Shown here piece after piece: positions 1-64,000 of a stretch of DNA of 64,000 nucleotides. Positions within the stretch are counted from its first letter, which is position 1, and every line of letters begins with the position of its first letter. Under the pieces are notes generated by a model that did no database searches, had not been told where the DNA came from, and saw only the letters and a program-made list of their open reading frames with translations. The position numbers were made by a program, and so were the translations under genes. Origin of the DNA: an uncultured bacterium. Its GTDB lineage: Bacteria; Omnitrophota; Omnitrophia; Omnitrophales; Abzuiibacteriaceae. The stretch is from NCBI GenBank assembly GCA_964387845.1, contig CAYLXA010000002.1, positions 64,001 through 128,000 of the forward strand, given 5' to 3'.

Positions 1-734
1 GCTCAAACGGCGAATATACGTACTTTACGCCGGATATTGCGTATCACGAAACCAAATTCGTGCGCGGCTTTCATTCATTGATTAATTTATGGGGCCCCGA
101 TCATCACGGCTACATTCCGCGCGTCAAAGCCGCTTGCCAAGCGCTGGGCCATGACCCGGAGAAGTTGATCGTGTTGATTGTGCAGCTCGTGACGCTTTAC
201 AGGCGCGGCGAGCAAGTCCGGATGTCGAAGCGGGCGGGGGAATACGTAACGCTTCGGGAATTAATGGATGAAGTCGGTGCTGATGCGACCCGGTTTTTCT
301 TCTTGATGCGCCGCGTCGAAAGCCCGCTTGATTTTGACTTAGAGCTTGCGAAAGAAAAATCGCAGGATAATCCCGTTTATTATTTGCAATACGCACATGC
401 CCGGATTTGTAGTTTGATTGCACTTTCCAAACAAAAACCGGATCCGCAAGCGGACGCCAGCATCCTGACTACGAAAGAAGAGACCGCCGTGCTGCAGCTT
501 TTGGGAGAATGTCCGGAAGCGATCAAGCAAGCCGCGCGGCTAAGGGAGCCTTACCGGCTGGTCGAATATCTGCGGGAGCTAGCAGCTGCTTTCCATAGTT
601 TTTATGGCGCTTGCCGCGTGATCAGCGAAGACCAGAGAATGACGGAAGCGAGACTTCTTCTCACCGATTGCGTTCGAATCGCGATGCGCAACGGACTCAG
701 AATTCTAGGCATTTCCCAGCCCGAATCGATGTAA
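1..734 (+). CDS. argS: arginyl-tRNA synthetase, C-terminal part (5' end lies outside the window)
   Basis: The reading frame is open from position 3 with no start codon (…NGEYTYFTPDIAYHETKF…). It contains a DALR anticodon-binding region with 'YYLQYAHARICSL', typical of ArgS C-termini. Confidence 0.85.
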   Translation, partial: SNGEYTYFTPDIAYHETKFVRGFHSLINLWGPDHHGYIPRVKAACQALGHDPEKLIVLIVQLVTLYRRGEQVRMSKRAGEYVTLRELMDEVGADATRFFFLMRRVESPLDFDLELAKEKSQDNPVYYLQYAHARICSLIALSKQKPDPQADASILTTKEETAVLQLLGECPEAIKQAARLREPYRLVEYLRELAAAFHSFYGACRVISEDQRMTEARLLLTDCVRIAMRNGLRILGISQPESM

Positions 735-737
735 TCC

Positions 738-1661
738 ATGAGAAAGCCGAAGCTTTTATTTTTAATCGGCCCCACCGGATCCGGAAAATCAGAGCTTGCG
801 GTTGAGATCGCAAAATCTCTTAAAGGCGAAATCATTTCTTGTGATTCCATGCTGGTTTACAAAGGGATGAATATCGGAACGGCAAAGCCGACGAAGCTTG
901 AGCAAAAGGGCATTCGGCATCACTGTATGAACTTAATCACGCCGAGGCAAAAAATCTCAGTTTATCAATACCGAAAATCTGCTCTCAAAGCTATTGAGCA
1001 GATCATCGCTCGAAAGCGCTTGCCGATCATCGTTGGCGGTTCCGGGCTTTATGTGAAAGCGATTACGGATGGCATTGCATCGCAATCTGGAAAAACGGCG
1101 CAACACCGGCGAAAATTAGAAAAACTCGAAGCCAAATACGGTTGGGCTTATTTGTATAAACGGCTTCAAAAAATTGATCCAAAGCGGGCATCTGAGATAT
1201 TGCCAAATGACAAACGGCGCACGATCCGTGCACTCGAAATATATGAAACCTTTGGTAAAAAGCCAAGCGAATGGCGTGAGGAAACAGAAACTTTGGAGGA
1301 TTTGGGTTATTCATATCAAATATTCGGCCTTGCGCGGGACAGAGCGAAATTGTACGAACGGATCAATGCGCGCGTGCTTCGGATGATCGAAAACGGCTTG
1401 ATTGAGGAAGTCAAACGCCTGCGAAAAACCGGCTTTTCGATGACGTCAAAACAGGCGATCGGTTACTGTGAAATTTTGGCGTATTTGAATCAACAATTGA
1501 CGTTGGAGCAAGCGGTGGAGTTAATTCAAAAACGTTCGCGTCATCTGGCAAAAAAACAACTTACGTGGTTCCGCCGGAATGATAGAATCGAGTGGATCGA
1601 AGTTTTGGATAATAAAAACGCACTTCAAAAAGCGAAACAATCGATTTTGAGCAAATTATGA
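738..1661 (+). CDS. miaA: tRNA dimethylallyltransferase
   Basis: P-loop 'LIGPTGSGKSELA'. MiaA family architecture at ~307 aa. Immediately followed by hflX, as in many bacteria. Confidence 0.9.
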   Translation: MRKPKLLFLIGPTGSGKSELAVEIAKSLKGEIISCDSMLVYKGMNIGTAKPTKLEQKGIRHHCMNLITPRQKISVYQYRKSALKAIEQIIARKRLPIIVGGSGLYVKAITDGIASQSGKTAQHRRKLEKLEAKYGWAYLYKRLQKIDPKRASEILPNDKRRTIRALEIYETFGKKPSEWREETETLEDLGYSYQIFGLARDRAKLYERINARVLRMIENGLIEEVKRLRKTGFSMTSKQAIGYCEILAYLNQQLTLEQAVELIQKRSRHLAKKQLTWFRRNDRIEWIEVLDNKNALQKAKQSILSKL

Positions 1662-2779
1662 GCGAAAGAATTTTATTGGTGCAGGTGGATTGGCGGCGGG
1701 CCAATCGGTTTCATCAGGAAGATGAAAGGGAAATGACAGAACTCGTCCGTTCAGCCGGCGGTTCGCTCCTTTCCGTGATTCGGGCATCGATCGATAAGCC
1801 GGCACCGTCTCACTTCATTCGATCTGGAAAAGTCGAGGAACTGAAGCAAAAACGAATTGCGAGCAGCGCGACGCTTGCTATTTTCAATATTGATCTGACG
1901 CCGGTTCAGGCGCGCAATATTGAACAGGATTGCGGGCTGAGAGTTGTCGACCGGACCGGTTTGATTTTGGATATTTTTGCGCTTCGTGCACAATCCCGCG
2001 AAGGAAGATTGCAGGTCGAGCTTGCTCAGCTTAATTATTTATTGCCGCGCCTCGTCGGAAAAGGTGTTTTGATGTCGCGTTTGGGCGGCGGTATCGGCAC
2101 CCGCGGACCCGGTGAACAAAAACTGGAAATCGACCGCCGTAAAATCAGAGCTCGGATTTCTCGGATCAAAAATGATTTGAAGAAAGTCGCCAAACACAGA
2201 GAGCTTCTCCGAAAATCCCGAAAGCGCAAAGCATTCGCGCTCGTGTCTGTCGTGGGTTATACGAATGCAGGAAAAAGCACGCTTTTGAATGCGCTCACCG
2301 GATCACACGTTTTAGCTGAGAATAAATTATTCGCAACGCTCGATCCCACGACGCGGATTTATGAAACAAAAAACGGTGCAAAGTTTTTGCTGACGGATAC
2401 GGTCGGATTTATTCAAAATCTGCCGCATAACCTGGTGGAAGCATTTAAAGCCACACTGGAAGAAGTGACGGAGGCCGATATTTTGATTCATGTATTGGAT
2501 GTTTCGAATCCGTTTGTCGAGCATCAGTACGACACGGTAAACAAAGTTCTCGAAGATTTAAAAGCGCAGGAGAAGCCCGTGGTGCTGGCGCTTAATAAAA
2601 TTGACCAGCTGCTCGCGCCCGAAATCGACCGGTTTGTTTCAAAATTTCAGGGCTCGATCCCCGTTTCGGCAAAAAACAAAAGCAATCTTGATGAGCTCAT
2701 CAGCCGGCTTGAAGAAATGATGGCTGGACAAAACATTCTCCACAATACCGAAAAGTTTGATCAGGGGCTCGTGACGTGA
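1658..2779 (+). CDS. hflX: GTPase HflX
   Basis: N-terminal HflX domain followed by a GTPase G1 motif 'GYTNAGKSTLLNALTG' and a 'DTVGF' G3 motif. The 4-nt overlap with miaA (ATGA) suggests translational coupling. Confidence 0.85.
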   Translation: MSERILLVQVDWRRANRFHQEDEREMTELVRSAGGSLLSVIRASIDKPAPSHFIRSGKVEELKQKRIASSATLAIFNIDLTPVQARNIEQDCGLRVVDRTGLILDIFALRAQSREGRLQVELAQLNYLLPRLVGKGVLMSRLGGGIGTRGPGEQKLEIDRRKIRARISRIKNDLKKVAKHRELLRKSRKRKAFALVSVVGYTNAGKSTLLNALTGSHVLAENKLFATLDPTTRIYETKNGAKFLLTDTVGFIQNLPHNLVEAFKATLEEVTEADILIHVLDVSNPFVEHQYDTVNKVLEDLKAQEKPVVLALNKIDQLLAPEIDRFVSKFQGSIPVSAKNKSNLDELISRLEEMMAGQNILHNTEKFDQGLVT

Positions 2780-3324
2780 AGAAAACACTGCCCACCGTCG
2801 GTCAAAAATTGATTTATCAAGGGTGTGTTGTGCGCCTAGAGGAATTAAAACTTAAAGCGCCGGACGGAACGCACATTAAACGCGAACTGATCCGACATTA
2901 CGGCTCGGCCGTGATTGTGCCACTTTTAGATCGCGACCACTTTGTGCTGGTCTATCAATACCGCGTGGCCTCCAACAGCTACATGCTCGAGTTTCCCGCT
3001 GGGACCAAAGAGCGCAATGAATCGCCTCTCGCCTGTGCAAAGCGCGAAATTGTTGAGGAAATTAATTATTCAGCCGGGAAGTGGGTAAAGCTCGGCAAAT
3101 TTTATCCGGCACCGGGTGTTTCTACGGAACTCATGCATATGTATTTGGCCATGAATTTAAAGCCGCAAGTCGGCAAAATGGACGATGATGAATGGCTGGA
3201 GACACGCGTGCTCACGCGGCGTGAGCTGAGGCGCCAAATTGACCAAGGCAAAATCGTCGACGCCAAAACCGTCATCGGGTTCTTCTTGCTATTGGAATAT
3301 GAGAAGGGCCTTGGGCGGCGGTAG
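2776..3324 (+). CDS. NUDIX hydrolase (ADP-ribose pyrophosphatase-like)
   Basis: Nudix box 'GTKERNESPLACAKREIVEEINY' (GX5EX7REUXEEXGU). Confidence 0.8.
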   Translation: MKKTLPTVGQKLIYQGCVVRLEELKLKAPDGTHIKRELIRHYGSAVIVPLLDRDHFVLVYQYRVASNSYMLEFPAGTKERNESPLACAKREIVEEINYSAGKWVKLGKFYPAPGVSTELMHMYLAMNLKPQVGKMDDDEWLETRVLTRRELRRQIDQGKIVDAKTVIGFFLLLEYEKGLGRR

Positions 3325-3410
3325 TCTTTGCTTGCTTTTGAAGCCGAATCCCGCTAAAATTACTCACTTTTACCTGAAACTCCGGTTAAATCCCATAAAA
3401 TACCAAGGTT

Positions 3411-4532
3411 ATGAGCGAACCTTTACAGCTTAAATTAAGCGACAAAGAATTAATTCAGAGAAAGGCCGAAGTATTGGCAAAGCCCATTGCTTCGATTGAT
3501 TTAGAGAAAATCACCAGCCTGTCGGACTTGGTCGATTCCTTCAAAAATACATCCATTCAAGCCCGGAATGTCGGAGCCTGTGCGGATATTTTTGGCCGGA
3601 TGCTGCAGGACTCAGAACGCCCGACGATTTTGCTCGGATTGGCGGGGCCTTTGATTGCGGCAGGCCTCCGCAAAGTGATCCGGGACATGATCGAATACAA
3701 CATGGTGGACGTGGTTGTTTCAACTGGTGCTATTTTGTATCAAGATTATTATCAGGCGCGCGGCGGCAGGCATTTCCGAGGAACGCCGGATGCGGACGAT
3801 TCGGAGCTTCGTGATCTTTACATCGACCGGATTTACGATACCTACGTAGATGAAGAAAAATTTTGGAGCTTTGACATTGAAATCGGCCGCTTCGCTGATC
3901 AGCTGCATCCGGGGGAATATTCCACGCGCGAATTTTTGCATTTGCTCGGAAGCACGATTACGGACAATGACTCCATTCTGGGAACGGCGAGCAAGCACGG
4001 TATTCCGGTGTTTTGCCCCGCGATCAATGATTCCAGTATCGGAATCGGACTAACCGAACATTATCACCGCGCAAAGAAACAAAATAAAAAGGGAATTACG
4101 ATCAGTTCAATCCGCGATAATTATGAGCTGACCCAAATTGTTGTTAATTCCAAACGCACCGCAGCTTTTTATGTGGCGGGCGGTGTTCCAAAAAATTACA
4201 TTAATGACTCGGTCGTGATGAGCTACATCTTCGGAAAAGATACGGGCGGCCACAAATACGCAATTCAACTCACGACCGATTCGCCGCACTGGGGCGGATT
4301 AAGCGGCAGTACGTTATCTGAGGCAAAATCGTGGGGCAAAGTGAACACCGAAGCCAACACCAGCATGGCGTTTGTGGAGCCATCGGTATCGCTTCCGCTG
4401 GTGGTGGGCTCAGCGCTCCATAAAAAGTTGTATCAAGGCCGCAAACGGCTCCAATTTCAATGGGATCATGACGAATTAACGCAAATCTCGTCGGAATTGA
4501 ATACTCAAAAGAAGGCGGCAGCACTCAAATGA
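3411..4532 (+). CDS. deoxyhypusine synthase family protein
   Basis: Aligns by eye to eukaryotic/archaeal DHS. 'IPVFCPAINDSSIG' matches IPVFSPALTDGSLG, 'YVAGGVPKNYI' matches ILGGGVVKHHI, and 'SEAKSWGKV' matches DEAVSWGKI. Confidence 0.7.
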   Translation: MSEPLQLKLSDKELIQRKAEVLAKPIASIDLEKITSLSDLVDSFKNTSIQARNVGACADIFGRMLQDSERPTILLGLAGPLIAAGLRKVIRDMIEYNMVDVVVSTGAILYQDYYQARGGRHFRGTPDADDSELRDLYIDRIYDTYVDEEKFWSFDIEIGRFADQLHPGEYSTREFLHLLGSTITDNDSILGTASKHGIPVFCPAINDSSIGIGLTEHYHRAKKQNKKGITISSIRDNYELTQIVVNSKRTAAFYVAGGVPKNYINDSVVMSYIFGKDTGGHKYAIQLTTDSPHWGGLSGSTLSEAKSWGKVNTEANTSMAFVEPSVSLPLVVGSALHKKLYQGRKRLQFQWDHDELTQISSELNTQKKAAALK

Positions 4533-5488
4533 AAGCACTGGTAACGGGCGGCGCGGGTTTTATCGGATCCAACTTGGCAATCACTTTAGAATCGCAAGGG
4601 ATCGATGTGACGGTTCTGGATAATTTCAAGTCCGGCGATTTCCGGAATCTGAGTGATTTCAAAGGCGATGTCACTGCGCAGGATGCAGCAGAAACGGATT
4701 GGAATGTGCTTCCGAAGTTTGACGTCATTTTCCATCAACAGGCCATCACCGACACGACAGTGCTTGATCAAAAATGGATGCTCGCGCAAAATGTGGAAGC
4801 TTTTCGCGGTTTGGTTGACTATTGTACCGGTAAGAAAATTCCTCTGATTTATGCTTCATCTGCAGGGGTTTACGGTAACGAGCCGCCGCCGCAGTGTGAA
4901 AATGGGCCGTTAAAACCGCTCAATATCTATGGCTTTTCGAAATTGTTAATGGATCGTCTGACGTTCAAGACAATCAAAACTGCCAAAAGCCCAATCGTGG
5001 GCTTGCGTTATTTCAACGTGTTCGGGCCGCGCGAGCAGTACAAAGGAAAAGCGGCGAGCATGATCTATCAACTGTCGGAGCAGATCCGCGCTGGAAAAAA
5101 GCCCCGGATTTTTGAATTTGGCGAGCAGGAACGCGATCATATTTATGTCAAAGATGTTGTGAGCGCTAATTTGTGCGCCTGGAAATCCGGGAAAAGTGGT
5201 GTTGTGAATGTGGGAACCGGCAAGCCGACTTCCTTCAACCGGCTGCTCGAAATTATTAAAGAATTTTTTGGAACAAACGTTGAAACCGAATATTTCAAAA
5301 ATCCGTATGATTTTTATCAAAATCATACATGCGCGGATGCTTCAAGTGCGCAAAAGTTGATCGGCTTTAAAGCCGAATGGAGTATCGAAAAGGGAATTAA
5401 GGATTATTTGGGTATATTGTATTCAGAAAAGAAATCAAGCTCTCTCAATCAATCTGCTAAGAAAACTCGCCAAAAAGTCACGTCTTAA
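4529..5488 (+). CDS. hldD: ADP-L-glycero-D-manno-heptose 6-epimerase
   Basis: '[14 protein letters not shown]…VLDNFKSGDFRNL' matches the HldD/RfaD N-terminus. Extended SDR family. gmhB lies at the far end of the glycan island. Confidence 0.75.
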   Translation: MKALVTGGAGFIGSNLAITLESQGIDVTVLDNFKSGDFRNLSDFKGDVTAQDAAETDWNVLPKFDVIFHQQAITDTTVLDQKWMLAQNVEAFRGLVDYCTGKKIPLIYASSAGVYGNEPPPQCENGPLKPLNIYGFSKLLMDRLTFKTIKTAKSPIVGLRYFNVFGPREQYKGKAASMIYQLSEQIRAGKKPRIFEFGEQERDHIYVKDVVSANLCAWKSGKSGVVNVGTGKPTSFNRLLEIIKEFFGTNVETEYFKNPYDFYQNHTCADASSAQKLIGFKAEWSIEKGIKDYLGILYSEKKSSSLNQSAKKTRQKVTS

Positions 5489-5561
5489 GCCCATGTAGCT
5501 CAGCTGGTAGAGCGGCGCTTTCGTAAAGCGTAGGTCGTCAGTTCAATCCTGACCGTGGGCT
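5489..5561 (+). tRNA. tRNA-Thr (anticodon CGU)
   Basis: Folds by hand into a cloverleaf. The acceptor stem is GCCCATG/CGTGGGC. The D-arm is GCTC-AGCTGGTA-GAGC. The anticodon stem is GCGCT/AGCGT with loop TTCGTAA (anticodon CGT). The T-arm is GTCAG-TTCAATC-CTGAC, and the discriminator base is T. Confidence 0.85.
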
Positions 5562-5564
5562 GTT

Positions 5565-7013
5565 TTATTTTGATTTACGAAGATGAGAGGGAAGGATCCG
5601 CAGAATATCGCGGTATTTGGCGATGGTGCGCCGCGCGACTTGAACACCGTCCGCTTTCAACAAACTCACAATTTTTGCATCACTAAAAGGTTTCTTCGGG
5701 TCTTCTGAATCAACCAGGTTTTTGATTTTTTCCATCACGCTTTTTTGCGATTCCATCTCACCATTATCGGCTGCCAATGCATTCGAGAAAAAGCTCTTCA
5801 AAGGAATCGTGCCTTGCGGCGAGCGGACGTATTTCCCCTGAATCGCACGGCTGATGGTGGATTCGTGAATTCCGACTTTATCGGCAATGTCGCGCAGGCG
5901 GAGCGGCTTAAGCTGCGCAAACCCATTATCTAAAAAATCTTTCTGTGCCTTCACGATTTCTTCGGCAATCCGCCGCAAAGTAGATTTTCGCTCGCTTAAG
6001 GCGCGGATGTACATCAAAGCCGCCTGCATTTTTTCGCGTAAAAAGGCTTTCGTTTTCGGATCGACATCTTTTTGTTTGATCATTTTCCGGTACATCGGGT
6101 TGATGCGAAGTTCCGGAATTGTTTCGTTGTGGATTTCGATATCGTATTCGTTTTCGTTGTCATCCGACGGCATGATCGTAATGTCGGGAATTACGGAGAT
6201 AGCCTCATCTTGATAAAAAATCCGCCCCGGTTTCGGCTCAAGTGATGCGATTAATTTGCAGGCTTGTGAAATATGATCCGGCGAAGCGGCGAGAGCTTTT
6301 GCAATCTGATCGATCTGCCTTCGCTCAAGCAATTGAAAGTGTGACTCCACAATCTTAATCGGCAGCGCGCCGCTTTTGCGCCGTTTCAACTGCAGGATTA
6401 AAACCTCTTGAATGTTGCGTCCGCCCACGCCCGGCGGATCGAGCGTTTGAATCGCTTCTAAAATTTTCTCAACCGTATCTTTTTCCGTTTGTGCGGCGGC
6501 GGCAATTTCGTCAACGGAGCCCGCGAAATAGCCGTCTTCATTGATGCTGCCGATAATTTCCTGGGCAATTTTCTCTTTCTCCTCATCAAGACCCAAAAGG
6601 CCCAGCTGCCATTCAAGATAATCGGTTAGGGTGGGCGCTTTTGAGAGAATCGACTCCTGGTAGTCCTTCTTCTTTTGGAGATCGGAAGCAAGCCCTTCGG
6701 TAAGGTCGGTTTGCCTGAATAGATTTTCGCGCATGTCATCATCTAGCGCGCTCATTTGGTCTAACTTTTCGTCGAATTCCAGTTCGGATTCCGACGTTCC
6801 GGAATCATTTAAATCATCCGTTATTTCGCCGTCTTCAGATTCATCTTTGACTTCTTCCAGTACCGGATTTTGCGCGAGTTCCTGCTCGACCGACAATTGC
6901 AAATCGGTGATGGGAAGCTGCAGCAATTTTAAAAATTGACGAAGCTGCGGCGACAGGATGAGCTGCTGTGATTGTGACTGCGAAAGTTGAGGTTGCAGGT
7001 TCGGGGAAGACAT
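5565..7013 (-). CDS. rpoN: RNA polymerase sigma-54 factor
   Basis: Q/L-rich N-terminus and an acidic region. C-terminal HTH 'GIHESTISRA' and RpoN box 'ARRTIAKYR'. Confidence 0.95.
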   Translation of the reverse strand: MSSPNLQPQLSQSQSQQLILSPQLRQFLKLLQLPITDLQLSVEQELAQNPVLEEVKDESEDGEITDDLNDSGTSESELEFDEKLDQMSALDDDMRENLFRQTDLTEGLASDLQKKKDYQESILSKAPTLTDYLEWQLGLLGLDEEKEKIAQEIIGSINEDGYFAGSVDEIAAAAQTEKDTVEKILEAIQTLDPPGVGGRNIQEVLILQLKRRKSGALPIKIVESHFQLLERRQIDQIAKALAASPDHISQACKLIASLEPKPGRIFYQDEAISVIPDITIMPSDDNENEYDIEIHNETIPELRINPMYRKMIKQKDVDPKTKAFLREKMQAALMYIRALSERKSTLRRIAEEIVKAQKDFLDNGFAQLKPLRLRDIADKVGIHESTISRAIQGKYVRSPQGTIPLKSFFSNALAADNGEMESQKSVMEKIKNLVDSEDPKKPFSDAKIVSLLKADGVQVARRTIAKYRDILRILPSHLRKSK

Positions 7014-7130
7014 TTTTTATCTATTTTGAATGCCAACGAAAGCCTATCACCTTTTAGGGGTCGTGTCAAAGCGCATTCCGGCTGTAAAAACGTTTATAAA
7101 CCGCGTTTTCACAATTACTTATGGAATGAA

Positions 7131-7158
7131 TTGACACCCCTCTTTTGTCTGCTATAAT
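7131..7158 (+). promoter_or_regulatory. sigma-70-type promoter upstream of accD (TTGACA, 16-nt spacer, TATAAT)
   Basis: The -35 element TTGACA is at 7131-7136 and the -10 element TATAAT at 7153-7158, with a 16-nt spacer. An SD GAGG at 7172-7175 sits 5 nt before an in-frame GTG at 7181. Confidence 0.5.
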
Positions 7159-8092
7159 TTTCACTTTACATGAGGATATTGTGACAGCAGCCAATAACGC
7201 TCCGCCAACCGAAAATTCGCCCAAGAAGCCTGTTACGGGCCCAATCCGGAAAAAAAATGTTCCGGAAGGTTTATGGGTTAAATGCCCGAGCTGCAATCAC
7301 ACCCTTTACAGTAAGGCCCTGCAGGAAAACGAGTCCGTTTGTACCAAGTGCGATTACCATTTCATCATTGGAGCAAAAGAGCGCATTGCGCAGTTGATTG
7401 ACGAAGGTACTTTCCGCGAGCTAGATGCCAATCTCAGGGCGGCTGATCCGCTGGGCTTTACCGGAAGTAAATCATACTTAGATAAAGTTAAACAGGATCA
7501 AAAGAAAACAGGCCTGGCCGAAGCCGTGATTGTCGGGCATGGAAAATTGGAAGGATCGGACGTTGCGCTCGCAGCAACCGATTCCCGTTTTATCATGGGT
7601 TCGATGGGTTCTGTGGTGGGCGAGAAAATCACGCGGCTGATCGAATCTGCGATGCAGAAAAAGGTTCCGCTTATTATTGTGTCCGGCTCAGGCGGCGGCG
7701 CGCGGATGTATGAGGGTGCTTTGAGTCTCATGCAAATGGCAAAAACCTCGGCTGCACTTGCGCAATTTTCCAAAACCAAAATGCCTTATATTTCGGTTTT
7801 GACGAATCCGACCATGGGCGGCGTAATGGCAAGTTTTGCGTCGTTGGGCGACATTATCGTTGCCGAGCCCAAGGCGCTGATCGGTTTTGCCGGCCCGCGC
7901 GTAATCGAACAAACAATTCGCCAAAAATTGCCGCCGGATTTTCAAACTTCGGAATTTTTGCTCAAGCATGGCATGATCGACTTGGTTGTGGAACGGAAAG
8001 AATTAAAACAAACTTTACATCGCTTGGTTCAACTGTGTGCCGGAGGAGAAAATGGCTCGCGTCTCGCTAAAAGACGTCACGAAACTGTATAA
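7145..8092 (+). CDS. accD: acetyl-CoA carboxylase carboxyltransferase beta subunit
   Basis: Zn-ribbon 'CPSCNHTLY…CTKCDYHF' and a carboxyltransferase domain. The true start is probably GTG 7181, because the ORF-track ATG at 7145 overlaps the -10 box of the promoter above. Confidence 0.9.
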   Translation: MSAIIFTLHEDIVTAANNAPPTENSPKKPVTGPIRKKNVPEGLWVKCPSCNHTLYSKALQENESVCTKCDYHFIIGAKERIAQLIDEGTFRELDANLRAADPLGFTGSKSYLDKVKQDQKKTGLAEAVIVGHGKLEGSDVALAATDSRFIMGSMGSVVGEKITRLIESAMQKKVPLIIVSGSGGGARMYEGALSLMQMAKTSAALAQFSKTKMPYISVLTNPTMGGVMASFASLGDIIVAEPKALIGFAGPRVIEQTIRQKLPPDFQTSEFLLKHGMIDLVVERKELKQTLHRLVQLCAGGENGSRLAKRRHETV

Positions 8093-9155
8093 CAACTCGG
8101 TTGTGGCAGTCGATAAAGTATCGCTCGACATTGAGGACAAAGAGTTTGTTGTGTTAGTCGGTCCGTCGGGTTGCGGAAAGTCTACCACACTACGGATGGT
8201 CGCAGGACTCGAAGAAATTTCATCCGGCGAAATTTTTATCGATAACCAAGTCGTCAACGACATTCCCGCAAAAAACCGCGATATTGCCATGGTTTTTCAA
8301 AATTATGCGCTATACCCTCACATGACTGTTTACGAGAACATGGCATTTGGCCTTAAACTCAGACATTATCCAAAGAAGGAAATTGACAGGCGGGTTCATG
8401 AGGCAGCCGAAATTTTAGGGTTGGCTGATCGTATCAAGCGGAAACCAAAAGAACTCTCTGGAGGCGAGCGGCAGCGTGTAGCGCTGGGCCGTGCGATCGT
8501 GCGGAAACCAAAAGTGTTTCTGTTCGATGAGCCTCTGAGTAACCTTGATGCTAAATTGCGCGTTCAAATGCGTTCAGAAATCAAAAAACTACACAATCGT
8601 CTTCAGTCGACCATGATCTATGTGACCCATGACCAAGTTGAAGCGCTCACGCTCGGTGATCGTATTGTTGTCATGAAGGACGGGTTGGTCCAGCAAGTTG
8701 ATAAACCGATCAATTTATACGAAAACCCCAACAACCGGTTTATCGCAGGCTTTATTGGTTCGCCGCCCATGAATTTTCTGAAAGGAAATATCGTGCCGCA
8801 TAACGGCGGGTTGGCTTTTGCGGATAAGGCTATCCGGCTTAAAATCCTTAAGCAGCACGAAAAACATCTTTCAGAATACGTAAACCGGGAGGTTTATTTT
8901 GGGATCCGGCCCGAAGACATTTATGACAAATTGTTTGCCCAGGATGCTTCAGAAGAATTTACGATTACCGCAACGGTTGATATTGTTGAACCGATGGGTG
9001 CCGAAATTTTTATTTATTTCACAGTCGGACGAAACAGCTTTATCGCCCGCGTCGACAATCAGGACACCGCGTCTGCCCGGCAAGATCTCCAAGTTGTTTT
9101 TGATATGTCGAAAGCGCATTTTTTTGACATCGAATCCGAGAAAGCAATCGTATAA
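8052..9155 (+). CDS. ABC transporter ATP-binding protein, MalK/UgpC/MsmK type with C-terminal TOBE domain
   Basis: Walker A 'GPSGCGKST', signature 'LSGGERQRVA', Walker B 'FLFDEPLSNLD' and a C-terminal regulatory/TOBE-like region. SD GGAGGAG at 8042-8048 precedes the ATG at 8052; the ORF track begins at GTG 8037. Confidence 0.85.
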   Translation: MARVSLKDVTKLYNNSVVAVDKVSLDIEDKEFVVLVGPSGCGKSTTLRMVAGLEEISSGEIFIDNQVVNDIPAKNRDIAMVFQNYALYPHMTVYENMAFGLKLRHYPKKEIDRRVHEAAEILGLADRIKRKPKELSGGERQRVALGRAIVRKPKVFLFDEPLSNLDAKLRVQMRSEIKKLHNRLQSTMIYVTHDQVEALTLGDRIVVMKDGLVQQVDKPINLYENPNNRFIAGFIGSPPMNFLKGNIVPHNGGLAFADKAIRLKILKQHEKHLSEYVNREVYFGIRPEDIYDKLFAQDASEEFTITATVDIVEPMGAEIFIYFTVGRNSFIARVDNQDTASARQDLQVVFDMSKAHFFDIESEKAIV

Positions 9156-9207
9156 CGTTGTTCGGTAAAACGGATTTGCCAGCCGTACGTCGTTTTGAAC
9201 ATTTGAG

Positions 9208-10665
9208 GTGGCGGAAAATATGCCAAGCATAGCGGCACGACTTGATCGGGTCGAATTGCGAATCCTGGCTTTTTTATCCGCACAACTCCTGCTTGCCTTC
9301 TGCATTTACCAATCGATCCTCAAGCTCCGGGAAGCCTACTACCGACTCCTTGCATTACATCACATTTCCTTTTATTGCTCTGTCGCGCTGATTGCAATTC
9401 TTTTGGGGTGGTTTGGGTTGAAAAAAATCGGTGCATTTATTACCGGAATGATTGCATCCTGCGCCGCCATTTTGTGCGCCATCGTAATGAGTGAAAGCTG
9501 GCTTATTATTTTTCCTCTCAGTTATTTGTTTCTCTTTTTATTAATCCAAATTGTTGAGAAACGGTATTCGGATGAGTGCGTGGTCCGCGAGGTTGAAATC
9601 GATAAATATTTGGCAGGAAAAAATGATCTAGAGCTTGCCTTCATTGAAAAAGGGCGGGGTATCAGCGTTTGCTTTGAAAAGTATTCAACTTACTATAACT
9701 TGCGCCGCTTGGCAGATGAATTTTCAACCACCTTCCAGCTTTCGGAGCTTGGAACAATCGTGGTGAATCGCACAATCGAATTTATTCAGCGCGGCAGTTC
9801 GTGCTTGTTATTTTTAGCGTCGCATGAGCACGATCAAATTTCTTTAATTGCATCAAAATACAGCACGCCGAACCAAAAGAGGCCGCTTCGAAAGCTGGGA
9901 GATATTCTAGATTTTTGGGTACTGCGCAACCGCCAGCATCTGCTCGTGAATGATTTACAAAATGATTTTCGTTTTGACCTTAGAAAAGCCACAGCGCTTG
10001 AAAATTTGGCGAGTGCTATTTTGGCGCCGATCACGCACGAGGGAAAGGTGGTGGGTACGCTGCGAATTAATTCAGAGAAGCCGGACTCATTCACAACCGA
10101 CCACTTGCGGCTTCTGGATGCGATCGCCACTCTGGCATCGTCGGCTTTGTCGAATGCGCTTTTGTATCAAAAAACAGAAGAGCTTGCAATTCGCGACTCA
10201 CTGACCGGCCTGTATGTGCACCGCTATTTTCTGGATCGCTTGAAGGATGAGCATCAACGAGCATTGTTAAATCATGAAAATTTGTCTCTTCTGATGTGCG
10301 ACTTGGATCATTTTAAAAATATCAATGACCACTACGGGCATGCGATCGGTGATTTGGCTTTGCAGCGCTTGGCGCGAGTGCTTCGAACGCACTGCGAGCA
10401 TGCGATTGTTGCCCGGTACGGCGGTGAGGAGTTTGCCGTTTTACTTCCGCAGATTACAAAAGTCGAAGCCAAAAAATTAGCCGAGAAGATTCGTCAGCAG
10501 GTAGAAACGGAACGCATTGAGATCAGGCGCGATGTTTTGCCGGTCACAGTATCAATCGGTGTTGCCAACATCCCCGACGATACGCTCGATTCGGAGGAGC
10601 TCATCCGGCTTGCCGATACGCGCCTTTATCAGGCCAAGCATGAAGGACGAAACCGCGTATGTTGA
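9208..10665 (+). CDS. membrane-anchored diguanylate cyclase (TM region, GAF-like sensor, GGDEF)
   Basis: N-terminal hydrophobic segments. A-site 'RYGGEEFAVLLP'. No RxxD I-site upstream of the A-site. Confidence 0.85.
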   Translation: MAENMPSIAARLDRVELRILAFLSAQLLLAFCIYQSILKLREAYYRLLALHHISFYCSVALIAILLGWFGLKKIGAFITGMIASCAAILCAIVMSESWLIIFPLSYLFLFLLIQIVEKRYSDECVVREVEIDKYLAGKNDLELAFIEKGRGISVCFEKYSTYYNLRRLADEFSTTFQLSELGTIVVNRTIEFIQRGSSCLLFLASHEHDQISLIASKYSTPNQKRPLRKLGDILDFWVLRNRQHLLVNDLQNDFRFDLRKATALENLASAILAPITHEGKVVGTLRINSEKPDSFTTDHLRLLDAIATLASSALSNALLYQKTEELAIRDSLTGLYVHRYFLDRLKDEHQRALLNHENLSLLMCDLDHFKNINDHYGHAIGDLALQRLARVLRTHCEHAIVARYGGEEFAVLLPQITKVEAKKLAEKIRQQVETERIEIRRDVLPVTVSIGVANIPDDTLDSEELIRLADTRLYQAKHEGRNRVC

Positions 10666-12095
10666 AAACATTCAGCGCATTTTTAACAGCAATCGTTTTT
10701 TTGATAGCGGCATTCCTTCAGTCAAATAACCAAATTGATCACCTTGCTGCGTATACCACCGTTTCATTGGTGGCCACTTTGTACTTGCTGAGCCTGGAAA
10801 AGCGCTGGATGGCAAAAATAATCGGAGGATGGTTTTTGATCGGGCTTGTTATTAAATCAAAAGTGATCGGACCTGTTTATTCGGCCATGCTTTCATTTAG
10901 TTTTGCTTCAATTGTACTTCTTTGGCTGTATTTTCTGACGACTTGGAAAGAAAAATTAGCATTTGTTGATCTTCAACGGAAGCGAGTAGATGACGATACG
11001 CGCATTCTAAAGGATAAATATGATGCGCGCGACGAAAGCCTGTCGCATTTGGAGCGGCAAGTTACCGGCCTGCAAAACTTGTTTGAGGTTGCTCGCGACT
11101 TCAATGAATGCCTTACGTATGACGAATTGATCTTAACGTTAAGCCAGAAAGTGCGCTCAGAGATTCCTTATCGAAAATTGGCGTTGTCCGTGTTGGATTC
11201 TAAAGGGGCAAACAGCAGGGAGATTGTTAAAGTTTTTGCGGTTAGTGATGTCAAAGAGAATATCGGCGATTCACAGCCTCCAACCGACTTTGATAAATTT
11301 TGTTTTAGCCAGGTCCAGGATGGTAAGAAAGTGGTGCAAATCTCTGCTGCGCAGGCTAAGTCGTTTGACTATCTCCGGGAGGTTTCGGTTGATTTTCCGC
11401 TCTGGATTTTCTCGATTTACTCAAAGGAAAAAATGATCGCAACCCTCTCGGTTCAGGGGGCTATGGATGACGATTTCCCAAAGTATGAGTTGTTGGTTTC
11501 GCAATTGGCTCTCCAAGTCAAAAAAATCGAACTTTACGAAACAGTGAAGGAATTGTCGATTGTGGATGGGTTGACAAAGGTTTTTGTCAGGCGCCACTTT
11601 TTGGAGCGCTTTGAGGAAGAATTAAAGCGTGCCATCAAACGTCGTAACCCATTGACTGTTTTATTATTAGACATCGATAACTTCAAAAGTTATAATGACA
11701 CCTTCGGACATCTGGTGGGGGATGGTACGTTACGTGAAGTGGCGGCAGTTATTCGCGAGCACGTAAGAAAAGTGGATTTGGTGGCGCGTTACGGAGGGGA
11801 AGAATTTGTGATTGTCATGCCTGAAATTACCAATCCCTTCAATATCGAATCTGCGGAAAGAATCCGGTCTGCAGTTGCTCAGAGAAAATTCCGGATTTAT
11901 GATGAGGAAACGCGCGTAACCGTCAGCATTGGTTTAGCATCGTTTCCGTCAGATTTGGATGAACCGCGAGTTTCCGAGTTTCAAGAACCGCTAATGCTGG
12001 AATTGATTCAAAAGGCCGACAAAGCTCTTTATCGCGCAAAGGAAGACGGTCGTAATCGAGTGGTCAGTTATCATTCAATTCAAAATAAGGGGTAA
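10659..12095 (+). CDS. membrane-anchored diguanylate cyclase (TM region, coiled-coil/GAF-like, GGDEF with I-site)
   Basis: 'RYGGEEFVIVMP' with the I-site 'RKVD' immediately upstream. Overlaps the preceding GGDEF gene by 7 nt (ATGTTGA). Confidence 0.85.
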   Translation: MLKTFSAFLTAIVFLIAAFLQSNNQIDHLAAYTTVSLVATLYLLSLEKRWMAKIIGGWFLIGLVIKSKVIGPVYSAMLSFSFASIVLLWLYFLTTWKEKLAFVDLQRKRVDDDTRILKDKYDARDESLSHLERQVTGLQNLFEVARDFNECLTYDELILTLSQKVRSEIPYRKLALSVLDSKGANSREIVKVFAVSDVKENIGDSQPPTDFDKFCFSQVQDGKKVVQISAAQAKSFDYLREVSVDFPLWIFSIYSKEKMIATLSVQGAMDDDFPKYELLVSQLALQVKKIELYETVKELSIVDGLTKVFVRRHFLERFEEELKRAIKRRNPLTVLLLDIDNFKSYNDTFGHLVGDGTLREVAAVIREHVRKVDLVARYGGEEFVIVMPEITNPFNIESAERIRSAVAQRKFRIYDEETRVTVSIGLASFPSDLDEPRVSEFQEPLMLELIQKADKALYRAKEDGRNRVVSYHSIQNKG

Positions 12096-12098
12096 GAC

Positions 12099-12758
12099 AT
12101 GAAATTTTTTGTGGACTCTGCAAATGTTGCTGAAATACGCGAAGCGGCAAGCTGGGGTGTTTTGGATGGCGTTACAACCAATCCATCGCTTGTCAGCAAG
12201 GAAAAGAAAGATTTTCATAAGCTAGTCCATGAGATTTGTGAAATTGCAAACGGACCGGTAAGTGCTGAAGTGGTGTCGACCAAATGTGCAGATATGGTCA
12301 TTGAAGGCAAGGCGCTTGCTAAGATACATCCCCACGTTGTTGTTAAAATCCCTCTCATCGTTGAAGGCTTAAAAGCCGTTAAAATATTAAGCAGCGAAGG
12401 CATCAAAACCAACGTAACGCTTTGTTTCTCGGCGACCCAAGCGCTTTTGGCGGCCAAAGCCGGCGCAACGTATATTAGCCCGTTTGTCGGGAGGCTCGAT
12501 GACATCGCTCATGACGGGATGCAGCTCATACGGGATATTCGCGTGATCTACGACAATTACAGCTTTAAAACTCAAATTTTAACCGCCAGCACGCGCGGGC
12601 CTTTACACATCCTGGAAGCTGCGCGAGTTGGTTCTGACGTGGTCACGATGCCGTTTAAAGTACTTGAACAAATCGTGAAACATCCATTGACCGACATCGG
12701 TTTAGAAAAATTTCTGGCCGACTGGGCTTCGGTAGCATCCGTTAAACAAACTAAATAA
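12099..12758 (+). CDS. tal: short transaldolase / fructose-6-phosphate aldolase family
   Basis: 219 aa. '[14 protein letters not shown]…GVTTNPSL' is the typical TalC/FSA N-terminus. Confidence 0.8.
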
Positions 12759-12774
12759 ATCTCAATTCCGGCGC

Positions 12775-15114
12775 ATGGGTTTCTTACACAATCGTTTCAT
12801 GAAACAAGCTGCCTGTATATTATGGGTGTGTTTCCTTGTCTTTTTATTTCAGCCGCATCTCAAAGCCGAAGAAAGCAACGCGGCATCACAAGAACGTTCA
12901 ATAGTTGAGCCGGATGATTCCGGAGATATTCCCGTCGAAGTAGTCGCCGATGATGTCGACTATTTTAAAGACGAACAAAAAACGATTGGGCGCGGCAATG
13001 TGGTGGTGACTCGGGATGATGTCAAGCTGCTTGCGGATTATGTGGAAGTTTACACGGATACCAAAAAGGCATTTGCAGAAGGGCATGTAACGGTTATTCG
13101 CGCCGGTAAAACTCAAATTTCTGGCGATAAGGGCTTTTACGATTTCAAAAACCACCAGGGGTCTTTCCCGAATTCCCAAATGATCTCGTCGCCGTGGTAT
13201 ATCACCGGCGAGCAAGCCGAACAGGTCGCAAAAGATCAAATCAATTTATACCAGGCCATCGTCACAACTTGTCCCTATCAAGATTCGCATTGGGATATTA
13301 AAGCAAAGCAAGTAGTTGTGTATCCGGGCGACAAAATGATTGCCTGGAATATTAAGCTCCGCATTTTAAAAGTTCCTGTTTTCTGGTGGCCGTACATGAT
13401 TATCCCGCTTGATCAGGATACCGGCCCATTTGAATTGCATCTGGGTCAATCCAAGTCTCATGGCAACTACGCTTTGATTGGCAAAACTTATTCGATCATT
13501 CCTCAGTCAGAAGGCCGAGAGCTTAAGACAAAAGTTCATGTCGATTTGCGCAAAAAACGCGGAACAGCCGTTGGCAATCAACTGTGGTATCACTTTGATA
13601 AAATCGGAGACGGGCATGCAAAATTATATTGGATAAAAGATGCCCGAGCGCCGGATCCCGCCTATTATTCTCCCGGCGATGGGTTTCGTAAAAAGCAGCG
13701 TTATCGTGTTACCTGGAAGCACAGAACTGATTTTGGTCCGTTTACTAATTTAATAGCGCAGTGGAACAAGTTTAGCGACCGCGAAATCTTGCACGATTTC
13801 TTTGAGCGAGAGTTTGATGAAGAGCCAATTCCTCAATCGTTTGCCACATTTACACATAACAGTGACAGATATGGCTTCTTGATTGATATTCAACGACAGG
13901 CGAATTCATTTGATAATGTGCTTCAAAGGCTTCCCGAAATACGCTTTAACTGGCGGGATCAGGAAATTAAGCAAACAGGCGTCTACTATAATTCACAGAC
14001 TCAATACGTGAATTATCATTACATCACACACGCAAACCGGACTGACCCTTCAGACGAATCTGGCCGCAAACGCTTGGTAACTGACGTGGAGTCTGACATT
14101 TCCAGGGCTGACACCTTTCATGAGATTTCTTATCCGAAACGATATTTAAGATATTATGATTTTACGCCGCGAGCAAATATGAGGGTCACTCATTTTAGTG
14201 AGAATTTGGCTAATGAGAAACGTGATTTTAGAAGAGTTTTTGGGCTTGGCGGAGAAGCTAGTACGCGTTTTTATCGGTTCTTTGAAGTGCCGAAGGGCAA
14301 TTTTTTAGGTATCCAAGCGGACCGAATTCGGCATGTTCTTAAACCCACGGTTTCATATTTTGCCAACCGCCTTGTTTCAACGCGCCCATCTTTGCTGAAA
14401 CAATTTGACGGAATTGATGGCATTGCAGTTTCTGACACCATTCGTTTTGGGCTTGAGAATAGAATCCAAACCAAATCTAAAGGCAAACGAGTAGATATCG
14501 TAAGCTTAAATGCCTATGTGGATTACGTTTTTAATAACTCAGAGCGCGATACCCGGTTTCAAACGGGTGCGGCGGAAGTGATTCTCCGGCCTTATCCGTG
14601 GTTCCAACTACAAAGCAAGGCATTGTTCGACATGAAAGCCCATCGCAGAACCGAACAGGTAACGGACGCCGTTGTGAGAACCAAATATATTGATTTCTCG
14701 GTTTACCATCGCTATGTGATGACGACCTCAGAAGCGCTTGCCGCTGACAATAATTTTAGCAAGGAAACCAACGTGGTTGCCTTTAAAGGCGAAACAAGAA
14801 TGAATGAAAGATGGAAAATCGCCGGTTATTTCAGATTTGATGCACGGCGGCATTCTTGGAGAGAGTATGAGTGGGAAATTATCCGTGATTTGCATGACTG
14901 GACAGTATCTTTTGGACAAAATATTCGTCATTCCGAAATTAATTATTTGGATCATGAGCTTTTCTTCGAGCTTCAGCTAAAAGCACTTCCGGGTGTTAAG
15001 TTTTCAACCGGCCAGCGTGCAAATTTCTCGGATGCTCGAATTGGCGAAACAGTATCGGGCGCCAATCAGTCGCCGGCCCCCAATTCACTTTTGCCATCGC
15101 CTAGCACGGGTTAA
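12775..15114 (+). CDS. lptD: LPS-assembly outer-membrane protein LptD (OstA family)
   Basis: Signal peptide, probably starting at M 12799. The OstA/LptA-like N-domain reads 'DYFKDEQKTIGRGNVVVTRDDVKLLADYVEVYTD…'. A ~600-aa C-terminal beta-barrel-like region rich in alternating aromatics follows. Confidence 0.6.
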   Translation: MGFLHNRFMKQAACILWVCFLVFLFQPHLKAEESNAASQERSIVEPDDSGDIPVEVVADDVDYFKDEQKTIGRGNVVVTRDDVKLLADYVEVYTDTKKAFAEGHVTVIRAGKTQISGDKGFYDFKNHQGSFPNSQMISSPWYITGEQAEQVAKDQINLYQAIVTTCPYQDSHWDIKAKQVVVYPGDKMIAWNIKLRILKVPVFWWPYMIIPLDQDTGPFELHLGQSKSHGNYALIGKTYSIIPQSEGRELKTKVHVDLRKKRGTAVGNQLWYHFDKIGDGHAKLYWIKDARAPDPAYYSPGDGFRKKQRYRVTWKHRTDFGPFTNLIAQWNKFSDREILHDFFEREFDEEPIPQSFATFTHNSDRYGFLIDIQRQANSFDNVLQRLPEIRFNWRDQEIKQTGVYYNSQTQYVNYHYITHANRTDPSDESGRKRLVTDVESDISRADTFHEISYPKRYLRYYDFTPRANMRVTHFSENLANEKRDFRRVFGLGGEASTRFYRFFEVPKGNFLGIQADRIRHVLKPTVSYFANRLVSTRPSLLKQFDGIDGIAVSDTIRFGLENRIQTKSKGKRVDIVSLNAYVDYVFNNSERDTRFQTGAAEVILRPYPWFQLQSKALFDMKAHRRTEQVTDAVVRTKYIDFSVYHRYVMTTSEALAADNNFSKETNVVAFKGETRMNERWKIAGYFRFDARRHSWREYEWEIIRDLHDWTVSFGQNIRHSEINYLDHELFFELQLKALPGVKFSTGQRANFSDARIGETVSGANQSPAPNSLLPSPSTG

Positions 15115-15202
15115 TCAAATTGTTAACGATGGCAGAATCCAAAATTCATTTTTCTTCTAATTACTACAGCGTCATTAACAATCAAACTTCGATAAGCCAA
15201 AA

Positions 15203-16495
15203 ATGAAACTATCAATCATAGGATCGGGGCATGTGGGGTTGGTTACCGGAGCTTGTTTTGCCGAGCTTGGGCACCGTGTTATTTGTGTGGATTCTGATCC
15301 AAAAAAGATCAAATTGCTGAAACAGGGCGGTTGCCCGATTTTTGAACCCGAACTTCATGAGTTGGTCAAACGCAATGTTGCACAGGGGCGCCTGTCATTT
15401 ACGGGTGAAATTCATACGGCTGTCAAAGAAACAGAAATTCTATTCATCTGCGTCGGAACGCCGCCGCTTGAAGATGGCGGTACGGATTTATCATCTGTAG
15501 TTGCAGTCGCAAAAGCGATTGCGAAAAGCATGAAATCCTACAGGCTGATTGTGGAAAAAAGCACAGTGCCCGTTGAAACCGGCGAAGAGGTGAAGCGCAC
15601 CATTCGGCAGTATAAGGCAAAGGGCGTATCCTTTGATGTCGCATCAAACCCCGAATTTTTAAGGGAAGGAACCGCGGTACGGGATTTTTTGGAACCGGAC
15701 AGGATTGTGGTGGGGGTTGAAAGTAAGCGTGCCGAAAAAATGTTGCGCGAACTTTACCGTCAATTTCAGGCGCCGCTTATTGTTACGGATATTAAAAGCG
15801 CCGAAATCATTAAACACGCATCAAACTCATTCTTATCGATGAAAATTTCCTTTATCAATTTAATTGCCCGGCTTTGCGATAAGGTGGGCGCTAATGTCGC
15901 GGAAGTTGCTGAAGGAATGGGCTCAGATCCACGGATACGAAGAAATTTCCTGAATGCCGGAATTGGATTTGGCGGTTTTTGTTTCCCGAAGGATTTATCG
16001 GCCTTTATTCATATTGCAGAAAAAAACGGTGTTGATTTTGGGTTGCTCCGTGAAGTTTTGGAGATTAACCAAACTCAGAAAGATTATTTTGTATCGCTGG
16101 TCAAAAAAGCACTTAAAAATTTGGCCAAAAAGCGGCTGGCGGTCTTGGGGCTCTCCTTCAAACCTGACACGGATGATATGCGGTTTGCGCCTTCCTTAGA
16201 TATTATTCCAGAGCTTCAGAAATTAGGTGCTTCTATTTGCGCATACGATCCGGTCGCCATGCCCGAATCGAAAGAGATTTTCAAAGGAATTTCATTTGCC
16301 AAAACTGCCTACGAAGCGTGTGATAAGGCGGATGCGGTTTTGATCTTGACCGAATGGCGGGAATTTCAAGAGATTGATTTAAATCAAATTAAAAAGCGCT
16401 TGCGGAGCGCTGTGATGATTGACGGGCGGAATATTTATGATCCGGCGGTTATGAAGAAGAACGGCTTTAAGTATTTCGGGATCGGAAGACGCTGA
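15203..16495 (+). CDS. ugd: UDP-glucose 6-dehydrogenase
   Basis: 'IIGSGHVGLVTGACFAELGH' Rossmann fold. Catalytic 'GFGGFCFPKD'. Confidence 0.9.
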   Translation: MKLSIIGSGHVGLVTGACFAELGHRVICVDSDPKKIKLLKQGGCPIFEPELHELVKRNVAQGRLSFTGEIHTAVKETEILFICVGTPPLEDGGTDLSSVVAVAKAIAKSMKSYRLIVEKSTVPVETGEEVKRTIRQYKAKGVSFDVASNPEFLREGTAVRDFLEPDRIVVGVESKRAEKMLRELYRQFQAPLIVTDIKSAEIIKHASNSFLSMKISFINLIARLCDKVGANVAEVAEGMGSDPRIRRNFLNAGIGFGGFCFPKDLSAFIHIAEKNGVDFGLLREVLEINQTQKDYFVSLVKKALKNLAKKRLAVLGLSFKPDTDDMRFAPSLDIIPELQKLGASICAYDPVAMPESKEIFKGISFAKTAYEACDKADAVLILTEWREFQEIDLNQIKKRLRSAVMIDGRNIYDPAVMKKNGFKYFGIGRR

Positions 16496-16506
16496 TTCGT
16501 GATGAG

Positions 16507-17496
16507 TTGTTATTTATGAAAAGACTTTTGGTGACAGGCGGATGCGGATTCATCGGCTCGAATTTTATCCGTCACGTATTGGCAAATAGACCTGATTGCT
16601 TGATCACAAATCTTGATTTACTGACTTATGCTGGAAATCTTCAGAATTTAAGCGGAATTGATCAACACCCTAACTATAAATTTATTCAGGGTGATATTGC
16701 TGATGAAGCGCTTGCCGGCATGCTTATGAAAAGCGCGGATGCCGTTGTTCATTTTGCGGCCGAAAGCCACGTGGATCGTTCGATTGCTTCGTCACACGAT
16801 TTTATTCGAACCAACGTGATCGGGACCCAGGTCTTATTGGATGCCGCAAGGGAAGCGGGCCGAATTGAAAAGTTCATTCATTTTTCGACCGATGAGGTTT
16901 ACGGTTGCGCTGAACAAGGTGCTTTTCGAGAAGATGGCCTGGTCAATCCAACCAGCCCCTACGCGGCGTCCAAGGCAAGTTCAGACTTGCTTGCGATGTC
17001 GTACTACAAGACGCACAAGCTTCCGGTGATTGTCATGCGTGCATCGAACAATTACGGGCCTTATCAGTATCCGGAAAAAGTAATTCCGCTTTTTGTGACT
17101 AATTTAATCGAGAAAAAAAAGGTTCCGCTGTATTCTCGCGGGGAGAATGTCCGGGAATGGATGTATGTTGAGGATACTTGCCGGGCTGTTTCGTTTATTT
17201 TAGACAACGGACAGGCGGGTAATATTTATAATGTCGGGTCCGGCGTCGAGATCAGCAATATCACATTGGTGAACACGATTTTAAAAGCCTTTGGACTGGA
17301 TGAGGGCTGGATTTCATATGTAAAAGACAGGCCCGCACACGACATTCGCTATAGATTGAATTCAAGTAAAATCTCTATGCTTGGGTTCCAAATTTCAAGC
17401 AAATTTGATGAAAGATTGCAATATACAATAGATTGGTACCGCCAAAATGAGGCTTGGTGGAAACCGCTTAAAAACAATCAATATACGGTGAAGTGA
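16507..17496 (+). CDS. rfbB: dTDP-glucose 4,6-dehydratase
   Basis: 'LLVTGGCGFIGSNFIRHVL…DLLTYAGNLQNL' and a YxxxK motif. RmlB family. Confidence 0.85.
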   Translation: MLFMKRLLVTGGCGFIGSNFIRHVLANRPDCLITNLDLLTYAGNLQNLSGIDQHPNYKFIQGDIADEALAGMLMKSADAVVHFAAESHVDRSIASSHDFIRTNVIGTQVLLDAAREAGRIEKFIHFSTDEVYGCAEQGAFREDGLVNPTSPYAASKASSDLLAMSYYKTHKLPVIVMRASNNYGPYQYPEKVIPLFVTNLIEKKKVPLYSRGENVREWMYVEDTCRAVSFILDNGQAGNIYNVGSGVEISNITLVNTILKAFGLDEGWISYVKDRPAHDIRYRLNSSKISMLGFQISSKFDERLQYTIDWYRQNEAWWKPLKNNQYTVK

Positions 17497-17497
17497 C

Positions 17498-18394
17498 ATG
17501 TCTTTCAAAATATTGGTAACAGGCGCACGCGGGATGCTTGGAAGCGATTTGGTGGCCCTGCTCAGCAAGCACTACTCGGTTTATGGCCTCACGCGAAAAC
17601 AAGATGATCGGCCCACGTTTGCGGTTTGTGATATTACCGACCGCGCGGATACGATTAAAGCAATCGAGCGAATCAATCCGAAAGTCGTTATTCATGCAGC
17701 GGCGTGGGCGGATGTAGACGCTTGTGAAATTAACCGCGCAAAAGCAATGAAGGTTAATTTTGAGGGAACCAAAAATGTTGTGGATGGCTGCCGGCATGTA
17801 AAGGGGCTGCTTATTTACATCAGCACCGACTTCGTGTTCAGCGGCAATCAGAAAGACGCTTACAAAGAAACCAACATGACGCATCCGGTCAATGTTTACG
17901 GAGAATCGAAATTGCTTGGAGAATTTTACACACGATCTCAAAGTCTTGATTATTGGATCGTGCGAACATCGTGGCTGTTTGGTAAGAATGGCAATAATTT
18001 CATGTCGAAGATATTGGAAAAGGCAAAATCCGGCGAACGGCTCAATGTTGTTCATGACCAAAAAGGTTGCCCGACTTACACCAAAGATCTTGCTAAAGCG
18101 ATTTTACGTATGATTGACCGCCGCTTTGAATCCGAAAAACAACCCATGCTGAATGGGATTTACCACGTCTGTAATCGGGAACCCGCAACACGGTATGAAG
18201 TAGCTTTAGAAATTGTGGGCCGCAAAGGGCTCAAAGACGTCAAAGTTGATCCTGTGGGATCAGATGAAGTTAAAACCCTGGCTGCTCGGCCGAAGAATTC
18301 AACGCTCGATATGAGTAAATTTGAGAAATCGTTTGATTTTGCCATGCGGTCATGGAAAGACGCGTTGGTTGATTATATAAAGGAATTGAATTGA
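17498..18394 (+). CDS. rfbD: dTDP-4-dehydrorhamnose reductase
   Basis: 'ILVTGARGMLGSDL' and 'RTSWLFGKNGNNFMSKILEKAKSGERLNVVHDQKGCPTY', typical of RmlD. Confidence 0.8.
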   Translation: MSFKILVTGARGMLGSDLVALLSKHYSVYGLTRKQDDRPTFAVCDITDRADTIKAIERINPKVVIHAAAWADVDACEINRAKAMKVNFEGTKNVVDGCRHVKGLLIYISTDFVFSGNQKDAYKETNMTHPVNVYGESKLLGEFYTRSQSLDYWIVRTSWLFGKNGNNFMSKILEKAKSGERLNVVHDQKGCPTYTKDLAKAILRMIDRRFESEKQPMLNGIYHVCNREPATRYEVALEIVGRKGLKDVKVDPVGSDEVKTLAARPKNSTLDMSKFEKSFDFAMRSWKDALVDYIKELN

Positions 18395-18395
18395 G

Positions 18396-19727
18396 ATGTC
18401 ACCGAAGCGTAAATTGCCAAACCTAGTGAAGAACTTAACAAAACGTATTCAAACCCGGCAAATTAGTGTTGCCGTGATCGGTCTTGGGTATGTCGGGTTG
18501 CCGCTTGCGGTTCACTTTGCGGAACGCAAGGTCAAAGTATTTGGTATTGATTTAGATGCAAAAAAAATTGCCGCTCTGAATAAAGGCGGTTCATATATTC
18601 AAGATGTATCTGCGGCCAAAGTTCAGCGTGCGGTGCGTCAGAATCGCTTAAAAGCCACTAGCGATTATCAAGTTCTTAAAAAGGCGGACGCAGTTATTAT
18701 TTGTGTGCCGACCCCGCTCAATCGAGCCAAAGATCCCGATTTGTCGTTTATCATCAAAGCAACCGACGAAGTTGTTAAACACCTCCACAAGGGCCAAATC
18801 ATTATCCTGGAGAGCACCACTTATCCGGGCACAACCGATGAAGTGATCTTGCCAAAGCTGGAAGCGAGCGGTCTTAAAGCAGGAAAGGACTTTTTTCTTT
18901 GTTTTTCGCCGGAGCGAATTGATCCCGGCCGTAAAGATTTGCCGATATCCCTGATTCCAAAAGTGGTCGGCGGTATCAGTAAGAACTGCACAAAACTCGG
19001 AAGCTTGCTTTACGGCGTTGTGTTTGAGAAAGTGGTGCCGGTGTCATCCGCGCGGACAGCTGAAATGGCCAAGCTGCTTGAAAACACGTTCCGCATTGTT
19101 AATATCGGCATGATCAATGAACTGGCGACGATTGCGGGCGCGCTTGGTATCGATATTTGGGAAGTGATCGAAGCTGCCAAAACGAAACCCTTCGGTTTTA
19201 TGCCGTTTTATCCCGGCCCCGGCGTTGGCGGACACTGCATCGGGATCGATCCCATATATTTATCGTGGAAAGCGAAAACGCACGGGTTTAACATCAAATT
19301 TATCGATCTGGCACGTGACGTAAATGCGCACATGCCGCATTATGTGGTTGAAAAAACTCAAGAGCTTTTACTGCGTAATACAAAAAAATCAATCAATCAA
19401 ATGAGAATTTTAATCTCCGGAATTACTTACAAGCGCGATGTTGTGGATACCAGAGAATCGCCCGCGCTTGAGGTTATTGAGGAGCTTGCTCGTCTGGGCA
19501 TTAAGGTTTCTTACCATGATCCGTTTGTTCCAAAACTTAGATACGAAAGCATTTCTTTAAAATCAGTTTCGCTTACGCCAAAAATTTTGAAAAGACAGGA
19601 CTTGGTATTGATTCTAACCGATCATTCTAAAATTGATTACAAGCTCATCGCAAAAAATTCAAAATTGGTTTTTGATACGCGCAATGTATTCAAAAATATG
19701 AAAATGGAGCATATCGTTAAAATTTGA
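18396..19727 (+). CDS. UDP-N-acetyl-D-hexosamine 6-dehydrogenase (WecC/WbpA/Cap5O family)
   Basis: Nucleotide-sugar dehydrogenase N-terminus 'VAVIGLGYVGLPLAVHFAE', a central catalytic Cys region 'GGHCIGIDP' and a C-terminal UDP-binding domain. Confidence 0.8.
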   Translation: MSPKRKLPNLVKNLTKRIQTRQISVAVIGLGYVGLPLAVHFAERKVKVFGIDLDAKKIAALNKGGSYIQDVSAAKVQRAVRQNRLKATSDYQVLKKADAVIICVPTPLNRAKDPDLSFIIKATDEVVKHLHKGQIIILESTTYPGTTDEVILPKLEASGLKAGKDFFLCFSPERIDPGRKDLPISLIPKVVGGISKNCTKLGSLLYGVVFEKVVPVSSARTAEMAKLLENTFRIVNIGMINELATIAGALGIDIWEVIEAAKTKPFGFMPFYPGPGVGGHCIGIDPIYLSWKAKTHGFNIKFIDLARDVNAHMPHYVVEKTQELLLRNTKKSINQMRILISGITYKRDVVDTRESPALEVIEELARLGIKVSYHDPFVPKLRYESISLKSVSLTPKILKRQDLVLILTDHSKIDYKLIAKNSKLVFDTRNVFKNMKMEHIVKI

Positions 19728-19743
19728 AAATTGGGGGAAGTGT

Positions 19744-20703
19744 ATGAAACGTTGTTTGGTAACGGGCGGTGCAGGATTTATCGGATCAAATATCGTAGAA
19801 ACTCTTGTAAAAAAGGGTTTTCGGGTCCGCGTTCTGGATAATTTCTCGACTGGCTTCAAGCAAAATCTGAAATTTCTAGAATCAAAAATAGAAATTCACA
19901 CAGGCGATATCCGAAATTTGAGGCATGCGCAGCGCGCAGCCAAGGGAATGGATTACGTGATCCATACGGCAGCGAATCGTGCAGTTTTGAGATCGGTGGA
20001 TGACCCGCTAGAGACCAATGAAGCCAATGTCAACGGAACGCTTAATATCTTAATTGCAGCGCGTGACGCCAAGGTGAAAAGAGTCGTCTATTCTTCATCG
20101 TCATCGGTTTACGGTGAAACAAATCAATTTCCGCTCAATGAAACCGCCAAGCCGAACCCGCAATCGCCCTATGCTGCACAGAAACTGATGGGTGAATATT
20201 ATTGCCGGCTGTTTTATCAATTGTACGGGCTCGAGACCGTTTCGCTCCGCTATTTTAATGTATTCGGACCCAGGCAAAATCCGGAGTCAAAATATTCAGC
20301 CGTGATTCCGATTTTCATCGACCAGCTTTTAAAAGGCGAACGTCCGGTTTTGCATTGGGATGGAAAACAATCTCGTGATTTTTCTTATGTCGATAATGTC
20401 GTGTACGGCAATTTGTGCGCGATGCATGCAGGCAAACAAGCTGCCGGGCAAGTTTATAATATTGCCTGTCATGAAGAGTACAGCGTGCTGGATATTTTTA
20501 ATGAACTGAAAAGAATTCTTCGAAAACCTTCTGTTCAGCCCATTTTCAAACCGAAGCGGGCGGGGGATGTTAGGCGGACATTTGCCGATATTCGAAAAGC
20601 AAAGCGAGAGTTAGGCTTTCGAGTTCAGACGAGATTTCGCGCAGGCCTGCAAAAAACCGTCGATTGGTTTCTCGAGAGCAAAGTTCTAGAGCGCCGCTCA
20701 TGA
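19744..20703 (+). CDS. NAD-dependent UDP-GlcNAc/GlcNAcA 4-epimerase (WbpP/TviC-like, extended SDR)
   Basis: '[18 protein letters not shown]…[13 protein letters not shown]' resembles WbpP. It sits next to the WbpA-like dehydrogenase, as in the TviB/TviC pair. Confidence 0.7.
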
Positions 20704-21635
20704 AAACCGTGGTTGTCACCGGCGGGGCCGGCTTTATCGGCTCACACCTTTCTGAACATTTTCTTCAAAACGGTTTTAAGGTCATCTGCCTTGATAATTT
20801 ATTGACCGGATCAGCTCAAAATATCAAGACTTTTAAGAATCATCCTCATTATGAATTCGTCGAGCATAATATCTGCGATTACATCGATGTGCCCGGATCT
20901 GTCGACTATGTTCTCCATTTTGCATCACCGGCAAGTCCGATTGATTATTTAAAATTACCGATTCAAACTTTAAAAGTCGGATCGCTGGGCACGCACAACG
21001 CGCTCGGCTTTGCGAAAGCAAAAAAAGCGGTTTTTTTACTGGCGTCAACCTCTGAAGTATACGGAGACCCCTTGGTCCATCCGCAGCCGGAAGATTATTG
21101 GGGGAATGTGAATCCCATCGGTCCGCGCGGAGTTTACGATGAAGCAAAGCGTTTTGCGGAAGCCATTACGCTGGCATATCATCGGTCACACGAAATGGAT
21201 GTCAAGATCGTCCGTATTTTTAATACCTATGGGCCCCGGATGCGCAAAGAAGACGGGCGGGCGATTCCGGCATTCATCAGCCAGGCGTTAAATGGTGAAG
21301 CGGTGACCGTGTTCGGCGACGGGTCCCAAACCCGCAGTTTTTGTTACATCAGCGATCTTGTTGACGGAATTGTGAAGCTTTTGCTGTCGCCTCAGCACGG
21401 CCCTATCAATATCGGAAACCCGAATGAGATGTCGCTTTTGGATTTAGCAAAGGAAATCATCCGCCTTACCAAAAGCAAAAGCGAGATCAAATTCATGAAA
21501 CTTCCGCAGGATGATCCCAAGGTGCGCCAGCCGGATATTACAAAGGCAAAGACATTGTTGAAGTGGGGGCCAAAAGTACAGCTCGAGGACGGCCTTCGAA
21601 AAACAATTGAGTATTTTAAATTGGTAGGCAAATGA
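20700..21635 (+). CDS. UDP-glucuronate decarboxylase (UDP-xylose synthase)
   Basis: '[13 protein letters not shown]…CLDNLLTG' and '[29 protein letters not shown]' match the UXS signature region. ATG 20700 overlaps the upstream stop (ATGA); the ORF track starts at 20664. Confidence 0.7.
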
Positions 21636-22570
21636 CGCGAATTTTGGTAACAGGCGCATCCGGTTTCGTGGGCGGCCACATGGTTGATTTCTTAAGCCAA
21701 AAGCGGGTCGAAGTTTTCGGCACATATTTCCAGCACAAACCCGATTCTCAACCGGGAGTGTCTTATTTGGCGTGCGATTTCATGAATCGCGAGGCCGTTG
21801 TTAAGCTTTTTCAGAAAACAAAACCCACGCACGTGATTCATTTGGTGGGCCAGAGTTCGCCGTCGCTGTCTTGGAAGATTCCGTACGAAACAGTTCAGGG
21901 AAATGTTTTTTCGGCAATCCATTTGGTGGATGCGTGCCGTAGGCTTAGCTTGCAGCCTAAAATTCTTTATATTTCTTCCGCGCATGTGTATGGACAGACT
22001 TTTTATGAAAAGAGAAATGTGTCAGAAACTGATTTGCCTAAACCGATGGACCCTTACGGCGCTTCCAAGATTCAGGGTGAATATTTTGTCATGCAGTATC
22101 ATTACCAATTTAAAATTCCTTACGTCATTATGCGCGCCTCGGCGCATATCGGCGTAAATCAGCCCCCGTTCTTTTCGATTTCGAATTTTGCAAAGCAGAT
22201 TGCTGAGATCGAGAAAAGGAAAAAGCCGCCTGTTATACTGGTCGGAAATTTGAATGTTGAGCGCGGTTTTGTTGCCGTCGAAGACATTGTGAAAGCATAT
22301 TGGCTGGCACTTACAAAGGCAAAAGCGGGCGAGATCTACAATATAGGCGCCAAAGGCGTCAAAAGCATGGGTAGTTGGCTTGATGATCTGCTGAATTTAA
22401 CCGACGTCAAAATCAAAATCCAGCAGGATCCCAACCGGAAAAGACTGAAAGAACCGGCCCGCATTTCCATCAATAGTAAGAAATTTCGACAAATGACCGG
22501 ATGGAAGGAAGCGAAGCCGATTTTGGAATCATTTGAAAACATCCTCAATTGGTGGCGCGCTCGTGTCTAG
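21632..22570 (+). CDS. GDP-4-dehydro-6-deoxy-D-mannose reductase-like (Rmd family) SDR
   Basis: N-terminus '[14 protein letters not shown]'. The C-terminus '…[49 protein letters not shown]' parallels Pseudomonas Rmd. No gmd is present in the window. Confidence 0.55.
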
Positions 22571-23609
22571 CGTTGATTTCATCGTTGTTTCGAAAAACCA
22601 ACTCCATTTTACCCGCCAGTGCATTGAAAGCCTCTTCAAAAATGTTTCAGTGCCGTCCCATTTGATTTGGGTGGATAACGCAAGTGATGATGGTACACGG
22701 GAATATCTTGAGAAAATCAAGACGAACAAGCCGTCTCATTTTGAAGTAACGGTAATTTTGAGCGCTGAGAATCTGGGTTATGGCTTGGGGTTGAACAAAG
22801 GCCTGACGGTTTCGAAATCGCCGTATGTGTTTTTCTGCAATAACGACATCAAATTTTATCCGGATTCCGTTGAGGAAGTAGTCCGCATTGCCAAAACCAA
22901 TCCAAAATTTGGTTTAGTGAACCCAAACTCGAACGAGTTTGATCAAATTAAATCTTATGACCCGGCGATACTAAAAGCGTTGCGCGGAAGCGTGATTGAA
23001 CGAACGCATACCTCCGGATTTTGTGTTTTAGTCAGGCGGGAAGTCATTGATAAAATCGGCGGCATTGACCCTGATTTCAACCCCGCCTATTTTGAAGACA
23101 TGGACTATGCTGAACGTGCCAAAAAAGCCGGATTTTTATGCGTGGTAGCCCGCGGCGCTTTTGTTGAACATTTTGGGACTAGGACTTTTCTTCCGAAGGA
23201 AAAACAGGATTTGTGGGACAAGCATAAGGAAAGGTTTGCCAAGCGGTGGGGTGGGACCAAATGGTTTGCTGTTTACGGTGATGATGATTTGGCAAATTCG
23301 GAAACCTTAGAGCGGTTCAAAAATGCCGCGCTCAGCCTTGCGCGAAAAGAGACCGCGATTGTTCATTTGTTTGTTCCGCCTGGAACTAAACAAGGCTTAA
23401 CCGGCCTTCATGAGAGTTTTCGCATTGCAGAATCACCAAAAGTCTTGCGGGGATTTTTGATTTTGATGAAAGCGTGGCGATCAGGCTCAAAACCGATTAG
23501 CAGGATTTATGTTCCAAATACCGGAACAAAAAAAATATTTGAATCTTTAAAAGCGTTTCACCGCGCCGAAGTTTGTAATTTGGAAAACTTGCTGCAAACA
23601 GCAGTATAG
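22533..23609 (+). CDS. glycosyltransferase family 2
   Basis: 'FIVVSKNQL…WVDNASDDGT' GT-A fold with the DxD region. An alternative GTG start at 22563 overlaps the upstream stop. Confidence 0.75.
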   Translation: MKTSSIGGALVSSVDFIVVSKNQLHFTRQCIESLFKNVSVPSHLIWVDNASDDGTREYLEKIKTNKPSHFEVTVILSAENLGYGLGLNKGLTVSKSPYVFFCNNDIKFYPDSVEEVVRIAKTNPKFGLVNPNSNEFDQIKSYDPAILKALRGSVIERTHTSGFCVLVRREVIDKIGGIDPDFNPAYFEDMDYAERAKKAGFLCVVARGAFVEHFGTRTFLPKEKQDLWDKHKERFAKRWGGTKWFAVYGDDDLANSETLERFKNAALSLARKETAIVHLFVPPGTKQGLTGLHESFRIAESPKVLRGFLILMKAWRSGSKPISRIYVPNTGTKKIFESLKAFHRAEVCNLENLLQTAV

Positions 23610-24772
23610 AGTTGATTGACAAGCCGCATGTGCGGCTCTTCCGTAAACAATTCATCCGAACGTCGCTTTCCCTCGAGACCCATTGCTTCGGCGGTGTCGG
23701 GATGGGTGAGTAGATAATCCATTTTCTCGGATAACGAATCGACGTCTTGCGTTTTGGTCAAAAAGCCGGTTTTGTTATCCAAGAGCCATTCCGGAATTCC
23801 ACCAATCGAAAAACCGATCACAGGCCGTGCCCGCGCCATGGCCTCAAGCCCTACGGTTGGAAATGAGTCGGGATAAACGGACGGCACAACCAACATAGCG
23901 CACCGGTCCAGATATTCGTTCATTTTTTCATGCGGTTGATTACCGAGAAAACGGACACGCTCTTCGATTTTTAACTCACGAGCAAGTTTCTCTAAATTTT
24001 TGCGCTCCTCGCCGTCGCCCACAATCTCAAGCGCCGTTTTTTGTTTCATTTTTTGGAAAGCACGCAAAAGATAAGAAACGCCTTTGTAAGCACGCAAGCG
24101 GCCTAGAAATAGAATAGGAGGCGCATTTTTGGGGTATGGGGCAGGCGGTTGATTGGATTTAAATGCAAAGAGCGGGATGACCGAGATTTTATCGCTTGGA
24201 ACGCCTTCGTGGGTCAAAATTTCTTGCGACCTGTGGCTAGGCACAACGGCGCGCGAAATTGAACGGAGCGCTTCCAGCGATTGCTTTTTAATTGAAATAA
24301 TTTCAAGCGAACGTTTGGGGTGCCGGCTCATGCAATTTTGATAGTAAGCAATCGGTAGGCAGCCGAAGCCGAGGCGGAACCGGCATTCTTTGCCGGATGT
24401 GTAAAGGTATTTATCGGTGCCGCCGCAGTAGGCATCGGCATTGAGCGTTGTTTTGATGGTCGGATAATTTTCGCCGCAATAGCGAATGACATACGGATTA
24501 TTAAGATCATGAATATGGATCAGGTCAGGCTTAATTGCTTGAAGCGCTTCTGAAATTGCAGCGATCGATTCTTTAGCGGTTTTGTGCTCATAAGATGATA
24601 TTTGAGGAATTGTCGTAATGGGGCATTCTGTAAACTCTTTCGGTGCATGGGCTGTGAGTAAGTGAATCTGATAGCCGTGCCTGAGCGATATTTTAATCAG
24701 GTTTTGGATGTAGATTTCACATCCACCGACCGGATCGATGCTTCTGGTGATGTGTAAAACAAGAGGAGGCAT
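23558..24772 (-). CDS. glycosyltransferase family 4 (GT-B)
   Basis: C-terminal EX7E-type motif 'PSVYPDSFPTVGLEAMARARPVIGFSIGGIPEWL'. This is the only minus-strand gene in the island. Confidence 0.8.
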   Translation of the reverse strand: MPPLVLHITRSIDPVGGCEIYIQNLIKISLRHGYQIHLLTAHAPKEFTECPITTIPQISSYEHKTAKESIAAISEALQAIKPDLIHIHDLNNPYVIRYCGENYPTIKTTLNADAYCGGTDKYLYTSGKECRFRLGFGCLPIAYYQNCMSRHPKRSLEIISIKKQSLEALRSISRAVVPSHRSQEILTHEGVPSDKISVIPLFAFKSNQPPAPYPKNAPPILFLGRLRAYKGVSYLLRAFQKMKQKTALEIVGDGEERKNLEKLARELKIEERVRFLGNQPHEKMNEYLDRCAMLVVPSVYPDSFPTVGLEAMARARPVIGFSIGGIPEWLLDNKTGFLTKTQDVDSLSEKMDYLLTHPDTAEAMGLEGKRRSDELFTEEPHMRLVNQLYTAVCSKFSKLQTSAR

Positions 24773-24822
24773 AGCGCATTATAGCTGCCATGCCTTAAAG
24801 TGCAATTCATAAGGCGTTGATT

Positions 24823-24850
24823 GACAATTTGAGGAATTGCTTTAAAATGG
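24823..24850 (+). promoter_or_regulatory. candidate sigma-70 promoter in the divergent intergenic region (TTGACA, 16-nt spacer, TAAAAT)
   Basis: AT-rich 125-nt gap between divergent glycosyltransferase genes. TTGACA at 24823 is followed after 16 nt by TAAAAT. Oriented towards the gene at 24898. Confidence 0.3.
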
Positions 24851-24897
24851 ATGTTTCCAATTTGTAAATATCATAACCTATTGTAATACAATAACTT

Positions 24898-26028
24898 ATG
24901 AAAATAGCAACCCCGCATTGCGGTTTTTCGCCCGAGACAAATTCCGGCGGCGAAACCTACGAACGTGAAATTCTGAAAAATTTGGCCAAATTGGGCGCGG
25001 AATTTGAAGTTATTCTGGCCAAAGGAAAACGATACCCGGAAGGCTTCCCGCAGTTTCACGTTCATCATTTGCCGGTTGAAAAGGGGCTGCGCTGGTATGT
25101 TTCGAATTGGATTTGGCCTCATTATTTAAAAAGGATCGAAAAATCCTGCGGATTTGACCTGCTCCGCATTCATTCCTTGCGCTTCACGGGCCCGGGCGTG
25201 CTGTGGTTTAACCGAATGTCACAGAAGAAGTATCCCGTTGTATGTCACCATCATCACATCGATCCGGATCCGTTGAATCCGTTCATTGAAAAAAAGGTGA
25301 TTGAAAAGTCAGACCTTTTGATCACGGGCAGTGAATTTTCAAAACGCCAACTGGTAGAAACTTTCAAAACCAATCCTACAAAAATCAAAGTAGTTCCGTA
25401 CGGTATCGATGAAACATTTGCACCGCAAGAGAAAGATGAAGCATACAAAAAAGAACTCGGGCTCAAAAATGAAAAAATCCTGCTGTTTCTTGCCGGACTT
25501 AAGAAAAGAAAAAAAGTTTTTTTTCTAATCGATACATTTCAAGAATTGTTAAGGCATTACCGGGACCCTGTTAAGTTGATAATCGCAGGCTCCGGGCCTC
25601 TCAAAAAGAAACTGCAGGAATATGCACTGTCAAAAAACCTAGGCGGTAAAATTTTATTTACAGGATTTGTACCCGAAGACCGAAAGCTTACGCTTTACAA
25701 TCTTTGCGATACTTTTGTATTTCCATCCGACATGGAAGGTTTTGGCTTCAGCCCTGCAGAAGCCATGGCTTGCGGCAAACCGGTTGTATGTTCTGATGCA
25801 GGATCACTGCCTGAAATTGTAGAAGACGGACAAAGCGGTTTTTGCGTACCCAACAAAGTGCCGGCATTTGTCGAAAAAATACTCACCTTGCTCAATGACG
25901 GTGAAATGAGACGGCGTTTTGGAAGTGCCGGTGAAATGCGGGCCCGAACCATTTTTCAGTGGCCTATTGTTGCGCAACGAACTTTAGAAGCTTATCAAGC
26001 ATTGCTAGACAACCGCCGCGAGTCTTGA
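24898..26028 (+). CDS. glycosyltransferase family 4
   Basis: 'PSDMEGFGFSPAEAMACGKPVVCSDAGSLPEIVEDGQSG'. Confidence 0.8.
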   Translation: MKIATPHCGFSPETNSGGETYEREILKNLAKLGAEFEVILAKGKRYPEGFPQFHVHHLPVEKGLRWYVSNWIWPHYLKRIEKSCGFDLLRIHSLRFTGPGVLWFNRMSQKKYPVVCHHHHIDPDPLNPFIEKKVIEKSDLLITGSEFSKRQLVETFKTNPTKIKVVPYGIDETFAPQEKDEAYKKELGLKNEKILLFLAGLKKRKKVFFLIDTFQELLRHYRDPVKLIIAGSGPLKKKLQEYALSKNLGGKILFTGFVPEDRKLTLYNLCDTFVFPSDMEGFGFSPAEAMACGKPVVCSDAGSLPEIVEDGQSGFCVPNKVPAFVEKILTLLNDGEMRRRFGSAGEMRARTIFQWPIVAQRTLEAYQALLDNRRES

Positions 26029-26031
26029 TCA

Positions 26032-26805
26032 ATGATGAATGCGTGGTTTCAGTTTGTTTGCTGGTTTAATCAGAAGGCGAAAAGTTTGGCTATCCGATTG
26101 GTGAAATGGACCGGAAAAAGCACGCAATACATTCACCCAAAACATCTGATCAAGGACGATCATCATCATTGGTTTGTCAAATTTTTGCGTGCAGGTGACC
26201 AGGTTTTGGATTTGGGCTGCGGCGGAGGCGCTCATAGTTTTGTGGCGGCAGAGCATGTAAAAGCGGTAAAGGGAATCGATCATTCCAGCCGGAACCTTGA
26301 AATCGCGAAGCGATTGGCGTCCGAAAAAAAACTAACAAATGTGCAATTCGCAGAAGGAGATTTGGAAAAGCCGCTGGATGAGAAAGATCAAACCTACGAT
26401 GTCGTGATCGCGCTGGACATTTTAGAGCACCTGCACAACCGGGAACAATTTTTAAATGAAGCAGCTCGTGTTTTGAAACCTGCCGGCCGGCTGGTTGTTG
26501 CAATCCCAAACCGTGACACGCAGTGGAAGAAAGCTTTAAAGCGCCACGGACTTTTCTATTATTCAGACTTGGACCATAAATACGAATATGAACAGAGCGA
26601 GCTTGATGCGGTATTCAAAAGGGGCCATTTTTCGATCCGGTCGATCGAACCGGCCGTCTACGATACGCCGTGGGTTGGGTTAATCGATTTAATCGGCGGT
26701 GTGTCGATTGGCTGGTACAGAAAGTTGGCCGACTGGAAGCGCAGTATGGCACTTAAATATCCTTCGGAATCAACCGGATTTCGAATCGAGGCGGTTAAAA
26801 ATTAA
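26032..26805 (+). CDS. class I SAM-dependent methyltransferase
   Basis: Motif I 'VLDLGCGGGAHSF' and a post-I acidic residue. Methyltransf_11/25-like. Confidence 0.75.
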   Translation: MMNAWFQFVCWFNQKAKSLAIRLVKWTGKSTQYIHPKHLIKDDHHHWFVKFLRAGDQVLDLGCGGGAHSFVAAEHVKAVKGIDHSSRNLEIAKRLASEKKLTNVQFAEGDLEKPLDEKDQTYDVVIALDILEHLHNREQFLNEAARVLKPAGRLVVAIPNRDTQWKKALKRHGLFYYSDLDHKYEYEQSELDAVFKRGHFSIRSIEPAVYDTPWVGLIDLIGGVSIGWYRKLADWKRSMALKYPSESTGFRIEAVKN

Positions 26806-28112
26806 TGAAAATTGGGCTCATCAACGAATTTTTCCCTCCATTTGCACCGGGCGGCGCCGAATGGAGCATGTCGGCGCTTGCCAATGCCATGGCGGCCAAG
26901 GGGCATCAGGTGGTTGTCATGACACCGAATTACGGCGCCCAGCCATTTGAGCAATCTGGGCGGGTACGGATCTACCGGTACCCGTTCGCCAAAAAAATGA
27001 AGCAGGGCAGCCGGCTGCCGGGTTTTTTGTGGCATGCAAACCCATTTTTTTATTTGCACAGCGCTTATCAAATTTGGAAAATTGCTCAAAAAGAAAAGCT
27101 GGATTTGTTACATGTCCAGAATAAATATTCGCTGATCGGCACAAGTTGGGCGGCTCGATTTTTGAACATCCCGGTCGTGGCAACGATTCGCGATACAAGT
27201 TATATCTGCCGGATCAGCGTTTGCTTGCAGCATCATGACACAGTTCCTAATGACTGCAGTCTTAAAAAACTTTTAGCGGAATGTTCGGAAGAATATTATG
27301 AGCATTATTACGAACAAAAAAACATTTGGGTTCACGCAAAGGATAAGCTGGCTCAAACGTATCATTGGTTTGACGTTCATTGGCGCCGTTGGCATTTGAA
27401 TCGGGCCGATGCGGTGATCGGTGTTAGCAACGGAATTTTAGAAACACACGGGCGCTCCGGAATTTTTAGAAATCAAAAGAGCATTCGAAGGGCGGTTTAC
27501 AATTTGCAGGATGAGATCAAGCCTCTCGCGAACGGTTTGGGCGATCAGCTGCGCCAGAAATATGGCTTGGGCCGCAATAGAATCGTGCTTTATGTCGGCA
27601 AATTTTCAAGAGGAAAAGGAACGAGGGATTTTGTAGAATCTTTTGAGATAGTGAGCAAGCAGTGTCCGAACACGGTTTATGTCATGGCGGGGTCCGGGAT
27701 GAAAATAGCCGGCTCTGATCAAATTAAAGTTCTGAACCAGCTTCCGCATGCCGAGGTGCTGGATCTTATGGCGATTGCCGACTTAATTGTGGTGCCGAGT
27801 GTATGGCCTGAACCTTTGAGCCGCGTTCTGTTGGAAGCGCTTTATTTATCAAAACCGATTGTCGGGACGCGTGTCGGCGGTACGCCTGAGGTTGTAGCGG
27901 ACGGTGAAAACGGCTTTTTGGTTCCGAGAAGCCAGCCCGAAAAGCTTGCGGAAGCGATTTCGAGAATTCTTTCGGATGATTCACTTGCAAAAAGAATGGG
28001 CAAGCGCTCGCGTGAAATTGCGCTGACAAAATTCGAAAAATCCGCCTTAGTGAGGCAATATGAAATTGTGTATCAAGACTGCATGAATCAAACCCAGGGT
28101 GGACGATTATGA
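26805..28112 (+). CDS. glycosyltransferase family 4
   Basis: 'PSVWPEPLSRVLLEALYLSKPIVGTRVGGTPEVVADGENGFLV'. Confidence 0.8.
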   Translation: MKIGLINEFFPPFAPGGAEWSMSALANAMAAKGHQVVVMTPNYGAQPFEQSGRVRIYRYPFAKKMKQGSRLPGFLWHANPFFYLHSAYQIWKIAQKEKLDLLHVQNKYSLIGTSWAARFLNIPVVATIRDTSYICRISVCLQHHDTVPNDCSLKKLLAECSEEYYEHYYEQKNIWVHAKDKLAQTYHWFDVHWRRWHLNRADAVIGVSNGILETHGRSGIFRNQKSIRRAVYNLQDEIKPLANGLGDQLRQKYGLGRNRIVLYVGKFSRGKGTRDFVESFEIVSKQCPNTVYVMAGSGMKIAGSDQIKVLNQLPHAEVLDLMAIADLIVVPSVWPEPLSRVLLEALYLSKPIVGTRVGGTPEVVADGENGFLVPRSQPEKLAEAISRILSDDSLAKRMGKRSREIALTKFEKSALVRQYEIVYQDCMNQTQGGRL

Positions 28113-28849
28113 TTGAAGGGCTGAAAGTTGTGGTGGTGCTTCCTGCTTATAATGCAGAAAAGACGCTTGAAATGACAGTGAACGAAATTCCAAATTCAAT
28201 CGTTGATGAAATCATTCTGGTTGACGATTTTAGTACAGACCGAACCACCGAAGTCGCAAAAAAGATAGGGTTAAAGCACGTTATTCGGCATGAAAAAAAT
28301 CTGGGTTACGGTGGAAACCAGAAAACCTGCTATCGCAAAGCGCTGGAGTTGGGTGCCGATATTGTGTTGATGCTTCATCCGGATTATCAATACACACCAA
28401 AATTGATTTTGCCGATGGTGTCTCTGATCGCTTCGGGACAGTTTGATGTTGTGCTTGGTTCGCGTATTTTGGGAATCGGCGCCTTGAAGGGCGGGATGCC
28501 GTTTTATAAATATGTGGCAAACCGTTTTCTGACAGCATTTGAAAATATTCTGCTTTCGCACAAATTATCGGAATATCACACGGGCTACCGCGCATTTTCC
28601 AGAAAAGTACTGGAAACAGTAAAATTTGAAAAGAATTCGAATGATTTTGTGTTTGATAACCAAATGTTAGCCCAAGTGATTTATCACGGATTCCAAATCG
28701 GTGAAATCACATGCCCGACCAAGTATTTTCCCGAAGCTTCTTCAATCAACTTTTCTAGAAGTGTTGCGTATGGCTTAGGCGTGTTAAAAACCGCGCTTGC
28801 ATTTCGCCTGCACAAAGCCGGCATTCTCCGCAGCGCACTCTTTTCCTGA
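28109..28849 (+). CDS. GT2 polyprenyl-phosphate glycosyltransferase (ArnC/DPM1/GtrB-like)
   Basis: 'VVVVLPAYNAEKTLEMTVNEIP…IILVDDFSTDRTTEVA'. Short at 246 aa and soluble GT-A, typical of the DPM1-type. Confidence 0.75.
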   Translation: MIEGLKVVVVLPAYNAEKTLEMTVNEIPNSIVDEIILVDDFSTDRTTEVAKKIGLKHVIRHEKNLGYGGNQKTCYRKALELGADIVLMLHPDYQYTPKLILPMVSLIASGQFDVVLGSRILGIGALKGGMPFYKYVANRFLTAFENILLSHKLSEYHTGYRAFSRKVLETVKFEKNSNDFVFDNQMLAQVIYHGFQIGEITCPTKYFPEASSINFSRSVAYGLGVLKTALAFRLHKAGILRSALFS

Positions 28850-28852
28850 TAT

Positions 28853-30499
28853 ATGAAGTCAAAAACAGACAATCAAGACAAATGGTTTGGATTGGCGATT
28901 CTTATTGCTTTAGCGGTCGCTTTTTTATATCAATCCACTTATTCTTCGGCACCGACCAGCGACGCTCCTTCATGGATACGCGCTGCTAAGAACATGGACT
29001 GGCGGTTGATTTTTGTTCCAACACACTTATTGCCTCTGGGGCTTATTATGCTGGTGCAAAATTTATTTGGAATTGCATCGGTTTTGCCTGTAATCAATTT
29101 CGCAAATACCGTTCTCTCATTTTTAATTATTTTAAATGTCTATCGCTTGACTAAATTTGCCAATCTAAATCCCTTTACAAGGCTGACGGCCGCCGGCTTA
29201 TTCGGCGTATCATACGGGCTGTGGTATTTTGCAAACGGGGAATTGCACCATTTTGGAATTCTCTTCGTCATTTTAATTTTTATTAAACTCATTCAGTATC
29301 GCGAACAGCCCTCTATCCGCGGCGTAATCTTTATCGCCGTTTTGCATGTGCTGGCTGTTTTATTGCATCAAGAGCATGCCTTCATGTTGTTTCCGATCGC
29401 CTGGATGATGCTGTATGGACGTTTCAACAAAAACTCAATAAAAAATTTTACCGCCTATTTTTTGAGCGCATTGCTTTTTGGAGGATTCTCGGTTTTTTTG
29501 ATAGGCGTATTTGTCAACCGCACCATGCATCCCGCCGAACTTTTTCGATGGTTTTTTTATATCTATGACACCGGGCTGTCGAAGGAAGGCTACATGTTAT
29601 TGCGCTGGCACGACTGGTTTCTTCTGCGTGTTGTAAAAGGGATGCTGATGGCAATCAGTTACGGATCGCAAATCGTGATTGATATCCTGAGATATCCGGA
29701 CATTCGCATGATTCCGAGCGTGGTTTTCTATACGCTTTTTTCGCTAGTCGCATTTGCTGGAATAGGGTTTGGCGTATTTCGGTTTTGCGCTCATTTCGTT
29801 TCGCTTAAATCATCCGAGTCTAAAGCCGTGTTAAGTGGTTTGATCGTTTGGTTTGCTTGTTACAAATTATTTTTTAACCTGACGTATATGCCAGAATCTC
29901 CCGAATACCACATCAGCGCCAATATTCCCTTGCTTATTTTTGTGTCAATCGGCTTAGCGTCAGTTTCATCGCGATTTGCTCGAATCGGGGCGTCGGTTAC
30001 TTTGATCGGTTTAATATTTTCAGTCAACCTATGGGCTTCGATTTTGCCGTGGAGATCGCATGGTATCGAGATGGCAAAGTTTGATCGGTACGTGACCGCC
30101 CATTTCAAAGACACTGATTTCTTTGTTTCCATGGAATCTTCTTTGGATCCGGTCATTAGCCGTTACTGGAAACCTTATTCGTTGAAAGCAATGTTTATGC
30201 TGAATCCTCCCGAAAAAGTTTTTGAGGTCGTGACCGGTGAAATTGACGGCCAGCTTTCACAGGGCAAACGCGTTTTTTTATACAACCCTATTCCGAGCAC
30301 TTATGCGCTTAAGTCGATCAATTTTTATAATCCGGGCAATCGTCTCACTGAAGATTTTTTTGAAGATTTTTTTGAACGTATTAAATTGCGATATGCACTG
30401 ATCCCCATTTTTGAATACAGCGAAACGGCAAACTCTCGAGATTATTTGCTTAACACAGTCAGTAAAAAAGATAACTTTTGGGAAGTAAAGCGAAAATGA
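28853..30499 (+). CDS. polytopic inner-membrane protein, probable GT-C-type glycosyltransferase partner of the upstream ArnC-like GT2 (O-antigen polymerase not excluded)
   Basis: 548 aa with about 12 or more hydrophobic segments. Starts 4 nt after the ArnC-like gene, an ArnC/ArnT-style pairing. A 12-bp tandem duplication near the 3' end encodes 'EDFFEDFF'. Confidence 0.4.
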   Translation: MKSKTDNQDKWFGLAILIALAVAFLYQSTYSSAPTSDAPSWIRAAKNMDWRLIFVPTHLLPLGLIMLVQNLFGIASVLPVINFANTVLSFLIILNVYRLTKFANLNPFTRLTAAGLFGVSYGLWYFANGELHHFGILFVILIFIKLIQYREQPSIRGVIFIAVLHVLAVLLHQEHAFMLFPIAWMMLYGRFNKNSIKNFTAYFLSALLFGGFSVFLIGVFVNRTMHPAELFRWFFYIYDTGLSKEGYMLLRWHDWFLLRVVKGMLMAISYGSQIVIDILRYPDIRMIPSVVFYTLFSLVAFAGIGFGVFRFCAHFVSLKSSESKAVLSGLIVWFACYKLFFNLTYMPESPEYHISANIPLLIFVSIGLASVSSRFARIGASVTLIGLIFSVNLWASILPWRSHGIEMAKFDRYVTAHFKDTDFFVSMESSLDPVISRYWKPYSLKAMFMLNPPEKVFEVVTGEIDGQLSQGKRVFLYNPIPSTYALKSINFYNPGNRLTEDFFEDFFERIKLRYALIPIFEYSETANSRDYLLNTVSKKDNFWEVKRK

Positions 30500-31626
30500 T
30501 CCTCGGCATTCTTCCGTCTTTAGGAGGCAGCATTGAATCGCAAAAAAAAGATCAACGGGAAGGGCTTTTTCTCGGGTACTACATACCAAAATACCTTGAG
30601 CAATTCAAAAAAGTTCATTATTTTTCGTACGCAGATACAGAAACCAAAGCCCTGCCGAATGTTGCCATCGTAGCGAATCAGCTGAGGTGGCATCGCTATT
30701 TGTACGCCTTTTTGATGCCGCTTCTTCATCGAGATGCGATATGCGCGTGCGGCATTCTGCGTGTTATGCATCTGAACGGAACAGTTCCTGCAATTATTGC
30801 GAAATGGTTTTATCGAATTCCTTTTGTCACAACTTATGGGTACGATTATGTAAAATTTGCCAAATTAGAAGGACACTGGCTAAAGGCAAAACTCCTCAAA
30901 CTATTTATTCCATTTGCGCTGAAGTGCGCAAATGGTGTTATCGTAACAACCCCCGCACTTCAACTCGAAGTTGAAAGCTATATAGGACGCTCTGACAAGA
31001 TCCAACTGATCCCAAATGCTGTTGATATCAACAGGTTTTCTCCTGCGCATACCGGCAACCCCTCCAATCGAGAGCCATTTCGCTTTCTATTCATCGGACG
31101 TTTTGAAAGACAGAAAAACATCGATTTTCTTTTCGATGTGATTGATGAATTAAAGGAGCAAAAACCAATCATTCTCAACATGATCGGAACCGGGTCGCTG
31201 TTGGAGCAATTTAAGCAAAAGGCAAAACAGAGAAAATTACCCATTCAATTTTCCGGCAGTGTGGCATATGAGTCAATTCCGCAGCGCCACCGCGATTCTG
31301 ATTGCTATATTTCAACCTCGCTTGCGGAAGGGCACCCCAAAGCCTTGATCGAAGCTATGAGTTCCGGCCTTTTCTGTGTGGTTTCCGATTGCCCGGGTCA
31401 CAAGGATTTGATTCAGGAAGGCCGGAATGGCTTATTGCTTGGAATGGATCACGTGTCGCATTGGGTTCGAGCGCTGGTTGATCTAATAGAGGATCCTCGG
31501 AGGCGCCAGGCCTTGTCTGAACAAGCGCGCCAGTCTGTTGTTGAGAAATTTTCGATTCACAATACCCTGACTCAAGAAACACTGTTTTTAACTCGAACGC
31601 AGGCCCTGCATGGAAAAACAAGTTAA
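30496..31626 (+). CDS. glycosyltransferase family 4
   Basis: 'TSLAEGHPKALIEAMSSGLFCVVSD'. ATG 30496 overlaps the upstream stop (ATGA); the ORF track starts at 30478. Confidence 0.75.
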   Translation: MILGILPSLGGSIESQKKDQREGLFLGYYIPKYLEQFKKVHYFSYADTETKALPNVAIVANQLRWHRYLYAFLMPLLHRDAICACGILRVMHLNGTVPAIIAKWFYRIPFVTTYGYDYVKFAKLEGHWLKAKLLKLFIPFALKCANGVIVTTPALQLEVESYIGRSDKIQLIPNAVDINRFSPAHTGNPSNREPFRFLFIGRFERQKNIDFLFDVIDELKEQKPIILNMIGTGSLLEQFKQKAKQRKLPIQFSGSVAYESIPQRHRDSDCYISTSLAEGHPKALIEAMSSGLFCVVSDCPGHKDLIQEGRNGLLLGMDHVSHWVRALVDLIEDPRRRQALSEQARQSVVEKFSIHNTLTQETLFLTRTQALHGKTS

Positions 31627-32989
31627 TCATTTCTCAAATCGAGATGCGCTCATTATTAAAATTGCAACCATATTTGCGTTTGCCTGCATCATTGCGGGCT
31701 TTGTGCTGAACGAATGGGTTCTGGTAAGGCTGCTTAGTTCGGATGGAGCGCTGGAAGTTGGGACTAAATATCTGATTCGTGCATTTGATTTTTTTGCCAT
31801 CTGCCTTGGGATTTGGCTTTTGCGCAACAGGCACAATATGCAGCTCCATTTAAATTTGATTACATTTTTAGTCACTTTGTCTGTCATGATGCTGTTGGTT
31901 GAGGTTGGATTGCGAACAGAAAAGATCGTGAGAGCTCATAAGCAAGCAAACGAACTTCAAGCACATCCGGGGCCTTTTCAAGAAAATCCGAGCGGAGCTG
32001 GCTCTTACCGGATCCGTCCCAATTTATCCATGGTCCTTGGAGGAGGGGAAACTGTCCAAACCAATTCTTTTGGAATGAGATGGCGCGAGGTTTCTCCGGA
32101 TAATCCTCAAAAAAAGCAAAGAATCGCATTTGTGGGCGATTCTTTTACTTTTGGAATGGCGGCCTCAAGTGTTGAAAAAACTTTTGTAGGCGTATTTGAT
32201 TCGCTTATCGACCAATCGCGCTATGAAGTTTTGAATTTCGGTGTTCCCGGCTATGGTTTTCCGGATATGGAACTTGTGCTGCATGAAAAAGTGCTCCAAT
32301 TCAAACCCCGCTACGTCATTTTGATGTCGTACAACGGGAATGACTTCTCGGACACATTTTTCGGGCTGAATCGCTTCAAGATTAAAAACGGCTACCTGGG
32401 CCAGGGCCTTATTCAGGAGTGTGTGGATAAATTGCCAAAGCAGTACCGCACGCCGCCGCCGCAACAGTCTTTTCTGGAACGCATTGAGCTCCATAATCGC
32501 ATCGCGGGATTGATGGCGAAGGTTCACGAGCGATTTTTTTGGAATGCGCCGCCTCGCATTGATTTTTGGATTGATGATAATTTTATGGGGAGCAATGTTT
32601 TTTGGAGCCGGACCGATTACCCGCCGGTGGCGGTTGAGTCTAAAGACTTATCGTTGAAAACATTGGAGCGCATCAAAGCTTTTTGTGACAAGAATCAAAT
32701 CGAATTAATCATCATGACTATTCCTTTTAAGGAGCAGATTTATGCAATGTCCGAAAAGGGAGAGGGTTATGACATTCAATACCCGCAAAAATATATCGCA
32801 GATTTCGCAGACGGCCGAGAAATTCCTTTTTTTGACCTGCTCCCGCTCTTAAGGGCTGAACCGTTGGTTAAATCTAAAAATATATTTTCACCGGAAAGCC
32901 ACTTTAGCGATGAAGGCTACGAGTTGGTCGGCAAAATTATATTTGATCTTTTTCAAAGTGAAGTTTTGCGCAAACATGCAGACAACTGA
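31610..32989 (+). CDS. membrane-anchored SGNH/GDSL hydrolase family protein
   Basis: N-terminal TM helices, then block I 'VGDSFTFG', block III 'YNGNDF' and a C-terminal 'SPESHFSDEGY' block V-like region. Confidence 0.65.
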   Translation: MEKQVNHFSNRDALIIKIATIFAFACIIAGFVLNEWVLVRLLSSDGALEVGTKYLIRAFDFFAICLGIWLLRNRHNMQLHLNLITFLVTLSVMMLLVEVGLRTEKIVRAHKQANELQAHPGPFQENPSGAGSYRIRPNLSMVLGGGETVQTNSFGMRWREVSPDNPQKKQRIAFVGDSFTFGMAASSVEKTFVGVFDSLIDQSRYEVLNFGVPGYGFPDMELVLHEKVLQFKPRYVILMSYNGNDFSDTFFGLNRFKIKNGYLGQGLIQECVDKLPKQYRTPPPQQSFLERIELHNRIAGLMAKVHERFFWNAPPRIDFWIDDNFMGSNVFWSRTDYPPVAVESKDLSLKTLERIKAFCDKNQIELIIMTIPFKEQIYAMSEKGEGYDIQYPQKYIADFADGREIPFFDLLPLLRAEPLVKSKNIFSPESHFSDEGYELVGKIIFDLFQSEVLRKHADN

Positions 32990-34272
32990 TTTTAAAAGCA
33001 AGCTTCTTCTGTGGATTTTGTTACTACCGGCTTTGCTGCACGGCGTTCTAGCTGCCTATGCTGCTATCGTGAATGGTTACATGCCTTTCGGCCGATTTGA
33101 CTGCGTCATATACCTTCTTATTTTTGTGTATCTAACGGCCATTCTAATGTTGAGAAAAGACTTTGCGAAATTAACCAACCTCGCGTTGTTGATTTATTCC
33201 ATTTTAATTTCTATTTTAATTTTTGAGGCTGTGATCCGATTCGTTAAAAAAAGTGATTATTTACCGTGGGAGCCCATGCGCCGGGTGAGCGATGCGGCAC
33301 AGGGCGTTATGCCTGGCATCGAAGGTAAAATAGAGTTTTCGGTTAATCGGTATGGTGTCCGAGGCAGGGAGACAAGCTTGGATGAAGAAATTCGAATTTT
33401 GGTCATCGGCGGGAGTACGGCTGAATGTCTCTACGTGACCGATCATGCGAGTTGGCCATGGCAATTGGAAGAAAAATTAGCCCGCCGGACTGGCAAAAGT
33501 GTCTTTGTTGGAAACTCCGGAAAAGCAGGAGCTTTTACGGTTGATCATTTGCATCTCTTAAAAAATTATCATCATATCAATCAGTTCAAAACTATTTTAG
33601 TATTAAGTGGCGTCAATGATCTGGGCGCTTTTTTGAGAGGAACTTACGAGGAAAGAAAGCGCCAGGCAGCTGCCTCGGATTTTGTGCCGATTTATTATCA
33701 ACATCTTCGGCTATACAAAATTCTTAAGCGTGCACTTCCGTTAGATTTGAACAACCCCAATATCGCCTATCAGGATCCGGAAGGGTTGTGGTACGAAGAG
33801 GAAAGAAGAATTCGTAAAGCAGCAACCAAGCGAACATCGATTCCTAATGGATTTGAAGACGCCTTGACTGAGTATGGAATTAACTTAAGGGAAATGGTAA
33901 CGATCGCCAAAGCCAGGGGTCAGCAAATTATTTTTCTGACACAGCCTAGCATGTGGCAAGCAAGCATGGACCCCCTATTTAGAAAGTTTATTATGGGAGC
34001 ATACTTCAGACTCTAAAGCATACGATGCTAAAACCTTGGCGCAAATGATGGATGCTTACAATCAAGTCGTGCTGGAGATTTGTAAAACGGAAAACGTGCC
34101 ATGTATCGATATCGCTTCAAAGCTTCCAAAAGACACTCGAGTTTTTTATGATGATATTCATTTCAATATTTCAGGCTGTGCGATGGTTGCCGATTTGGTT
34201 GTCGCAGGCCTTATGAATCACTACGAAAAGCATCCGGAAATCTTTGAATCGCGCATGCCGATTAATCGATAA
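32976..34272 (+). pseudogene. second membrane-anchored SGNH hydrolase, a paralogue of the upstream gene, interrupted by a frameshift near 34000-34010 (or a sequencing error)
   Basis: ORF 32910-34016 carries block I 'ILVIGGSTAE' and block III 'SGVNDLG'. Block V 'YDDIHFNISGC' (DxxH) lies in the next ORF, 34036-34272, in the +1 frame. In that +1 frame the sequence is open back to 33940 and reads '…SDSKAYDAKTLAQMMDAYNQ…'. Confidence 0.45.
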
Positions 34273-34291
34273 GGGGATTTAAGAGCAGATA

Positions 34292-35884
34292 ATGAGCAAC
34301 GAATCGAGCATTGATTTATTTGAATTTTATTTGCAGCGGTTTTTTATGATCGCGTATGCTCTTTTTATTTGCGTTCATTTTTATGTCATTGCTGCAAATC
34401 AATTCATAGGATCATCGGATTCCGCGATTTACGCATCAACCTTACGGAATTGGGTAGAGGGAAGGGGTTTTACGGTCGATTTTATCTCCCATTTTTTTAG
34501 AGCGTATCCTCAAATTAATCACGCGCAAGATCAATACCCCGTGTTTCCCGTTATTTTGTCCGCTCCGTTTTATATCTTGTTTGGAAAATCTGTTTTTGGA
34601 GCAAAGATTTTAAATCTGTTGTTCTACCACGGTATTTTATGGATTGGTTATTGGTTTTGGCTTAAGTGGTTTAACAAAAAAGTTGCGATTCTCTCGGCTT
34701 TGATCTACATGACCTGCGTCCCGGCTTGGCAATTATCGATTTACTGCATGGCTGATTTGGGGTCCTGCTTCTTCATTTTTTTATTCATTGCAACGCTCGT
34801 GAAATTGCGTGTTATGGAAGGTTTGCAGCGCTCTGATTTATTGACGCTTATTCTGTGCGGGCTGTTCGGTGGAATGGTTGTTTTATATAAAACAGTGAAC
34901 CATATCGTCTTGTTTGCACTCCTATCATTCGTTCTTTTCCAGCCTCACGGGAAACTGTCGGAACGATTTCGCGCAGTGTTTGCAATCGGCTTGATCGCAT
35001 TGTTGATCAACCTCCCGGATTACATTCGGAACTGGCAGCTTTTTGGCTCTCCAATTTTTTCTTACGCAAGCTCTATTGCAGTTGCTGAGAAAATGGATCC
35101 CGGGCCCAACGGCGCCTATCATATTTACTTTGATAAACCTTTATCGTTTCTGACCTTGATAACCGAATTCGGTTGGGCGCACCTCATAAAACTAACCTTG
35201 TATAATTTTGAACAGTTTTTTCTTGGTTTATTTATCAAAGGCAATTTATTGCATCCGCTGGTAATGATTGCAGGTATTTGGGGAATTGCGGCAGGGTGTT
35301 TGCGGGCGCGGCTCCGATGGCTGCTTGGGTGGTGGTTTTTTGTATTTGCGGTATTGATGTGTTTTGTGCAGAGTTATCAAGTTCGTTATTACGTTGCTTT
35401 TGCACCTTTTCTAGCCGGTGGCAGTGCTTATTTGATAGTTGAGCGAGTTCTGCCGGTATTTAAAAATATACGAGGCAAGTTGCTAGTGGTTGGAATTATC
35501 GGTATAATTTCTTCATTTTCATTAGTCTTGGGGATGCTTCCCGAGGTCTTTGGCGAAAAAAAGGCCGGGTTTCTGCGTTTGGCGAGCTGGATTGCGGCCA
35601 ACACTCCTCCGGAGGCAGTCTTGATTACAAGAAGCCCTTGGGAGGTTGGCTTTCACACAAAGCGCGGAACAGTGATTACCCCAAAAGGGAGTAAGAGAGA
35701 ATTTGATCAAATAATAGAAAGATATGGCGCTTCTTATTTTGTCATTGATGGGTACCGGGAGACTTATCATCAGATTCAAGATTTAAGACCGCTTTATTCC
35801 GGAGTTGAAATGCCTGGTTTTCAGAAAGTATTTGAGCAAAAGTGGCGTTCAAAGGAGGCCTATGTTTATAAAATCATCCATTAA
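34292..35884 (+). CDS. polytopic membrane protein, GT-C-like (PMT_2/ArnT-like family) candidate
   Basis: 530 aa. Many TM segments, a periplasmic-loop-sized region after TM1 and a ~90-aa soluble C-terminal domain. No catalytic motif is confidently identified. Confidence 0.4.
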   Translation: MSNESSIDLFEFYLQRFFMIAYALFICVHFYVIAANQFIGSSDSAIYASTLRNWVEGRGFTVDFISHFFRAYPQINHAQDQYPVFPVILSAPFYILFGKSVFGAKILNLLFYHGILWIGYWFWLKWFNKKVAILSALIYMTCVPAWQLSIYCMADLGSCFFIFLFIATLVKLRVMEGLQRSDLLTLILCGLFGGMVVLYKTVNHIVLFALLSFVLFQPHGKLSERFRAVFAIGLIALLINLPDYIRNWQLFGSPIFSYASSIAVAEKMDPGPNGAYHIYFDKPLSFLTLITEFGWAHLIKLTLYNFEQFFLGLFIKGNLLHPLVMIAGIWGIAAGCLRARLRWLLGWWFFVFAVLMCFVQSYQVRYYVAFAPFLAGGSAYLIVERVLPVFKNIRGKLLVVGIIGIISSFSLVLGMLPEVFGEKKAGFLRLASWIAANTPPEAVLITRSPWEVGFHTKRGTVITPKGSKREFDQIIERYGASYFVIDGYRETYHQIQDLRPLYSGVEMPGFQKVFEQKWRSKEAYVYKIIH

Positions 35885-35905
35885 ATTAATCGGCAGGAGC
35901 TCGAA

Positions 35906-36589
35906 ATGAACTGGATGCATAGAATTATCCGCGGCATTGGTTTGCGTTTGCAGAATATTTTTATACTTCGAGATGCCAAGAGCGAAATTAATAAAAAGCA
36001 GTATTTAAAAGGCGGGGAGTATGACGCCTACATTCAGAATCAATTGACTCACACGATTGGTCTCCGAACCAAGGACGCGGCGTTCCGATATAATAAATTT
36101 ATTACAACATTTTTAGAAAAAGTACCCGGCGTTGATCGTTCGAGCAAAGTCCTGTGCGTCGGTTGCCGTAACGTGCATGAACTTGACGCTTTTAGAGACG
36201 CAGGGTTTAAAAATATAGTCGGGGTTGATTTATTTTCGACCAATCCTCAAATTTTAGTCATGGATATGCATGATTTGAAATTTGATAATGATTCTTTTGA
36301 TATTTTATACAGCGCGGCAACCTTTGAAAAAGCGTATGACCCTCAAAGAGTTGCGAATGAGTTTTTAAGAGTCGTCAAATCTTCCGGTTATATTATTTTG
36401 GAAGTGGGCGCGCACTACAAAACAGGCGAAGTAGATCGCCATGATTTCGAAAATCTCCCAAATCTTTACCAGTTTTTTAAATCGTCAATGGGCTCAATAT
36501 TTTACGAAGCAGACACGGAGGATAGTTTGGTGACTATTTTCCAAGTTCAAAAATCAACCGCAAAAAGTTTTAGCGACACCCACCCATAA
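35906..36589 (+). CDS. class I SAM-dependent methyltransferase
   Basis: 'VLCVGCRNVHELDAF…GVDL' motif I/II, and 'FDILYSAATFE…VVKSSGYIILEV'. Confidence 0.7.
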   Translation: MNWMHRIIRGIGLRLQNIFILRDAKSEINKKQYLKGGEYDAYIQNQLTHTIGLRTKDAAFRYNKFITTFLEKVPGVDRSSKVLCVGCRNVHELDAFRDAGFKNIVGVDLFSTNPQILVMDMHDLKFDNDSFDILYSAATFEKAYDPQRVANEFLRVVKSSGYIILEVGAHYKTGEVDRHDFENLPNLYQFFKSSMGSIFYEADTEDSLVTIFQVQKSTAKSFSDTHP

Positions 36590-36607
36590 GCACGTCAAAT
36601 AGTTGAC

Positions 36608-38560
36608 ATGAATACACTTTTAATTCTTGATGATTTGGCGGAGCTTCTATCATCTAAAAATAAAACCATACAAAAGCTGCTTTCGGCGTACTTGCAGCAT
36701 TTGGCGCGTTCAGCCGATGGCGCGGCTGAGGAGTTGTTGCGTGACGGTGATACGGTTTTTGCGGCAGGTCCGCAGGAGGTTTTAAGCCGTGTCACAGGAC
36801 CTTGCGAAAAGCTGGATTACGGAATCTGGTTCGATACAATCCCGTTTGCGCGCGGCGGGGAGATTGCAGGAAAGATAGTGGAGCAGATTCGGGTTTCCGA
36901 AGAGCTTAAGTCGATCTGCCCGTTTCTGTATCGGAACACGATTTCAATTCCAAAAATCGCCGCGATGCGGCTGATCATTACATTCTGCTACCACGCGGTC
37001 AATAATTATCTTTTACTTGAAAGCATCATTCGAAAAAAGCAAATTCAGAAAATCGTGGTTTTGGGGTCTGGTGCTGAAATTGAAATTTTAGGAAAAGAAT
37101 TGTCAAAGAAGCATCGCTTACAGTTTCAAGTCATGCGCCCTCATGATGTAATTTTAAAATTAAAAGTTAGGTTTGCTGATTATCTTTTTTATCGAGACAG
37201 AAAACTTCATGCCCTTCAATCGTTTCAAAACTGCGACAGCTTGCCTAAGCAAGAAATCAAGAAGAGGAACCATAAAAAATTGATCGCCATGCTTCCGGCG
37301 CATTCCCTTCATTTTAAAATCATGGACTCGCTCATGGGCGCGCTTCGCCAATCGCGCAATTATGAGCCATGCGTGCTGCTTCAAGATGCTTTTGAGCCGT
37401 ATCAAGGGGCATTGAAAAATTCGGGAATAGCATTCCGATTTCTTCATGATTTTTCGAGCAGGGAACTTATGGGAAAATTTCAAAATTATTTTAAAAATCT
37501 CAAATCTGCTTGGAAGAAATTAAGAAATTCGGATACATTTAAATCTGCGTTTGACTGCGATGGGCTCAATTGGTTCGATATTCTGAGAGTCGAAATGGAG
37601 TGGTTTTTTAAATTCAGCTATGCTGAAACGCTGGTCTTGCAGGAGCGCTTACGAAAAGCGATGGCAGATGTGCCGATAGATTCCGTTTTTACTTTTAGCG
37701 ATTCACGGTTTTTTGAAGCGGGAGGTGCGGCAATTGCACGGGAGATGAAAAAGCCCTCGTTTTTATATTCTCCTAATTTTTTATACGATACAGACGGTAT
37801 TAACGACTACGATACGGCGGAATTTGTTTTGACCGTGGGCAATCAAATGAAAGATTATATTGCGGCGCGCGGCAAGGTGAATCCGAGTCAAATTTTCACC
37901 GTTGGCGATATCCGTTTTGACGGAAGCGAAAAATGGCGAAGCAGCGATCAGGCCGAGAAAACTCGTGTACAGCTTCAAATTCCATCGGACAAAAAGGTAT
38001 TTATTCTAACCTCGTTTTACACTTGCTTTGGCTATAATGCATACGACAAGAAACGCTTCTTTGAAATGATTCGAGATGCCGCCAAAGCCAATCCGGACGT
38101 TGCGATTGTGATCAAGGCACATCCGAACGAGAGCGAAGAAGTTCTGCGGCAATTTGTTAAAAGTTTGGGCATGAGTGATTTTCCGTTAACAAAAACAATG
38201 CCGCTTTATTCGCTGTTTGGAATATCCAGCGGGCTTATTTCGTTGACGTCTCTTGCGGCAGTCGAAGCCATGGCATTGGATTTACCGGTTATCATTGCGA
38301 CGCTGCCGGATCGAAATTACGATTACTATATCCCATTTCGCCAATCCGATTCGGCAGCGTATGCTGCAAGCGCCGAAGAGCTCTCCTTGATTTTTAGAAA
38401 ATTAATTGATGAATCGAACTACAAAAAAAATTTGTTGGAACGGCATCGACAATTTGTTTCGCGTTATGTGGACCGAGGCGGGCAGAGCGCCGGCCAACGG
38501 GTTATTCAGGTTCTAGATAAAATTGTGAATTCCGAACGTGAGAATTTGGGGCAGCTCTAA
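36608..38560 (+). CDS. two-domain protein: N-terminal domain of unknown function plus a C-terminal GT-B-like 'HP-motif' transferase domain (KpsS/TagF/sialyltransferase-like). Candidate nonulosonic acid transferase.
   Basis: The C-terminal ~250 aa contain '…KKVFILTSFYTCFG…' and 'VAIVIKAHPNESEE', followed by 'LISLTSLAAVEAMALDLPVI'. A K-x-HP motif of this kind is shared by PF05159/TagF/GT38/GT52 enzymes. The gene ends 5 nt before the CMP-NulO synthetase gene. Confidence 0.45.
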   Translation: MNTLLILDDLAELLSSKNKTIQKLLSAYLQHLARSADGAAEELLRDGDTVFAAGPQEVLSRVTGPCEKLDYGIWFDTIPFARGGEIAGKIVEQIRVSEELKSICPFLYRNTISIPKIAAMRLIITFCYHAVNNYLLLESIIRKKQIQKIVVLGSGAEIEILGKELSKKHRLQFQVMRPHDVILKLKVRFADYLFYRDRKLHALQSFQNCDSLPKQEIKKRNHKKLIAMLPAHSLHFKIMDSLMGALRQSRNYEPCVLLQDAFEPYQGALKNSGIAFRFLHDFSSRELMGKFQNYFKNLKSAWKKLRNSDTFKSAFDCDGLNWFDILRVEMEWFFKFSYAETLVLQERLRKAMADVPIDSVFTFSDSRFFEAGGAAIAREMKKPSFLYSPNFLYDTDGINDYDTAEFVLTVGNQMKDYIAARGKVNPSQIFTVGDIRFDGSEKWRSSDQAEKTRVQLQIPSDKKVFILTSFYTCFGYNAYDKKRFFEMIRDAAKANPDVAIVIKAHPNESEEVLRQFVKSLGMSDFPLTKTMPLYSLFGISSGLISLTSLAAVEAMALDLPVIIATLPDRNYDYYIPFRQSDSAAYAASAEELSLIFRKLIDESNYKKNLLERHRQFVSRYVDRGGQSAGQRVIQVLDKIVNSERENLGQL

Positions 38561-38564
38561 TCAC

Positions 38565-39281
38565 ATGGCAAAAAAAATATTACTAACCATTGCTGCCCGC
38601 GGCGGTTCAAAAGGTGTTAAGAATAAAAACATTCGAATGCTTCACGGAAAGCCGTTGATTGCCCACACAATTCATGCTGCGTTGAAATGGGGAAAGGCAG
38701 ATCGTGTAGTGGTCAGCACTGACTCGGCTGCAATTGCACGAGCAGCGCGGAAATATGGCGCTGAAGTCCCGTTCTTGCGGCCCGCTGCGTTTGCTCGGGA
38801 TTCTTCCCCAAAATGGCATGCATTAAAGCATGTATTGGAACAATCTGAGAAATTCTTCAACGAACGCTATGATTTGGTGATTGACCTGGATGTAACGGCG
38901 CCAATTCGCAGCGGGCAGGATATTGATGTGTGTCTTCAAAAGTTTTTACGCTTCAAACCCAAAACGCTTTTCAGCGTAACGCTCGCCCATAAGAATCCGT
39001 ATTTTAATATGGTGGAAGAAACAAAAAATGGTCGCGTGCGGGTCTCAAAGAAGTTGAGGACAAGCATTGTCCGGCGTCAGGATGCGCCCAAGGTTTACGC
39101 AATCAATGGTTCGATTTATGTTTATTCGCGTAATTACCTGCTCAAGTCTAAAAATCCTATTGCGACGAGCGATGATTCAATTATTCACGTGATGGATGAA
39201 CTAAGCGGTATCGACATAGACCGTGAAATCGATTTCAAATTCGTTGAATTCTTAATTCGCGAAGGCATGGTAAAGTTTTGA
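38565..39281 (+). CDS. acylneuraminate cytidylyltransferase family (CMP-nonulosonic acid synthetase, LegF/NeuA/PseF-like)
   Basis: 'ILLTIAARGGSKGVKNKNIRMLHGKPLIAHTI' is the hallmark N-terminus of CMP-NeuAc/CMP-Leg synthetases. 239 aa. Confidence 0.85.
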   Translation: MAKKILLTIAARGGSKGVKNKNIRMLHGKPLIAHTIHAALKWGKADRVVVSTDSAAIARAARKYGAEVPFLRPAAFARDSSPKWHALKHVLEQSEKFFNERYDLVIDLDVTAPIRSGQDIDVCLQKFLRFKPKTLFSVTLAHKNPYFNMVEETKNGRVRVSKKLRTSIVRRQDAPKVYAINGSIYVYSRNYLLKSKNPIATSDDSIIHVMDELSGIDIDREIDFKFVEFLIREGMVKF

Positions 39282-40150
39282 AAACCACTCGCATTATTCC
39301 TCGCCTCGATATTAAAGGCCCTAACCTGGTGAAGGGAATTCACCTTGAGGGCTTACGTGTTCTTGGTAAGCCTGAAAAATTTGCTCGCTATTACTACGAA
39401 ACAGGTGCTGACGAACTTCTCTACATGGATGTTGTTGCTAGTCTGTATGGGCGAAATAGTTTGCTCGATATTATTTCCAAAACTTCAAAAGAGATTTTTA
39501 TTCCGTTAACGGTTGGCGGCGGCCTCAGATCTTTGGTTGATATGCAGGCTGTTCTTCATGCGGGTGCTGATAAGGTCGCGATCAATACTGCCGCAACGCA
39601 AAACCCGGAGATTATTCGCGAAGCCTCTAAACGCTTCGGATCTTCAACCATTGTCGTCTCGATTGAGGCCATTAAGCAACCCGACGGCACTTATCATGCT
39701 TTCATCGACAACGGACGTCAGGAAACCGGCTTGGATGTGTTCGATTGGGTTCAAAAAGTTGTCGAGTTGGGTGCTGGTGAAATTTTGCTGACCTCTGTCA
39801 ATCAAGAGGGAACGGGAAAGGGTTACGATCTTGACCTCATCAAAAAAGTTTCCGAAATGATTCCGATTCCCGTGATTGCTTGCGGCGGAGCGAAAAATAA
39901 ATCCGATGTGGCGAAAGTAATTATGGAAGGATGTGCGGATGCTGTGAGCGCTGCATCGATCTTTCATTATCATTATATTCGTGAAAACAGGTCAACCTCA
40001 GATTTTGAAACCGAAGGCAACGTTGAATTCTTAAAAAGCGGCAAGGGATTCAGCCAGTTTGACACAGTGACAGTTCGCGATGTTAAAAAGCATTTAACAG
40101 ATTTAGGGATCGAATGTCGTTATGAAAAAGGTTTGGTGGAACATGGCTAA
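39278..40150 (+). CDS. imidazole glycerol phosphate synthase cyclase subunit HisF paralogue (WbuZ-like, glycan amidotransfer)
   Basis: 'IIPRLDIKG…VKG' and a (beta/alpha)8 HisF signature 'ILLTSVNQEGTGKGYD'. Located in a glycan locus, not in a his operon. Confidence 0.8.
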   Translation: MKTTRIIPRLDIKGPNLVKGIHLEGLRVLGKPEKFARYYYETGADELLYMDVVASLYGRNSLLDIISKTSKEIFIPLTVGGGLRSLVDMQAVLHAGADKVAINTAATQNPEIIREASKRFGSSTIVVSIEAIKQPDGTYHAFIDNGRQETGLDVFDWVQKVVELGAGEILLTSVNQEGTGKGYDLDLIKKVSEMIPIPVIACGGAKNKSDVAKVIMEGCADAVSAASIFHYHYIRENRSTSDFETEGNVEFLKSGKGFSQFDTVTVRDVKKHLTDLGIECRYEKGLVEHG

Positions 40151-40817
40151 ATCCAAACCGCGAGTCGCTATTGTCAATTACGGCATGGGAAATCTGTTCA
40201 GCGTGCAGCAAACCTGTGCTCATGTTGGCCTTGAAGCCGTGGTTACAAACCAAAAAAGGGATCTCCAAACGGCTGACGGAATCATTTTGCCTGGCGTTGG
40301 GGCATTTGGAGATGCTATGGACAACCTAAACCGTTTAGATATTACAGAAACCCTCCAGAAGGCCATTTTATCTGAAAAAAAGCCTTTTCTAGGGGTCTGC
40401 CTGGGCCTGCAATTACTTATGGAGGAAAGTGAGGAATTTGGGTATCATAGAGGCCTTGGTGTAGTCAAGGGGAAGGTAATTCGCTTTGGCGATCAGATAA
40501 AGGGCAGGGATGGCAGGGCAGCGAAAGTCCCTCAAGTCGGTTGGAATCAGATATATCCTACGCCAAGCGGAAGTGAATGGAGCCAGTCGCTTTTGTCCGG
40601 AGTTTCAGAGGGCGATTTCATGTATTTTGTGCATTCATACCACATTGAGCCAGAAGATAGAGGCGTTCGTTTGTCAATGACGCGCTATGGTAATTTTGAA
40701 TTTTGCTCCAGTGTACAGAAGGGAAATATCTTTGGCTGTCAGTTTCATCCGGAACGAAGCGGTGCCAAGGGCGTTACGGTTTACCAAAATTTTTTGAAAT
40801 TATTTTCTAAATCTTAG
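40143..40817 (+). CDS. glutamine amidotransferase HisH paralogue (WbuY-like)
   Basis: Class I GATase triad context 'GVCLGLQLL' (Cys) and 'FHPE' (His/Glu). ATG 40143 overlaps the hisF-like stop (ATGGCTAA). Confidence 0.8.
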   Translation: MAKSKPRVAIVNYGMGNLFSVQQTCAHVGLEAVVTNQKRDLQTADGIILPGVGAFGDAMDNLNRLDITETLQKAILSEKKPFLGVCLGLQLLMEESEEFGYHRGLGVVKGKVIRFGDQIKGRDGRAAKVPQVGWNQIYPTPSGSEWSQSLLSGVSEGDFMYFVHSYHIEPEDRGVRLSMTRYGNFEFCSSVQKGNIFGCQFHPERSGAKGVTVYQNFLKLFSKS

Positions 40818-40825
40818 GAGCAATA

Positions 40826-41659
40826 ATGAGTGTACTTTCAGCAAGTGTTTCATTAATGCGGCGATTTACTTTATCGCTTCCCAAACCCATTTCAAACCAT
40901 GCCGCAAAAGCATACGAAAAGATTGGATCAACATTCATTGGGCTTTCAGATCAAATGAATTTTGTTCAAAGCGCATCGGGAATACGAAATGATACAGAAT
41001 CTTTTCGACGTGATCTGTTGTGCAAGTTTAACCGTATTCAAAATAATATGATCTGCGCACATCAACCAAATGAGCTTCTCATATTGTCAGACACGATTTT
41101 AAAACTCTCAATTCCCGGCGATATTGTAGAGCTGGGTTGTTATAAAGGAGGTTCATCTGCCAAATTAAGCTGGATAGCGGCGACTACGGGTCGAAAATTG
41201 TATGTTTGCGATTCATTCGAGGGGTTGCCACAGCCTAACGAGCACGATCAATTCCACAAATCGCTCATTGGGCGAGATAAGCATTACAATCAGGGAGATT
41301 ATTGTGGTCAGCTAGACGAAGTAAAGGATAATATTAACCGTTATGGCAGCATGGCGTCTTGCGAATTTATAAAAGGTTTTTTCTCAAATTCGTTAAAAGA
41401 TCTAAAAGTAAAACCAGCACTCATTTTTATGGATGTGGACCTTATTGATTCAGCGCGTGATTGCCTCATTCATTTATGGAATAAGCTGGAAAAGGGCGGA
41501 AAATATTTTACTCACGAAGCCACGATGTTAAATTTTATAACTGAACTTACGAATCATGATTGGTGGCAAAGAAATTTTGGGCATCCAGCTCCTATTCTAA
41601 TGGGAGTCGGATTTGGCATGTCAGATCAAGCAAAAAATCTTGCTTTTTTCCAAAAATAA
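40826..41659 (+). CDS. TylF/MycF-family SAM-dependent O-methyltransferase
   Basis: 'VELGCYKGGSSAKLS', 'VCDSFEGLPQP' and 'FMDVDLIDSARDCLIHLWNKLEKGGKY' match macrocin-O-methyltransferase family blocks. Confidence 0.6.
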   Translation: MSVLSASVSLMRRFTLSLPKPISNHAAKAYEKIGSTFIGLSDQMNFVQSASGIRNDTESFRRDLLCKFNRIQNNMICAHQPNELLILSDTILKLSIPGDIVELGCYKGGSSAKLSWIAATTGRKLYVCDSFEGLPQPNEHDQFHKSLIGRDKHYNQGDYCGQLDEVKDNINRYGSMASCEFIKGFFSNSLKDLKVKPALIFMDVDLIDSARDCLIHLWNKLEKGGKYFTHEATMLNFITELTNHDWWQRNFGHPAPILMGVGFGMSDQAKNLAFFQK

Positions 41660-41661
41660 TT

Positions 41662-42495
41662 ATGACCAAAACAATGCCATCGATAATGATAAATTTAAAT
41701 AAAAAAGCATTGCTCGATATCGCTGAGCAAAAACACCATGAATATGTGACTGCAAGTCCGTTCCCGCATATAGTGATTGATGATTTTCTTCCTCCAGATA
41801 TTTTAGATGTTGTTTTAGAAGAATTTCCAAACCCAGGCGATCCTGTTTGGCTTCAGCATGTTCACGCGAATAGTAAAAAAATGGCATGTAACGATGTTGA
41901 TAAAATGGGACAAATCACTCAACAACTTTTTTATCAATTTAATTCTGCGCTTATCATTGAGTTTCTAGAGAAGCTAACCGGCATTTCGGGACTAATTCCA
42001 GACACAAATTTTACAGGTGGAGGACTTCATTGTATTGGAGAAGGGGGATTTCTAAAAATCCATGCGGATTTTAATTTTCATGAAAAATTAAAATTAGACC
42101 GACGTCTCAATCTACTTGTTTACCTCAACAAAAATTGGAAAGAAGATTACGGCGGCCATTTGGAATTATGGGACAAGAAAATGACTCATAGCGTTAAAAA
42201 AATTCTCCCCATTTTTAATCGTTGTGTTGTATTTGATACCACCGATTTTTCGTTTCATGGCCATCCCGATCCTTTGCAATGCCCTAATAACGTCTATCGA
42301 AAGTCATTAGCTCTCTATTATTATTCCAATGGACGTCCCCTGGAAGAGAAGTCAGATTCGCACTCTACTCTCTATCAGGCGCGGCCACATGAAATTCGGA
42401 TGAAGCACGTTGTTAAAAAGCTATTACCTCCGATTATTTTTGATTTTCTTGTGGATGCAAAAACAAATTTAAAGAAAAAATCTAAAAAAGCATGA
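41662..42495 (+). CDS. 2-oxoglutarate/Fe(II)-dependent oxygenase, prolyl-4-hydroxylase-like
   Basis: HxD…H facial triad 'LKIHADFN … SFHGHP', with the P4H-like 'RLNLLVYLNKNWKEDYGGHLELW' between the two. The probable start is the ATG at 41662; the ORF track starts upstream at 41560. Confidence 0.6.
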   Translation: MTKTMPSIMINLNKKALLDIAEQKHHEYVTASPFPHIVIDDFLPPDILDVVLEEFPNPGDPVWLQHVHANSKKMACNDVDKMGQITQQLFYQFNSALIIEFLEKLTGISGLIPDTNFTGGGLHCIGEGGFLKIHADFNFHEKLKLDRRLNLLVYLNKNWKEDYGGHLELWDKKMTHSVKKILPIFNRCVVFDTTDFSFHGHPDPLQCPNNVYRKSLALYYYSNGRPLEEKSDSHSTLYQARPHEIRMKHVVKKLLPPIIFDFLVDAKTNLKKKSKKA

Positions 42496-42499
42496 AGCT

Positions 42500-43723
42500 A
42501 TGACGCAATCTGAAACTCAAAATAAATTTAAAACCAAGTACGGTTTGCCGTCAGAAGTAATTTTCTGCAAGCGTTGCGTCATGTCAAACCAGCGGCCCGC
42601 TTCAAGTAAAGAATTCAAGCATACCAAATCTCAAAAACACACAACGCTTAATATTCCAAACGATGGTATCTGCGATGCGTGCCGTTACGCGGATAAAAAA
42701 GAAGAAATCAATTGGAAAAGCCGAGAAGCCGAACTTTTGAAACTGCTCGACCGCCACCGCAAAACGGACGGAACTTACGATTGCATTGTTCCTGGAAGCG
42801 GCGGAAAAGACAGTGTTTATGCAGCGCACTTGCTCAAATACAAATACGGTATGCATCCTTTGACGGTCACTTGGCCGCCAATTCTTTACACCGATATTGG
42901 TTACGCGAATTTTAGAAATTGGCTCTACAAAGGCGGTTTCGATAACATTTCGTTTAATTACAACGCCAAAGTTCATGCACTATTAACAAGACTCGCCATC
43001 GAAAACCTTCTTCATCCTTTTCAACCTTTTATTCTTGGACAAAAAAACCTCGCGCCCAAGCTCGCTTTAAAATATGAAGTGCCTTTGATTTTCTACGGTG
43101 AAAGTGAAGCAGAATATGGAAATCCGCTTGCAGAGACCGCAACCTCGCTCCGCGATAAATCTTATTTCACGATGGAAAATCTTTCCGATATTCATTTGGG
43201 CGGCGTAAGCGTGAAAGAACTTCAGGAAAAATACAAACTCACAATCAACGACATTATGACTTATTTGCCGCCGACGGCATCCGAGGTCGCCAAAATGAAT
43301 ATGGAAGTTCATTACCTTGGTTATTATTTAAAATGGACACCGCAGGAAGCCTATTATTACTCGGTTGAAAATGTGGGTTTTCAGGCAAATCCATTCCGCA
43401 CCGAAGGCACTTACAGCAAATACAACAGTTTGGATGATAAAATAGACGGCTTCCACTATTACACCACTTTCATTAAATTTGGCTTAGGTCGCGCAAGTTA
43501 CGATGCATCACAAGAAATTCGCAACAAACATTTGACGCGGGAAGAAGGTATAGCGCTTGTCCGCAAGTTTGACGGGGAGTTTCCTCAAAAATATTTTCAG
43601 GAAATCATGGACTATATCGGCATGAAGCCCGATCATTTTCTGGATCTTTGCGACCAATTCCGGTCTCCGCATTTATGGAAAAAAGAAAATGGGAAGTGGA
43701 TCTTGCGCTATCCGGTCAATTAA
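42500..43723 (+). CDS. N-acetyl sugar amidotransferase (WbuX/PseA family, PP-loop ATP pyrophosphatase)
   Basis: PP-loop 'IVPGSGGKDSVYAAHLL'. About 400 aa, as in WbuX/PseA. Adjacent HisH/HisF paralogues complete the known acetimidoyl-forming trio. Confidence 0.8.
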   Translation: MTQSETQNKFKTKYGLPSEVIFCKRCVMSNQRPASSKEFKHTKSQKHTTLNIPNDGICDACRYADKKEEINWKSREAELLKLLDRHRKTDGTYDCIVPGSGGKDSVYAAHLLKYKYGMHPLTVTWPPILYTDIGYANFRNWLYKGGFDNISFNYNAKVHALLTRLAIENLLHPFQPFILGQKNLAPKLALKYEVPLIFYGESEAEYGNPLAETATSLRDKSYFTMENLSDIHLGGVSVKELQEKYKLTINDIMTYLPPTASEVAKMNMEVHYLGYYLKWTPQEAYYYSVENVGFQANPFRTEGTYSKYNSLDDKIDGFHYYTTFIKFGLGRASYDASQEIRNKHLTREEGIALVRKFDGEFPQKYFQEIMDYIGMKPDHFLDLCDQFRSPHLWKKENGKWILRYPVN

Positions 43724-43747
43724 GCCGGTATTTACCGAGCGATTTTT

Positions 43748-45547
43748 ATGACACAGCCGCAAGCAATCAAATACAGCTCTCTGCTTTATTTTATATTGCA
43801 GTATAAAAAAAATTTTTTTGTTTTATTAACTGCAACTCTCGCCGTATCATTTTTTGAAATTTGTCAATTGGCCGCAATGCTGCCAATTTTGAACCGTTTA
43901 ATTCCTGCCACGTCACCCAACGTGCCTGTGCCCGGGTTAAAATTTTTTGAAGGTGCCATTGCAATGGCTCCCTTCAAAGAAACACTAATCTCGGCCGTGG
44001 CTGTGTTTGCTGTTGTTGTGATTGTGCGTTTTTTTATTGTATTCACCGCCGAGCTTTTAAATCATCGAACAACCCAGGAAATCATCTATCAAACAAAAAG
44101 AAAAATTCTCAAAAAAACCTTGGCATCCAAGTACCAATTTTTCCTCGACAGTAAGCACGGAGACCTTTTTTTTATTTGCATTACGGCGCCCGAGAATGCC
44201 GGCGCTTATTTGTCTATTTTCGTTTCAGCTGTGATTTACTTTTTTACCACCATTGCAATTCTAGGGTTTTTGCTATCGATCAATTTTGTTGTCACTTGTT
44301 CCATTATTTTACTCGGGCTTTTGTATTATTTAGGTACGCGGAAGATTTCCGTGCGCGTTTCGTATGTAGGTGGCCAAAAAAGGATCGGTTTGATCAAAGA
44401 ACAACATGGTCTGATTCAAGAATCTCTGCAAGGCATTAAATACATCATTACTTATGGAAAACAGGAGCCTTTGCAGCGAGTGTTTGACCGATCAAGCCGT
44501 GCATTTTGCGATCAAGTCCATCGAGACACTTTCTGGCAGACTCTATTGCAAAAAGTACCAGAGCCAGCACTTTTACTTCTCGCTTCTTCAGGCATCATTC
44601 TGTTGGTAACGTCTATCGGTCAACAAGCCGTCGGAAGTTATCTCAACATCATCGGCGTTTACTTTTTTGCAATCCAAAGAATTATTCCCGCCTTAAATAA
44701 ATTCAGCACCTCTGCTTTTCAAGTGCTGGCCGGCATGCCCAACTTAGAGGCGTGTCAGAATTTTTTGGAAGCTCCTATTGAAAAACAGGCTGACGGCAGC
44801 ATCGCCGTTGATCAGCTTAAGGATGCGATCAGATTTGAGAATGTCAGTTTGACATATCCAAACGGTAAGCATGTCTTGAAAAGTGTGAGTATGATTTTTA
44901 GGAAGGGGAAAACAACCGCAATTGTCGGGGAATCCGGATCCGGTAAGACTTCGGTGGTTAATTTAATTTTGGGCCTGCACCATGCGAGTAACGGCTCTAT
45001 CCTCATTGACGAACATTCGCTGAGCGATGTCAGAATGAGTACTTTGCTGAGCAAAATCGGCTATGTTGGGCAGGAGACATTTCTACTCCACGCCAGCGTT
45101 AAAGATAACATTGCTTTTTACGATCAGTACTCGGATGAAAAAATCATGGAAGCTGCCAAAATGGCGGACGCGGCTGAATTTATCGAAGAACTGCCAGATC
45201 GATATGACACCATTGTGGGGTCCGGAGGTATGAAGCTTTCGGGCGGCCAGCGTCAACGGCTTGCGATTGCGCGCGCATTGTTGCGGCGGCCGGAGATTTT
45301 AGTGTTAGATGAGGCAACCAGTAACTTGGATAGCATTTCAGAAGGCGTTGTGCAGCAAACCATCAATCACATTGCTCAGTATTATACGGTTATTGTCGTT
45401 GCGCACAAATTATCAACGGTGAAAAGTGCCGATCAGATCTACGTACTGCACGATGGTCAAATAGCAGAATCCGGTACGCATGAAGCATTGATGGAAAGAC
45501 GCGGAAAATATTACCAGCTGCATTTTATTTCCAGCGGTTCTGATTAA
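43748..45547 (+). CDS. ABC exporter, fused TMD-NBD (MsbA/PglK/WzkA-like lipid-linked glycan flippase candidate)
   Basis: Six N-terminal TM helices. Walker A 'GESGSGKTS', signature 'LSGGQRQRLAIARAL', Walker B 'LVLDEATSNLD' and H-loop 'VVAHKLST'. Confidence 0.85.
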   Translation: MTQPQAIKYSSLLYFILQYKKNFFVLLTATLAVSFFEICQLAAMLPILNRLIPATSPNVPVPGLKFFEGAIAMAPFKETLISAVAVFAVVVIVRFFIVFTAELLNHRTTQEIIYQTKRKILKKTLASKYQFFLDSKHGDLFFICITAPENAGAYLSIFVSAVIYFFTTIAILGFLLSINFVVTCSIILLGLLYYLGTRKISVRVSYVGGQKRIGLIKEQHGLIQESLQGIKYIITYGKQEPLQRVFDRSSRAFCDQVHRDTFWQTLLQKVPEPALLLLASSGIILLVTSIGQQAVGSYLNIIGVYFFAIQRIIPALNKFSTSAFQVLAGMPNLEACQNFLEAPIEKQADGSIAVDQLKDAIRFENVSLTYPNGKHVLKSVSMIFRKGKTTAIVGESGSGKTSVVNLILGLHHASNGSILIDEHSLSDVRMSTLLSKIGYVGQETFLLHASVKDNIAFYDQYSDEKIMEAAKMADAAEFIEELPDRYDTIVGSGGMKLSGGQRQRLAIARALLRRPEILVLDEATSNLDSISEGVVQQTINHIAQYYTVIVVAHKLSTVKSADQIYVLHDGQIAESGTHEALMERRGKYYQLHFISSGSD

Positions 45548-45550
45548 GCT

Positions 45551-46693
45551 ATGAAGTCCGTTTTATTTATCAAGCCGCCGATGCGGTACGGTAAGTTTTA
45601 TTTTCGGATCGCGCAATACATCGAGTATTTCAAGAAAAATGATTGGGAAATTAACGTTTTATATCCGGCTCCGGACGGCGCGACACTGGTTCAAAAGCTT
45701 TCAGCGGCGGACATTTTTTATAAAGCATGTCATTTGCTGGCGCAATTTCCAAAGTTTTTGGTAGATCTGGCAAAGTGCGACCTGGTTATTGTATTTCCTT
45801 CGCCCACGATGGTACTTTATGCGGTTTGGGTTGGCTTGTTTCAGAAAAAAATGCTAATTGAACACACGGTTTCTTACATCTCTCACCGGGATGTGTGGCC
45901 TTGGTATCCTGTTTGGCTGGACAGGTTGCTATATCGGCAGTCAGCCGCGGTCATGACTCATACCGAAAGTATGCGCGAAAGCTTGGTGAAGCAGTTTAAG
46001 CTTCCTGGCCGTCAAGTTGTTGCGTCGTACTGTAATGTGGATCTGGAGAAATTTTCTCCCCGATACGATAATGAGGTTTTGTCGTTAAAGAAAAAGTTAG
46101 GCATTCTTTCGAAGAAAGTAGTGTTTTATCATGGGCTGATGCATGAGTGGCATGGCGTGGACTTGATTTTAGAGGCGGCAAATCGAGTATCCCAAAAACA
46201 TTCGGATGTTGTATTCGTGTTCATGACAGGCGTATCGGATATTTTTAACGGATTACCGGATTATATTTTGCATCTAAACGAACGCGATTACTATACGTGG
46301 GAAACGTTGCCGGTTTTTATTCAATTGGCGGATATTTGGGTTAGTGGATTTCGAAATGTTCAGCGCGGCGATCAAACGTTTGGATCTACTTTAATTCAGG
46401 CGCTGGCCATGGGTCGAACCGTTATTACATCCGACAGCCCGGAAAAAAGAAAATTCTTAAGAAATCAAGAAAATGCATTGCTGGTAAAGTCCGAATCCGC
46501 TTCGGCGATCGAGGAAGGTATTTTGTATTGCTTGAGTCATGAATCAGAGAGTAAAAGACTGGGCGCCGAAGCCAGAAAGATAGCGGAGCGTTCTTTCTCG
46601 ATTCAAGCACTCGAGGAAAAGCTTGATCAACTGAGCGCGCATAATTCCGACCGTGCAATTAAAGAATCGCAGCAGAAAGTTTTTGCGCCATGA
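45551..46693 (+). CDS. GT-B glycosyltransferase (GT4-like), divergent
   Basis: C-terminal 'STLIQALAMGRTVITSDSPEKRKFLRNQENALLV' resembles the GT4 nucleotide-binding half. The N-terminal half has weak similarity only. Confidence 0.5.
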   Translation: MKSVLFIKPPMRYGKFYFRIAQYIEYFKKNDWEINVLYPAPDGATLVQKLSAADIFYKACHLLAQFPKFLVDLAKCDLVIVFPSPTMVLYAVWVGLFQKKMLIEHTVSYISHRDVWPWYPVWLDRLLYRQSAAVMTHTESMRESLVKQFKLPGRQVVASYCNVDLEKFSPRYDNEVLSLKKKLGILSKKVVFYHGLMHEWHGVDLILEAANRVSQKHSDVVFVFMTGVSDIFNGLPDYILHLNERDYYTWETLPVFIQLADIWVSGFRNVQRGDQTFGSTLIQALAMGRTVITSDSPEKRKFLRNQENALLVKSESASAIEEGILYCLSHESESKRLGAEARKIAERSFSIQALEEKLDQLSAHNSDRAIKESQQKVFAP

Positions 46694-47355
46694 AACCGGC
46701 AATGGATTCATTGTCATATACTTTCCGAAGGCGGTTGTTGGATAATTCTTTAAATCGCCACTGTGCTCATTTGGAAGAGCCGGTCGTTGAGATTGGGAAC
46801 GGCACCCGCGACCGGCGCGGGCGGTATCAACCGCGGCAATCTAAATGGTTTGTTGTTGATATCGAAAATAGCAAACGCCCTAATTTGCTCGCTGATGGAG
46901 AGCAGCTGCCGTTTCACGACCAATCAGTAGCAACCGTAGTTGCGCTTGAAGTTTTAGAACATGTAAAAAGGCCCGAGCATTTCTTAAAAGAAATTCACAG
47001 GGCGTTAAAACCAAACGGAGAATTTCTTTTAAGCATGCCTTTTTTGTACCGATATCACGCGGCTCCTCATGATTTTCAGCGGTATACGGAACCTAAATTG
47101 AGAACGATTCTGGCGGAATCCGGTTTTTCGATTGAGCAACTTGAATATCACGGATTTTATTTTACGGTGATGAGCGAGCAGATTAAATCGCTGCTGGCTA
47201 GAATTGCACCCAAGTGGTTGCGGCAGTTGTTGGGCATTATGGTGTTGCCGTTTTTATGGTTTCTTGTTTTTCTTGATCGCACATCATGGGTTGCAAAATC
47301 TGATTTTTTGACGAGTTATACAACAGGTTTTTTTGTCGTAGCACGCAAAGCCTAG
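46690..47355 (+). CDS. SAM-dependent methyltransferase (Methyltransf_11/23-like)
   Basis: 'ALEVLEHVKRPEHFLKEIHRALKPNGEFLLSMP' post-motif II/III region. Motif I is degenerate ('VEIGNG'). Has a hydrophobic C-terminal tail. Confidence 0.55.
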   Translation: MKPAMDSLSYTFRRRLLDNSLNRHCAHLEEPVVEIGNGTRDRRGRYQPRQSKWFVVDIENSKRPNLLADGEQLPFHDQSVATVVALEVLEHVKRPEHFLKEIHRALKPNGEFLLSMPFLYRYHAAPHDFQRYTEPKLRTILAESGFSIEQLEYHGFYFTVMSEQIKSLLARIAPKWLRQLLGIMVLPFLWFLVFLDRTSWVAKSDFLTSYTTGFFVVARKA

Positions 47356-47368
47356 AACGGAGAAACAA

Positions 47369-48379
47369 ATGAATCTTAAAGGCAAAAGAGTTCTGGTTAC
47401 CGGAGCCGATGGTTTTATCGGTTCTCATTTGACCGAAGCGCTGGTGAGGCGTGGATGTAACGTACGCGCGTTCGTATTTTACAATTCGTTCAATTCATGG
47501 GGCTGGCTGGATGAGTCGCCAAAGGATATCAGAAAGTCTTTGGACGTGGTTGCTGGAGATGTCCGCGATCCGCACGGTGTCCGAGAAGCCGTAAAGGGAT
47601 GTGACGTTGTCATGCACCTGGCAGCGCTTATTTCAATTCCGTTTTCGTATCATTCGCCGGATGCTTTTGTTGATACAAACATAAAGGGGACTCTCAACGT
47701 GTTGCAGGCATCTCGAGATTCAAAAGTAAGCAAAATTATTCATACCTCCACGAGCGAAGTTTACGGAACCGCGCAGTTTGTGCCCATTACGGAAGAGCAC
47801 CCATTGCAGGGCCAATCACCCTATTCGGCCTCAAAAATTGGGGCTGATCAGATGGCTACGGCTTTTCACTCAGCGTTCCAAACACCGGTTTGTATTTTTC
47901 GGCCGTTCAATACATATGGTCCAAGGCAGTCAGCGCGCGCGGTTATTCCTTCTATTATTATTCAAATCGCAACGGGAAAGAGTGAGATCAAGCTTGGATC
48001 TGTCCATCCAACTCGAGATTTTACCTATGTATCCGACACGGTCGAAGGTTTTATCAAAGCCGCGGAATCAGAAAAGTCGGTTGGCGAGGTGATTAACGGG
48101 GGTAGTAATTTTGAGATCTCAATTTCGGATACCGTAAAATTGATTAGCAAAATCTTAAACCGAAAAATTGCGGTCATAAGCGATAATCAAAGAATTCGCC
48201 CGAAAGCAAGCGAGGTGGAGCGATTGTGGGCTGACAATAAGAAGGCAAAAAAACTACTTAACTGGAAGCCTGCGCATAGCGGTTTAGAAGGTTTTGAAAA
48301 GGGGCTAAGAAAAACCGTGGACTGGATCTCGCAAGCGGATATTTTAAAGCGATACAAAGAAGAGATTTATAACATTTAA
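47369..48379 (+). CDS. NAD-dependent nucleotide-sugar 4,6-dehydratase/epimerase (LegB-like candidate)
   Basis: 'VLVTGADGFIGSHLTEAL' Rossmann fold, plus TSE and YxxxK ('YSASKIGADQ'). It is the first gene of the Leg-type sub-cluster. Confidence 0.7.
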   Translation: MNLKGKRVLVTGADGFIGSHLTEALVRRGCNVRAFVFYNSFNSWGWLDESPKDIRKSLDVVAGDVRDPHGVREAVKGCDVVMHLAALISIPFSYHSPDAFVDTNIKGTLNVLQASRDSKVSKIIHTSTSEVYGTAQFVPITEEHPLQGQSPYSASKIGADQMATAFHSAFQTPVCIFRPFNTYGPRQSARAVIPSIIIQIATGKSEIKLGSVHPTRDFTYVSDTVEGFIKAAESEKSVGEVINGGSNFEISISDTVKLISKILNRKIAVISDNQRIRPKASEVERLWADNKKAKKLLNWKPAHSGLEGFEKGLRKTVDWISQADILKRYKEEIYNI

Positions 48380-48381
48380 CA

Positions 48382-49557
48382 ATGAAGCGAATAAAATCCA
48401 ACATAGACGCCACAAGTGTTCTGAAGGCTGTTAGGAAGTGCTTGCCCGGGGACAGTCGCCCCATCCAACTTCACGAGCCCTGGTTTGCCGGCAACGAGCA
48501 GAAGTATGTCAGTGCGTGCATTAAGAGCGGGATTGTTTCATCGATCGGGCCTTATGTTGAACAGTTTGAGAAACAATTGATCCGATTGACAGGCTCAAAA
48601 TTTGCAATTGCCACGATCAACGGAACAGCTGGGCTTCATACGGCACTCCGAATGGCCGGAGTAGAGGCAAATGATGAGGTTTTAGTGCCGTCATTGTCAT
48701 TCGTTGCAACATCAAATGCGATCGCGTATTGCGGCGCTATTCCTCATTTTATTGACAGTGAGATGCGGGCGCTTGGCGTTGATCCGCACAAGCTTCAGGA
48801 TTATTTGGTAAAAATATCCAAACGGCGAAATAGCGGCTTCATCAATAAAACAACAGGCCGGAGAATAAGAGCGGCGGTTGTGGTGCATACATTCGGCCAC
48901 CCGGCGGATCTTGACGCTATCCAGGCAGTTTGCAAAAAATTTAAACTTCCACTAATTGAAGATGCTGCAGAATCGATCGGATCCTATTACAAAGGGAAGC
49001 ACACCGGTACAATCGGAGACTTTGGTGTTTTAAGCTTTAACGGCAACAAAACAATCACGTCAGGCGGCGGAGGCGCGATTTTAGTACAGAATCAAAAACT
49101 GGCAAAACATCTCCGGCACATTACAACCACCGCTAAAATACCTCATGCTTGGCGTTATTATCATGATGAAATCGGATATAATTATCGGCTTCCCAATCTA
49201 AACGCTGCGCTTGGCTGTGCGCAATTGGAGTCGCTGCCGATGTTTATCAAGCGCAAACGGGCCTTAGCCAAACGTTACGAGAAGGCTTTCTCCCATATTA
49301 ATGGAGTTAGTTTTATTAAGGAACCTCCTTTTGCAAAAAGCAACTACTGGCTAAATGCTGTCAGGCTGGAAGGTGTTGGATTGCGGGAAAGAGATCGGTT
49401 TTTAACGCTTATGCACACGCACAACATTAAAACAAGGCCGGTGTGGACACTGACGCATCGTCTTCCTATGTATCGAAATTGCCCGCGAATGGATATGTCC
49501 GTATCAGAGAAAATTGAAAAAGAAACTATTAACCTGCCCAGCAGCCCAGCGTTATGA
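48382..49557 (+). CDS. DegT/DnrJ/EryC1/StrS-family PLP-dependent sugar aminotransferase (LegC/PglE-like)
   Basis: 'LHEPWFAGNEQKYVSACIKSG' N-terminus. PLP-lysine region 'SFNGNKTITSGGGGAIL'. Confidence 0.85.
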   Translation: MKRIKSNIDATSVLKAVRKCLPGDSRPIQLHEPWFAGNEQKYVSACIKSGIVSSIGPYVEQFEKQLIRLTGSKFAIATINGTAGLHTALRMAGVEANDEVLVPSLSFVATSNAIAYCGAIPHFIDSEMRALGVDPHKLQDYLVKISKRRNSGFINKTTGRRIRAAVVVHTFGHPADLDAIQAVCKKFKLPLIEDAAESIGSYYKGKHTGTIGDFGVLSFNGNKTITSGGGGAILVQNQKLAKHLRHITTTAKIPHAWRYYHDEIGYNYRLPNLNAALGCAQLESLPMFIKRKRALAKRYEKAFSHINGVSFIKEPPFAKSNYWLNAVRLEGVGLRERDRFLTLMHTHNIKTRPVWTLTHRLPMYRNCPRMDMSVSEKIEKETINLPSSPAL

Positions 49558-51737
49558 AGCGAAGAATTTGTGTAGTTACTAGTTCGCGCGCCGATTTTGG
49601 TCATCTGCAGTGGGTCATGACCTATCTGAAAAAAGATCCGAGAGTTCGCTTGCAAGTTGTGGTGACCGGCTCACACTTATCTCGCGCGCATGGAACCACC
49701 TTGCGCGAAATTCAGGACGCGGGAATTTCTGAATCTGCTCGGATTCCAATCATTGCAAAAGGGGATTCTGTTGTTGCGATAACGCAAGCGGCTGGAATGG
49801 CATTGAGCAGATTTGCAAAGGTCTTTGACAGGCTCAAACCCGAATTGCTGCTGGTTGTGGGAGATCGTTATGAAATTCATTCGGCCGTAACGGCGGCGCT
49901 TCTCGCTAAAATTCCGGTTGCACATATTGCCGGTGGCGACATTACGGAAGGGGCATTCGATGACGCGTTGCGGCACAGTATCACCAAAATGGCTCATTTG
50001 CACTTTGTGACAAATGCCGTGTCGGCGAAACGAATTCGGCACATGGGAGAAAACCCTTCGCATATTTTTAACGTTGGAAATCCTGCGCTTGACCATGTAA
50101 CGAAATCAAAATTATTCACTAAAAACGAAATTGAGGAGAAGCTTGCTTTCAAAATGCGCTCACGCAATATCTTGATTACGTTTCATCCGGTTACGCTGGA
50201 CACCGAACCATCTGACCGGCAATTTAAACAGTTGCTGAGCTCGCTGAATCGGTTGGGAGACGAATATGGCCTTATTTTTACTAGGCCCAACGCGGATCCG
50301 GCAGGACAAAAGATATCTAAATTGATCGATCATTTTGTCAAAACGCATTCAAACGCTATTGTAAAAGCCTCGCTAGGTCATTTGTTATACTTAAGCATCA
50401 TGAATGAAGTTGATTTGGTTGTCGGAAATTCATCAAGCGGGATTTATGAGGCGCCAACATTTAAAATTCCCACAGTTAACATCGGAAACCGGCAAAAAGG
50501 CCGCTTGCGAGCGGCTTCTGTGATTGATTGCGCGCCGAGCAGGGCGGCAATTAGCCGAGCAATTCGGTCAGCTCTAGCAAAGGATTGCTCGCAGGTTGAA
50601 AATCCTTACGGACGGGGAAATAGTTCCGAGCAAATTTATAAGATTATTCGCTCTGTCCAGAACCCAAAAACACTAATTCAAAAGAAATTTTATGATGCCG
50701 GCGTGCCCACTAAAACTGGGCCGGTTTATGTGATCGCCGAAGCGGGGGTGAATCATGGCGGCTCGCTGAAACTTGCAAAAAAACTGATCGACGCAGCTTC
50801 GCAAGCCGGCGCTAATGCGGTCAAGTTTCAAACTTTTGATTCGGATATGCTGGTAACGCGACAAGCTAAAAAAGCAAAATACCAGCAAGACACAACCGGC
50901 AAAAATGGGTCTCAATATGAAATGCTCAAAAAATTAGAACTCAGCCAGAAAGATCATTTTGCGCTGAAAGCTCACTGCAAAAAAAGAAAAATTGATTTTT
51001 TATCGACCCCTTTTGATTTAAAAAGCCTTGATTTCTTAATCAACAATCTGCAGGTCCGGAAAATTAAAATATCTTCAGGCGATATTACCAACGGGCCGCT
51101 ACTGTTGAAAGCTGCGGAATCAAAACTTCCGATTATTTTATCAACCGGAATGTCAACGCTTGACGAAATTGAAGCTGCCGTAAGATTGATCGAGAAAGGA
51201 TATCGATCCAGCGCCTCTCTTTTAAAATCAAACTTAAAACTGCTTCATTGTACAAGCGAATATCCGGCCTCATTTTCTGATATGAATTTGTTATCGATCG
51301 ATTTTTTAAGAAATTATTTTCAATTGGATGCCGGGCTGTCAGATCATTCGAGCGGGATAGCAGCTGCAATTGCAGCCGTAGGGCGCGGCGCATCCATTAT
51401 TGAAAAACACATTACTTTGAATAAAAGCATGGCAGGCCCCGATCACCGCGCATCGCTTGATCCGAATGAGTTTCGAGAACTGGTTCGATCAATTCGCCAA
51501 GTCGAAGAAGCTATGGGATCCTACGTAAAAAGGCCGGCAGCGTCAGAATTAAAAAACCGAAGCGCAGCCAGAAAGAGCATCGTCGCTTCCAAGCCGATTA
51601 AACGCGGAGAAAGGCTGACCCGTCACAATCTGGCGCTGAAGCGTCCCGGTGTCGGGATCAGCCCCATGAATCTTTCGGAAGTCATAGGACGACTATCAAC
51701 CAAAAATTATAAAAAAGACGATATCATTGTTATCTAA
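49554..51737 (+). CDS. fused hydrolysing UDP/GDP-HexNAc 2-epimerase (NeuC/LegG-like, N-terminal half) and nonulosonic acid synthase (NeuB/LegI-like, C-terminal half)
   Basis: Residues 1-~375 read 'VVTSSRADFGHL…VVGDRYEIHSA…HIAGGD…RHSITKMAHLHF', which align with E. coli NeuC. Residues ~385-727 read 'VYVIAEAGVNHGGSLKLAKKLIDAASQAGANAVKFQTF', the NeuB TIM barrel, and end in a C-terminal SAF domain. Confidence 0.85.
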   Translation: MKRRICVVTSSRADFGHLQWVMTYLKKDPRVRLQVVVTGSHLSRAHGTTLREIQDAGISESARIPIIAKGDSVVAITQAAGMALSRFAKVFDRLKPELLLVVGDRYEIHSAVTAALLAKIPVAHIAGGDITEGAFDDALRHSITKMAHLHFVTNAVSAKRIRHMGENPSHIFNVGNPALDHVTKSKLFTKNEIEEKLAFKMRSRNILITFHPVTLDTEPSDRQFKQLLSSLNRLGDEYGLIFTRPNADPAGQKISKLIDHFVKTHSNAIVKASLGHLLYLSIMNEVDLVVGNSSSGIYEAPTFKIPTVNIGNRQKGRLRAASVIDCAPSRAAISRAIRSALAKDCSQVENPYGRGNSSEQIYKIIRSVQNPKTLIQKKFYDAGVPTKTGPVYVIAEAGVNHGGSLKLAKKLIDAASQAGANAVKFQTFDSDMLVTRQAKKAKYQQDTTGKNGSQYEMLKKLELSQKDHFALKAHCKKRKIDFLSTPFDLKSLDFLINNLQVRKIKISSGDITNGPLLLKAAESKLPIILSTGMSTLDEIEAAVRLIEKGYRSSASLLKSNLKLLHCTSEYPASFSDMNLLSIDFLRNYFQLDAGLSDHSSGIAAAIAAVGRGASIIEKHITLNKSMAGPDHRASLDPNEFRELVRSIRQVEEAMGSYVKRPAASELKNRSAARKSIVASKPIKRGERLTRHNLALKRPGVGISPMNLSEVIGRLSTKNYKKDDIIVI

Positions 51738-51746
51738 AGACGCGTC

Positions 51747-52340
51747 ATGAGAGAAGAGATTGATAAACCCATTATTGTGATTGGGGCTGGAGGGCATGCC
51801 AAAGTCCTGATCGACGCACTGCGGTTAATGGGATGCCAGGTGTTGGGCGCAACCGAAAAAAAACCGGAAATAATTGATCAGGCAAAACTTCCGGTGAAGC
51901 TTTTGGGAAACGACGATGAAATATTAAAGCATTCACCCGACAGCATACTGCTCGTTAACGGTGTAGGCCAAGTTGGGGTAGGGCCAAGTCGCTCTCAGAT
52001 ATTTGATAGATATAAATCAAAAGGCTATCGGTTTGCAATCATCCAACATCCCCGAGCCGTTGTCGCGGCTGATGTTGAATTGCATGAGGGCGCACAAATT
52101 ATGGCTGGTGCAATCATTCAAACTGCTTCCAAAATTGGCTGTAACACCATTGTGAATACAGGCGCATCGATTGACCATGATTGCCAAATTGAAAGCCATG
52201 TCCATATTGCGCCTGGAGCCATTTTGTGCGGGATGGTTGAAGTGGGAGAGGGATCTCATATTGGCGTTGGTGCTATTCTCATTAACAATACAAAAGTGCC
52301 GCGAAACAGTTTTATTAAGTCCGGTACTCTGGTGAAGTAA
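51747..52340 (+). CDS. hexapeptide-repeat sugar N-acetyltransferase (NeuD/PglD/LegH family)
   Basis: 'IIVIGAGGHAKVLIDAL' Rossmann-like N-domain followed by a left-handed beta-helix. Confidence 0.8.
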   Translation: MREEIDKPIIVIGAGGHAKVLIDALRLMGCQVLGATEKKPEIIDQAKLPVKLLGNDDEILKHSPDSILLVNGVGQVGVGPSRSQIFDRYKSKGYRFAIIQHPRAVVAADVELHEGAQIMAGAIIQTASKIGCNTIVNTGASIDHDCQIESHVHIAPGAILCGMVEVGEGSHIGVGAILINNTKVPRNSFIKSGTLVK

Positions 52341-52350
52341 GGAGTTTGTT

Positions 52351-53397
52351 ATGGAAATTTGGAAAAAAACGCTCGTATCAAAGTTAACGCCGATCAAAGA
52401 AGTGATTAAAGTAATCGATGCGGGATCTTTGCAAATTGCTTTGGTCGTTGATGAAAATTATAAGCTTTTAGGAACCGTTACCGACGGTGATGTTCGCCGC
52501 GGCATTTTAAAAAACATATCCATGAATGATCCCGTGCACAAAATTATGCAGTCGAAACCAGTCATTGCAAAACTGGGCGAGGAGCGAGAAAAAGTTTTGG
52601 TACGCATGAAAGAAAAGCAGATCAATCAAATTCCATATCTTGATCAAGCGGGGCGTGTCAAAGGACTTGAAGTTATCCATGATTTGCTTAACGGATCCGC
52701 AAAAGATAATCCTGTATTATTGATGGTGGGCGGCCTGGGAAGCCGGCTGCAACCAATCACAAACGATCTTCCGAAGCCGCTCATTAAAGTCGGTGGCAAG
52801 CCGATTTTGGAACGCATTTTAGAGGATTTGATTGAATACGGCTTCCGGAAGTTTTACTTTTCCGTATTTTATAAATCCGAAATGATTCAAGAATATTTCG
52901 GTGATGGCAGCCGCTGGGATGTGGAAATTCGGTATATTCGCGAGCAAAAGAGAATGGGCACTGCCGGCGCCTTGAGCCTTCTTCCTGAAAAGCCTTCGGC
53001 ACCAATTTTAATTATGAACGGAGATTTGGTTACAAAAGTTAATTTTCAGCATCTTTTTGATTTTCATCAGCAGCAATCCGGCGATTTGACCGTGTGCGTC
53101 CGTGAGTATGATTTTCAAGTGCCTTACGGCGTTATTAAAATGAACGGTCATCTTATTTCAGGCATCGACGAAAAACCGGTGCATAAGTTTTTTGTAAACG
53201 CCGGAATTTATTTGATGGAGCCTGCGCTTTTGCGAAACATATCCAAAAACCGTTTTTTAGACATGACCCAGCTGATTGAAAAATTGAAGTCCAAAAAGAA
53301 AATTCTCGCATTTCCGATCCGTGAATATTGGCTCGATATCGGCCGGCACGACGACTTAAAGCGTGCAACCGAAGAAATCGAGTCGTTGTTTAAATAA
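52351..53397 (+). CDS. CBS-pair plus sugar-phosphate nucleotidyltransferase (PtmE-like, GDP-HexNAc forming candidate)
   Basis: Two N-terminal CBS motifs. Then 'LMVGGLGSRLQPITNDLPKPLIKVGGKPILERIL', the G-x-G-T/S-R-L NTase signature. Confidence 0.8.
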   Translation: MEIWKKTLVSKLTPIKEVIKVIDAGSLQIALVVDENYKLLGTVTDGDVRRGILKNISMNDPVHKIMQSKPVIAKLGEEREKVLVRMKEKQINQIPYLDQAGRVKGLEVIHDLLNGSAKDNPVLLMVGGLGSRLQPITNDLPKPLIKVGGKPILERILEDLIEYGFRKFYFSVFYKSEMIQEYFGDGSRWDVEIRYIREQKRMGTAGALSLLPEKPSAPILIMNGDLVTKVNFQHLFDFHQQQSGDLTVCVREYDFQVPYGVIKMNGHLISGIDEKPVHKFFVNAGIYLMEPALLRNISKNRFLDMTQLIEKLKSKKKILAFPIREYWLDIGRHDDLKRATEEIESLFK

Positions 53398-53420
53398 GCC
53401 GTCGTGGCTCCTCAAGATTT

Positions 53421-54224
53421 ATGAACTCATCAACCGTACCCCAAATCAGCATTTTACTTTGTGTTCACAACGGTGAACGAACAGTTGAGCAAGCGATCAA
53501 CAGTCTTCTTGCTCAGACGTTTAAGGATTTTGAGCTCATCGTGATCAATGATGGGTCAACCGATTCTACTCTCGCTCAGTTAGAGAAATTTCAAGACCCA
53601 AGAATCTTCATTCAAAGCATCCCCCGGCGCGGACTCACGAAAGCGCTCAATGTGGGGCTTGCTCAATGCCGCGGTGAATTCATTGCGCGCGTCGATGCTG
53701 ATGATGTTGCGCTGCCTAATCGGCTTGAGCGCCAGGCTGTATTCTTAAATAAGCATCGAAGCGTGGGCGTGATTGGGACCGGGTATGAAATTTTAACTGA
53801 AAACGGTTCGCGAAAACGGGCGACCGTCCCTCTCCTGGAAACCGATTATGAAATCAAGCAAGCTCTTCCGAAATTTAACCCGTTTCACCACGGGTCAGTC
53901 ATGATTCGCCGGCAAATTTTGATCGAAGAGGGCGGCTATGATGAAAATTTTAAACTGGCTCAGGATTATGAACTGTGGCTCAGGCTATCAGGACGTTGCC
54001 AAATGGCTAATATCGGGGAAGTTCTGATGGTGCGCAGAGAGGGCCGAGAAACACTCAAAAAAGAACGCGAACAAAATTGGTACGGAATCAAGGCCAGATT
54101 GAAAGCAATTCAGCGAGGGAATTTAAGTTTTTGGAACGTGATCTACATTCTTCGCCCATTTTTAGTTGTGCTAACACCGGACTGGATAAAATCCGTTATT
54201 CGAAAATTGATCCGAAATGCCTAA
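53421..54224 (+). CDS. glycosyltransferase family 2
   Basis: 'ISILLCVHNGERTVEQAINSLLAQTFKDFELIVINDGSTDST' and a 'DADD' DxD motif. Confidence 0.8.
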   Translation: MNSSTVPQISILLCVHNGERTVEQAINSLLAQTFKDFELIVINDGSTDSTLAQLEKFQDPRIFIQSIPRRGLTKALNVGLAQCRGEFIARVDADDVALPNRLERQAVFLNKHRSVGVIGTGYEILTENGSRKRATVPLLETDYEIKQALPKFNPFHHGSVMIRRQILIEEGGYDENFKLAQDYELWLRLSGRCQMANIGEVLMVRREGRETLKKEREQNWYGIKARLKAIQRGNLSFWNVIYILRPFLVVLTPDWIKSVIRKLIRNA

Positions 54225-56412
54225 AATTAAAATCCTATTCATTGATTCTCGCGGAGACTTTGGCGGGGGATCGAACCATCTGCTGTCCATTTTGGAATCT
54301 CTGGATCCGAATAAATTCGACGCATTTGTTGCAGCGCCGTCCGGTCAAGGCAATTCGGAGAAATACCGGAAACTTTGCCGTGCATTCTGTGATATTCCAT
54401 TCCGGAAATTTTCACTCGATGCTTTTCGTGATTTAGTTGAGTTTGCCGAAACCCACCAAGTTCATTTTGTCCATTCCCACGGCCGCGGGGCTGGCATCTA
54501 TAGCCGCTTTATTTTTTGGAAAACCAAAATTCCGGCCATTCATACTTTTCACGGAATTTCTTATGGATTCTTCGGAGCATTCATCGACCGCTTTTTAAAA
54601 AAATGGACAGCCAGGTTTATCCATGTTTCTGATTCTGAGCGGGAAGCCGCGGCTAATCTTGGGGTTTCCGATCCGCGCAGGGCAGTGACCATCTACAACG
54701 GGATCGACTACAGGTGTTTTCAATCGGGTAAAAGCAGAAAAGATGCAAAAGCATCGCTTGGGTTAAGTTTAGATCATTTTGTCATTGGATGCGTGGCTAG
54801 ATTTGATGCTTGCAAGCGCCACCAAGATTTAATCGAAGCCTTGGCTTTATTGACTACTCGCTATCCCAATCTGCGTTTAGTGCTGGCTGGTGACGGCGAA
54901 ACGCGTATAAAGATCGAGCAATTGGCAAATGAATGTGGTGTCTTGGGTAAAGTTTTATTTTTGGGAGAACAAAAAAATCCTCAAATCGTTTATGCGGCAT
55001 CTGATGTATTCGTGCTCGCATCCGAATTTGAGGGCCTTCCTTTAGCGCCTCTGGAGGCGATGGCAGCGGGTTGTGCGGTTGTGTTATCGAATGTGCGCGG
55101 CAACCGGGATGTGGTTCAGGATGAAAAAGACGGCCTGCTATTCGAAGCAAAAAATCCGGAAGCGCTTGCTGCTGCCATTGCGCGGTTAATCGGCAGCCAG
55201 GAGCTGCAGTCAAGACTTATCGAATCGGCCCACAGGACCGTGATTGAGCGATTTTCCATCGATCGCATGCGTGCACAAATTTATGCTTTTTATGAAACCC
55301 TTGTTCCGGTTCCGAAATTCCGGAAAGCCGCGTTGACGCACGACTGGCTTTTTCATATGCGCGGAGGGGAAAAAGTTTTGGAGTCCATCGGAGAACTTTT
55401 TCCGCTTGCGCCCATCTACACGCTTTTTCTCGATCAGAAAAAACTGTCTGAATCCATTAACCGGCACCAGATAATTGCCTCGTGGCTGAACCAGATCCCT
55501 CTCATTGCCGGGTTTTACCGGTATCTACTCCCCCTATTTCCGTTGGTGATGAAGCAATTTGATATCAAAGATCATCTTTTAATCGTTAGCAGCAATCACT
55601 GCGCTGCTAAATCTATCTCGAAGGGGAGGCGCGCGCTACACATTTGCTATTGTCACGCACCAATGCGCTACGCATGGGGTTTTGAATCAGAATATTTTGG
55701 CCGGTTTCCGTTTTTTCTCCGCAGTCTGATCAGGACAGTTCTGAGCTGGCTTCGTTATCGCGATCTCGGATCTAATCCCGGCGTCGATCACTTTATTGCA
55801 AACTCTCAGAATATTAGAAAACGCATCAACCAATACTATGCAAGAGAAGCTGATGTGATTTACCCGCCGATTCAGAAGCGGTTGAAACAGTGTGAGCCTG
55901 CCCAATCGAGCGAGTACTTGATTGTCTCGGCGCTCGTTCCTTACAAACGGATCGATATAGCCGTGCAGGCATTCAACGAATTACAGCTTCCGCTAACAAT
56001 CATCGGGTCCGGCCCCTTATTGCCATCTCTGCAAAAGCAAGCGAAATCGAATATCCGGTTTTTGGGTTGGCAGCCTGATCATGAAGTCGCAAAATATTAT
56101 GCCAGCTGCAAAGCGCTCATTTTTCCGACCGAAGAAGACTTTGGCATGGTTCCGGTTGAGGCAATGATGTACGGAAAGCCGGTGATTGCGTTTGCGTGCG
56201 GCGGCGCGCTTGAAACCGTGATTCCCGGAAAAACAGGACTGCTTTTTGATGCACAAACACCGGAAGCGCTAACCAACGCCGTAAAACAGTTTTCCATTAA
56301 TCAGTTTGACTCTAAAGCCATTACAGCCTATGCTCAGAAATTTAGCGCCGAGCACTTTAATGATGCCGTTATAAAACTTTTGTCGGAATTTACCAATGGT
56401 CAAGCAAACTAA
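54217..56412 (+). CDS. tandem di-domain glycosyltransferase (two GT4 modules fused)
   Basis: Module 1 has 'ASEFEGLPLAPLEAMAAGCAVVLSNVRGNRDVVQDEKDGLLF'. Module 2 starts at 'ALTHDWLFHMRGGEKV' and ends with 'PTEEDFGMVPVEAMMYGKPVIAFACGGALETVIPGKTGLLF'. Confidence 0.75.
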   Translation: MPKIKILFIDSRGDFGGGSNHLLSILESLDPNKFDAFVAAPSGQGNSEKYRKLCRAFCDIPFRKFSLDAFRDLVEFAETHQVHFVHSHGRGAGIYSRFIFWKTKIPAIHTFHGISYGFFGAFIDRFLKKWTARFIHVSDSEREAAANLGVSDPRRAVTIYNGIDYRCFQSGKSRKDAKASLGLSLDHFVIGCVARFDACKRHQDLIEALALLTTRYPNLRLVLAGDGETRIKIEQLANECGVLGKVLFLGEQKNPQIVYAASDVFVLASEFEGLPLAPLEAMAAGCAVVLSNVRGNRDVVQDEKDGLLFEAKNPEALAAAIARLIGSQELQSRLIESAHRTVIERFSIDRMRAQIYAFYETLVPVPKFRKAALTHDWLFHMRGGEKVLESIGELFPLAPIYTLFLDQKKLSESINRHQIIASWLNQIPLIAGFYRYLLPLFPLVMKQFDIKDHLLIVSSNHCAAKSISKGRRALHICYCHAPMRYAWGFESEYFGRFPFFLRSLIRTVLSWLRYRDLGSNPGVDHFIANSQNIRKRINQYYAREADVIYPPIQKRLKQCEPAQSSEYLIVSALVPYKRIDIAVQAFNELQLPLTIIGSGPLLPSLQKQAKSNIRFLGWQPDHEVAKYYASCKALIFPTEEDFGMVPVEAMMYGKPVIAFACGGALETVIPGKTGLLFDAQTPEALTNAVKQFSINQFDSKAITAYAQKFSAEHFNDAVIKLLSEFTNGQAN

Positions 56413-57616
56413 AGCAGTTCTTATTTTGGATCAAATAGTACATATTGCGGTAGCGCTTGCTATCATGTCTTATATTTTTTCACGTGGGCTCTTGCTTGTC
56501 GGTATTTATACAGCGCTGATTGCTTGGCTGCTTGGCCGAATCTTAAAGCGAAAGACCATGCTTCCGCACACAGAGTGGAATATTTATCTGGGAATTATTT
56601 TGACTGCACTCATAGCTTCGGTGATCGTAAACGGAAATTGGTACGAAGGAGCGCGGGGCCTGCACAAGTGGCTAAGAGCTCTATTGCTATTTCTATTTGC
56701 CGCTGATTACCTGAGAGATAAGGAAAGCAAAAAAAACGTTTTACTGGCCCTTGGCACCGCGTTTTTGGTTGCTGTACTAGACGGGATTGCGCAGTATTTT
56801 ACTGGCAGAGACTGGATCCGCGGATTTGAGCTTGGGTATGCCGATTTTGTACCGCGCGTGACTTCATCGTTTGGTTATTTTGGCATGTTCGCTTCGTTCC
56901 TGGTCATGGCAGGGCCTATTGTATTTTGGTTTTTTTGGAAAAATTCTTCAAAACTAATCCGTTACGGACTTCTAGGAATTTCAATGTCTTTGGGTCTTCT
57001 AAATCTTTATCTGACTCGGGCGCGCGGTGCGTGGATTTCGCTGGCAGCAATGTTCGTTGCTTATTTGGTAATTACAAAGCGATGGGTCATGATTACGGTG
57101 CTGGCAGTAGCAACCGCTGCATTTTTGTTTTTACTGCCTCGCGACATTGTGCTGCACAGTCCAAAGGAAGTGGGAATCGACAAAACAATTCACCACCGCA
57201 TAATCTTATCCAACGAAGCCCTGACGATTTGGAGAGCGAACCCGCTTTTTGGATGCGGGCTTAATACGTATGTGCAGAATGTGGAAAAATATAATTTACC
57301 AAATTCACATGAGGTTAGAAATTATTACGCTCACAATGGCTACCTTCAATATGGCGCAGAGACCGGTATTGTTGGTTTTTTAGCGCTCGTATTCTTTTTA
57401 TTTCGGTATGGGATGGTGGCTATCTATAAATGCATTACTGAGCGCGCCGCTAGATTTTCTTTGAATCACGCATTATTAGTTTCAAACGGCAGTTTCCTCT
57501 TTTACATGTTTTTTGATACAATTTTTCACAATTTACAGCCATTTTTACTTTTTTGGTTTTTGCTTGGTTGGCATGCGTCTGTATTGCGGTATTCCCATGA
57601 AAACATTACGTCATAG
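56396..57616 (+). CDS. Wzy_C-family membrane protein (O-antigen ligase WaaL / O-oligosaccharyltransferase PglL / polymerase family)
   Basis: About 10 TM segments with a large periplasmic loop carrying 'YAHNGYLQYGAETGIVG', which is the conserved H-N-x-x-L / 'gaetG' region of WaaL/PglL. Confidence 0.7.
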   Translation: MVKQTKAVLILDQIVHIAVALAIMSYIFSRGLLLVGIYTALIAWLLGRILKRKTMLPHTEWNIYLGIILTALIASVIVNGNWYEGARGLHKWLRALLLFLFAADYLRDKESKKNVLLALGTAFLVAVLDGIAQYFTGRDWIRGFELGYADFVPRVTSSFGYFGMFASFLVMAGPIVFWFFWKNSSKLIRYGLLGISMSLGLLNLYLTRARGAWISLAAMFVAYLVITKRWVMITVLAVATAAFLFLLPRDIVLHSPKEVGIDKTIHHRIILSNEALTIWRANPLFGCGLNTYVQNVEKYNLPNSHEVRNYYAHNGYLQYGAETGIVGFLALVFFLFRYGMVAIYKCITERAARFSLNHALLVSNGSFLFYMFFDTIFHNLQPFLLFWFLLGWHASVLRYSHENITS

Positions 57617-59024
57617 ACGGAAGCGGAAAGGCGACTTTTTATCTTCTGTTATATTCCTAGCGTCCGATATTGCATCAATCTCAGCCGCGTTTGTTGTAGC
57701 TTATTTGGCGCGGTTCGACTGGCTCCAAAATTTCTTTCAAAAAGAGCCGCCCGACTTTAACCGGTACTTGTATGTGCTACCGGTAGTGATTGCCATCTTT
57801 ATCGCCACATTCCGGCAAAAGCAAATTTACGTTTTTGATACGCTTCGGAGGCGCCTCGATGAGATCGGTATTCTTTTTGCTTCGGTCGTTATTGCCGGCA
57901 TCCTGCTGATGGCACTCACGTTCTTGTACCGTGATTTTTCATATTCAAGAACATTTTTTGCCCTTCATTTAATCTTGTCATTTGTATTAATTTGTTTTTT
58001 TAGACATTTAGCCTATTGGCTGGATGGTGCAGTTAGATTAGCGACCGGAACCCGGATTCGGATTCTGGTAATGGGCGCTAACCGCAGCGCGCGTCAAATT
58101 ATTCGCCGAATTAACAAGAGCTACCGGAATCGATATGAGGTTGTCGGTGTATTGACAGGAGGGAAATCTCACGGTGAAAAGCATTTTGAACAGGCGCCGA
58201 TTGTCGGAAGTCTTGAGGATGTCTTTAAAAAAATGCCGCAGCTAAACGCCGATGAAGTGATTTTGACGGTTTCCGATTTTCCGGATGAAAAACTAACCGA
58301 GCTTTTCCTGAAATGCGAGAATGAAATGGTTTCATTTCTTAAAATTCCAGATTTATTCGGCATTTTCACAAGCGGAGTGGATATTCATTATATTGACAAC
58401 GTCCCTTTGATCGGGATTAAAAAATCGCCGCTCGATAAATTTGTGAACCGGCTTTTTAAGAGGTCTTTTGACCTTGCCACATCCCTGGTCGGCGTTGTTT
58501 TGCTCTCACCGGTTTATGTGGTGATTGCCATATTGGTAAAATGCACGGACGGCGGGCCGATTTTGTATCGCCAGGACCGGACCGGGATGGACGGGCGGAG
58601 TTTTTTTATGTATAAATTCAGAACCATGCGCGTAGATGCCGAATCGAAGTCAGGGCCCGTATGGGCAGTGGCTGACGATCAGCGGGTGACATCGGTCGGG
58701 AAATTTTTACGCCGCTTTAATCTCGATGAATTGCCGCAGTTTTTTAACGTTTTGCGCGGAGAAATGAGTATCGTGGGGCCCCGTCCGGAGCGCCCTCACT
58801 TTGTAGGGAAATTCCGCGACCAAGTGCCTCGATACATGGCGCGTCACAAAATCAAATCCGGAATCACAGGATGGGCACAAGTAAACGGCTTTCGCGGTAA
58901 CACGTCTATCGCGGAGCGCACCAAATACGACCTCTATTATTATGAAAATTGGTCGTTATTCTTAGACATTAAAATCATTCTCCTAACTTTGTTTTCACCG
59001 AAAGGTTTTCAAAACGCGTATTGA
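57597..59024 (+). CDS. undecaprenyl-phosphate sugar phosphotransferase (WbaP/PglC-large type initiating transferase)
   Basis: N-terminal TM bundle, a central CoA-binding-like domain and C-terminal '[11 protein letters not shown]…[25 protein letters not shown]' bacterial sugar transferase domain. ATG 57597; the ORF track starts at 57513. Confidence 0.85.
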
Positions 59025-59025
59025 T

Positions 59026-59793
59026 ATGTCCAAAACCCCGATCACCATTGCTGTCATGGCAAAAAACGAAGAAAAAAGATTGCCGGCATGCCTCGAGTCT
59101 GTGCGCTGGGCAGATGAAATTCTGATTCTGGATGACGAAAGTACGGACCGTACCGTTCAAATTGCAGAATCTTTCGGTGCTCGCGTGATCAAGCGAAAAT
59201 TGGATGTTGAGGGCCGTCACCGCAATTTTCTATATGCACACGCCAAAAACGAATGGGTCTTGAGTTTGGATGCCGATGAGCACGTAACGCCCGAGCTCGC
59301 TAAAGAAATTGACGAAGTAATCAAGAAAAACGACCCGGGATTCGCCGGTTATTCCATGCCGATGCAGATTTTTATCGGAACCCGATGGATCCGAGGAGCG
59401 GGTTATTACCCATCCGCGCGCTTAAAAATGTTTCGCCGCGATAAATTCAAATACGAGGAAACCGGTGTTCATCCGCGCGTTTTTCTCGATGGGAAGTGTG
59501 GACGCTTAAAAGGAGAGCTGCTTCATTATTCTTTCCGGGATTTCTCGCATTTTATTGCCAAATTCAACCGGGAAACCGATTTGGAAGCCGTGAAATGGCT
59601 TGAAGATAAGCGTAAAATGAGTTTTGGGCTTGCGTTTTACAAGTCGACCGACCGTTTTTTCCGCGCATTCATTACAAAAAAGGGTTACCGCGATGGTTTT
59701 CTCGGATTTATTCTGTCTTGTTTTTCATCCTGGTATCAACTTGTGACTTATGCCAAATACTGGTTCGCAAAGCAAAACCAAGCGCCCCAATAA
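59026..59793 (+). CDS. glycosyltransferase family 2 (WaaE/KdtX-like LPS glycosyltransferase)
   Basis: 'ITIAVMAKNEEKRLPACLESVRWADEILILDDESTDRT'. Confidence 0.8.
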   Translation: MSKTPITIAVMAKNEEKRLPACLESVRWADEILILDDESTDRTVQIAESFGARVIKRKLDVEGRHRNFLYAHAKNEWVLSLDADEHVTPELAKEIDEVIKKNDPGFAGYSMPMQIFIGTRWIRGAGYYPSARLKMFRRDKFKYEETGVHPRVFLDGKCGRLKGELLHYSFRDFSHFIAKFNRETDLEAVKWLEDKRKMSFGLAFYKSTDRFFRAFITKKGYRDGFLGFILSCFSSWYQLVTYAKYWFAKQNQAPQ

Positions 59794-60343
59794 TTTTCAA
59801 AATGTTGTCTTCGTTGACCGCGACGGCGTCATTAATTATGACAATCTTGCCGGTTACATTACGCAATGGAAATATTTTAAGTTCATTCCGGGGTCGCTCA
59901 AGGCTCTCGCTCAGTTAACGAAAGCAGGGTTCAAGATCGTGATCATCTCCAACCAAGCCGGAATCGGTGACGGTGTTTACCCTAAAAAAGCACTGATCGA
60001 TATCACGTGGAGAATGAAACGCAAGATGAAGCAATCGGGAGTTGAAGTCGTTGGAATTTATTACTGTTTACATGGCAAAAAAGCCGGCTGCAAATGCCGC
60101 AAACCCGAAACCGGGCTTTTCAAAAAAGCCGCGCGGGATTTTCGTTTTAACAAAAAGAAAACTTATTTTATCGGTGATAAAATTTCTGATTTATTGGCAG
60201 GAAAGCGTTTTGGTCTGCGGACCGGTTTTGTGTTAACCGGTCACGGAAAACATGAAGCTCCGAAAATTCCCGTGCGCCTCAAACCGGATGTTCGCGGCGC
60301 TAATTTACTCCAGTTAACCCGCCGTTTATTGAAATCTTTATGA
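59750..60343 (+). CDS. gmhB: D-glycero-D-manno-heptose 1,7-bisphosphate phosphatase
   Basis: HAD motif I 'VVFVDRDGVIN', Zn-binding 'CLHGKKAGCKCRKPETG' and motif III 'IGDKISD'. Confidence 0.75.
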   Translation: MPNTGSQSKTKRPNNFQNVVFVDRDGVINYDNLAGYITQWKYFKFIPGSLKALAQLTKAGFKIVIISNQAGIGDGVYPKKALIDITWRMKRKMKQSGVEVVGIYYCLHGKKAGCKCRKPETGLFKKAARDFRFNKKKTYFIGDKISDLLAGKRFGLRTGFVLTGHGKHEAPKIPVRLKPDVRGANLLQLTRRLLKSL

Positions 60344-61455
60344 AGATTTTTGTTTTGTATTCCTGCGCCGGTGAAGGACATAAAAAAATTGCGGAAGCGG
60401 CGATCCAAGAATTAGAAAGGCAGAATCTCGGCGCCATTCATGGATTCGATGCTTTTGAAAAAACATTGCCTGTATTTCGGGACGCCTATCCGGCTGTTTA
60501 TTTCTATCTGGTTAAATATGCCACGCAGTTTTGGAGTTTTCTTTATCATGCATCAGACTATCCGCTGGTAGCGCGCCTTTTAGTGCCGTTCCGGCGGCTG
60601 TGGAACCGGTTTCATTCGATCGGATTACGGAAATACTTACGGGAAGAAAAACCGGATATTATGATTGTGACGCATTTTTATGCTGCAGAAGTCATTGCTT
60701 CCGCAAAATTATGCGGTGAAATCTCCGGCAAATTAATTACTATTATTACCGACGCAATGCCGCATGCGTTTTGGATCAATGACGGCACGGATTATTATTG
60801 GGTCATGTGTGAGGAAAATAAAAAAGTTCTCATGCAGCGGGGCGTTTCGGAAAATTGTATCCGAGTCGGCGGCATTCCGGTCCGCCACGAATTTGCGGAG
60901 CCTGCGGATCGCCGCGCATTAAGGCAAAAACACGGACTTCAGCCGGATCGGTTTACGATATTGTTTACGAGCGGTAGTTTTGGATTAGGCCCGACCGAAG
61001 AGCTCTTAAAAGCTCTGGAAGATTTTAAAGACCGCATTCAAGCGGCGGTTGTTTGCGGTAGAAATCAGGCGCTCTATGATCATCTGACAAAGCAAACCTG
61101 GCAATATCCTGTCATTGTAACGGGTTTTACCGATGTGATGCACGAATGGATGAGCGTGGCGGATATCATGATCGCAAAGTCGGGCGGTTCGACGATGTGC
61201 GAGGGGCTTGCCAAAACTCTGCCGATGCTGATTAGTGCGCCAATTCCGGGACAAGAGACCCGAAATCGCGATTGGCTTTTTGCGCACCAGGCTGCTGTCG
61301 GAATTGAATCGGCAGATGATGTGAAGAATTTAGTGCGGACACTTTTGTCGGATCCTAAAAAATTAACCGAATTGCACAACAATATACAAAAAATTGCAAA
61401 ACCAGCCGCTGCAGCGGATTTGACAGCGTTTGTCTCCCAAATTTCCAAATCATGA
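60340..61455 (+). CDS. GT28 diacylglycerol glycosyltransferase-like protein (MGDG synthase/UgtP family)
   Basis: N-terminal MGDG_synth-like 'KIFVLYSCAGEGHKKIAEAAIQELE'. C-terminal Glyco_tran_28_C 'IAKSGGSTMCEGLAKTLPMLI'. Confidence 0.6.
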   Translation: MKIFVLYSCAGEGHKKIAEAAIQELERQNLGAIHGFDAFEKTLPVFRDAYPAVYFYLVKYATQFWSFLYHASDYPLVARLLVPFRRLWNRFHSIGLRKYLREEKPDIMIVTHFYAAEVIASAKLCGEISGKLITIITDAMPHAFWINDGTDYYWVMCEENKKVLMQRGVSENCIRVGGIPVRHEFAEPADRRALRQKHGLQPDRFTILFTSGSFGLGPTEELLKALEDFKDRIQAAVVCGRNQALYDHLTKQTWQYPVIVTGFTDVMHEWMSVADIMIAKSGGSTMCEGLAKTLPMLISAPIPGQETRNRDWLFAHQAAVGIESADDVKNLVRTLLSDPKKLTELHNNIQKIAKPAAAADLTAFVSQISKS

Positions 61456-62165
61456 CAGATCCAAGATTGAGCAAGCTGATTAAATCCATCGAATCTAAGT
61501 TTGAAGCCATGCGCACCGATGGCGTTCAAATATTAACACTGCCGAAAGTAGGCACTGGGCCAGTTGCTGAGAAATCGGAGTCAGTCCAAACCGCCTCGGC
61601 CACATCACCAAAAAATATTTTGATTCAATTCAAGAATGAAGTCAGTCAATGCACAAAGTGCGGTGAGCTGGCATCGAGCCGCCAAAACGTTGTTTTTGGT
61701 GCGGGGAATGCAAAAGCAAAATTAGTTTTTGTCGGCGAAGCCCCCGGACGGGATGAAGATGAGCAAGGCTTGCCATTTGTGGGGCTTGCGGGCCAGCTTT
61801 TAACCAAAATGATCGAAGCGATCGGGATGAGCCGCAACGAAGTCTTTATTTGCAATGTATTGAAATGCCGGCCTCCGCAAAACCGGAACCCGATGCCGGA
61901 AGAAATCATTAATTGCTCGCCTTATCTGTGGCGCCAACTTGAATTAATTCAGCCGAAAATGATTTGCGCGCTGGGTAAATTTGCCGCACAAACCTTACTT
62001 AATTCCACTGCGTCAATTTCACAGCTGCGCGGCACGATTCACGACTGCCGCGGGTTTAGATTGATTTGCACGTTTCATCCCGCTTACTTACTGCGCAATC
62101 CGGCTGACAAAAGGAAGGCGTGGGAAGATTTGAAGCGGGTCAAAGCCGAATTGGTTGAAGCTTAA
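61452..62165 (+). CDS. uracil-DNA glycosylase, family 4
   Basis: 'CTKCGEL…VVFGAGNAKAKLVFVGEAPGRDEDEQGLPFVGLAGQLL' is the diagnostic UDG4 motif A region. 'HPAYLLRNP' is motif B. Confidence 0.9.
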   Translation: MTDPRLSKLIKSIESKFEAMRTDGVQILTLPKVGTGPVAEKSESVQTASATSPKNILIQFKNEVSQCTKCGELASSRQNVVFGAGNAKAKLVFVGEAPGRDEDEQGLPFVGLAGQLLTKMIEAIGMSRNEVFICNVLKCRPPQNRNPMPEEIINCSPYLWRQLELIQPKMICALGKFAAQTLLNSTASISQLRGTIHDCRGFRLICTFHPAYLLRNPADKRKAWEDLKRVKAELVEA

Positions 62166-62179
62166 AGAAAGATTCCGCG

Positions 62180-64000
62180 GTGAACACACTTTTCGAAGAA
62201 GCAAAAAAAACCGACCTACAACTGATCCAAGTTGCCATTCCACTGGCTGTCGATGACCCGTTTACCTATGCGGTGCCTCATGAATTCTCCGGAAAAATAA
62301 AACCCGGCGTCCGCGTCCGAATTCCGTTTAAAAACCGCGACATCGTCGGCTATGTGGTTGGAATTTCAGAATCCGAACCTACAGCCAAGATTAAAAATGT
62401 CCTTGAGGTTTTAGATGAATCTCCTGTGATTTCCGAACATTTTCTTGAGTTGTCAAAGTGGATCAAAAATTATTATTTTTCCAGTTGGGGAGAAGCCATT
62501 CAAACCTGCATTCCGAAACAATACCGGCAAGCCAAGACATTAAAAGAAAAGAAGAGCAAAGCAGAAATCGCAAAAGATTCTGCGGTGGCCTTTAAAGATT
62601 TTTCACTCACCAGCGAGCAGAAGAATGCATTGGAGAAGATTTTGTCGCTTGTGCGTTCAGAAAAGTTTTCCGAGATTGTTCTTCTGGGCGTGACCGGGAG
62701 CGGAAAAAGTGAAATTTACATTCGCGCAATGAAGGAGGCAATTGCGAGCGGAAAATCGGCGATTTGTCTGGTTCCCGAAATTGCGCTCACCGAACAAATC
62801 GAGCGGTTTTTTGAAGGCCATTTTGGCGATCAATTGGAAATTATTCACAGCAAATTGTCAGACGGTGAACGTTGGCAAGCCTGGGAACGCATCCGCCGCG
62901 GTGAGAAAAAAGTCGTATTGGGTGTTCGCTCTGCGATTTTTGCGCCCATTCATCACTTAGGCCTGATTATTATTGATGAGGAGCAGGAGCCTTCGTACAA
63001 ACAAGATCAAACACCACGTTACCATGCGCGTGAAGTGGCAAGGTGGCGCGCTGAGCATCTCGGAGCAACGCTCGTCATGGGCAGCGCAACGCCTTCGATG
63101 GAAGTACTGCATGAAGCGCAAACCGGCCGCATTCACATGATGGAACTTTCCGGGCGAATCGGAAACCGGCCCATGCCCGAAATCCAAATTATTGACCTCA
63201 AACAAGCGCAGCAAATTTCACGCGAGAAGGTTATTGTTTCATCAACGCTTGCACAAGCCGTTCAATCAGCGCTTGAGAAAAAAGAAGGCGTTATGCTGAT
63301 GCTGAATCGGCGTGGCTTTTCAACACAGGCGCAGTGCCTGCAGTGCGGAAAAGCGATTATGTGCCGGCATTGCGATGTCGCGCTCACATTTCATCAAGCT
63401 GATCAGAGGCTCTTGTGCCATTACTGTAATTACGCGATCGGCGAGTCGGATAAGTGCGTATATTGCCAACACCCGCTTTTCCGGTATATGGGTGCCGGCA
63501 CGGAAAAAGTAGAGAGCGAAGTCGCACGCCTCTTTCCGCAGGCAAGAGTCGCGCGGCTCGATTCGGATACCGCCCGCAAAAAGGGAAGCCATCAGGCGAT
63601 TTTGGCCAAATTTAGAGCGCGCGAAATCGATATCTTGGTCGGCACGCAGATGATTGCCAAAGGCTTCGATTTTCCGCACGTCAGTCTCGTGGGCGTCATT
63701 TTGGCGGACACGGCACTTTTACTGCCGGATTACCGCTCCAGCGAAAAAACATTTCAACTGGTCACGCAGGTGGCGGGCCGTTCAGGCCGGGGCGAGCAAG
63801 CCGGTAAGGTAATGGTCCAAACGTTCTCACCTTTTCATTACAGCATCCAATGCGCTAAAAATCACGACACCAAAGGTTTTTACACTGAAGAACTTAAGCA
63901 TCGGCAGGAGTTTTCTTATCCGCCGTTTGTTAAATTAATCAACATCATTATCCGGTCAAAGACTGAAAAGAAAGTTATAGAACAGGCAGAAATTTTGAAA
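62180..64000 (+). CDS. priA: primosomal protein N' (PriA helicase), 5' part; continues beyond the window
   Basis: GTG start at 62180. The frame is open to the window end. N-terminal 3'-BD 'IQVAIPLAVDDPFTYAVP', Walker A 'LLGVTGSGKSEIY', 'IIIDEEQEPSYKQ' and Cys4 zinc-finger pairs 'CLQCGKAIMCRHC…CHYCN'. Confidence 0.9.
   Translation, partial: MNTLFEEAKKTDLQLIQVAIPLAVDDPFTYAVPHEFSGKIKPGVRVRIPFKNRDIVGYVVGISESEPTAKIKNVLEVLDESPVISEHFLELSKWIKNYYFSSWGEAIQTCIPKQYRQAKTLKEKKSKAEIAKDSAVAFKDFSLTSEQKNALEKILSLVRSEKFSEIVLLGVTGSGKSEIYIRAMKEAIASGKSAICLVPEIALTEQIERFFEGHFGDQLEIIHSKLSDGERWQAWERIRRGEKKVVLGVRSAIFAPIHHLGLIIIDEEQEPSYKQDQTPRYHAREVARWRAEHLGATLVMGSATPSMEVLHEAQTGRIHMMELSGRIGNRPMPEIQIIDLKQAQQISREKVIVSSTLAQAVQSALEKKEGVMLMLNRRGFSTQAQCLQCGKAIMCRHCDVALTFHQADQRLLCHYCNYAIGESDKCVYCQHPLFRYMGAGTEKVESEVARLFPQARVARLDSDTARKKGSHQAILAKFRAREIDILVGTQMIAKGFDFPHVSLVGVILADTALLLPDYRSSEKTFQLVTQVAGRSGRGEQAGKVMVQTFSPFHYSIQCAKNHDTKGFYTEELKHRQEFSYPPFVKLINIIIRSKTEKKVIEQAEILK

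Follow-up and report, generated by a model that had tools for sequence, protein, structure and literature searches.

What does an Fe(II)/2-oxoglutarate (2OG) oxygenase do in the midst of genes for a bacterial surface glycan, and does it act on a sugar, on a protein or on something without direct relation to the glycan? The question is raised by the window, i.e. the whole stretch of 64,000 nucleotides analysed here, in which such a gene lies between those of a TylF-like O-methyltransferase and a WbuX-type amidotransferase. Databases already name the window protein '2OG-Fe(II) oxygenase', and its superfamily and fold are well known. The searchable literature gave no functional description of the subfamily and no substrate or product for any member. 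Neither did it give any account of the association of the subfamily with polysaccharide loci, of its glycosyltransferase fusions or of its pairing with a methyltransferase.

An intact oxygenase inside a glycan cluster

The glycan cluster extends from 15.2 kb to at least 62 kb of the window, lies almost entirely on one strand and is preceded by housekeeping genes (an ArgS fragment, MiaA, HflX, AccD and an LptD-like protein). The named relatives of the sigma-54 gene (Table 1) all belong to Candidatus Omnitrophota and share at most 58% identity with it, so that the window probably stems from a genome of this phylum. The cluster encodes two UDP-sugar dehydrogenases, five SDR epimerase/dehydratases, an RmlD-like reductase, at least 10 glycosyltransferases (GT), four methyltransferases, two SGNH proteins, a GT-C enzyme of PMT_2 type, a PglK/MsbA-like ABC protein, a Wzy_C ligase-like protein and a WbaP-like priming transferase. 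It also carries a complete nonulosonic acid (NulO) pathway with its cytidylyltransferase, and the HisF-like, HisH-like and WbuX genes that constitute an acetamidino-forming set. The NulO genes encode a dehydratase, an aminotransferase, a NeuC-NeuB fusion, a PglD-like acetyltransferase and a CBS-nucleotidyltransferase; judged from their Pfam families, they are probably of the legionaminic acid type. The HisH-like gene and wbuX are separated by the methyltransferase-oxygenase pair.

Table 1. Positions of the oxygenase gene and of other features of the window
Feature	Position	Strand	Remarks
Sigma-54 gene	5565-7013		
CMP-nonulosonate cytidylyltransferase (PseF/NeuA-like)	38538-39281	+	PF02348, E 3.3e-19; TIGR03584, E 4.5e-38
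WbuZ/HisF-like gene	39278-40150	+	TIGR03572, E 6.5e-82
HisH-like glutaminase gene	40122-40817	+	TIGR01855, E 5.3e-62
TylF-family SAM-dependent O-methyltransferase	40826-41659	+	277 aa; PF05711, E 1.6e-22
Fe(II)/2-oxoglutarate oxygenase gene	41662-42495	+	ATG start, TGA stop; 277 aa
WbuX-type N-acetyl sugar amidotransferase	42500-43723	+	TIGR03573, E 1e-103, above cutoff
Putative legionaminic-acid-type NulO pathway	47369-53397	+	Pfam families precomputed for the identical contig

The oxygenase gene starts 2 nt past the end of the methyltransferase gene and ends 4 nt ahead of wbuX. A public gene call on the identical contig places the start at an in-frame ATG at 41686, giving a protein of 269 aa, and both starts are compatible with the alignment of homologues. 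The protein contains the motifs IHADFN (residues 133-138), LVYLNKNWKEDYGGHLELW (residues 152-170) and FHGHP (residues 198-202). The preliminary description had listed these three motifs and both intergenic distances, and comparison with the open reading frame and the neighbouring coordinates confirmed every detail. Its proposal that the gene is co-expressed with the glycan pathway fits the tight spacing within a long cluster on the same strand.

The profile search that it had recommended matched the protein to PF13640 (2OG-FeII_Oxy_3; P4H-like) with 70.4 bits and an E-value of 2.6e-19, the gathering cutoff being 27, and to PF13661 with 43.2 bits. Given these scores and more than 7,400 homologues, the assignment is no chance match. 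Furthermore, the protein has the jelly-roll fold of the 2OG-Fe(II) oxygenase superfamily. An alignment of 192 sequences combined the query with 120 homologues from databases and 71 copies from genomes. In it, the iron triad H134/D136/H199 is kept in 191, 192 and 192 sequences, respectively, and the pair R213/S215 (RxS motif) in all 192. Further invariant residues, specific to the family, are K73, D114, GGG119-121, H123, W159, W170, N186, R187, H201, YYY219-221, R225 and H234. Profile alignment to human OGFOD1 puts H199 on the distal iron histidine, the triad on the triad region of OGFOD1 and R213/S215 on its 2OG-binding segment 'SRLSIS', which suggests that this pair binds 2OG. The catalytic site is thus intact and essentially invariant across the family. 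Hence, with the triad and the 2OG-binding arginine kept and PF13640 above its cutoff, the placement in the P4H/EGL-9/Tpa1-like branch made in the preliminary description is borne out.

Two ways in which that placement could fail had been named, membership of a family lacking the triad and decay of the gene, and the conservation of the triad in 191-192 of the 192 sequences speaks against both. A degraded or inactive remnant would indeed be hard to reconcile with a full-length frame, with homologues aligning from end to end, with all catalytic residues being kept and with a structure model that is confident apart from the C-terminal tail; the sequence refutes this explanation, to which we give practically no weight.

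With NCBIfam, only sub-threshold matches were obtained, to YhhC (34 bits, cutoff 150) and to the 'FlmC family 2OG oxygenase' (21 bits, cutoff 240). The lead towards FlmC of Caulobacter was dropped, this protein being described as cytidylyltransferase-like (PMC7591256). Neither a signal peptide nor a membrane span was found in the oxygenase. Its C-terminal tail (from about residue 240-245) is hydrophobic and then poly-lysine, and is modelled as helical with low confidence. With a hydrophobic moment of 0.2-0.4, it has no clear amphipathicity, and we make no claim of membrane binding.

Structural relatives and known systems

In structure comparison, the highest scores were those of OGFOD1 (22.4, over 226 residues with 20% identity) and Tpa1 (22.0), followed by Trichoplax PHD (19.3), Streptomyces cacaoi PolD (19.0), Dictyostelium PhyA (18.8), Photorhabdus PasI and Pseudomonas PPHD (18.6 each) and PHD2 (18.4). 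The top-scoring solved relatives are protein prolyl hydroxylases, with no sugar enzymes among them, which counts against the role in glycan decoration that we favour below. The best matches (OGFOD1, Tpa1, PHD2-type enzymes, PhyA and PPHD) would rather suit a protein prolyl or lysyl hydroxylase, creating on a target protein a hydroxyl that is then glycosylated and methylated, as a bacterial counterpart of the hydroxyproline glycosylation of Skp1 or of the collagen lysyl hydroxylase-glycosyltransferase LH3.

The resemblance to individual systems is partial. OGFOD1 and Tpa1, which hydroxylate a proline of ribosomal protein uS12, have a catalytic domain like that of the window oxygenase in sequence and in structure. 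However, identity is only about 20%, and both possess a second, non-catalytic beta-helix domain at the C-terminus whereas the window protein is a single domain of 277 aa without it. Moreover, they belong to translation and the oxygenase family to polysaccharide assembly, so that the genomic context argues against hydroxylation of uS12 by the window enzyme. Collagen LH3 and mimivirus L230 represent a different branch of the superfamily, act on a protein (lysine) substrate and come from eukaryotic or giant-virus lineages.

PolD and PasI, Fe/2OG enzymes from pathways of polyoxin-type nucleoside antibiotics, are homologous to the oxygenase over its full length, with about 19-21% identity. Their genes are located in antibiotic clusters, whereas the window gene and 71 other oxygenase loci have polysaccharide or other non-antibiotic contexts. 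These enzymes use free nucleoside phosphates and catalyse C-C cleavage, not glycan decoration. Fe/2OG oxygenases that hydroxylate LPS components are established in KdoO, the 3-hydroxylase of LPS-core Kdo, and LpxO, the lipid A hydroxylase. The target of KdoO is an ulosonic acid, hydroxylated at its 3-deoxy carbon; legionaminic acid shares this position. No homology between KdoO and the window oxygenase was detected, and the analogy was rejected as a homology. Rv1501 of M. tuberculosis is at most a candidate member of the oxygenase family, the paper found on it giving no annotation, and no argument here relies on it.

Distribution and genomic context of the family

In a word-indexed search with the oxygenase, 7,473 matches were obtained; even the closest, found among cyanobacteria, actinobacteria, candidate-phyla bacteria and others, share no more than 55-63% identity with it. 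When 1.84 billion cluster representatives were searched exhaustively with a profile, 6,076 matched at E<=0.001, of which 1,860 at E<=1e-30; the latter, as clusters at 50% identity, are taken as the size of the family. Its members are spread over cyanobacteria, actinobacteria, proteobacteria, candidate phyla and Streptomyces phages. Compared in pairs across phyla, the 71 oxygenases share 53% identity in the median and never less than 40%, as against 30% for the GT2, 30% for the methyltransferases and 40% for the GT4 encoded next to them. Since the oxygenase is constant inside variable loci, the family probably handles one constant type of substrate.

The comparative genomics that the preliminary description had called for was based on 80 genome loci, in which genes were called crudely, neighbours clustered and the cluster representatives annotated. 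Nine loci in which no target gene was called were left out, and 71 were usable besides the window. Genes of glycan families (GT2, GT4, Wzx, Wzy-like, methyltransferase, sulfotransferase, acyltransferase and epimerase) are found within four genes of the oxygenase in 52 of these 71 loci, from many phyla; this is a lower bound, gene calls being crude and singleton neighbours unannotated. Counted in the same way, GT2 is found in 28 of the 71 loci, GT4 in 22 (23 with the window), the Wzx flippase in 16, a polytopic membrane protein (weakly Wzy_C-like in L087) in 16, Wzy_C in 11, a methyltransferase in 10, an epimerase in nine, Acyl_transf_3 in eight, a hexapeptide acyltransferase in seven and a sulfotransferase in five. 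When the 127 immediate neighbours were scanned against Pfam, a similar set emerged: GT2 (14), class-I methyltransferase (9), Wzx (8), sulfotransferase (8), GT4 (7), Acyl_transf_3 (6) and Wzy_C (6). The remaining 19 loci, under the same crude calls and unannotated singletons, have no labelled glycan gene nearby, which counts against a general role in glycan synthesis.

For instance, cyanobacteria share a common module consisting of Wzx, the oxygenase, a Wzy-like protein and GT2. Its attribution to the hormogonium polysaccharide (hps) locus was rejected, matches to Hps proteins being weak and sub-threshold only. A copy on a megaplasmid of Sinorhizobium meliloti (41% identity) lies within a polysaccharide cluster and adjoins a methyltransferase, and in Streptomyces phage Zuko the oxygenase, a GT, a methyltransferase and a second GT form a compact cassette.

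Homologues of WbuX, of the HisH/HisF-like proteins, of the cytidylyltransferase and of the NeuC-NeuB fusion were found near the oxygenase in none of the 71 other loci; therefore, the family is not tied to nonulosonic acids. It is a regular accessory gene of polysaccharide loci, and the amidotransferase, HisF/HisH-like, cytidylyltransferase and NulO genes are context in the window rather than conserved partners. These data do not support the preliminary description on two points: it had regarded such oxygenases as non-standard in O-antigen or NulO clusters, whereas the family is a common accessory of polysaccharide clusters in many phyla, and it had implied a link to the NulO pathway, whereas the conserved partner is the methyltransferase.

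The same counts bear on the possibility of a glycan oxygenase with another chemistry, such as formation of a ketone from a carbinol or an amine, O- or N-demethylation opposing the methyltransferase, desaturation, or a C-C cleavage of a high-carbon sugar acid like that of PolD and PasI. The position of the window gene among genes for a nine-carbon sugar acid would be consistent with the last reaction, but high-carbon sugar genes are absent from all 71 other loci. Moreover, the recurrent pairing with an O-methyltransferase and a possible methyltransferase-like fusion, both described below, are more simply understood as making a hydroxyl and then capping it. We consider these other reactions quite unlikely.

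Methyltransferase partner and fusions

Among solved structures, the TylF-like protein is related to MycF (E about 1e-11) and NovP (E about 1e-10), both sugar O-methyltransferases acting on hydroxyls. Its association with the oxygenase recurs in other loci. An oxygenase homologue with 63% identity (P0107, locus L086) is directly followed by a TylF protein of 277 aa that is 47% identical to that of the window, and in a candidate-phylum genome (L059) a divergently oriented TylF gene (45.6% identity) adjoins the oxygenase. As an independent test, 80 metagenome loci were fetched by the methyltransferase alone. The oxygenase is immediately adjacent in 12 of them, including all six best methyltransferase matches; six of these 12 are among the 35 loci with both flanks readable and six among the 32 with one flank readable. 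The TylF-like methyltransferase therefore adjoins the oxygenase in at least 15 independent loci (the window, L059, L086 and the 12 metagenome loci). The two genes stand in either order and in either orientation, often with an overlap of a few bases. Other genes of the paired loci are mixed, some being related to glycans (Wzx, GT2, GT4, nucleotidyltransferase) and others unrelated. Recurrent adjacency in mixed neighbourhoods indicates that the pair is a portable two-gene unit. Hence, the methyltransferase, and not the amidotransferase, is the meaningful neighbour of the oxygenase in the window.

Fusions were surveyed in the 150 best cluster representatives and in the fetched loci. Three GT2-oxygenase fusions (P0139, of 954 aa, P0141 and P0269), one oxygenase-GT2 fusion (P0271) and one GT4-oxygenase fusion (L079, 587 aa) were found, and another oxygenase protein (P0252) has a weak match to a ricin-type lectin. 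Furthermore, L070, P0125 and P0132 have in common a C-terminal domain of about 250 aa, 50-58% identical among them, with the motifs EFGVAGGNG and DVDYYSST. This domain weakly resembles TylF/Methyltransf_24 (Pfam Methyltransf_24 at 18 bits, below cutoff; BLAST E 2e-4; hhalign E 0.002 with a probability of 13% and colinear motifs) and has no match in the PDB. Its possible kinship with methyltransferases is treated as a lead only.

Pairs located outside any recognisable glycan locus (L086 and L090-L094), with neighbours including an ABC exporter, a signal peptidase and RecG, count against a role in glycan decoration. They would be expected if the protein were a regulatory or housekeeping oxygenase, i.e. 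a sensor of O2 or 2OG or a hydroxylase of a translation factor, that merely travels with envelope genes. Such a function would also agree with the very high conservation of the family and with the activity of bacterial PPHD, a relative in fold that hydroxylates EF-Tu (4iw3 entry). It is at odds with the existence of the five glycosyltransferase fusions, with the glycan context of most loci and with the patchy, accessory distribution of the gene, whose closest relatives, only 55-63% identical and from unrelated phyla, are unlike those of a housekeeping gene. We regard it as very improbable.

Substrate and proposed function

Several features of the family would suit a protein as the substrate of hydroxylation. 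A target protein that is itself conserved could account for the high conservation of the family across phyla, and the glycosyltransferase fusions are reminiscent of LH3. The cassette of phage Zuko points in the same direction, since actinophages are thought to glycosylate virion proteins, as proposed for Corndog (PMC4351075). In addition, many cyanobacterial copies of the oxygenase adjoin a Wzy_C-like membrane protein. The Wzy_C family also includes protein O-oligosaccharyltransferases. However, no conserved candidate target protein adjoins the gene in the 71 loci; its neighbours are rather those of lipid-linked polysaccharide assembly (Wzx, Wzy, priming transferases), and the methyltransferase that accompanies it is of the kind that O-methylates sugars. 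Moreover, the oxygenase has no sequence for export or membrane insertion, whereas glycans that depend on Wzx are attached outside the cytoplasm, and to our knowledge glycans linked to hydroxyproline or hydroxylysine are not established in bacteria. Hydroxylation of a protein, the alternative named in the preliminary description, seems unlikely to us but is a serious competitor of the sugar hypothesis.

The genomic contexts, the glycosyltransferase fusions and the recurrent pairing with a sugar-type O-methyltransferase argue for a role in glycan synthesis. This part of the earlier proposal of a candidate glycan hydroxylase was retained, but not its tie to the NulO pathway. We regard it as moderately likely that an active cytoplasmic oxygenase and the TylF-type methyltransferase decorate a surface glycan by hydroxylation followed by O-methylation, the sugar nature of the substrate, the type of reaction and the order of the two steps being inferred. 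With O2 and 2OG as co-substrates, the oxygenase would oxidise a C-H position in a sugar or in the N-acyl group of a sugar, within a glycan intermediate that may be nucleotide-activated or undecaprenyl-linked, on the cytoplasmic side. The new hydroxyl would then be O-methylated by the enzyme encoded just upstream. In other lineages, a fused or adjacent enzyme may attach a sugar or a sulfate group to it instead.

A comparable two-gene logic is known from cephamycin C biosynthesis, in which the 2OG hydroxylase CmcJ and the methyltransferase CmcI jointly install a methoxy group (C-H to C-OCH3). The likeness meant here is one of logic, and the substrate in that case is a beta-lactam, not a sugar. 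Two further considerations count against decoration of a glycan by hydroxylation and O-methylation. Sugars have few unoxidised carbons, so that the chemistry may not be a simple hydroxylation, and an O2-dependent enzyme sits awkwardly in Omnitrophota, which are mostly anaerobic.

It is doubtful that the substrate in the window is the 5-acetamidino legionaminic acid made by the products of the flanking genes, because nothing but gene position supports it; any other residue of the large heteroglycan could be modified as well.

It is also possible, with our expectation leaning against it, that the family represents either a widespread, so far undescribed methoxy-installing unit, in which the oxygenase and the TylF-like enzyme act on an unactivated carbon of a surface sugar, or the missing hydroxylase of a bacterial or phage protein glycosylation linked to hydroxy amino acids. 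In the window, the methoxy group could be placed on a deoxy carbon (C3 or C9) or on the N-acyl methyl of 5-acetamidino-legionaminic acid. If either reading were true, O2-dependent C-H oxidation would be a general step of prokaryotic glycan diversification.

Known enzymatic decorations of bacterial surface glycans are mostly additions of acyl, methyl, phosphoryl, pyruvyl or amino-acid groups, and we know of O2-dependent C-H oxidation only for the few LPS enzymes mentioned above, KdoO and LpxO. The oxygenase family is likely to contribute to many polysaccharides a chemical step that has gone unrecognised. With its substrate identified, structures could be predicted better from O-antigen and EPS loci; the finding might also bring new sugar epitopes to light and would yield a new biocatalyst for the C-H functionalisation of sugars.

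The glycan supercluster and its nonulosonic-acid genes

A single glycan supercluster of about 47 kb spans positions 15203-62165 of the window, nearly all of its genes lying on the + strand. Besides at least 10 glycosyltransferases and four methyltransferases, it encodes two SGNH proteins, one PMT_2 GT-C enzyme, a putative flippase, a ligase-like protein and a WbaP-like priming transferase (see table). Since it carries both an ABC flippase and a ligase, its product is suggested to be an oligosaccharide that is flipped once rather than a Wzy-polymerised O-antigen. The cluster also encodes a fused hydrolase-synthase of the nonulosonic-acid pathway and, directly upstream (5') of the cytidylyltransferase gene, a 650-aa protein that is a candidate nonulosonic-acid transferase. 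Outside the cluster, this bacterial genome encodes a deoxyhypusine synthase homologue.

Features of the window
Feature	Position	Strand	Matches and remarks
Deoxyhypusine synthase homologue	3411-4532		PF01916, E 1.2e-87
Sigma-54 gene	5565-7013	-	Named relatives all from Candidatus Omnitrophota
650-aa protein	36608-38560		Weak hits at the C-terminus only, to Capsule_synth and to TIGR04396 (family name 'surface carbohydrate biosynthesis protein')
TylF-family O-methyltransferase	40826-41659	+	
P4H-like Fe(II)/2-oxoglutarate oxygenase, 277 aa	41662-42495	+	PF13640
PglK/MsbA-like ABC protein	43748-45547		Within supercluster
NeuC/LegG-like UDP-GlcNAc 2-epimerase-type hydrolase fused to NeuB/LegI-like synthase, 727 aa	49554-51737		Epimerase_2, NeuB and SAF
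Wzy_C ligase-like protein	56396-57616		Within supercluster
WbaP-like priming transferase	57513-59024		Within supercluster

The methyltransferase-oxygenase pair and its homologues

The acetamidino-forming gene set (39278-43723) is interrupted: the HisF-like and HisH-like genes are followed by the methyltransferase-oxygenase pair and then by wbuX. The pair looks like a two-gene cassette inserted within this set. Some homologues of the oxygenase are extended at their C-terminus. A recurrent fusion (L070:7929-9593 and the cluster representatives P0125 and P0132) adds an unannotated domain, roughly 250 aa long, to the C-terminal end of the oxygenase; this domain displays the motifs EFGVAGGNG and DVDYYSST and resembles TylF/Methyltransf_24 only weakly. 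The extension of another representative, P0186, is unlike this domain, unannotated and about 430 aa long.

In cyanobacteria, the gene directly downstream (3') of the oxygenase encodes a membrane protein that is polytopic and roughly 470 aa long (L007:8909-10537 and 15 further loci). Most copies have no Pfam match and one (L087:8861-10279) has a weak match to Wzy_C; the protein probably represents a polymerase or ligase of divergent sequence. In a Bdellovibrionales MAG, the gene adjacent to the oxygenase (L031:7077-7892) has a sub-threshold match to MptE-like/DUF115, a domain that occurs in the Maf flagellin nonulosonic-acid transferases.

Furthermore, Streptomyces phage Zuko (MN204493.1, 75988-78480) carries a compact cassette encoding an oxygenase homologue, a glycosyltransferase, a methyltransferase and a second glycosyltransferase, and phage KimJongPhill carries a cassette of the same kind. 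The oxygenase homologues of these two phages show 37-40% identity, and their cassettes may have a role in modifying a virion or host-envelope glycan. Oxygenase homologues are likewise encoded on two viral contigs from marine single cells.

An oxygenase family in Omnitrophota

The named relatives of the sigma-54 protein encoded in the window are all Candidatus Omnitrophota proteins, with identities of at most 58%, and the window therefore probably belongs to this phylum. A member of the oxygenase family is also present in a second Omnitrophota genome (L057). Omnitrophota are for the most part anaerobes and the presence of an O2-dependent oxygenase within a glycan locus of this phylum is therefore notable.

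Follow-up and report, generated by a model that had tools for sequence, protein, structure and literature searches.

A Probable Legionaminic Acid Gene Module with a Fused LegG–LegI Protein in an Uncultured Omnitrophota Bacterium

Organization of the Locus

The window, the whole 64,000-nucleotide stretch of DNA analysed here, comes from the metagenome-assembled genome of an uncultured Omnitrophota bacterium. ORF calling shows that positions 47369-53397 are wholly occupied by five co-directional, tightly packed ORFs on the plus strand, in which the stop of LegC overlaps the start of the LegG–LegI fusion gene (ATGA):

47369-48379, plus strand: LegB, 336 aa, predicted NAD-dependent, retaining NDP-GlcNAc 4,6-dehydratase, extended SDR (TIGR04180)
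48382-49557, plus strand: LegC, 391 aa, predicted PLP-dependent 4-aminotransferase, DegT family (TIGR04181)
49554-51737, plus strand: LegG–LegI fusion, 727 aa
49554-50690, plus strand: LegG domain, residues 1-379 of the 727-aa fusion, predicted hydrolysing NDP-diNAcBac 2-epimerase (TIGR03568, PF02350)
50715-51737, plus strand: LegI domain, residues ~388-727, NeuB-family nonulosonate synthase with SAF domain (TIGR03569, PF03102)
51747-52340, plus strand: LegH, 197 aa, predicted left-handed beta-helix 4-N-acetyltransferase, NeuD/PglD family (TIGR03570, PglD_N, Hexapep)
52351-53397, plus strand: PtmE/LegX-like protein, 348 aa, CBS pair and sugar-1-phosphate nucleotidyltransferase (PF00571, PF00483)

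The first-pass annotation had delimited this block exactly, and the gene set that it described is real. Its count of six consecutive genes holds for enzyme domains and not for ORFs, of which there are five (as in its own list), because the epimerase and synthase form one polypeptide. Motif inspection finds the catalytic and cofactor motifs intact in every protein of the Leg set.

The block lies within a surface-glycan gene cluster of ~47 kb, whose WcaJ-type initiating transferase, Wzy_C protein, and MsbA/PglK-like ABC transporter mark it as a lipid-linked glycan cluster. The gene set is a standard one for legionaminic acid, a sialic-acid-like surface sugar, and is ordinary apart from the joining of two successive enzymes in one protein. 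The fusion is unusual and rare, a point on which the first-pass annotation did not comment; also unusual is the relocation of the LegF and amidotransferase genes to a site upstream.

LegB, LegC, LegH, and the PtmE/LegX-like Protein

The dehydratase reaches 522 bits on TIGR04180, the curated model for LegB, and so passes its cutoff of 475 (3.7e-157); the model for the inverting PseB gives it just 71 bits (cutoff 408), in agreement with the retaining type that the first-pass annotation had made a test of its reading. The motifs GADGFIG, STSE, and YSASK are present. Other SDR paralogues in the window (five ORFs tested) reach at most 189 bits on the LegB model. LegC passes TIGR04181 (524 bits, cutoff 420, 1.6e-157) and not the PseC model (223 bits, cutoff 423), and it carries the PLP-lysine motif SFNGNK; GDP-perosamine synthases (209 bits) rank above the C. 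jejuni aminotransferase 1o61 (187 bits) among its named solved relatives. The acetyltransferase passes TIGR03570, a subfamily-level model of the NeuD/PglD family (181 bits, cutoff 161, 1.6e-53). Its top solved relative is the GDP-perosamine N-acetyltransferase PerB (4ea7), at 90 bits versus 50 for the UDP-specific PglD.

In the PtmE/LegX-like protein the CBS pair occupies residues ~9-113, a segment that also matches the KpsF/GutQ CBS region, and the nucleotidyltransferase occupies residues 123-344 (PF00483 NTP_transferase, 3.5e-38), with the motif GGLGSRL. The closest solved relatives of the catalytic domain are mannose-1-phosphate guanylyltransferases. This architecture is the one described for Cj1329/LegX; two CBS repeats joined to a nucleotidyltransferase have been proposed as a marker of the Leg pathway, and Leg synthesis genetically requires LegX/PtmE (bioRxiv 10.1101/2022.03.25.485807).

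The LegG–LegI Fusion

The N-terminal half of the fusion passes TIGR03568, the NeuC model (434 bits, cutoff 236, 3.4e-130), and PF02350 spans residues 25-366. Its top solved relative is a hydrolysing GDP/UDP-N,N'-diacetylbacillosamine 2-epimerase (5zlr/5xvs, 260 bits; human GNE, 169 bits). The C-terminal half comprises a PF03102 domain (residues 411-658) and a SAF domain (674-725) and retains the metal-ligand motifs SDH and EKH. It passes TIGR03569, the NeuB model (461 bits, cutoff 400, 2.5e-138), whereas its 272 bits on the PseI model fall short of the cutoff of 340. The libraries used hold no LegI-specific model, and the model that the synthase half passes is named "N-acetylneuraminate synthase." Because sequence models cannot separate LegI from Neu5Ac synthases, the LegI assignment rests on gene context.

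Placement of the synthase among its relatives, which the first-pass annotation had also proposed as a test, favors the Leg assignment. The LegI half is 50-55% identical to synthases encoded in LegB/LegC/PtmE contexts, versus 35% for C. jejuni PseI and 36% for N. meningitidis NeuB. A neighbor-joining tree places it inside the Leg-context clade; this tree contains just three outgroup references, its inner nodes are unresolved, and its sole well-supported split (0.815) sets C. jejuni PseI and N. meningitidis NeuB apart from all other sequences.

An assembly artefact was considered as the source of the fused ORF and rejected, since the identical protein is present on two assemblies and a database search finds fused homologues at 42-55% identity. 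The fusion is rare, though the databases already contain such proteins. Fused homologues occupy the same Leg module, in one case adjoining genes for flagellin and a Maf-type protein. No paper describing an epimerase–synthase fusion was found in the literature searched.

Upstream LegF Candidate and Accessory Genes

Further genes of the nonulosonate block lie upstream of the module:

36608-38560, plus strand: tentative candidate nonulosonate glycosyltransferase, 650 aa, directly upstream of LegF
38565-39281, plus strand: LegF candidate, CMP-nonulosonate synthetase (PF02348), 8 kb upstream of the module
39278-40150, plus strand: WbuZ/HisF-like protein, putative accessory acetamidino-forming subunit (TIGR03572)
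40122-40817, plus strand: HisH glutaminase, putative accessory acetamidino-forming subunit (TIGR01855)
42500-43723, plus strand: WbuX-family N-acetyl sugar amidotransferase, putative accessory enzyme converting acetamido to acetamidino (TIGR03573)

The acylneuraminate cytidylyltransferase that had been noted at 38565-39281 is indeed there (PF02348, 3.3e-19). The ATG at 38565 is a likelier start than the GTG at 38538 that marks the mechanical ORF, because it puts the motif ARGGSKG near the N terminus and avoids overlap with the preceding ORF. The top curated match is the PseF model, at 131 bits and below its cutoff of 206, and the closest solved relatives are CMP-Neu5Ac synthetases (84-86 bits); the sugar that this enzyme would activate is not assignable from such matches. 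In 63 of 80 related loci PtmE is followed by a cytidylyltransferase, with which the protein shares 28-44% identity.

The amidotransferase genes also have counterparts near other Leg modules. The WbuX-family protein passes TIGR03573 (347 bits, cutoff 203), and its homologues stand beside the module in 17 related loci. WbuZ TIGR03572 is the top model for the WbuZ/HisF-like protein (274 bits, below the cutoff of 300), and HisH scores above the cutoff of TIGR01855 (209 versus 105 bits); homologues of this pair come after LegF in 15-16 related loci. The nonulosonate block also contains a TylF-like methyltransferase, a 2OG-Fe(II) oxygenase, and two more methyltransferases, and several SDR genes occur elsewhere in the cluster. 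Probably the WbuX/WbuZ/HisH amidotransferase, together with the methyltransferases, turns one acetamido group into an (N-methyl)acetamidino group.

For the nonulosonate transferase, the best candidate is, tentatively, the 650-aa protein adjoining LegF. It has no Pfam match; its C-terminal 170 residues weakly match TIGR04396 (52 bits) and NF046086, the "BFO_1060 family glycosyltransferase" (38 bits), both below cutoff.

Conservation of the Module

Most of 80 genomes show the module in synteny; they span many phyla, among them Bacillota, Pseudomonadota, Nitrospirota, Bacteroidota, and Riflebacteria, and include an archaeal MAG. Homologues of LegG and LegI occur in 79 and 78 of the 80 related loci, those of LegC in 71, LegB in 65 (median identity ~63%), LegF in 63, and LegH in 50. 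PtmE homologues occur in 67-69, and 65 of the alignments take in the CBS N terminus. The commonest order is B-C-G-I-H-E-F. In E. coli surface-polysaccharide loci the order is dehydratase, LegC, neuC, neuB, acetyltransferase, nucleotidyltransferase, (Gfo/Idh/MocA), cytidylyltransferase.

Pathway Assignment

The block very probably constitutes the biosynthetic core of a GDP-GlcNAc-dependent CMP-legionaminic acid pathway of the kind originally elucidated in Campylobacter jejuni. Equivalog-level models for LegB, LegC, NeuC, and NeuB are passed, as is a subfamily-level model by the acetyltransferase, and the Pse-specific models for PseB, PseC, and PseI all fail. These results, the synteny, and the GDP-sugar relatives uphold the legionaminic reading of the first-pass annotation. 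The features that it had singled out, a left-handed beta-helix acetyltransferase, a NeuC-type 2-epimerase, and a CBS nucleotidyltransferase, are also used as criteria in published work: Friedrich et al. 2017 argue from the presence of LegG, the absence of PseG, and a PtmE homologue (PMC5378307). The use of GDP and the stereochemistry of the product are predicted from the closest solved relatives and the literature. Those relatives act on GDP-sugars for three enzymes (LegC, LegH, and the nucleotidyltransferase), which fits the Campylobacter GDP-GlcNAc route. GDP-GlcNAc is the sole substrate accepted by the T. forsythia LegB homologue, and PtmE is specific for GTP (PMC5378307).

By homology, the PtmE/LegX-type enzyme would first combine GTP with GlcN-1-P or GlcNAc-1-P to give a GDP-hexosamine. 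C4/C6 dehydration by LegB, with no inversion at C5, would yield GDP-2-acetamido-2,6-dideoxy-xylo-hexos-4-ulose, to which LegC would add an equatorial 4-amino group; acetylation of this group by LegH would give GDP-diNAcBac. The LegG half would then remove GDP hydrolytically and epimerize C2, forming 2,4-diacetamido-2,4,6-trideoxy-D-mannose, which the LegI half would condense with PEP to Leg5Ac7Ac. The fusion would pass this free, non-nucleotide intermediate directly between the two active sites. The upstream LegF would complete CMP-Leg.

An origin of these genes in pseudaminic acid synthesis is effectively refuted. The two routes share superfamilies (SDR dehydratase, DegT aminotransferase, NeuB-family synthase, cytidylyltransferase), and the top curated match of the cytidylyltransferase is PseF, albeit below cutoff; yet the PseB, PseC, and PseI models fail, and a hydrolysing 2-epimerase is present, whereas the Pse route involves no 2-epimerization (PMC5378307). 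No PseG is found in the window, where the sole MurG-like/GT28-like protein is of the glycolipid-synthase type (29 bits on the PseG model, cutoff 154), and no GNAT PseH occurs among window ORFs scanned against Pfam or NCBIfam. It is also very unlikely that the fusion makes Neu5Ac from UDP-GlcNAc, with a hexapeptide NeuD-type O-acetyltransferase and NeuA, leaving the dehydratase and aminotransferase to another sugar. The fusion does pass models named UDP-GlcNAc 2-epimerase NeuC and N-acetylneuraminate synthase NeuB, its homologues are publicly annotated under such names, and CMP-Neu5Ac synthetases are the closest solved structures to the cytidylyltransferase. The NeuC and NeuB models, however, date from before Leg and Neu were distinguished; the genes form a single co-directional run with LegB and LegC, which they overlap or adjoin, a linkage kept in most of the 80 loci; the epimerase half scores higher on the diNAcBac 2-epimerase than on GNE, and the synthase half lies closer to Leg-context synthases than to NeuB. 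Moreover, PtmE/LegX has no role in Neu5Ac synthesis (bioRxiv 10.1101/2022.03.25.485807).

Less improbable, though still unlikely, is a Leg-type module with a different end product (8eLeg, Aci-type, or a new derivative remodelled from CMP-Leg) or a different carrier (UDP, as in Legionella or Bacillus subtilis). Additional adjacent genes are believed to convert CMP-Leg to 8eLeg, Aci, and 8eAci, and a like origin, from the shared core module plus such genes, has been proposed for other Leg stereoisomers (PMC5595891), so the final sugar could be an epimer or derivative. The unexplained methyltransferases, the oxygenase, and the SDR genes elsewhere in the cluster would fit such remodelling, but the module has no adjacent short-chain dehydrogenase or epimerase. 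As for UDP, the solved LegG relative is annotated for both substrates; against this, a TIGR04180-type LegB with a PtmE/LegX protein is the signature of the GDP route, the top-scoring named solved relatives of three enzymes are GDP-sugar enzymes, and published UDP routes use PglF/PglE/PglD-type enzymes.

Comparison with Known Systems

The CMP-Leg pathway of C. jejuni, as summarized in later accounts, comprises LegB/Cj1319, LegC/Cj1320, LegH/Cj1298, LegG/Cj1328, LegI/Cj1327, LegF/Cj1331, and PtmE/Cj1329 (Schoenhofen et al. 2009 via PMC5378307, bioRxiv 10.1101/2022.03.25.485807). All seven enzyme types occur in the window, a likeness drawn from enzyme type and published description: shared are the TIGR04180 dehydratase, TIGR04181 aminotransferase, hexapeptide acetyltransferase, hydrolysing 2-epimerase, NeuB-family synthase, and CBS-pair nucleotidyltransferase. 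In contrast to C. jejuni, LegG and LegI form one polypeptide, LegF lies 8 kb upstream rather than beside PtmE, and the context is a lipid-linked glycan cluster, not a flagellin glycosylation island. Also in contrast, scanning of window ORFs against family libraries revealed no PtmF/PtmA-type (Gfo/Idh/MocA-type) genes. The scan showed no PgmL or GlmU genes either, so that precursor supply must rely on genes elsewhere.

The Leg-derivative locus of Tannerella forsythia FDC 92A2/UB4 (BFO_1063-1074), which supplies a modified Leg to a surface glycan, has a GDP-specific LegB/LegC, LegG, LegI, LegF, and PtmE set like that of the window (PMC5378307, PMC5420450). The transferase family of its BFO_1060 is the one weakly matched, below cutoff, by the 650-aa protein adjoining LegF. 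The T. forsythia genes are separate, and the host phylum is different. The Acinetobacter baumannii lga module (PMC5595891) and the E. coli loci L082/L083 share the order dehydratase, LegC, NeuC, NeuB, acetyltransferase, nucleotidyltransferase, cytidylyltransferase. Identity between the window proteins and those of L082/L083 is 33-51% except for the dehydratase: in E. coli an enzyme of ~400 residues, annotated as a UDP-GlcNAc 4,6-dehydratase, takes the place of a TIGR04180-type LegB. The E. coli loci also encode epimerase and synthase separately, unlike the fusion in the window.

Other fusions are known in nonulosonate pathways, namely the mammalian GNE epimerase–kinase and the Leptospira NeuB–phosphatase (PMC3438082). 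Like these, the LegG–LegI protein joins two consecutive pathway steps in one ORF, but its partners differ, being a hydrolysing 2-epimerase and a synthase.

Enzymes of the nonulosonate block

The interval 47369-53397, described in the first-pass annotation as six consecutive genes, is filled exactly by five open reading frames on the plus strand; the six enzyme domains are all present, two of them within one 727-residue protein. Neighboring frames overlap or are separated by no more than 11 nt. Pfam and NCBIfam scans give the following assignments, with model cutoffs in parentheses.

47369-48379, plus strand: ORF1, LegB, 336 aa; TIGR04180 (NAD-dependent 4,6-dehydratase LegB), 522 bits (475)
48382-49557, plus strand: ORF2, LegC family aminotransferase, 391 aa; TIGR04181, 524 bits (420)
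49554-51737, plus strand: ORF3, 727 aa, residues 3-365, hydrolyzing 2-epimerase (LegG); TIGR03568, 434 bits (236)
49554-51737, plus strand: ORF3, residues 391-725, NeuB-family synthase with SAF domain (LegI); TIGR03569, 461 bits (400)
51747-52340, plus strand: ORF4, NeuD/PglD-family hexapeptide acetyltransferase (LegH), 197 aa; TIGR03570, 181 bits (161)
52351-53397, plus strand: ORF5, PtmE/LegX-like protein, 348 aa; N-terminal CBS pair (residues ~9-113), then an NTP_transferase domain (123-344)

Characteristic motifs are intact in LegB (GADGFIG, STSE and YSASK), in LegC (SFNGNK, with the PLP lysine), in the synthase half (the metal-ligand motifs SDH and EKH) and in the nucleotidyltransferase (GGLGSRL). 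The window encodes further extended SDRs, namely RmlB, RmlD, a TviC-like epimerase, a decarboxylase-like protein and an ADP-heptose epimerase. As an internal control, the LegB model gave at most 189 bits for the five other window SDRs scored, as against 522 for ORF1. The CBS domains proposed for the nucleotidyltransferase are confirmed, as a tandem pair, and the gene is encoded with the leg genes. Its architecture is that published for PtmE (Cj1329) and LegX, in which two tandem CBS repeats are combined with a nucleotidyltransferase domain (bioRxiv 10.1101/2022.03.25.485807). The same study found that Leg-dependent flagellin glycosylation requires LegX, and proposed LegX as a bioinformatic marker of the legionaminic acid (Leg) pathway.

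Pseudaminic, sialic or legionaminic acid

A pseudaminic acid (Pse) pathway is rejected because every Pse-specific model falls below its cutoff. The dehydratase, which passes the LegB model, reaches 71 bits on PseB (cutoff 408); it is not of the inverting PseB type and is predicted to be retaining. LegC scores 223 bits on the PseC model (cutoff 423). For the synthase half, PseI is excluded by a model score of 272 bits (cutoff 340) and by 35% identity to C. jejuni PseI; identity to N. meningitidis NeuB is 36%. Neither of the two outcomes named in the first-pass annotation as refuting a Leg reading is seen. The acetyltransferase, with its PglD_N and Hexapep domains, is at the family level an LbH protein, as had been proposed, and the window ORFs that were scanned include no GNAT of the PseH type. 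The hydrolyzing step is likewise of the NeuC type. A MurG-like (GT28/MGDG-synthase-like) gene at 60340-61455, the sole GT28-like gene, was considered as a hidden PseG and rejected, since its product belongs to the glycolipid-synthase type and reaches 29 bits with the PseG model (cutoff 154).

An N-acetylneuraminic acid (Neu5Ac) pathway has in its favor that the halves of the fusion protein pass the generic NeuC and NeuB models. It is nevertheless an improbable reading, to judge from gene context, because the NeuC/NeuB-type pair sits between LegC and LegH/PtmE both here and in most related loci. The best solved match of the epimerase half is the enzyme designated GDP/UDP-N,N'-diacetylbacillosamine 2-epimerase (hydrolyzing) (5zlr/5xvs), at 260 bits, as against 169 bits for human GNE. 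With the LegB and LegC models passed, the Pse models failed and synteny conserved, the Leg-type interpretation stands: the genes probably constitute a complete GDP-type set for CMP-Leg, and a product of the Leg type is highly probable.

Assignment of the synthase half to LegI is decided by gene context. No LegI-specific model or structure exists, and this half was scored on the generic NeuB-family model. It is 50-55% identical to synthases encoded near LegB, LegC and PtmE, among them the ones from two E. coli loci. A neighbor-joining tree of 133 sequences, with three references taken from PDB alignments (C. jejuni PseI, N. meningitidis NeuB and 6ncs), places the synthase half inside a large group of Leg-context sequences and leaves PseI and N. 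meningitidis NeuB apart from it, a split with support of 0.815. Because the inner nodes are weakly supported (at most 0.26 each) and the references are only three, none of them a characterized LegI, the tree cannot alone prove LegI, and context carries the assignment.

A probable GDP route

Structure comparisons of three of the enzymes agree, independently of one another, in suggesting GDP-linked intermediates, though they are not proof. LegC matches GDP-perosamine synthases (209 bits) better than the C. jejuni aminotransferase 1o61 (187 bits), which we take to be PglE. LegH matches the GDP-perosamine N-acetyltransferase PerB at 90 bits and the UDP-specific PglD at 50 bits, and the nearest solved relatives of the nucleotidyltransferase domain are mannose-1-phosphate guanylyltransferases. 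The reasoning of the first-pass annotation, which took a LegG, the lack of a PseG and a PtmE homolog as hallmarks, is exactly that applied to T. forsythia by Friedrich et al. 2017 (PMC5378307). In that work the T. forsythia LegB accepts GDP-GlcNAc only, and PtmE is cited as strictly GTP-specific. Strict dependence on GDP and the exact final structure are somewhat less certain than the Leg-type character of the product. For product identity, the main caveat is the possibility of 8eLeg, Aci or 8eAci, which are thought to derive from CMP-Leg by way of extra adjacent genes (Kenyon et al. 2017, PMC5595891).

The LegF candidate and the upstream genes

The acylneuraminate cytidylyltransferase reported upstream of the block is real (PF02348, CTP_transf_3), with an intact ARGGSKG motif; its ATG at 38565 is preferable as a start to the mechanically chosen GTG at 38538. 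This LegF candidate is 28-44% identical to the module-linked cytidylyltransferases of 63 related loci and scores 131 bits on PseF (cutoff 206); the models assign no sugar specificity. It is followed in order by WbuZ, HisH, a TylF-like methyltransferase, a 2OG oxygenase and WbuX. Between these and LegB come genes for an ABC transporter, a glycosyltransferase of family GT1 and a methyltransferase. The placing of LegF and the amidotransferase genes ahead of the module is unusual.

35906-36589, plus strand: class-I SAM methyltransferase, 227 aa
36608-38560, plus strand: 650-aa protein with no Pfam match, directly upstream of LegF
38565-39281, plus strand: cytidylyltransferase, LegF candidate, 238 aa
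40826-41659, plus strand: TylF-like O-methyltransferase, between HisH and WbuX
41560-42495, plus strand: 2OG-Fe(II) oxygenase, likewise between HisH and WbuX, among the acetamidino genes
43748-45547, plus strand: MsbA/PglK-like ABC transporter
46690-47355, plus strand: class-I SAM methyltransferase, 221 aa

The sugar is probably an amidinated and methylated derivative. A diacetamido residue has a mass of 316 Da (oxonium ion at m/z 317), an acetamidino one 315 Da (m/z 316). The two SAM methyltransferases flank the nonulosonate block and could, by analogy, N-methylate the acetamidino group. Such N-methylation is described from Campylobacter and Legionella. The products of the TylF-like and 2OG genes, homologs of which occur in none of the 80 related loci, may add further modification to the nonulosonate. 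A TylF-type gene does lie between LegB and LegC in one of these loci (L084). The 650-aa protein, encoded directly upstream of LegF, is the best candidate for the Leg transferase. Its C-terminal 170 residues show a weak resemblance to TIGR04396 (52 bits) and to the T. forsythia BFO_1060 glycosyltransferase family (38 bits), with both scores under the cutoffs.

The LegG-LegI fusion

The joining of epimerase and synthase in one chain is rare. Matches from tblastn that span both halves gave the appearance that the fusion is common in reference genomes; reading frames and stop codons show instead adjacent, separate genes, and none of the 53 adjacent epimerase-then-synthase pairs among the 80 reference loci forms a single ORF. 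When 1.84 billion cluster representatives (50%-identity clusters) were searched exhaustively, 7,860 relatives were obtained at E ≤1e-30; among the best 150 of these, about four clusters are colinear epimerase-synthase fusions and about nine have the reverse order. A word-indexed search returned about 43 finer clusters with the epimerase-synthase fusion, at 42-55% identity. True fusions are limited to a few, mostly metagenomic, protein clusters. All three fused homologs whose surroundings were examined lie within the same Leg module: one is followed by Gfo/Idh/MocA, LegF, HisF-like, HisH and WbuX-like genes, and another adjoins flagellin and a Maf-type protein.

Other architectures came to light in the same enzyme families. 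A Nanoarchaeota MAG encodes a 982-aa epimerase-synthase-cytidylyltransferase triple fusion, and several clusters show the reverse order, synthase-epimerase. There are also proteins of 540-585 aa in which an N-terminal extension of 205-247 residues precedes the synthase domain.

Since the fusion joins consecutive steps that share a free-sugar intermediate, it is a reasonable inference that this intermediate may be channeled between the LegG and LegI halves. The rearranged cluster contains the WbuX/WbuZ/HisH amidotransferase, three methyltransferases and a 2OG-Fe(II) oxygenase, and for this reason could yield a new Leg derivative. The two ideas taken jointly, a functional bifunctional enzyme that channels 2,4-diacetamido-2,4,6-trideoxy-D-mannose and a chemically undescribed Leg derivative on the Omnitrophota surface, make a speculative proposal that we regard as rather unlikely to hold in full. 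No paper on such a fusion was found in the literature searched. A natural LegG-LegI fusion could serve as a handy single-protein catalyst in the chemoenzymatic synthesis of Leg.

The surrounding glycan cluster

The first 8 kb of the window carry housekeeping genes (the end of argS, miaA, hflX, rpoN and accD), followed by an ABC ATPase and two GGDEF proteins. A glycan cluster then extends from about 12.8 to 61.5 kb, nearly all on the plus strand, and holds rmlB, rmlD, two UDP-sugar dehydrogenases, many glycosyltransferases and GmhB in addition to the genes already described.

3411-4532, plus strand: deoxyhypusine synthase family protein (PF01916, 1.2e-87), here in a bacterial genome
4529-5488: ADP-heptose 6-epimerase, adjoining the deoxyhypusine synthase gene; TIGR02197, 309 bits (cutoff 275)
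5565-7013, minus strand: sigma-54
9208-12095, plus strand: two GGDEF diguanylate cyclase genes in tandem, immediately ahead of the glycan cluster; one of the two also has a GAF domain
12775-15114, plus strand: 779-aa protein
28853-30499, plus strand: 548-aa protein
32910-34016, plus strand: 368-aa protein
34292-35884, plus strand: 530-aa protein
54217-56412, plus strand: 731-aa protein with two tandem GT4 modules (two Glycos_transf_1 stretches)
56396-57616, plus strand: Wzy_C protein (O-antigen ligase or O-oligosaccharyltransferase-like)
57513-59024, plus strand: WcaJ-type initiating transferase; TIGR03023, 443 bits (cutoff 411)

The four proteins of 779, 548, 368 and 530 aa lie within the glycan cluster and have no match in Pfam; the last three, scanned against NCBIfam as well, have none there either. 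Among minus-strand ORFs of 150 aa or more, only two match a known family, and sigma-54 is one of them. Every named relative of this protein is from Candidatus Omnitrophica/Omnitrophota, at up to 58% identity, and two metagenomic relatives reach 82-84%; the likely host phylum is accordingly Omnitrophota.

The ADP-heptose 6-epimerase implies an LPS-type envelope. The ABC transporter, the Wzy_C protein and the WcaJ-type transferase form a set compatible with O-antigen or capsule assembly or with en-bloc protein O-glycosylation. The position of the leg genes in the glycan cluster makes a lipid-linked surface glycan the most likely destination of Leg, whether O-antigen, capsule or O-linked protein glycan. 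Throughout the window the composition is uniform and gives no hint of a recent insertion. The scans for terminator-like sites (25, against 24.4 in shuffles) and promoter-like matches (in excess at the consensus level only) say nothing about operon limits.

The main value of these findings is a secure annotation. An automated pipeline would call the product of the central gene an N-acetylneuraminate synthase, the name already given to homologs, which wrongly hints at sialic acid when the evidence points to Leg by way of GDP-linked intermediates. What stands out is the rarity of the LegG-LegI fusion, a sugar that is probably an amidinated and methylated derivative, and the host: a complete Leg pathway is placed in Omnitrophota, a candidate phylum known mainly through metagenomes and for which the literature searched held no mention of nonulosonic acids. 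A sialic acid-like surface sugar, probably amidinated and methylated, would be relevant to contacts with other cells or phages. Understanding of the mechanism of the pathway is unchanged.

Relation to known Leg modules

A scan of one genome per species yielded 80 related loci, the source genome not among them, which were then searched with the window proteins. Homologs were counted for LegB in 65, LegC in 71, LegG in 79, LegI in 78, LegH in 50, the CBS-nucleotidyltransferase in 67 and the cytidylyltransferase in 63 of the loci. The CBS N-terminus falls within the alignment for 65 of 69 nucleotidyltransferase homologs. With the genes lettered LegB, LegC, LegG, LegI, LegH, PtmE (E) and LegF, the commonest order is B-C-G-I-H-E-F and the second common order B-C-H-I-G-E-F; WbuX, WbuZ and HisH directly follow LegF in about 16 of the 80 loci. 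The hosts belong to Bacillota, Alpha-, Beta- and Gammaproteobacteria, Campylobacterales, Nitrospirota, Bacteroidota, Riflebacteria, Planctomycetota and Cyanobacteria, and include a Heimdallarchaeota MAG. These counts, and the order shared across many phyla, mark the Leg module as a well-known unit that has been widely transferred.

A distant DNA search of E. coli genomes with a 4-kb query gave a sole match of 278 nt, in LegC, which led to two E. coli loci. In one (L083, NZ_CP034784.1, 10221-18979) the module is part of the O-antigen region, with galF on one side and fnlA/wbjC on the other, and extra epimerase/oxidoreductase fragments stand behind the cytidylyltransferase; in the other (L082, NZ_CP045190.1, 10246-19445) it occupies an island flanked by IS elements, together with a GT52 (sialyltransferase-family) gene. 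Both display the same module order, annotated by PGAP as LegC family aminotransferase, neuC, neuB, acetyltransferase, nucleotidyltransferase family protein, (Gfo/Idh/MocA) and cytidylyltransferase. They differ in the dehydratase, which in E. coli is PglF-like and of another type than the LegB of the window.

Follow-up and report, generated by a model that had tools for sequence, protein, structure and literature searches.

This locus raises the question of whether two consecutive enzymes of nonulosonic acid biosynthesis, the hydrolysing 2-epimerase (NeuC/LegG) and the synthase that condenses its product with phosphoenolpyruvate (NeuB/LegI), are really made here as one polypeptide, and, if so, which pathway it serves and what the union brings to it. 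In the window, that is, the whole 64-kb stretch of DNA analysed, the ORF at 49554-51737 (+) opens with ATG and encodes 727 aa. An in-frame stop that could separate the two halves was looked for along this ORF and is not there, with the DNA across the fusion junction (50580-50820) being open throughout. We consider it likely that this ORF represents a true, inherited union of the consecutive legionaminic-acid enzymes LegG and LegI, whose chemistry is predicted from family assignments and operon context. The fused gene and its parts are:

49554..51737, + strand: fused legG~legI, a single ORF with Pfam and NCBIfam matches, the same protein on two assemblies
49554..50678, + strand: LegG/NeuC half, residues 1-375, two-Rossmann epimerase fold (TIGR03568 434 bits, model 1-365/365)
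50679..50723, + strand: junction, residues 376-390, the native C-terminal tail of NeuC running into the N-terminus of NeuB without an extra linker domain
50724..51527, + strand: LegI/NeuB TIM-barrel, residues 391-658 (PF03102 at 411-658; TIGR03569 461 bits, cutoff 400)
51573..51728, + strand: synthase SAF (antifreeze-like) domain at the C-terminus, residues 674-725 (PF08666, E 2.5e-9)

Pfam placed Epimerase_2 at residues 25-366 (E 2e-83), NeuB at 411-658 (E 2e-90), and SAF at 674-725 of the fused protein, while the NCBIfam model NeuC_NnaA was matched from end to end (1-365/365) by residues 3-365 with 434 bits against a cutoff of 236, and NeuB_NnaB (1-329/329) by residues 391-725 with 461 bits against a cutoff of 400. 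These full-length, high-scoring matches mean that the NeuC and NeuB halves are both complete, well past chance, and with Pfam, NCBIfam, and structure matches in agreement, the first-pass annotation was right to describe one polypeptide in which an entire NeuC/LegG is followed by an entire NeuB/LegI, SAF domain included. All the sequence motifs that it cited were also located in the translation, namely VVGDRYE (101-107), HIAGGD (124-129), and RHSITKMAHLHF (140-151) in the NeuC half, besides the linker (...IIRSVQNPKTLIQKKFYDAGVPTKTGP). The same 727-aa protein was called on a 275-kb NCBI contig and on a 72.9-kb Logan assembly of SRR15237813, two assemblies that may share the same reads.

The NeuC half combines a GT-B-like two-Rossmann fold with the GDRxE, H-x-x-GG(D/E), and DDxxRH signatures, and it stays well below the cutoff of the non-hydrolysing WecB model (97 vs 210 bits). 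Its nearest solved structure is the hydrolysing GDP/UDP-diNAcBac 2-epimerase 5ZLR/5XVS (E 4e-76), with the sialic-acid-type epimerase 4ZHT well behind (E 1e-48), and Foldseek superposed the predicted half on 5XVS with a TMt of 0.95 and an rmsd of 2.0. Twelve residues (G103, D104, R105, E107, H124, G127, G128, D136, R140, K145, H150, and H211) are invariant in the alignment of 37 fused proteins, and D104, R105, E107, H124, G127, G128, D136, R140, H150, and H211 agree with 5ZLR; the functional roles of these individual positions we take to be those known from GNE and NeuC studies. Because 5ZLR/5XVS is closer than 4ZHT and the gene context is of the Leg type, the NeuC half probably acts on NDP-diNAcBac, as LegG does, rather than on UDP-GlcNAc, as NeuC does.

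In the NeuB half, the PseI model falls below its cutoff (272 vs 340), and the predicted structure matched the NeuB/PseI structures 1XUU and 8H2C with TMt values of 0.84-0.90. By alignment, E25, K53, K129, H215, E234, and H236 of Neisseria meningitidis NeuB correspond to E396, K424, K505, H598, E617, and H619 here, and R314 of its SAF domain corresponds to R697, with all seven residues being invariant across the 37 fused proteins; these positions are presumably metal-binding, catalytic, or substrate-binding, as in the structural work on the meningococcal enzyme. The NeuB_NnaB model (TIGR03569) does not divide LegI from Neu5Ac synthases, nor does any other curated model separate LegI from NeuB, and it is the operon context that points to a synthase specific for 2,4-diacetamido-2,4,6-trideoxy-mannose (LegI) instead of ManNAc (NeuB).

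That context, set in a genome that probably belongs to an uncultured Omnitrophota to judge from RpoN homologues, follows the order LegB-LegC-[fusion]-LegH-PtmE, and a LegF-like gene lies farther upstream:

38538..39281, + strand: candidate CMP-nonulosonate synthetase, LegF/NeuA-like (PF02348 CTP_transf_3, E 3e-19)
47369..48379, + strand: legB, NAD-dependent NDP-GlcNAc 4,6-dehydratase (TIGR04180 522 bits, cutoff 475)
48382..49557, + strand: legC aminotransferase (TIGR04181 524 bits, cutoff 420)
51747..52340, + strand: legH-type N-acetyltransferase of the NeuD/PglB/VioB family (TIGR03570 181 bits, cutoff 160.8; PglD_N + Hexapep)
52351..53397, + strand: PtmE-like CBS + sugar-1-phosphate nucleotidyltransferase, the predicted supplier of the NDP-sugar precursor (PF00571 + PF00483)

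The stop codon of legC overlaps the start codon of the fusion in an ATGA at 49554-49557 (...gcgttATGa). The PtmE-like gene is so called from its architecture and synteny, as it occupies the same slot in fused and unfused Leg operons. The top NCBIfam model of the LegF candidate is PseF, at 131 bits and under the 205.7 cutoff, and the gene lies 8 kb upstream, whereas in most loci LegF comes after PtmE. No second neuB or neuC was found in the 64-kb window, and the fusion is therefore the cluster's sole copy of both steps; the only Rfam match in the window is one tRNA, away from the fused gene.

If these assignments are correct, the N-terminal half would hydrolyse and 2-epimerise NDP-2,4-diacetamido-2,4,6-trideoxy-glucose, the nucleotide probably being GDP to judge from the PtmE-like neighbour, to free 2,4-diacetamido-2,4,6-trideoxy-D-mannose. 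The C-terminal half would then condense this sugar with phosphoenolpyruvate at its metal site to give legionaminic acid, which the upstream LegF-like enzyme may convert to the CMP form for the surrounding polysaccharide locus.

A search of protein databases for NeuC-NeuB fusions returned about 43 full-length fused homologues with 42-55% identity. The inspected ones, from both major clades, occupy the same operon position, and one of them, P0017, is encoded identically on contigs of three different metagenome samples. In neighbour-joining trees, which are crude, p-distance-based, and carry no support values, the NeuC tree grouped the fused proteins into two large pure clades of 16 members (including the window protein) and 15 members, in addition to singletons, and these two clades indicate that the fusion was kept through deep divergence. 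NCBI and IMG label homologues N-acetylneuraminate synthase, and the automatic naming of IMG calls some fused copies bifunctional, with dozens of copies already present in the databases.

The fusion is nonetheless rare, and the statement that NeuC and NeuB are normally separate polypeptides proved correct. A profile scan with ORF analysis found two ORFs in all 80 reference-genome loci among the matches listed, although fused genes in cultured genomes may have escaped it, and only four of the 50%-identity protein clusters (1.84 billion representatives) contain a continuous NeuC→NeuB fusion. A single-sequence scan of species-representative genomes gave no close relative. In the profile scan, matches spanning residues 2-725 in cultured bacteria such as Cohnella, Geomonas, and Pseudomonas laurentiana looked like fusions, and their ORFs turned out to be two adjacent genes. 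In the literature available to our search, we came across no account of NeuC-NeuB or LegG-LegI fused in nature, and the "NeuB-NeuC" strings of a paper on 3'-sialyllactose denote operon cassettes and not fusions. Thus, the view that the architecture is little described stands as far as papers are concerned, but with dozens of database copies it is not unique.

Other joins exist among the same genes. We found reverse-order NeuB→NeuC fusions (P0028, P0044, P0049, P0085, and P0094), a NeuA-NeuB-NeuC triple fusion (P0052), and further neighbour fusions of LegG-LegH (P0186), LegH-LegI (P0173 and P0222), and LegF-LegI (P0197 and P0226). Like the window gene, these are uncharacterised Rosetta-stone joins of neighbouring genes of nonulosonate operons; unlike it, they have another domain order or partner, and their origin is independent from its clade. 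The LegG~LegI fusion is, in our view, a rare, recurrent, and modest departure from a familiar system, and not a system of a new kind.

How such a gene arises can be proposed from its unfused counterparts, whose genomes show the same gene order as the fused locus. Among 40 unfused NeuC/NeuB pairs, 14 overlap in an ATGA and 10 lie in the same frame, with some pairs being parted by a single in-frame stop, and the spacing between the NeuC and NeuB domains has a median of 49 nt in these pairs vs 45 nt in the fusion. The abutting genes, the equal domain spacing, and the ATGA or single stop all indicate that one small mutation makes the fusion and that the linker was not added. The ancestor would have been the widespread operon LegB-LegC-LegG-LegI-LegH-PtmE-LegF, where legG and legI abut or overlap, and the stop may have been lost by a point change if the genes were in frame, or by a small indel if they overlapped in an ATGA, joining legG and legI with no linker gained.

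The junction itself consists of about 25 unstructured residues between complete NeuC and NeuB domains. An AlphaFold2 monomer of the fused protein reached a pLDDT of 90.7 and a pTM of 0.65, with the individual domains above 90, while secondary structure is absent around residues 375-391 and the mean pLDDT falls to 63 over the block 381-390; past the conserved K377 and F379, the linker sequence differs between fused homologues in the 37-protein alignment. Most likely, the fusion fixes a 1:1 enzyme ratio and keeps LegG and LegI close to each other, and the evidence does not support a channel dedicated to linking their active sites. The suggestion that the fusion channels an unstable intermediate found no backing on either point: the linker is a variable, low-pLDDT NeuC tail with uncertain inter-domain geometry and no evident fixed interface, and the LegG product, 2,4-diacetamido-2,4,6-trideoxy-D-mannose, is a free neutral sugar with no known instability.

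Several other readings of the gene have to be weighed against an inherited LegG~LegI fusion. The chance that a sequencing or assembly error, such as a missed stop or base near 50,680-50,720, joined two separate genes is negligible in our estimate, even though the fused and unfused states of related genomes are one base apart and three database "fusions" (P0047, P0056, and P0080) have junk-like junctions suggestive of frameshift errors. The junction of the window gene is clean and aligns with 36 further fused proteins, its closest relatives in the 16-member clade are fused throughout, the same ORF came from two assemblers, and three independent samples carry P0017 in the identical fused form; with fused homologues conserved and assemblies repeated, the read-through artefact that the first-pass annotation had named as its own possible refutation is excluded. 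Somewhat less remote, and still quite improbable, is that the cell makes the synthase half additionally, or for the most part, as a separate product of an internal start, in which case the gene would effectively encode two enzymes. In-frame GTG codons do occur at residues 384 and 393, shortly before the NeuB domain, and Shine-Dalgarno motifs are so scarce in the window (a core motif at 7 of 39 gene starts) that their absence at the junction is uninformative; however, all but one of those 39 genes start with ATG, the junction has no feature that marks initiation, and no start codon is conserved there across the fused homologues.

As for the product, both halves pass models named NeuC_NnaA and NeuB_NnaB, and the database names of the homologues also speak for N-acetylneuraminic acid and a strict NeuC-NeuB protein. 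We regard this as very improbable, given that the LegB and LegC models are passed by the genes upstream, with the LegH-type and PtmE-like genes downstream, none of which the Neu5Ac pathway needs, and that 5ZLR, a diNAcBac epimerase, is far nearer to the N-terminal half than 4ZHT, a UDP-GlcNAc epimerase, is. The strongest competitor, although an unlikely one, is that the fusion is a substrate-channelling machine in which docked domains, perhaps in a higher oligomer, pass the intermediate from site to site, with the kinetic advantage under selection. In its favour, the fusion persists in two clades that have diverged to about 45-55% identity, the same enzyme pair is fused in both orders and further neighbour pairs are fused too, and, from what is known of the pathway, a free neutral sugar could diffuse away. 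Against it, the linker is the native NeuC tail, variable in sequence and of low pLDDT, a pTM of 0.65 beside domain pLDDT values above 90 leaves the inter-domain placement uncertain, and fusions in both orders are ill-suited to one required geometry, with the rarity of the fusion (none of the 80 listed reference loci and four clusters of the NeuC→NeuB order) arguing against a strong general advantage. A bolder and similarly doubtful picture is that of a defined oligomer built around a domain-swapped dimer of the NeuB type, to which NeuC-type epimerase modules are attached, with the free 6-deoxy-mannose intermediate passing directly between the active sites; a single natural protein would then lead from NDP-sugar to nonulosonic acid, and convergent evolution would have reached it several times, in either domain order and also, in a Nanoarchaeota metagenome assembly, as a triple fusion with a CMP-synthetase.

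Taken as an inherited LegG~LegI fusion, the gene brings no new biochemistry, since its enzymes and pathway are already well known. Its value lies rather in being a clean natural Rosetta-stone case, which independently confirms the consecutive action of LegG and LegI, and in illustrating how translationally coupled overlapping genes merge by a single small mutation. The predicted fused enzyme would be a ready-made bifunctional catalyst that could make it simpler to prepare legionaminic acid and its derivatives enzymatically, compounds that serve as stable mimics of sialic acid, and it provides a naturally occurring case in which to ask whether tethering by itself accelerates two successive reactions whose intermediate diffuses freely. 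The locus is also a further indication that a legionaminic-acid-type sugar is probably among the surface decorations open to an uncultured lineage of the Omnitrophota.

Compared with known systems, the fusion is closest to the stand-alone LegG (5ZLR/5XVS) and LegI/NeuB (1XUU and 8H2C) enzymes, with which it shares the folds (TMt 0.95 and 0.84-0.90, respectively), the catalytic residues, the operon neighbours, and the order LegB-LegC-G-I-LegH-PtmE, with a candidate for the LegF of those operons lying upstream here; the difference is that the stand-alone genes keep the intergenic stop, whereas the window gene lacks it and encodes a single 727-aa chain. A more distant parallel is the animal GNE (UDP-GlcNAc 2-epimerase/ManNAc kinase), described as a bifunctional epimerase-kinase fusion (PMC3438082), where an N-terminal epimerase of the same family is likewise fused to the user of its free-sugar product. 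In GNE, however, the partner is a sugar kinase and the pathway that of Neu5Ac, while the partner here is a PEP-condensing synthase, and the GNE epimerase (4ZHT) is only distantly related to the N-terminal half (E 1e-48 vs 4e-76 for LegG). Finally, according to the same source (PMC3438082), the NeuB of Leptospira interrogans carries a fused C-terminal phosphatase-like domain, which was taken as a clue to the pathway logic. As in the window gene, a nonulosonate synthase is joined there to another enzyme of the same pathway, but its partner is the downstream phosphatase at the C-terminus, whereas the window fusion carries the upstream epimerase at its N-terminus.

A single open reading frame encodes both the hydrolysing 2-epimerase NeuC/LegG and the nonulosonate synthase NeuB/LegI in one 727-aa polypeptide, as the first-pass annotation had claimed, and every motif quoted there is found in the translation of 49554-51737. 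The DNA across the proposed junction (50580-50820) is open straight through, Pfam places the domains of both enzymes on the one chain, and each half is covered end to end by its own NCBIfam equivalog: NeuC_NnaA matches residues 3-365 (model positions 1-365 of 365, 434 bits vs a cutoff of 236) and NeuB_NnaB matches residues 391-725 (model positions 1-329 of 329, 461 bits vs a cutoff of 400). No dedicated model for a NeuC-NeuB fusion was found in NCBIfam.

The fused gene, its domains and its neighbours
49554-51737, +, fused legG~legI gene, 727 aa, uninterrupted from an ATG start
Residues 25-366, Epimerase_2 domain (Pfam)
Residues 411-658, NeuB domain (Pfam)
Residues 674-725, SAF domain (Pfam)
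Immediately upstream, LegB (TIGR04180, 522 bits, above cutoff)
Immediately upstream, LegC (TIGR04181, 524 bits, above cutoff)
Immediately downstream, N-acetyltransferase of the NeuD/PglB family, LegH type
Immediately downstream, CBS plus nucleotidyltransferase protein, PtmE type
About 8 kb upstream, CTP_transf_3 gene (LegF/NeuA-like), then HisF-like and HisH-like genes

The fusion, whose start codon overlaps the legC stop as ATGA, lies within a long polysaccharide locus, all on a single strand, that also carries methyltransferases, a 2OG-Fe oxygenase, an ABC transporter, several glycosyltransferases, a Wzy_C protein and a Bac_transf initiating transferase; the 64-kb window has neither another neuB nor another neuC. 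Judged by gene context and by similarity, the pathway is probably that of legionaminic acid and not of Neu5Ac: the N half matches the solved hydrolysing GDP/UDP-diacetylbacillosamine 2-epimerase (5ZLR/5XVS) at E 4e-76 and is far more distant from the sialic-acid-type epimerase domain 4ZHT (1e-48). The imidazole-glycerol-phosphate-synthase-like HisF/HisH pair adjoins the CMP-synthetase gene (the three genes together at 38538-40817, +), recurs in many Leg operons of the reference genomes (L007, L009, L013, L014, L037, L044, L052, L056, L067, L072, L078, L080, L082), and may modify a sugar N-acyl group, e.g., by amidine formation. Four sizeable ORFs of the locus (28853-30499, 34292-35884, 36608-38560 and 42500-43723, all +; 548, 530, 650 and 407 aa) lack any Pfam match with E ≤ 1e-5, and a 398-aa gene without a Pfam match occupies a similar position in L082, after the HisH-like gene. 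Another tandem or fused enzyme of this locus is a 731-aa protein (54217-56412, +) with two complete GT4 modules, i.e., two Glycos_transf_1 and two Glyco_transf_4 stretches.

In 37 fused proteins, the epimerase signature (G103 D104 R105 E107, H124 G127 G128, D136 R140 K145 H150, H211) is invariant, and so are E396, K424, K505, H598, E617, H619 and R697, which align with N. meningitidis NeuB E25, K53, K129, H215, E234, H236 and R314; the roles of all these residues are predicted from the structural literature. The AlphaFold2 model built from the 37-sequence alignment (mean pLDDT 90.7, pTM only 0.65) describes two well-folded domains whose mutual placement it does not fix, with residues ~375-391 predicted to be without secondary structure and a pLDDT of 63 for block 381-390. 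By Foldseek, each half goes to its own family (N half to 5XVS, TMt 0.95; C half to 1XUU/8H2C, TMt 0.84-0.90), and no solved chain spanning both halves was found (TMq ≤ 0.49).

An assembly or sequencing artefact is very unlikely for this gene, since the identical 727-aa protein is recorded on a 275 kb NCBI contig and in the Logan assembly of SRR15237813, and since a database search returned, from NCBI, JGI, ENA and Logan sources, ~43 full-length proteins of Epimerase_2-NeuB-SAF order at 42-55% identity. Three fused homologues examined in their DNA context are likewise single genes in the same LegB-LegC-[fusion]-LegH-PtmE slot, usually with LegF next; for one of them, P0017, ~140-kb contigs of three separate metagenome samples code for an identical protein. 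IMG names some of these homologues [quoted passage not shown]. A few other database "fusions" (P0047, P0056, P0080) have junk-like junctions and look like frameshift errors.

Rare as it is, this architecture recurs. Scanning one representative genome per species with a profile gave 596 or more related stretches; 80 loci were retained for stop-to-stop ORF analysis, and among the matches listed none of the 80 has both halves in a single ORF, the two genes being adjacent as neuC→neuB in 40 and as neuB→neuC in 21, and apart in 9. Among 1.84 billion 50%-identity representatives searched exhaustively with HMMER, 7,860 proteins reached E ≤ 1e-30, with only four continuous NeuC→NeuB fusions (P0011, P0123, P0036, P0124), two junction-spanning fragments and about nine fusions in the reverse order. 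Other neighbours in Leg operons are fused as well, namely LegG-LegH (P0186, epimerase with PglD-type acetyltransferase), LegH-LegI (P0173, P0222, acetyltransferase with NeuB), LegF-LegI (P0197, P0226, cytidylyltransferase with NeuB) and LegG-oxidoreductase (P0194, epimerase with GFO/IDH/MocA oxidoreductase). P0052 (MDP3698722.1, 982 aa, from a Nanoarchaeota metagenome-assembled genome) is an apparent NeuA-NeuB-NeuC triple fusion, which would place three pathway steps (CMP-nonulosonate synthetase, NeuB and NeuC) on one chain.

Fused and unfused loci share the gene order LegB-LegC-G-I-LegH-PtmE-LegF, and the stretch between the epimerase and synthase domains measures 45 nt in the fusion vs a median of 49 nt across the 40 unfused neuC→neuB pairs. 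In fourteen of these pairs, the neuB ATG and the neuC TGA overlap as ATGA, a sign of translational coupling, and ten have both genes in the same frame. Hence the "linker" of the fusion is the native NeuC C-terminal tail joined to the native NeuB N-terminus; across the aligned fused proteins, K377 and F379 are conserved ahead of a variable stretch. One point mutation or 1-nt indel suffices to create the fusion, and stop loss between coupled neighbouring genes probably accounts for it. In six of the ten in-frame pairs, one stop codon is the sole separation (at locus position ~10000 in L006 and ~11140-11190 in L002, L003, L065, L007 from Pseudomonas laurentiana and L020 from Paenibacillus sp. S150); a single point mutation or read-through event would bring these loci to the fused state. 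Neighbour-joining trees built for each half put most fused proteins in two pure clades, which in the NeuC tree number 16 (among them the window's protein) and 15; a few singletons sit among unfused neuC→neuB lineages, and parsimony counts ~8 fused/unfused state changes. These crude trees support at least two origins, with long retention following each.

Most likely, the protein is a bifunctional LegG~LegI enzyme, with both activities and substrates predicted: the N half would hydrolyse and epimerise NDP-diNAcBac to free 2,4-diacetamido-2,4,6-trideoxy-D-mannose, which the C half would condense with PEP to legionaminic acid, the fusion providing equal amounts of the two enzymes, held close together. 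The first-pass annotation went further and proposed that the fusion channels an unstable intermediate, but this is not supported, and we consider it unlikely, because nothing constrains the linker, no interface between the domains is apparent, fusions of this kind are rare and both domain orders occur. Separate production of the synthase half from the in-frame GTG codons at residues 384 or 393 is considered unlikely; Shine-Dalgarno motifs are uninformative on this point, as so few genes here have one (7 of 39 starts).

Elsewhere in the window, the housekeeping genes for MiaA, HflX, sigma-54 and an LptD-like protein point to a Gram-negative bacterium, and the named top matches of RpoN are all Candidatus Omnitrophica/Omnitrophota (48-58% identity), so that the DNA probably comes from an uncultured member of the Omnitrophota. 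The gene for the LptD-like outer-membrane protein (12775-15114) and the polysaccharide locus are preceded upstream by two neighbouring GGDEF diguanylate cyclase genes (9208-12095, +). The sole Rfam match is a single tRNA gene (5489-5561, +) adjoining the opposite-strand sigma-54 gene, and a deoxyhypusine-synthase-like gene (3411-4532, +; homospermidine or bis-guanidino-aza-nonane synthase family) scores below the curated cutoff of every model.

In summary, this is a real gene in which two well-known enzymes are joined, a domain-fusion variant both rare and recurrent. It is of modest interest and not expected to surprise a specialist; it offers Rosetta-stone confirmation, gives a natural case in which to study tethering and may be of use in biocatalysis. 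The remark that the architecture is not commonly described for Leg/Neu pathways holds, in that no published natural NeuC-NeuB or LegG-LegI fusion was found in full-text literature mostly without subscription journals. LegG and LegI are separate in the archaeal and bacterial Leg pathways described in PMC6137143. Among described proteins, the nearest analogues are animal GNE, in which a hydrolysing 2-epimerase is fused to ManNAc kinase, and the Leptospira NeuB-phosphatase fusion (PMC3438082).
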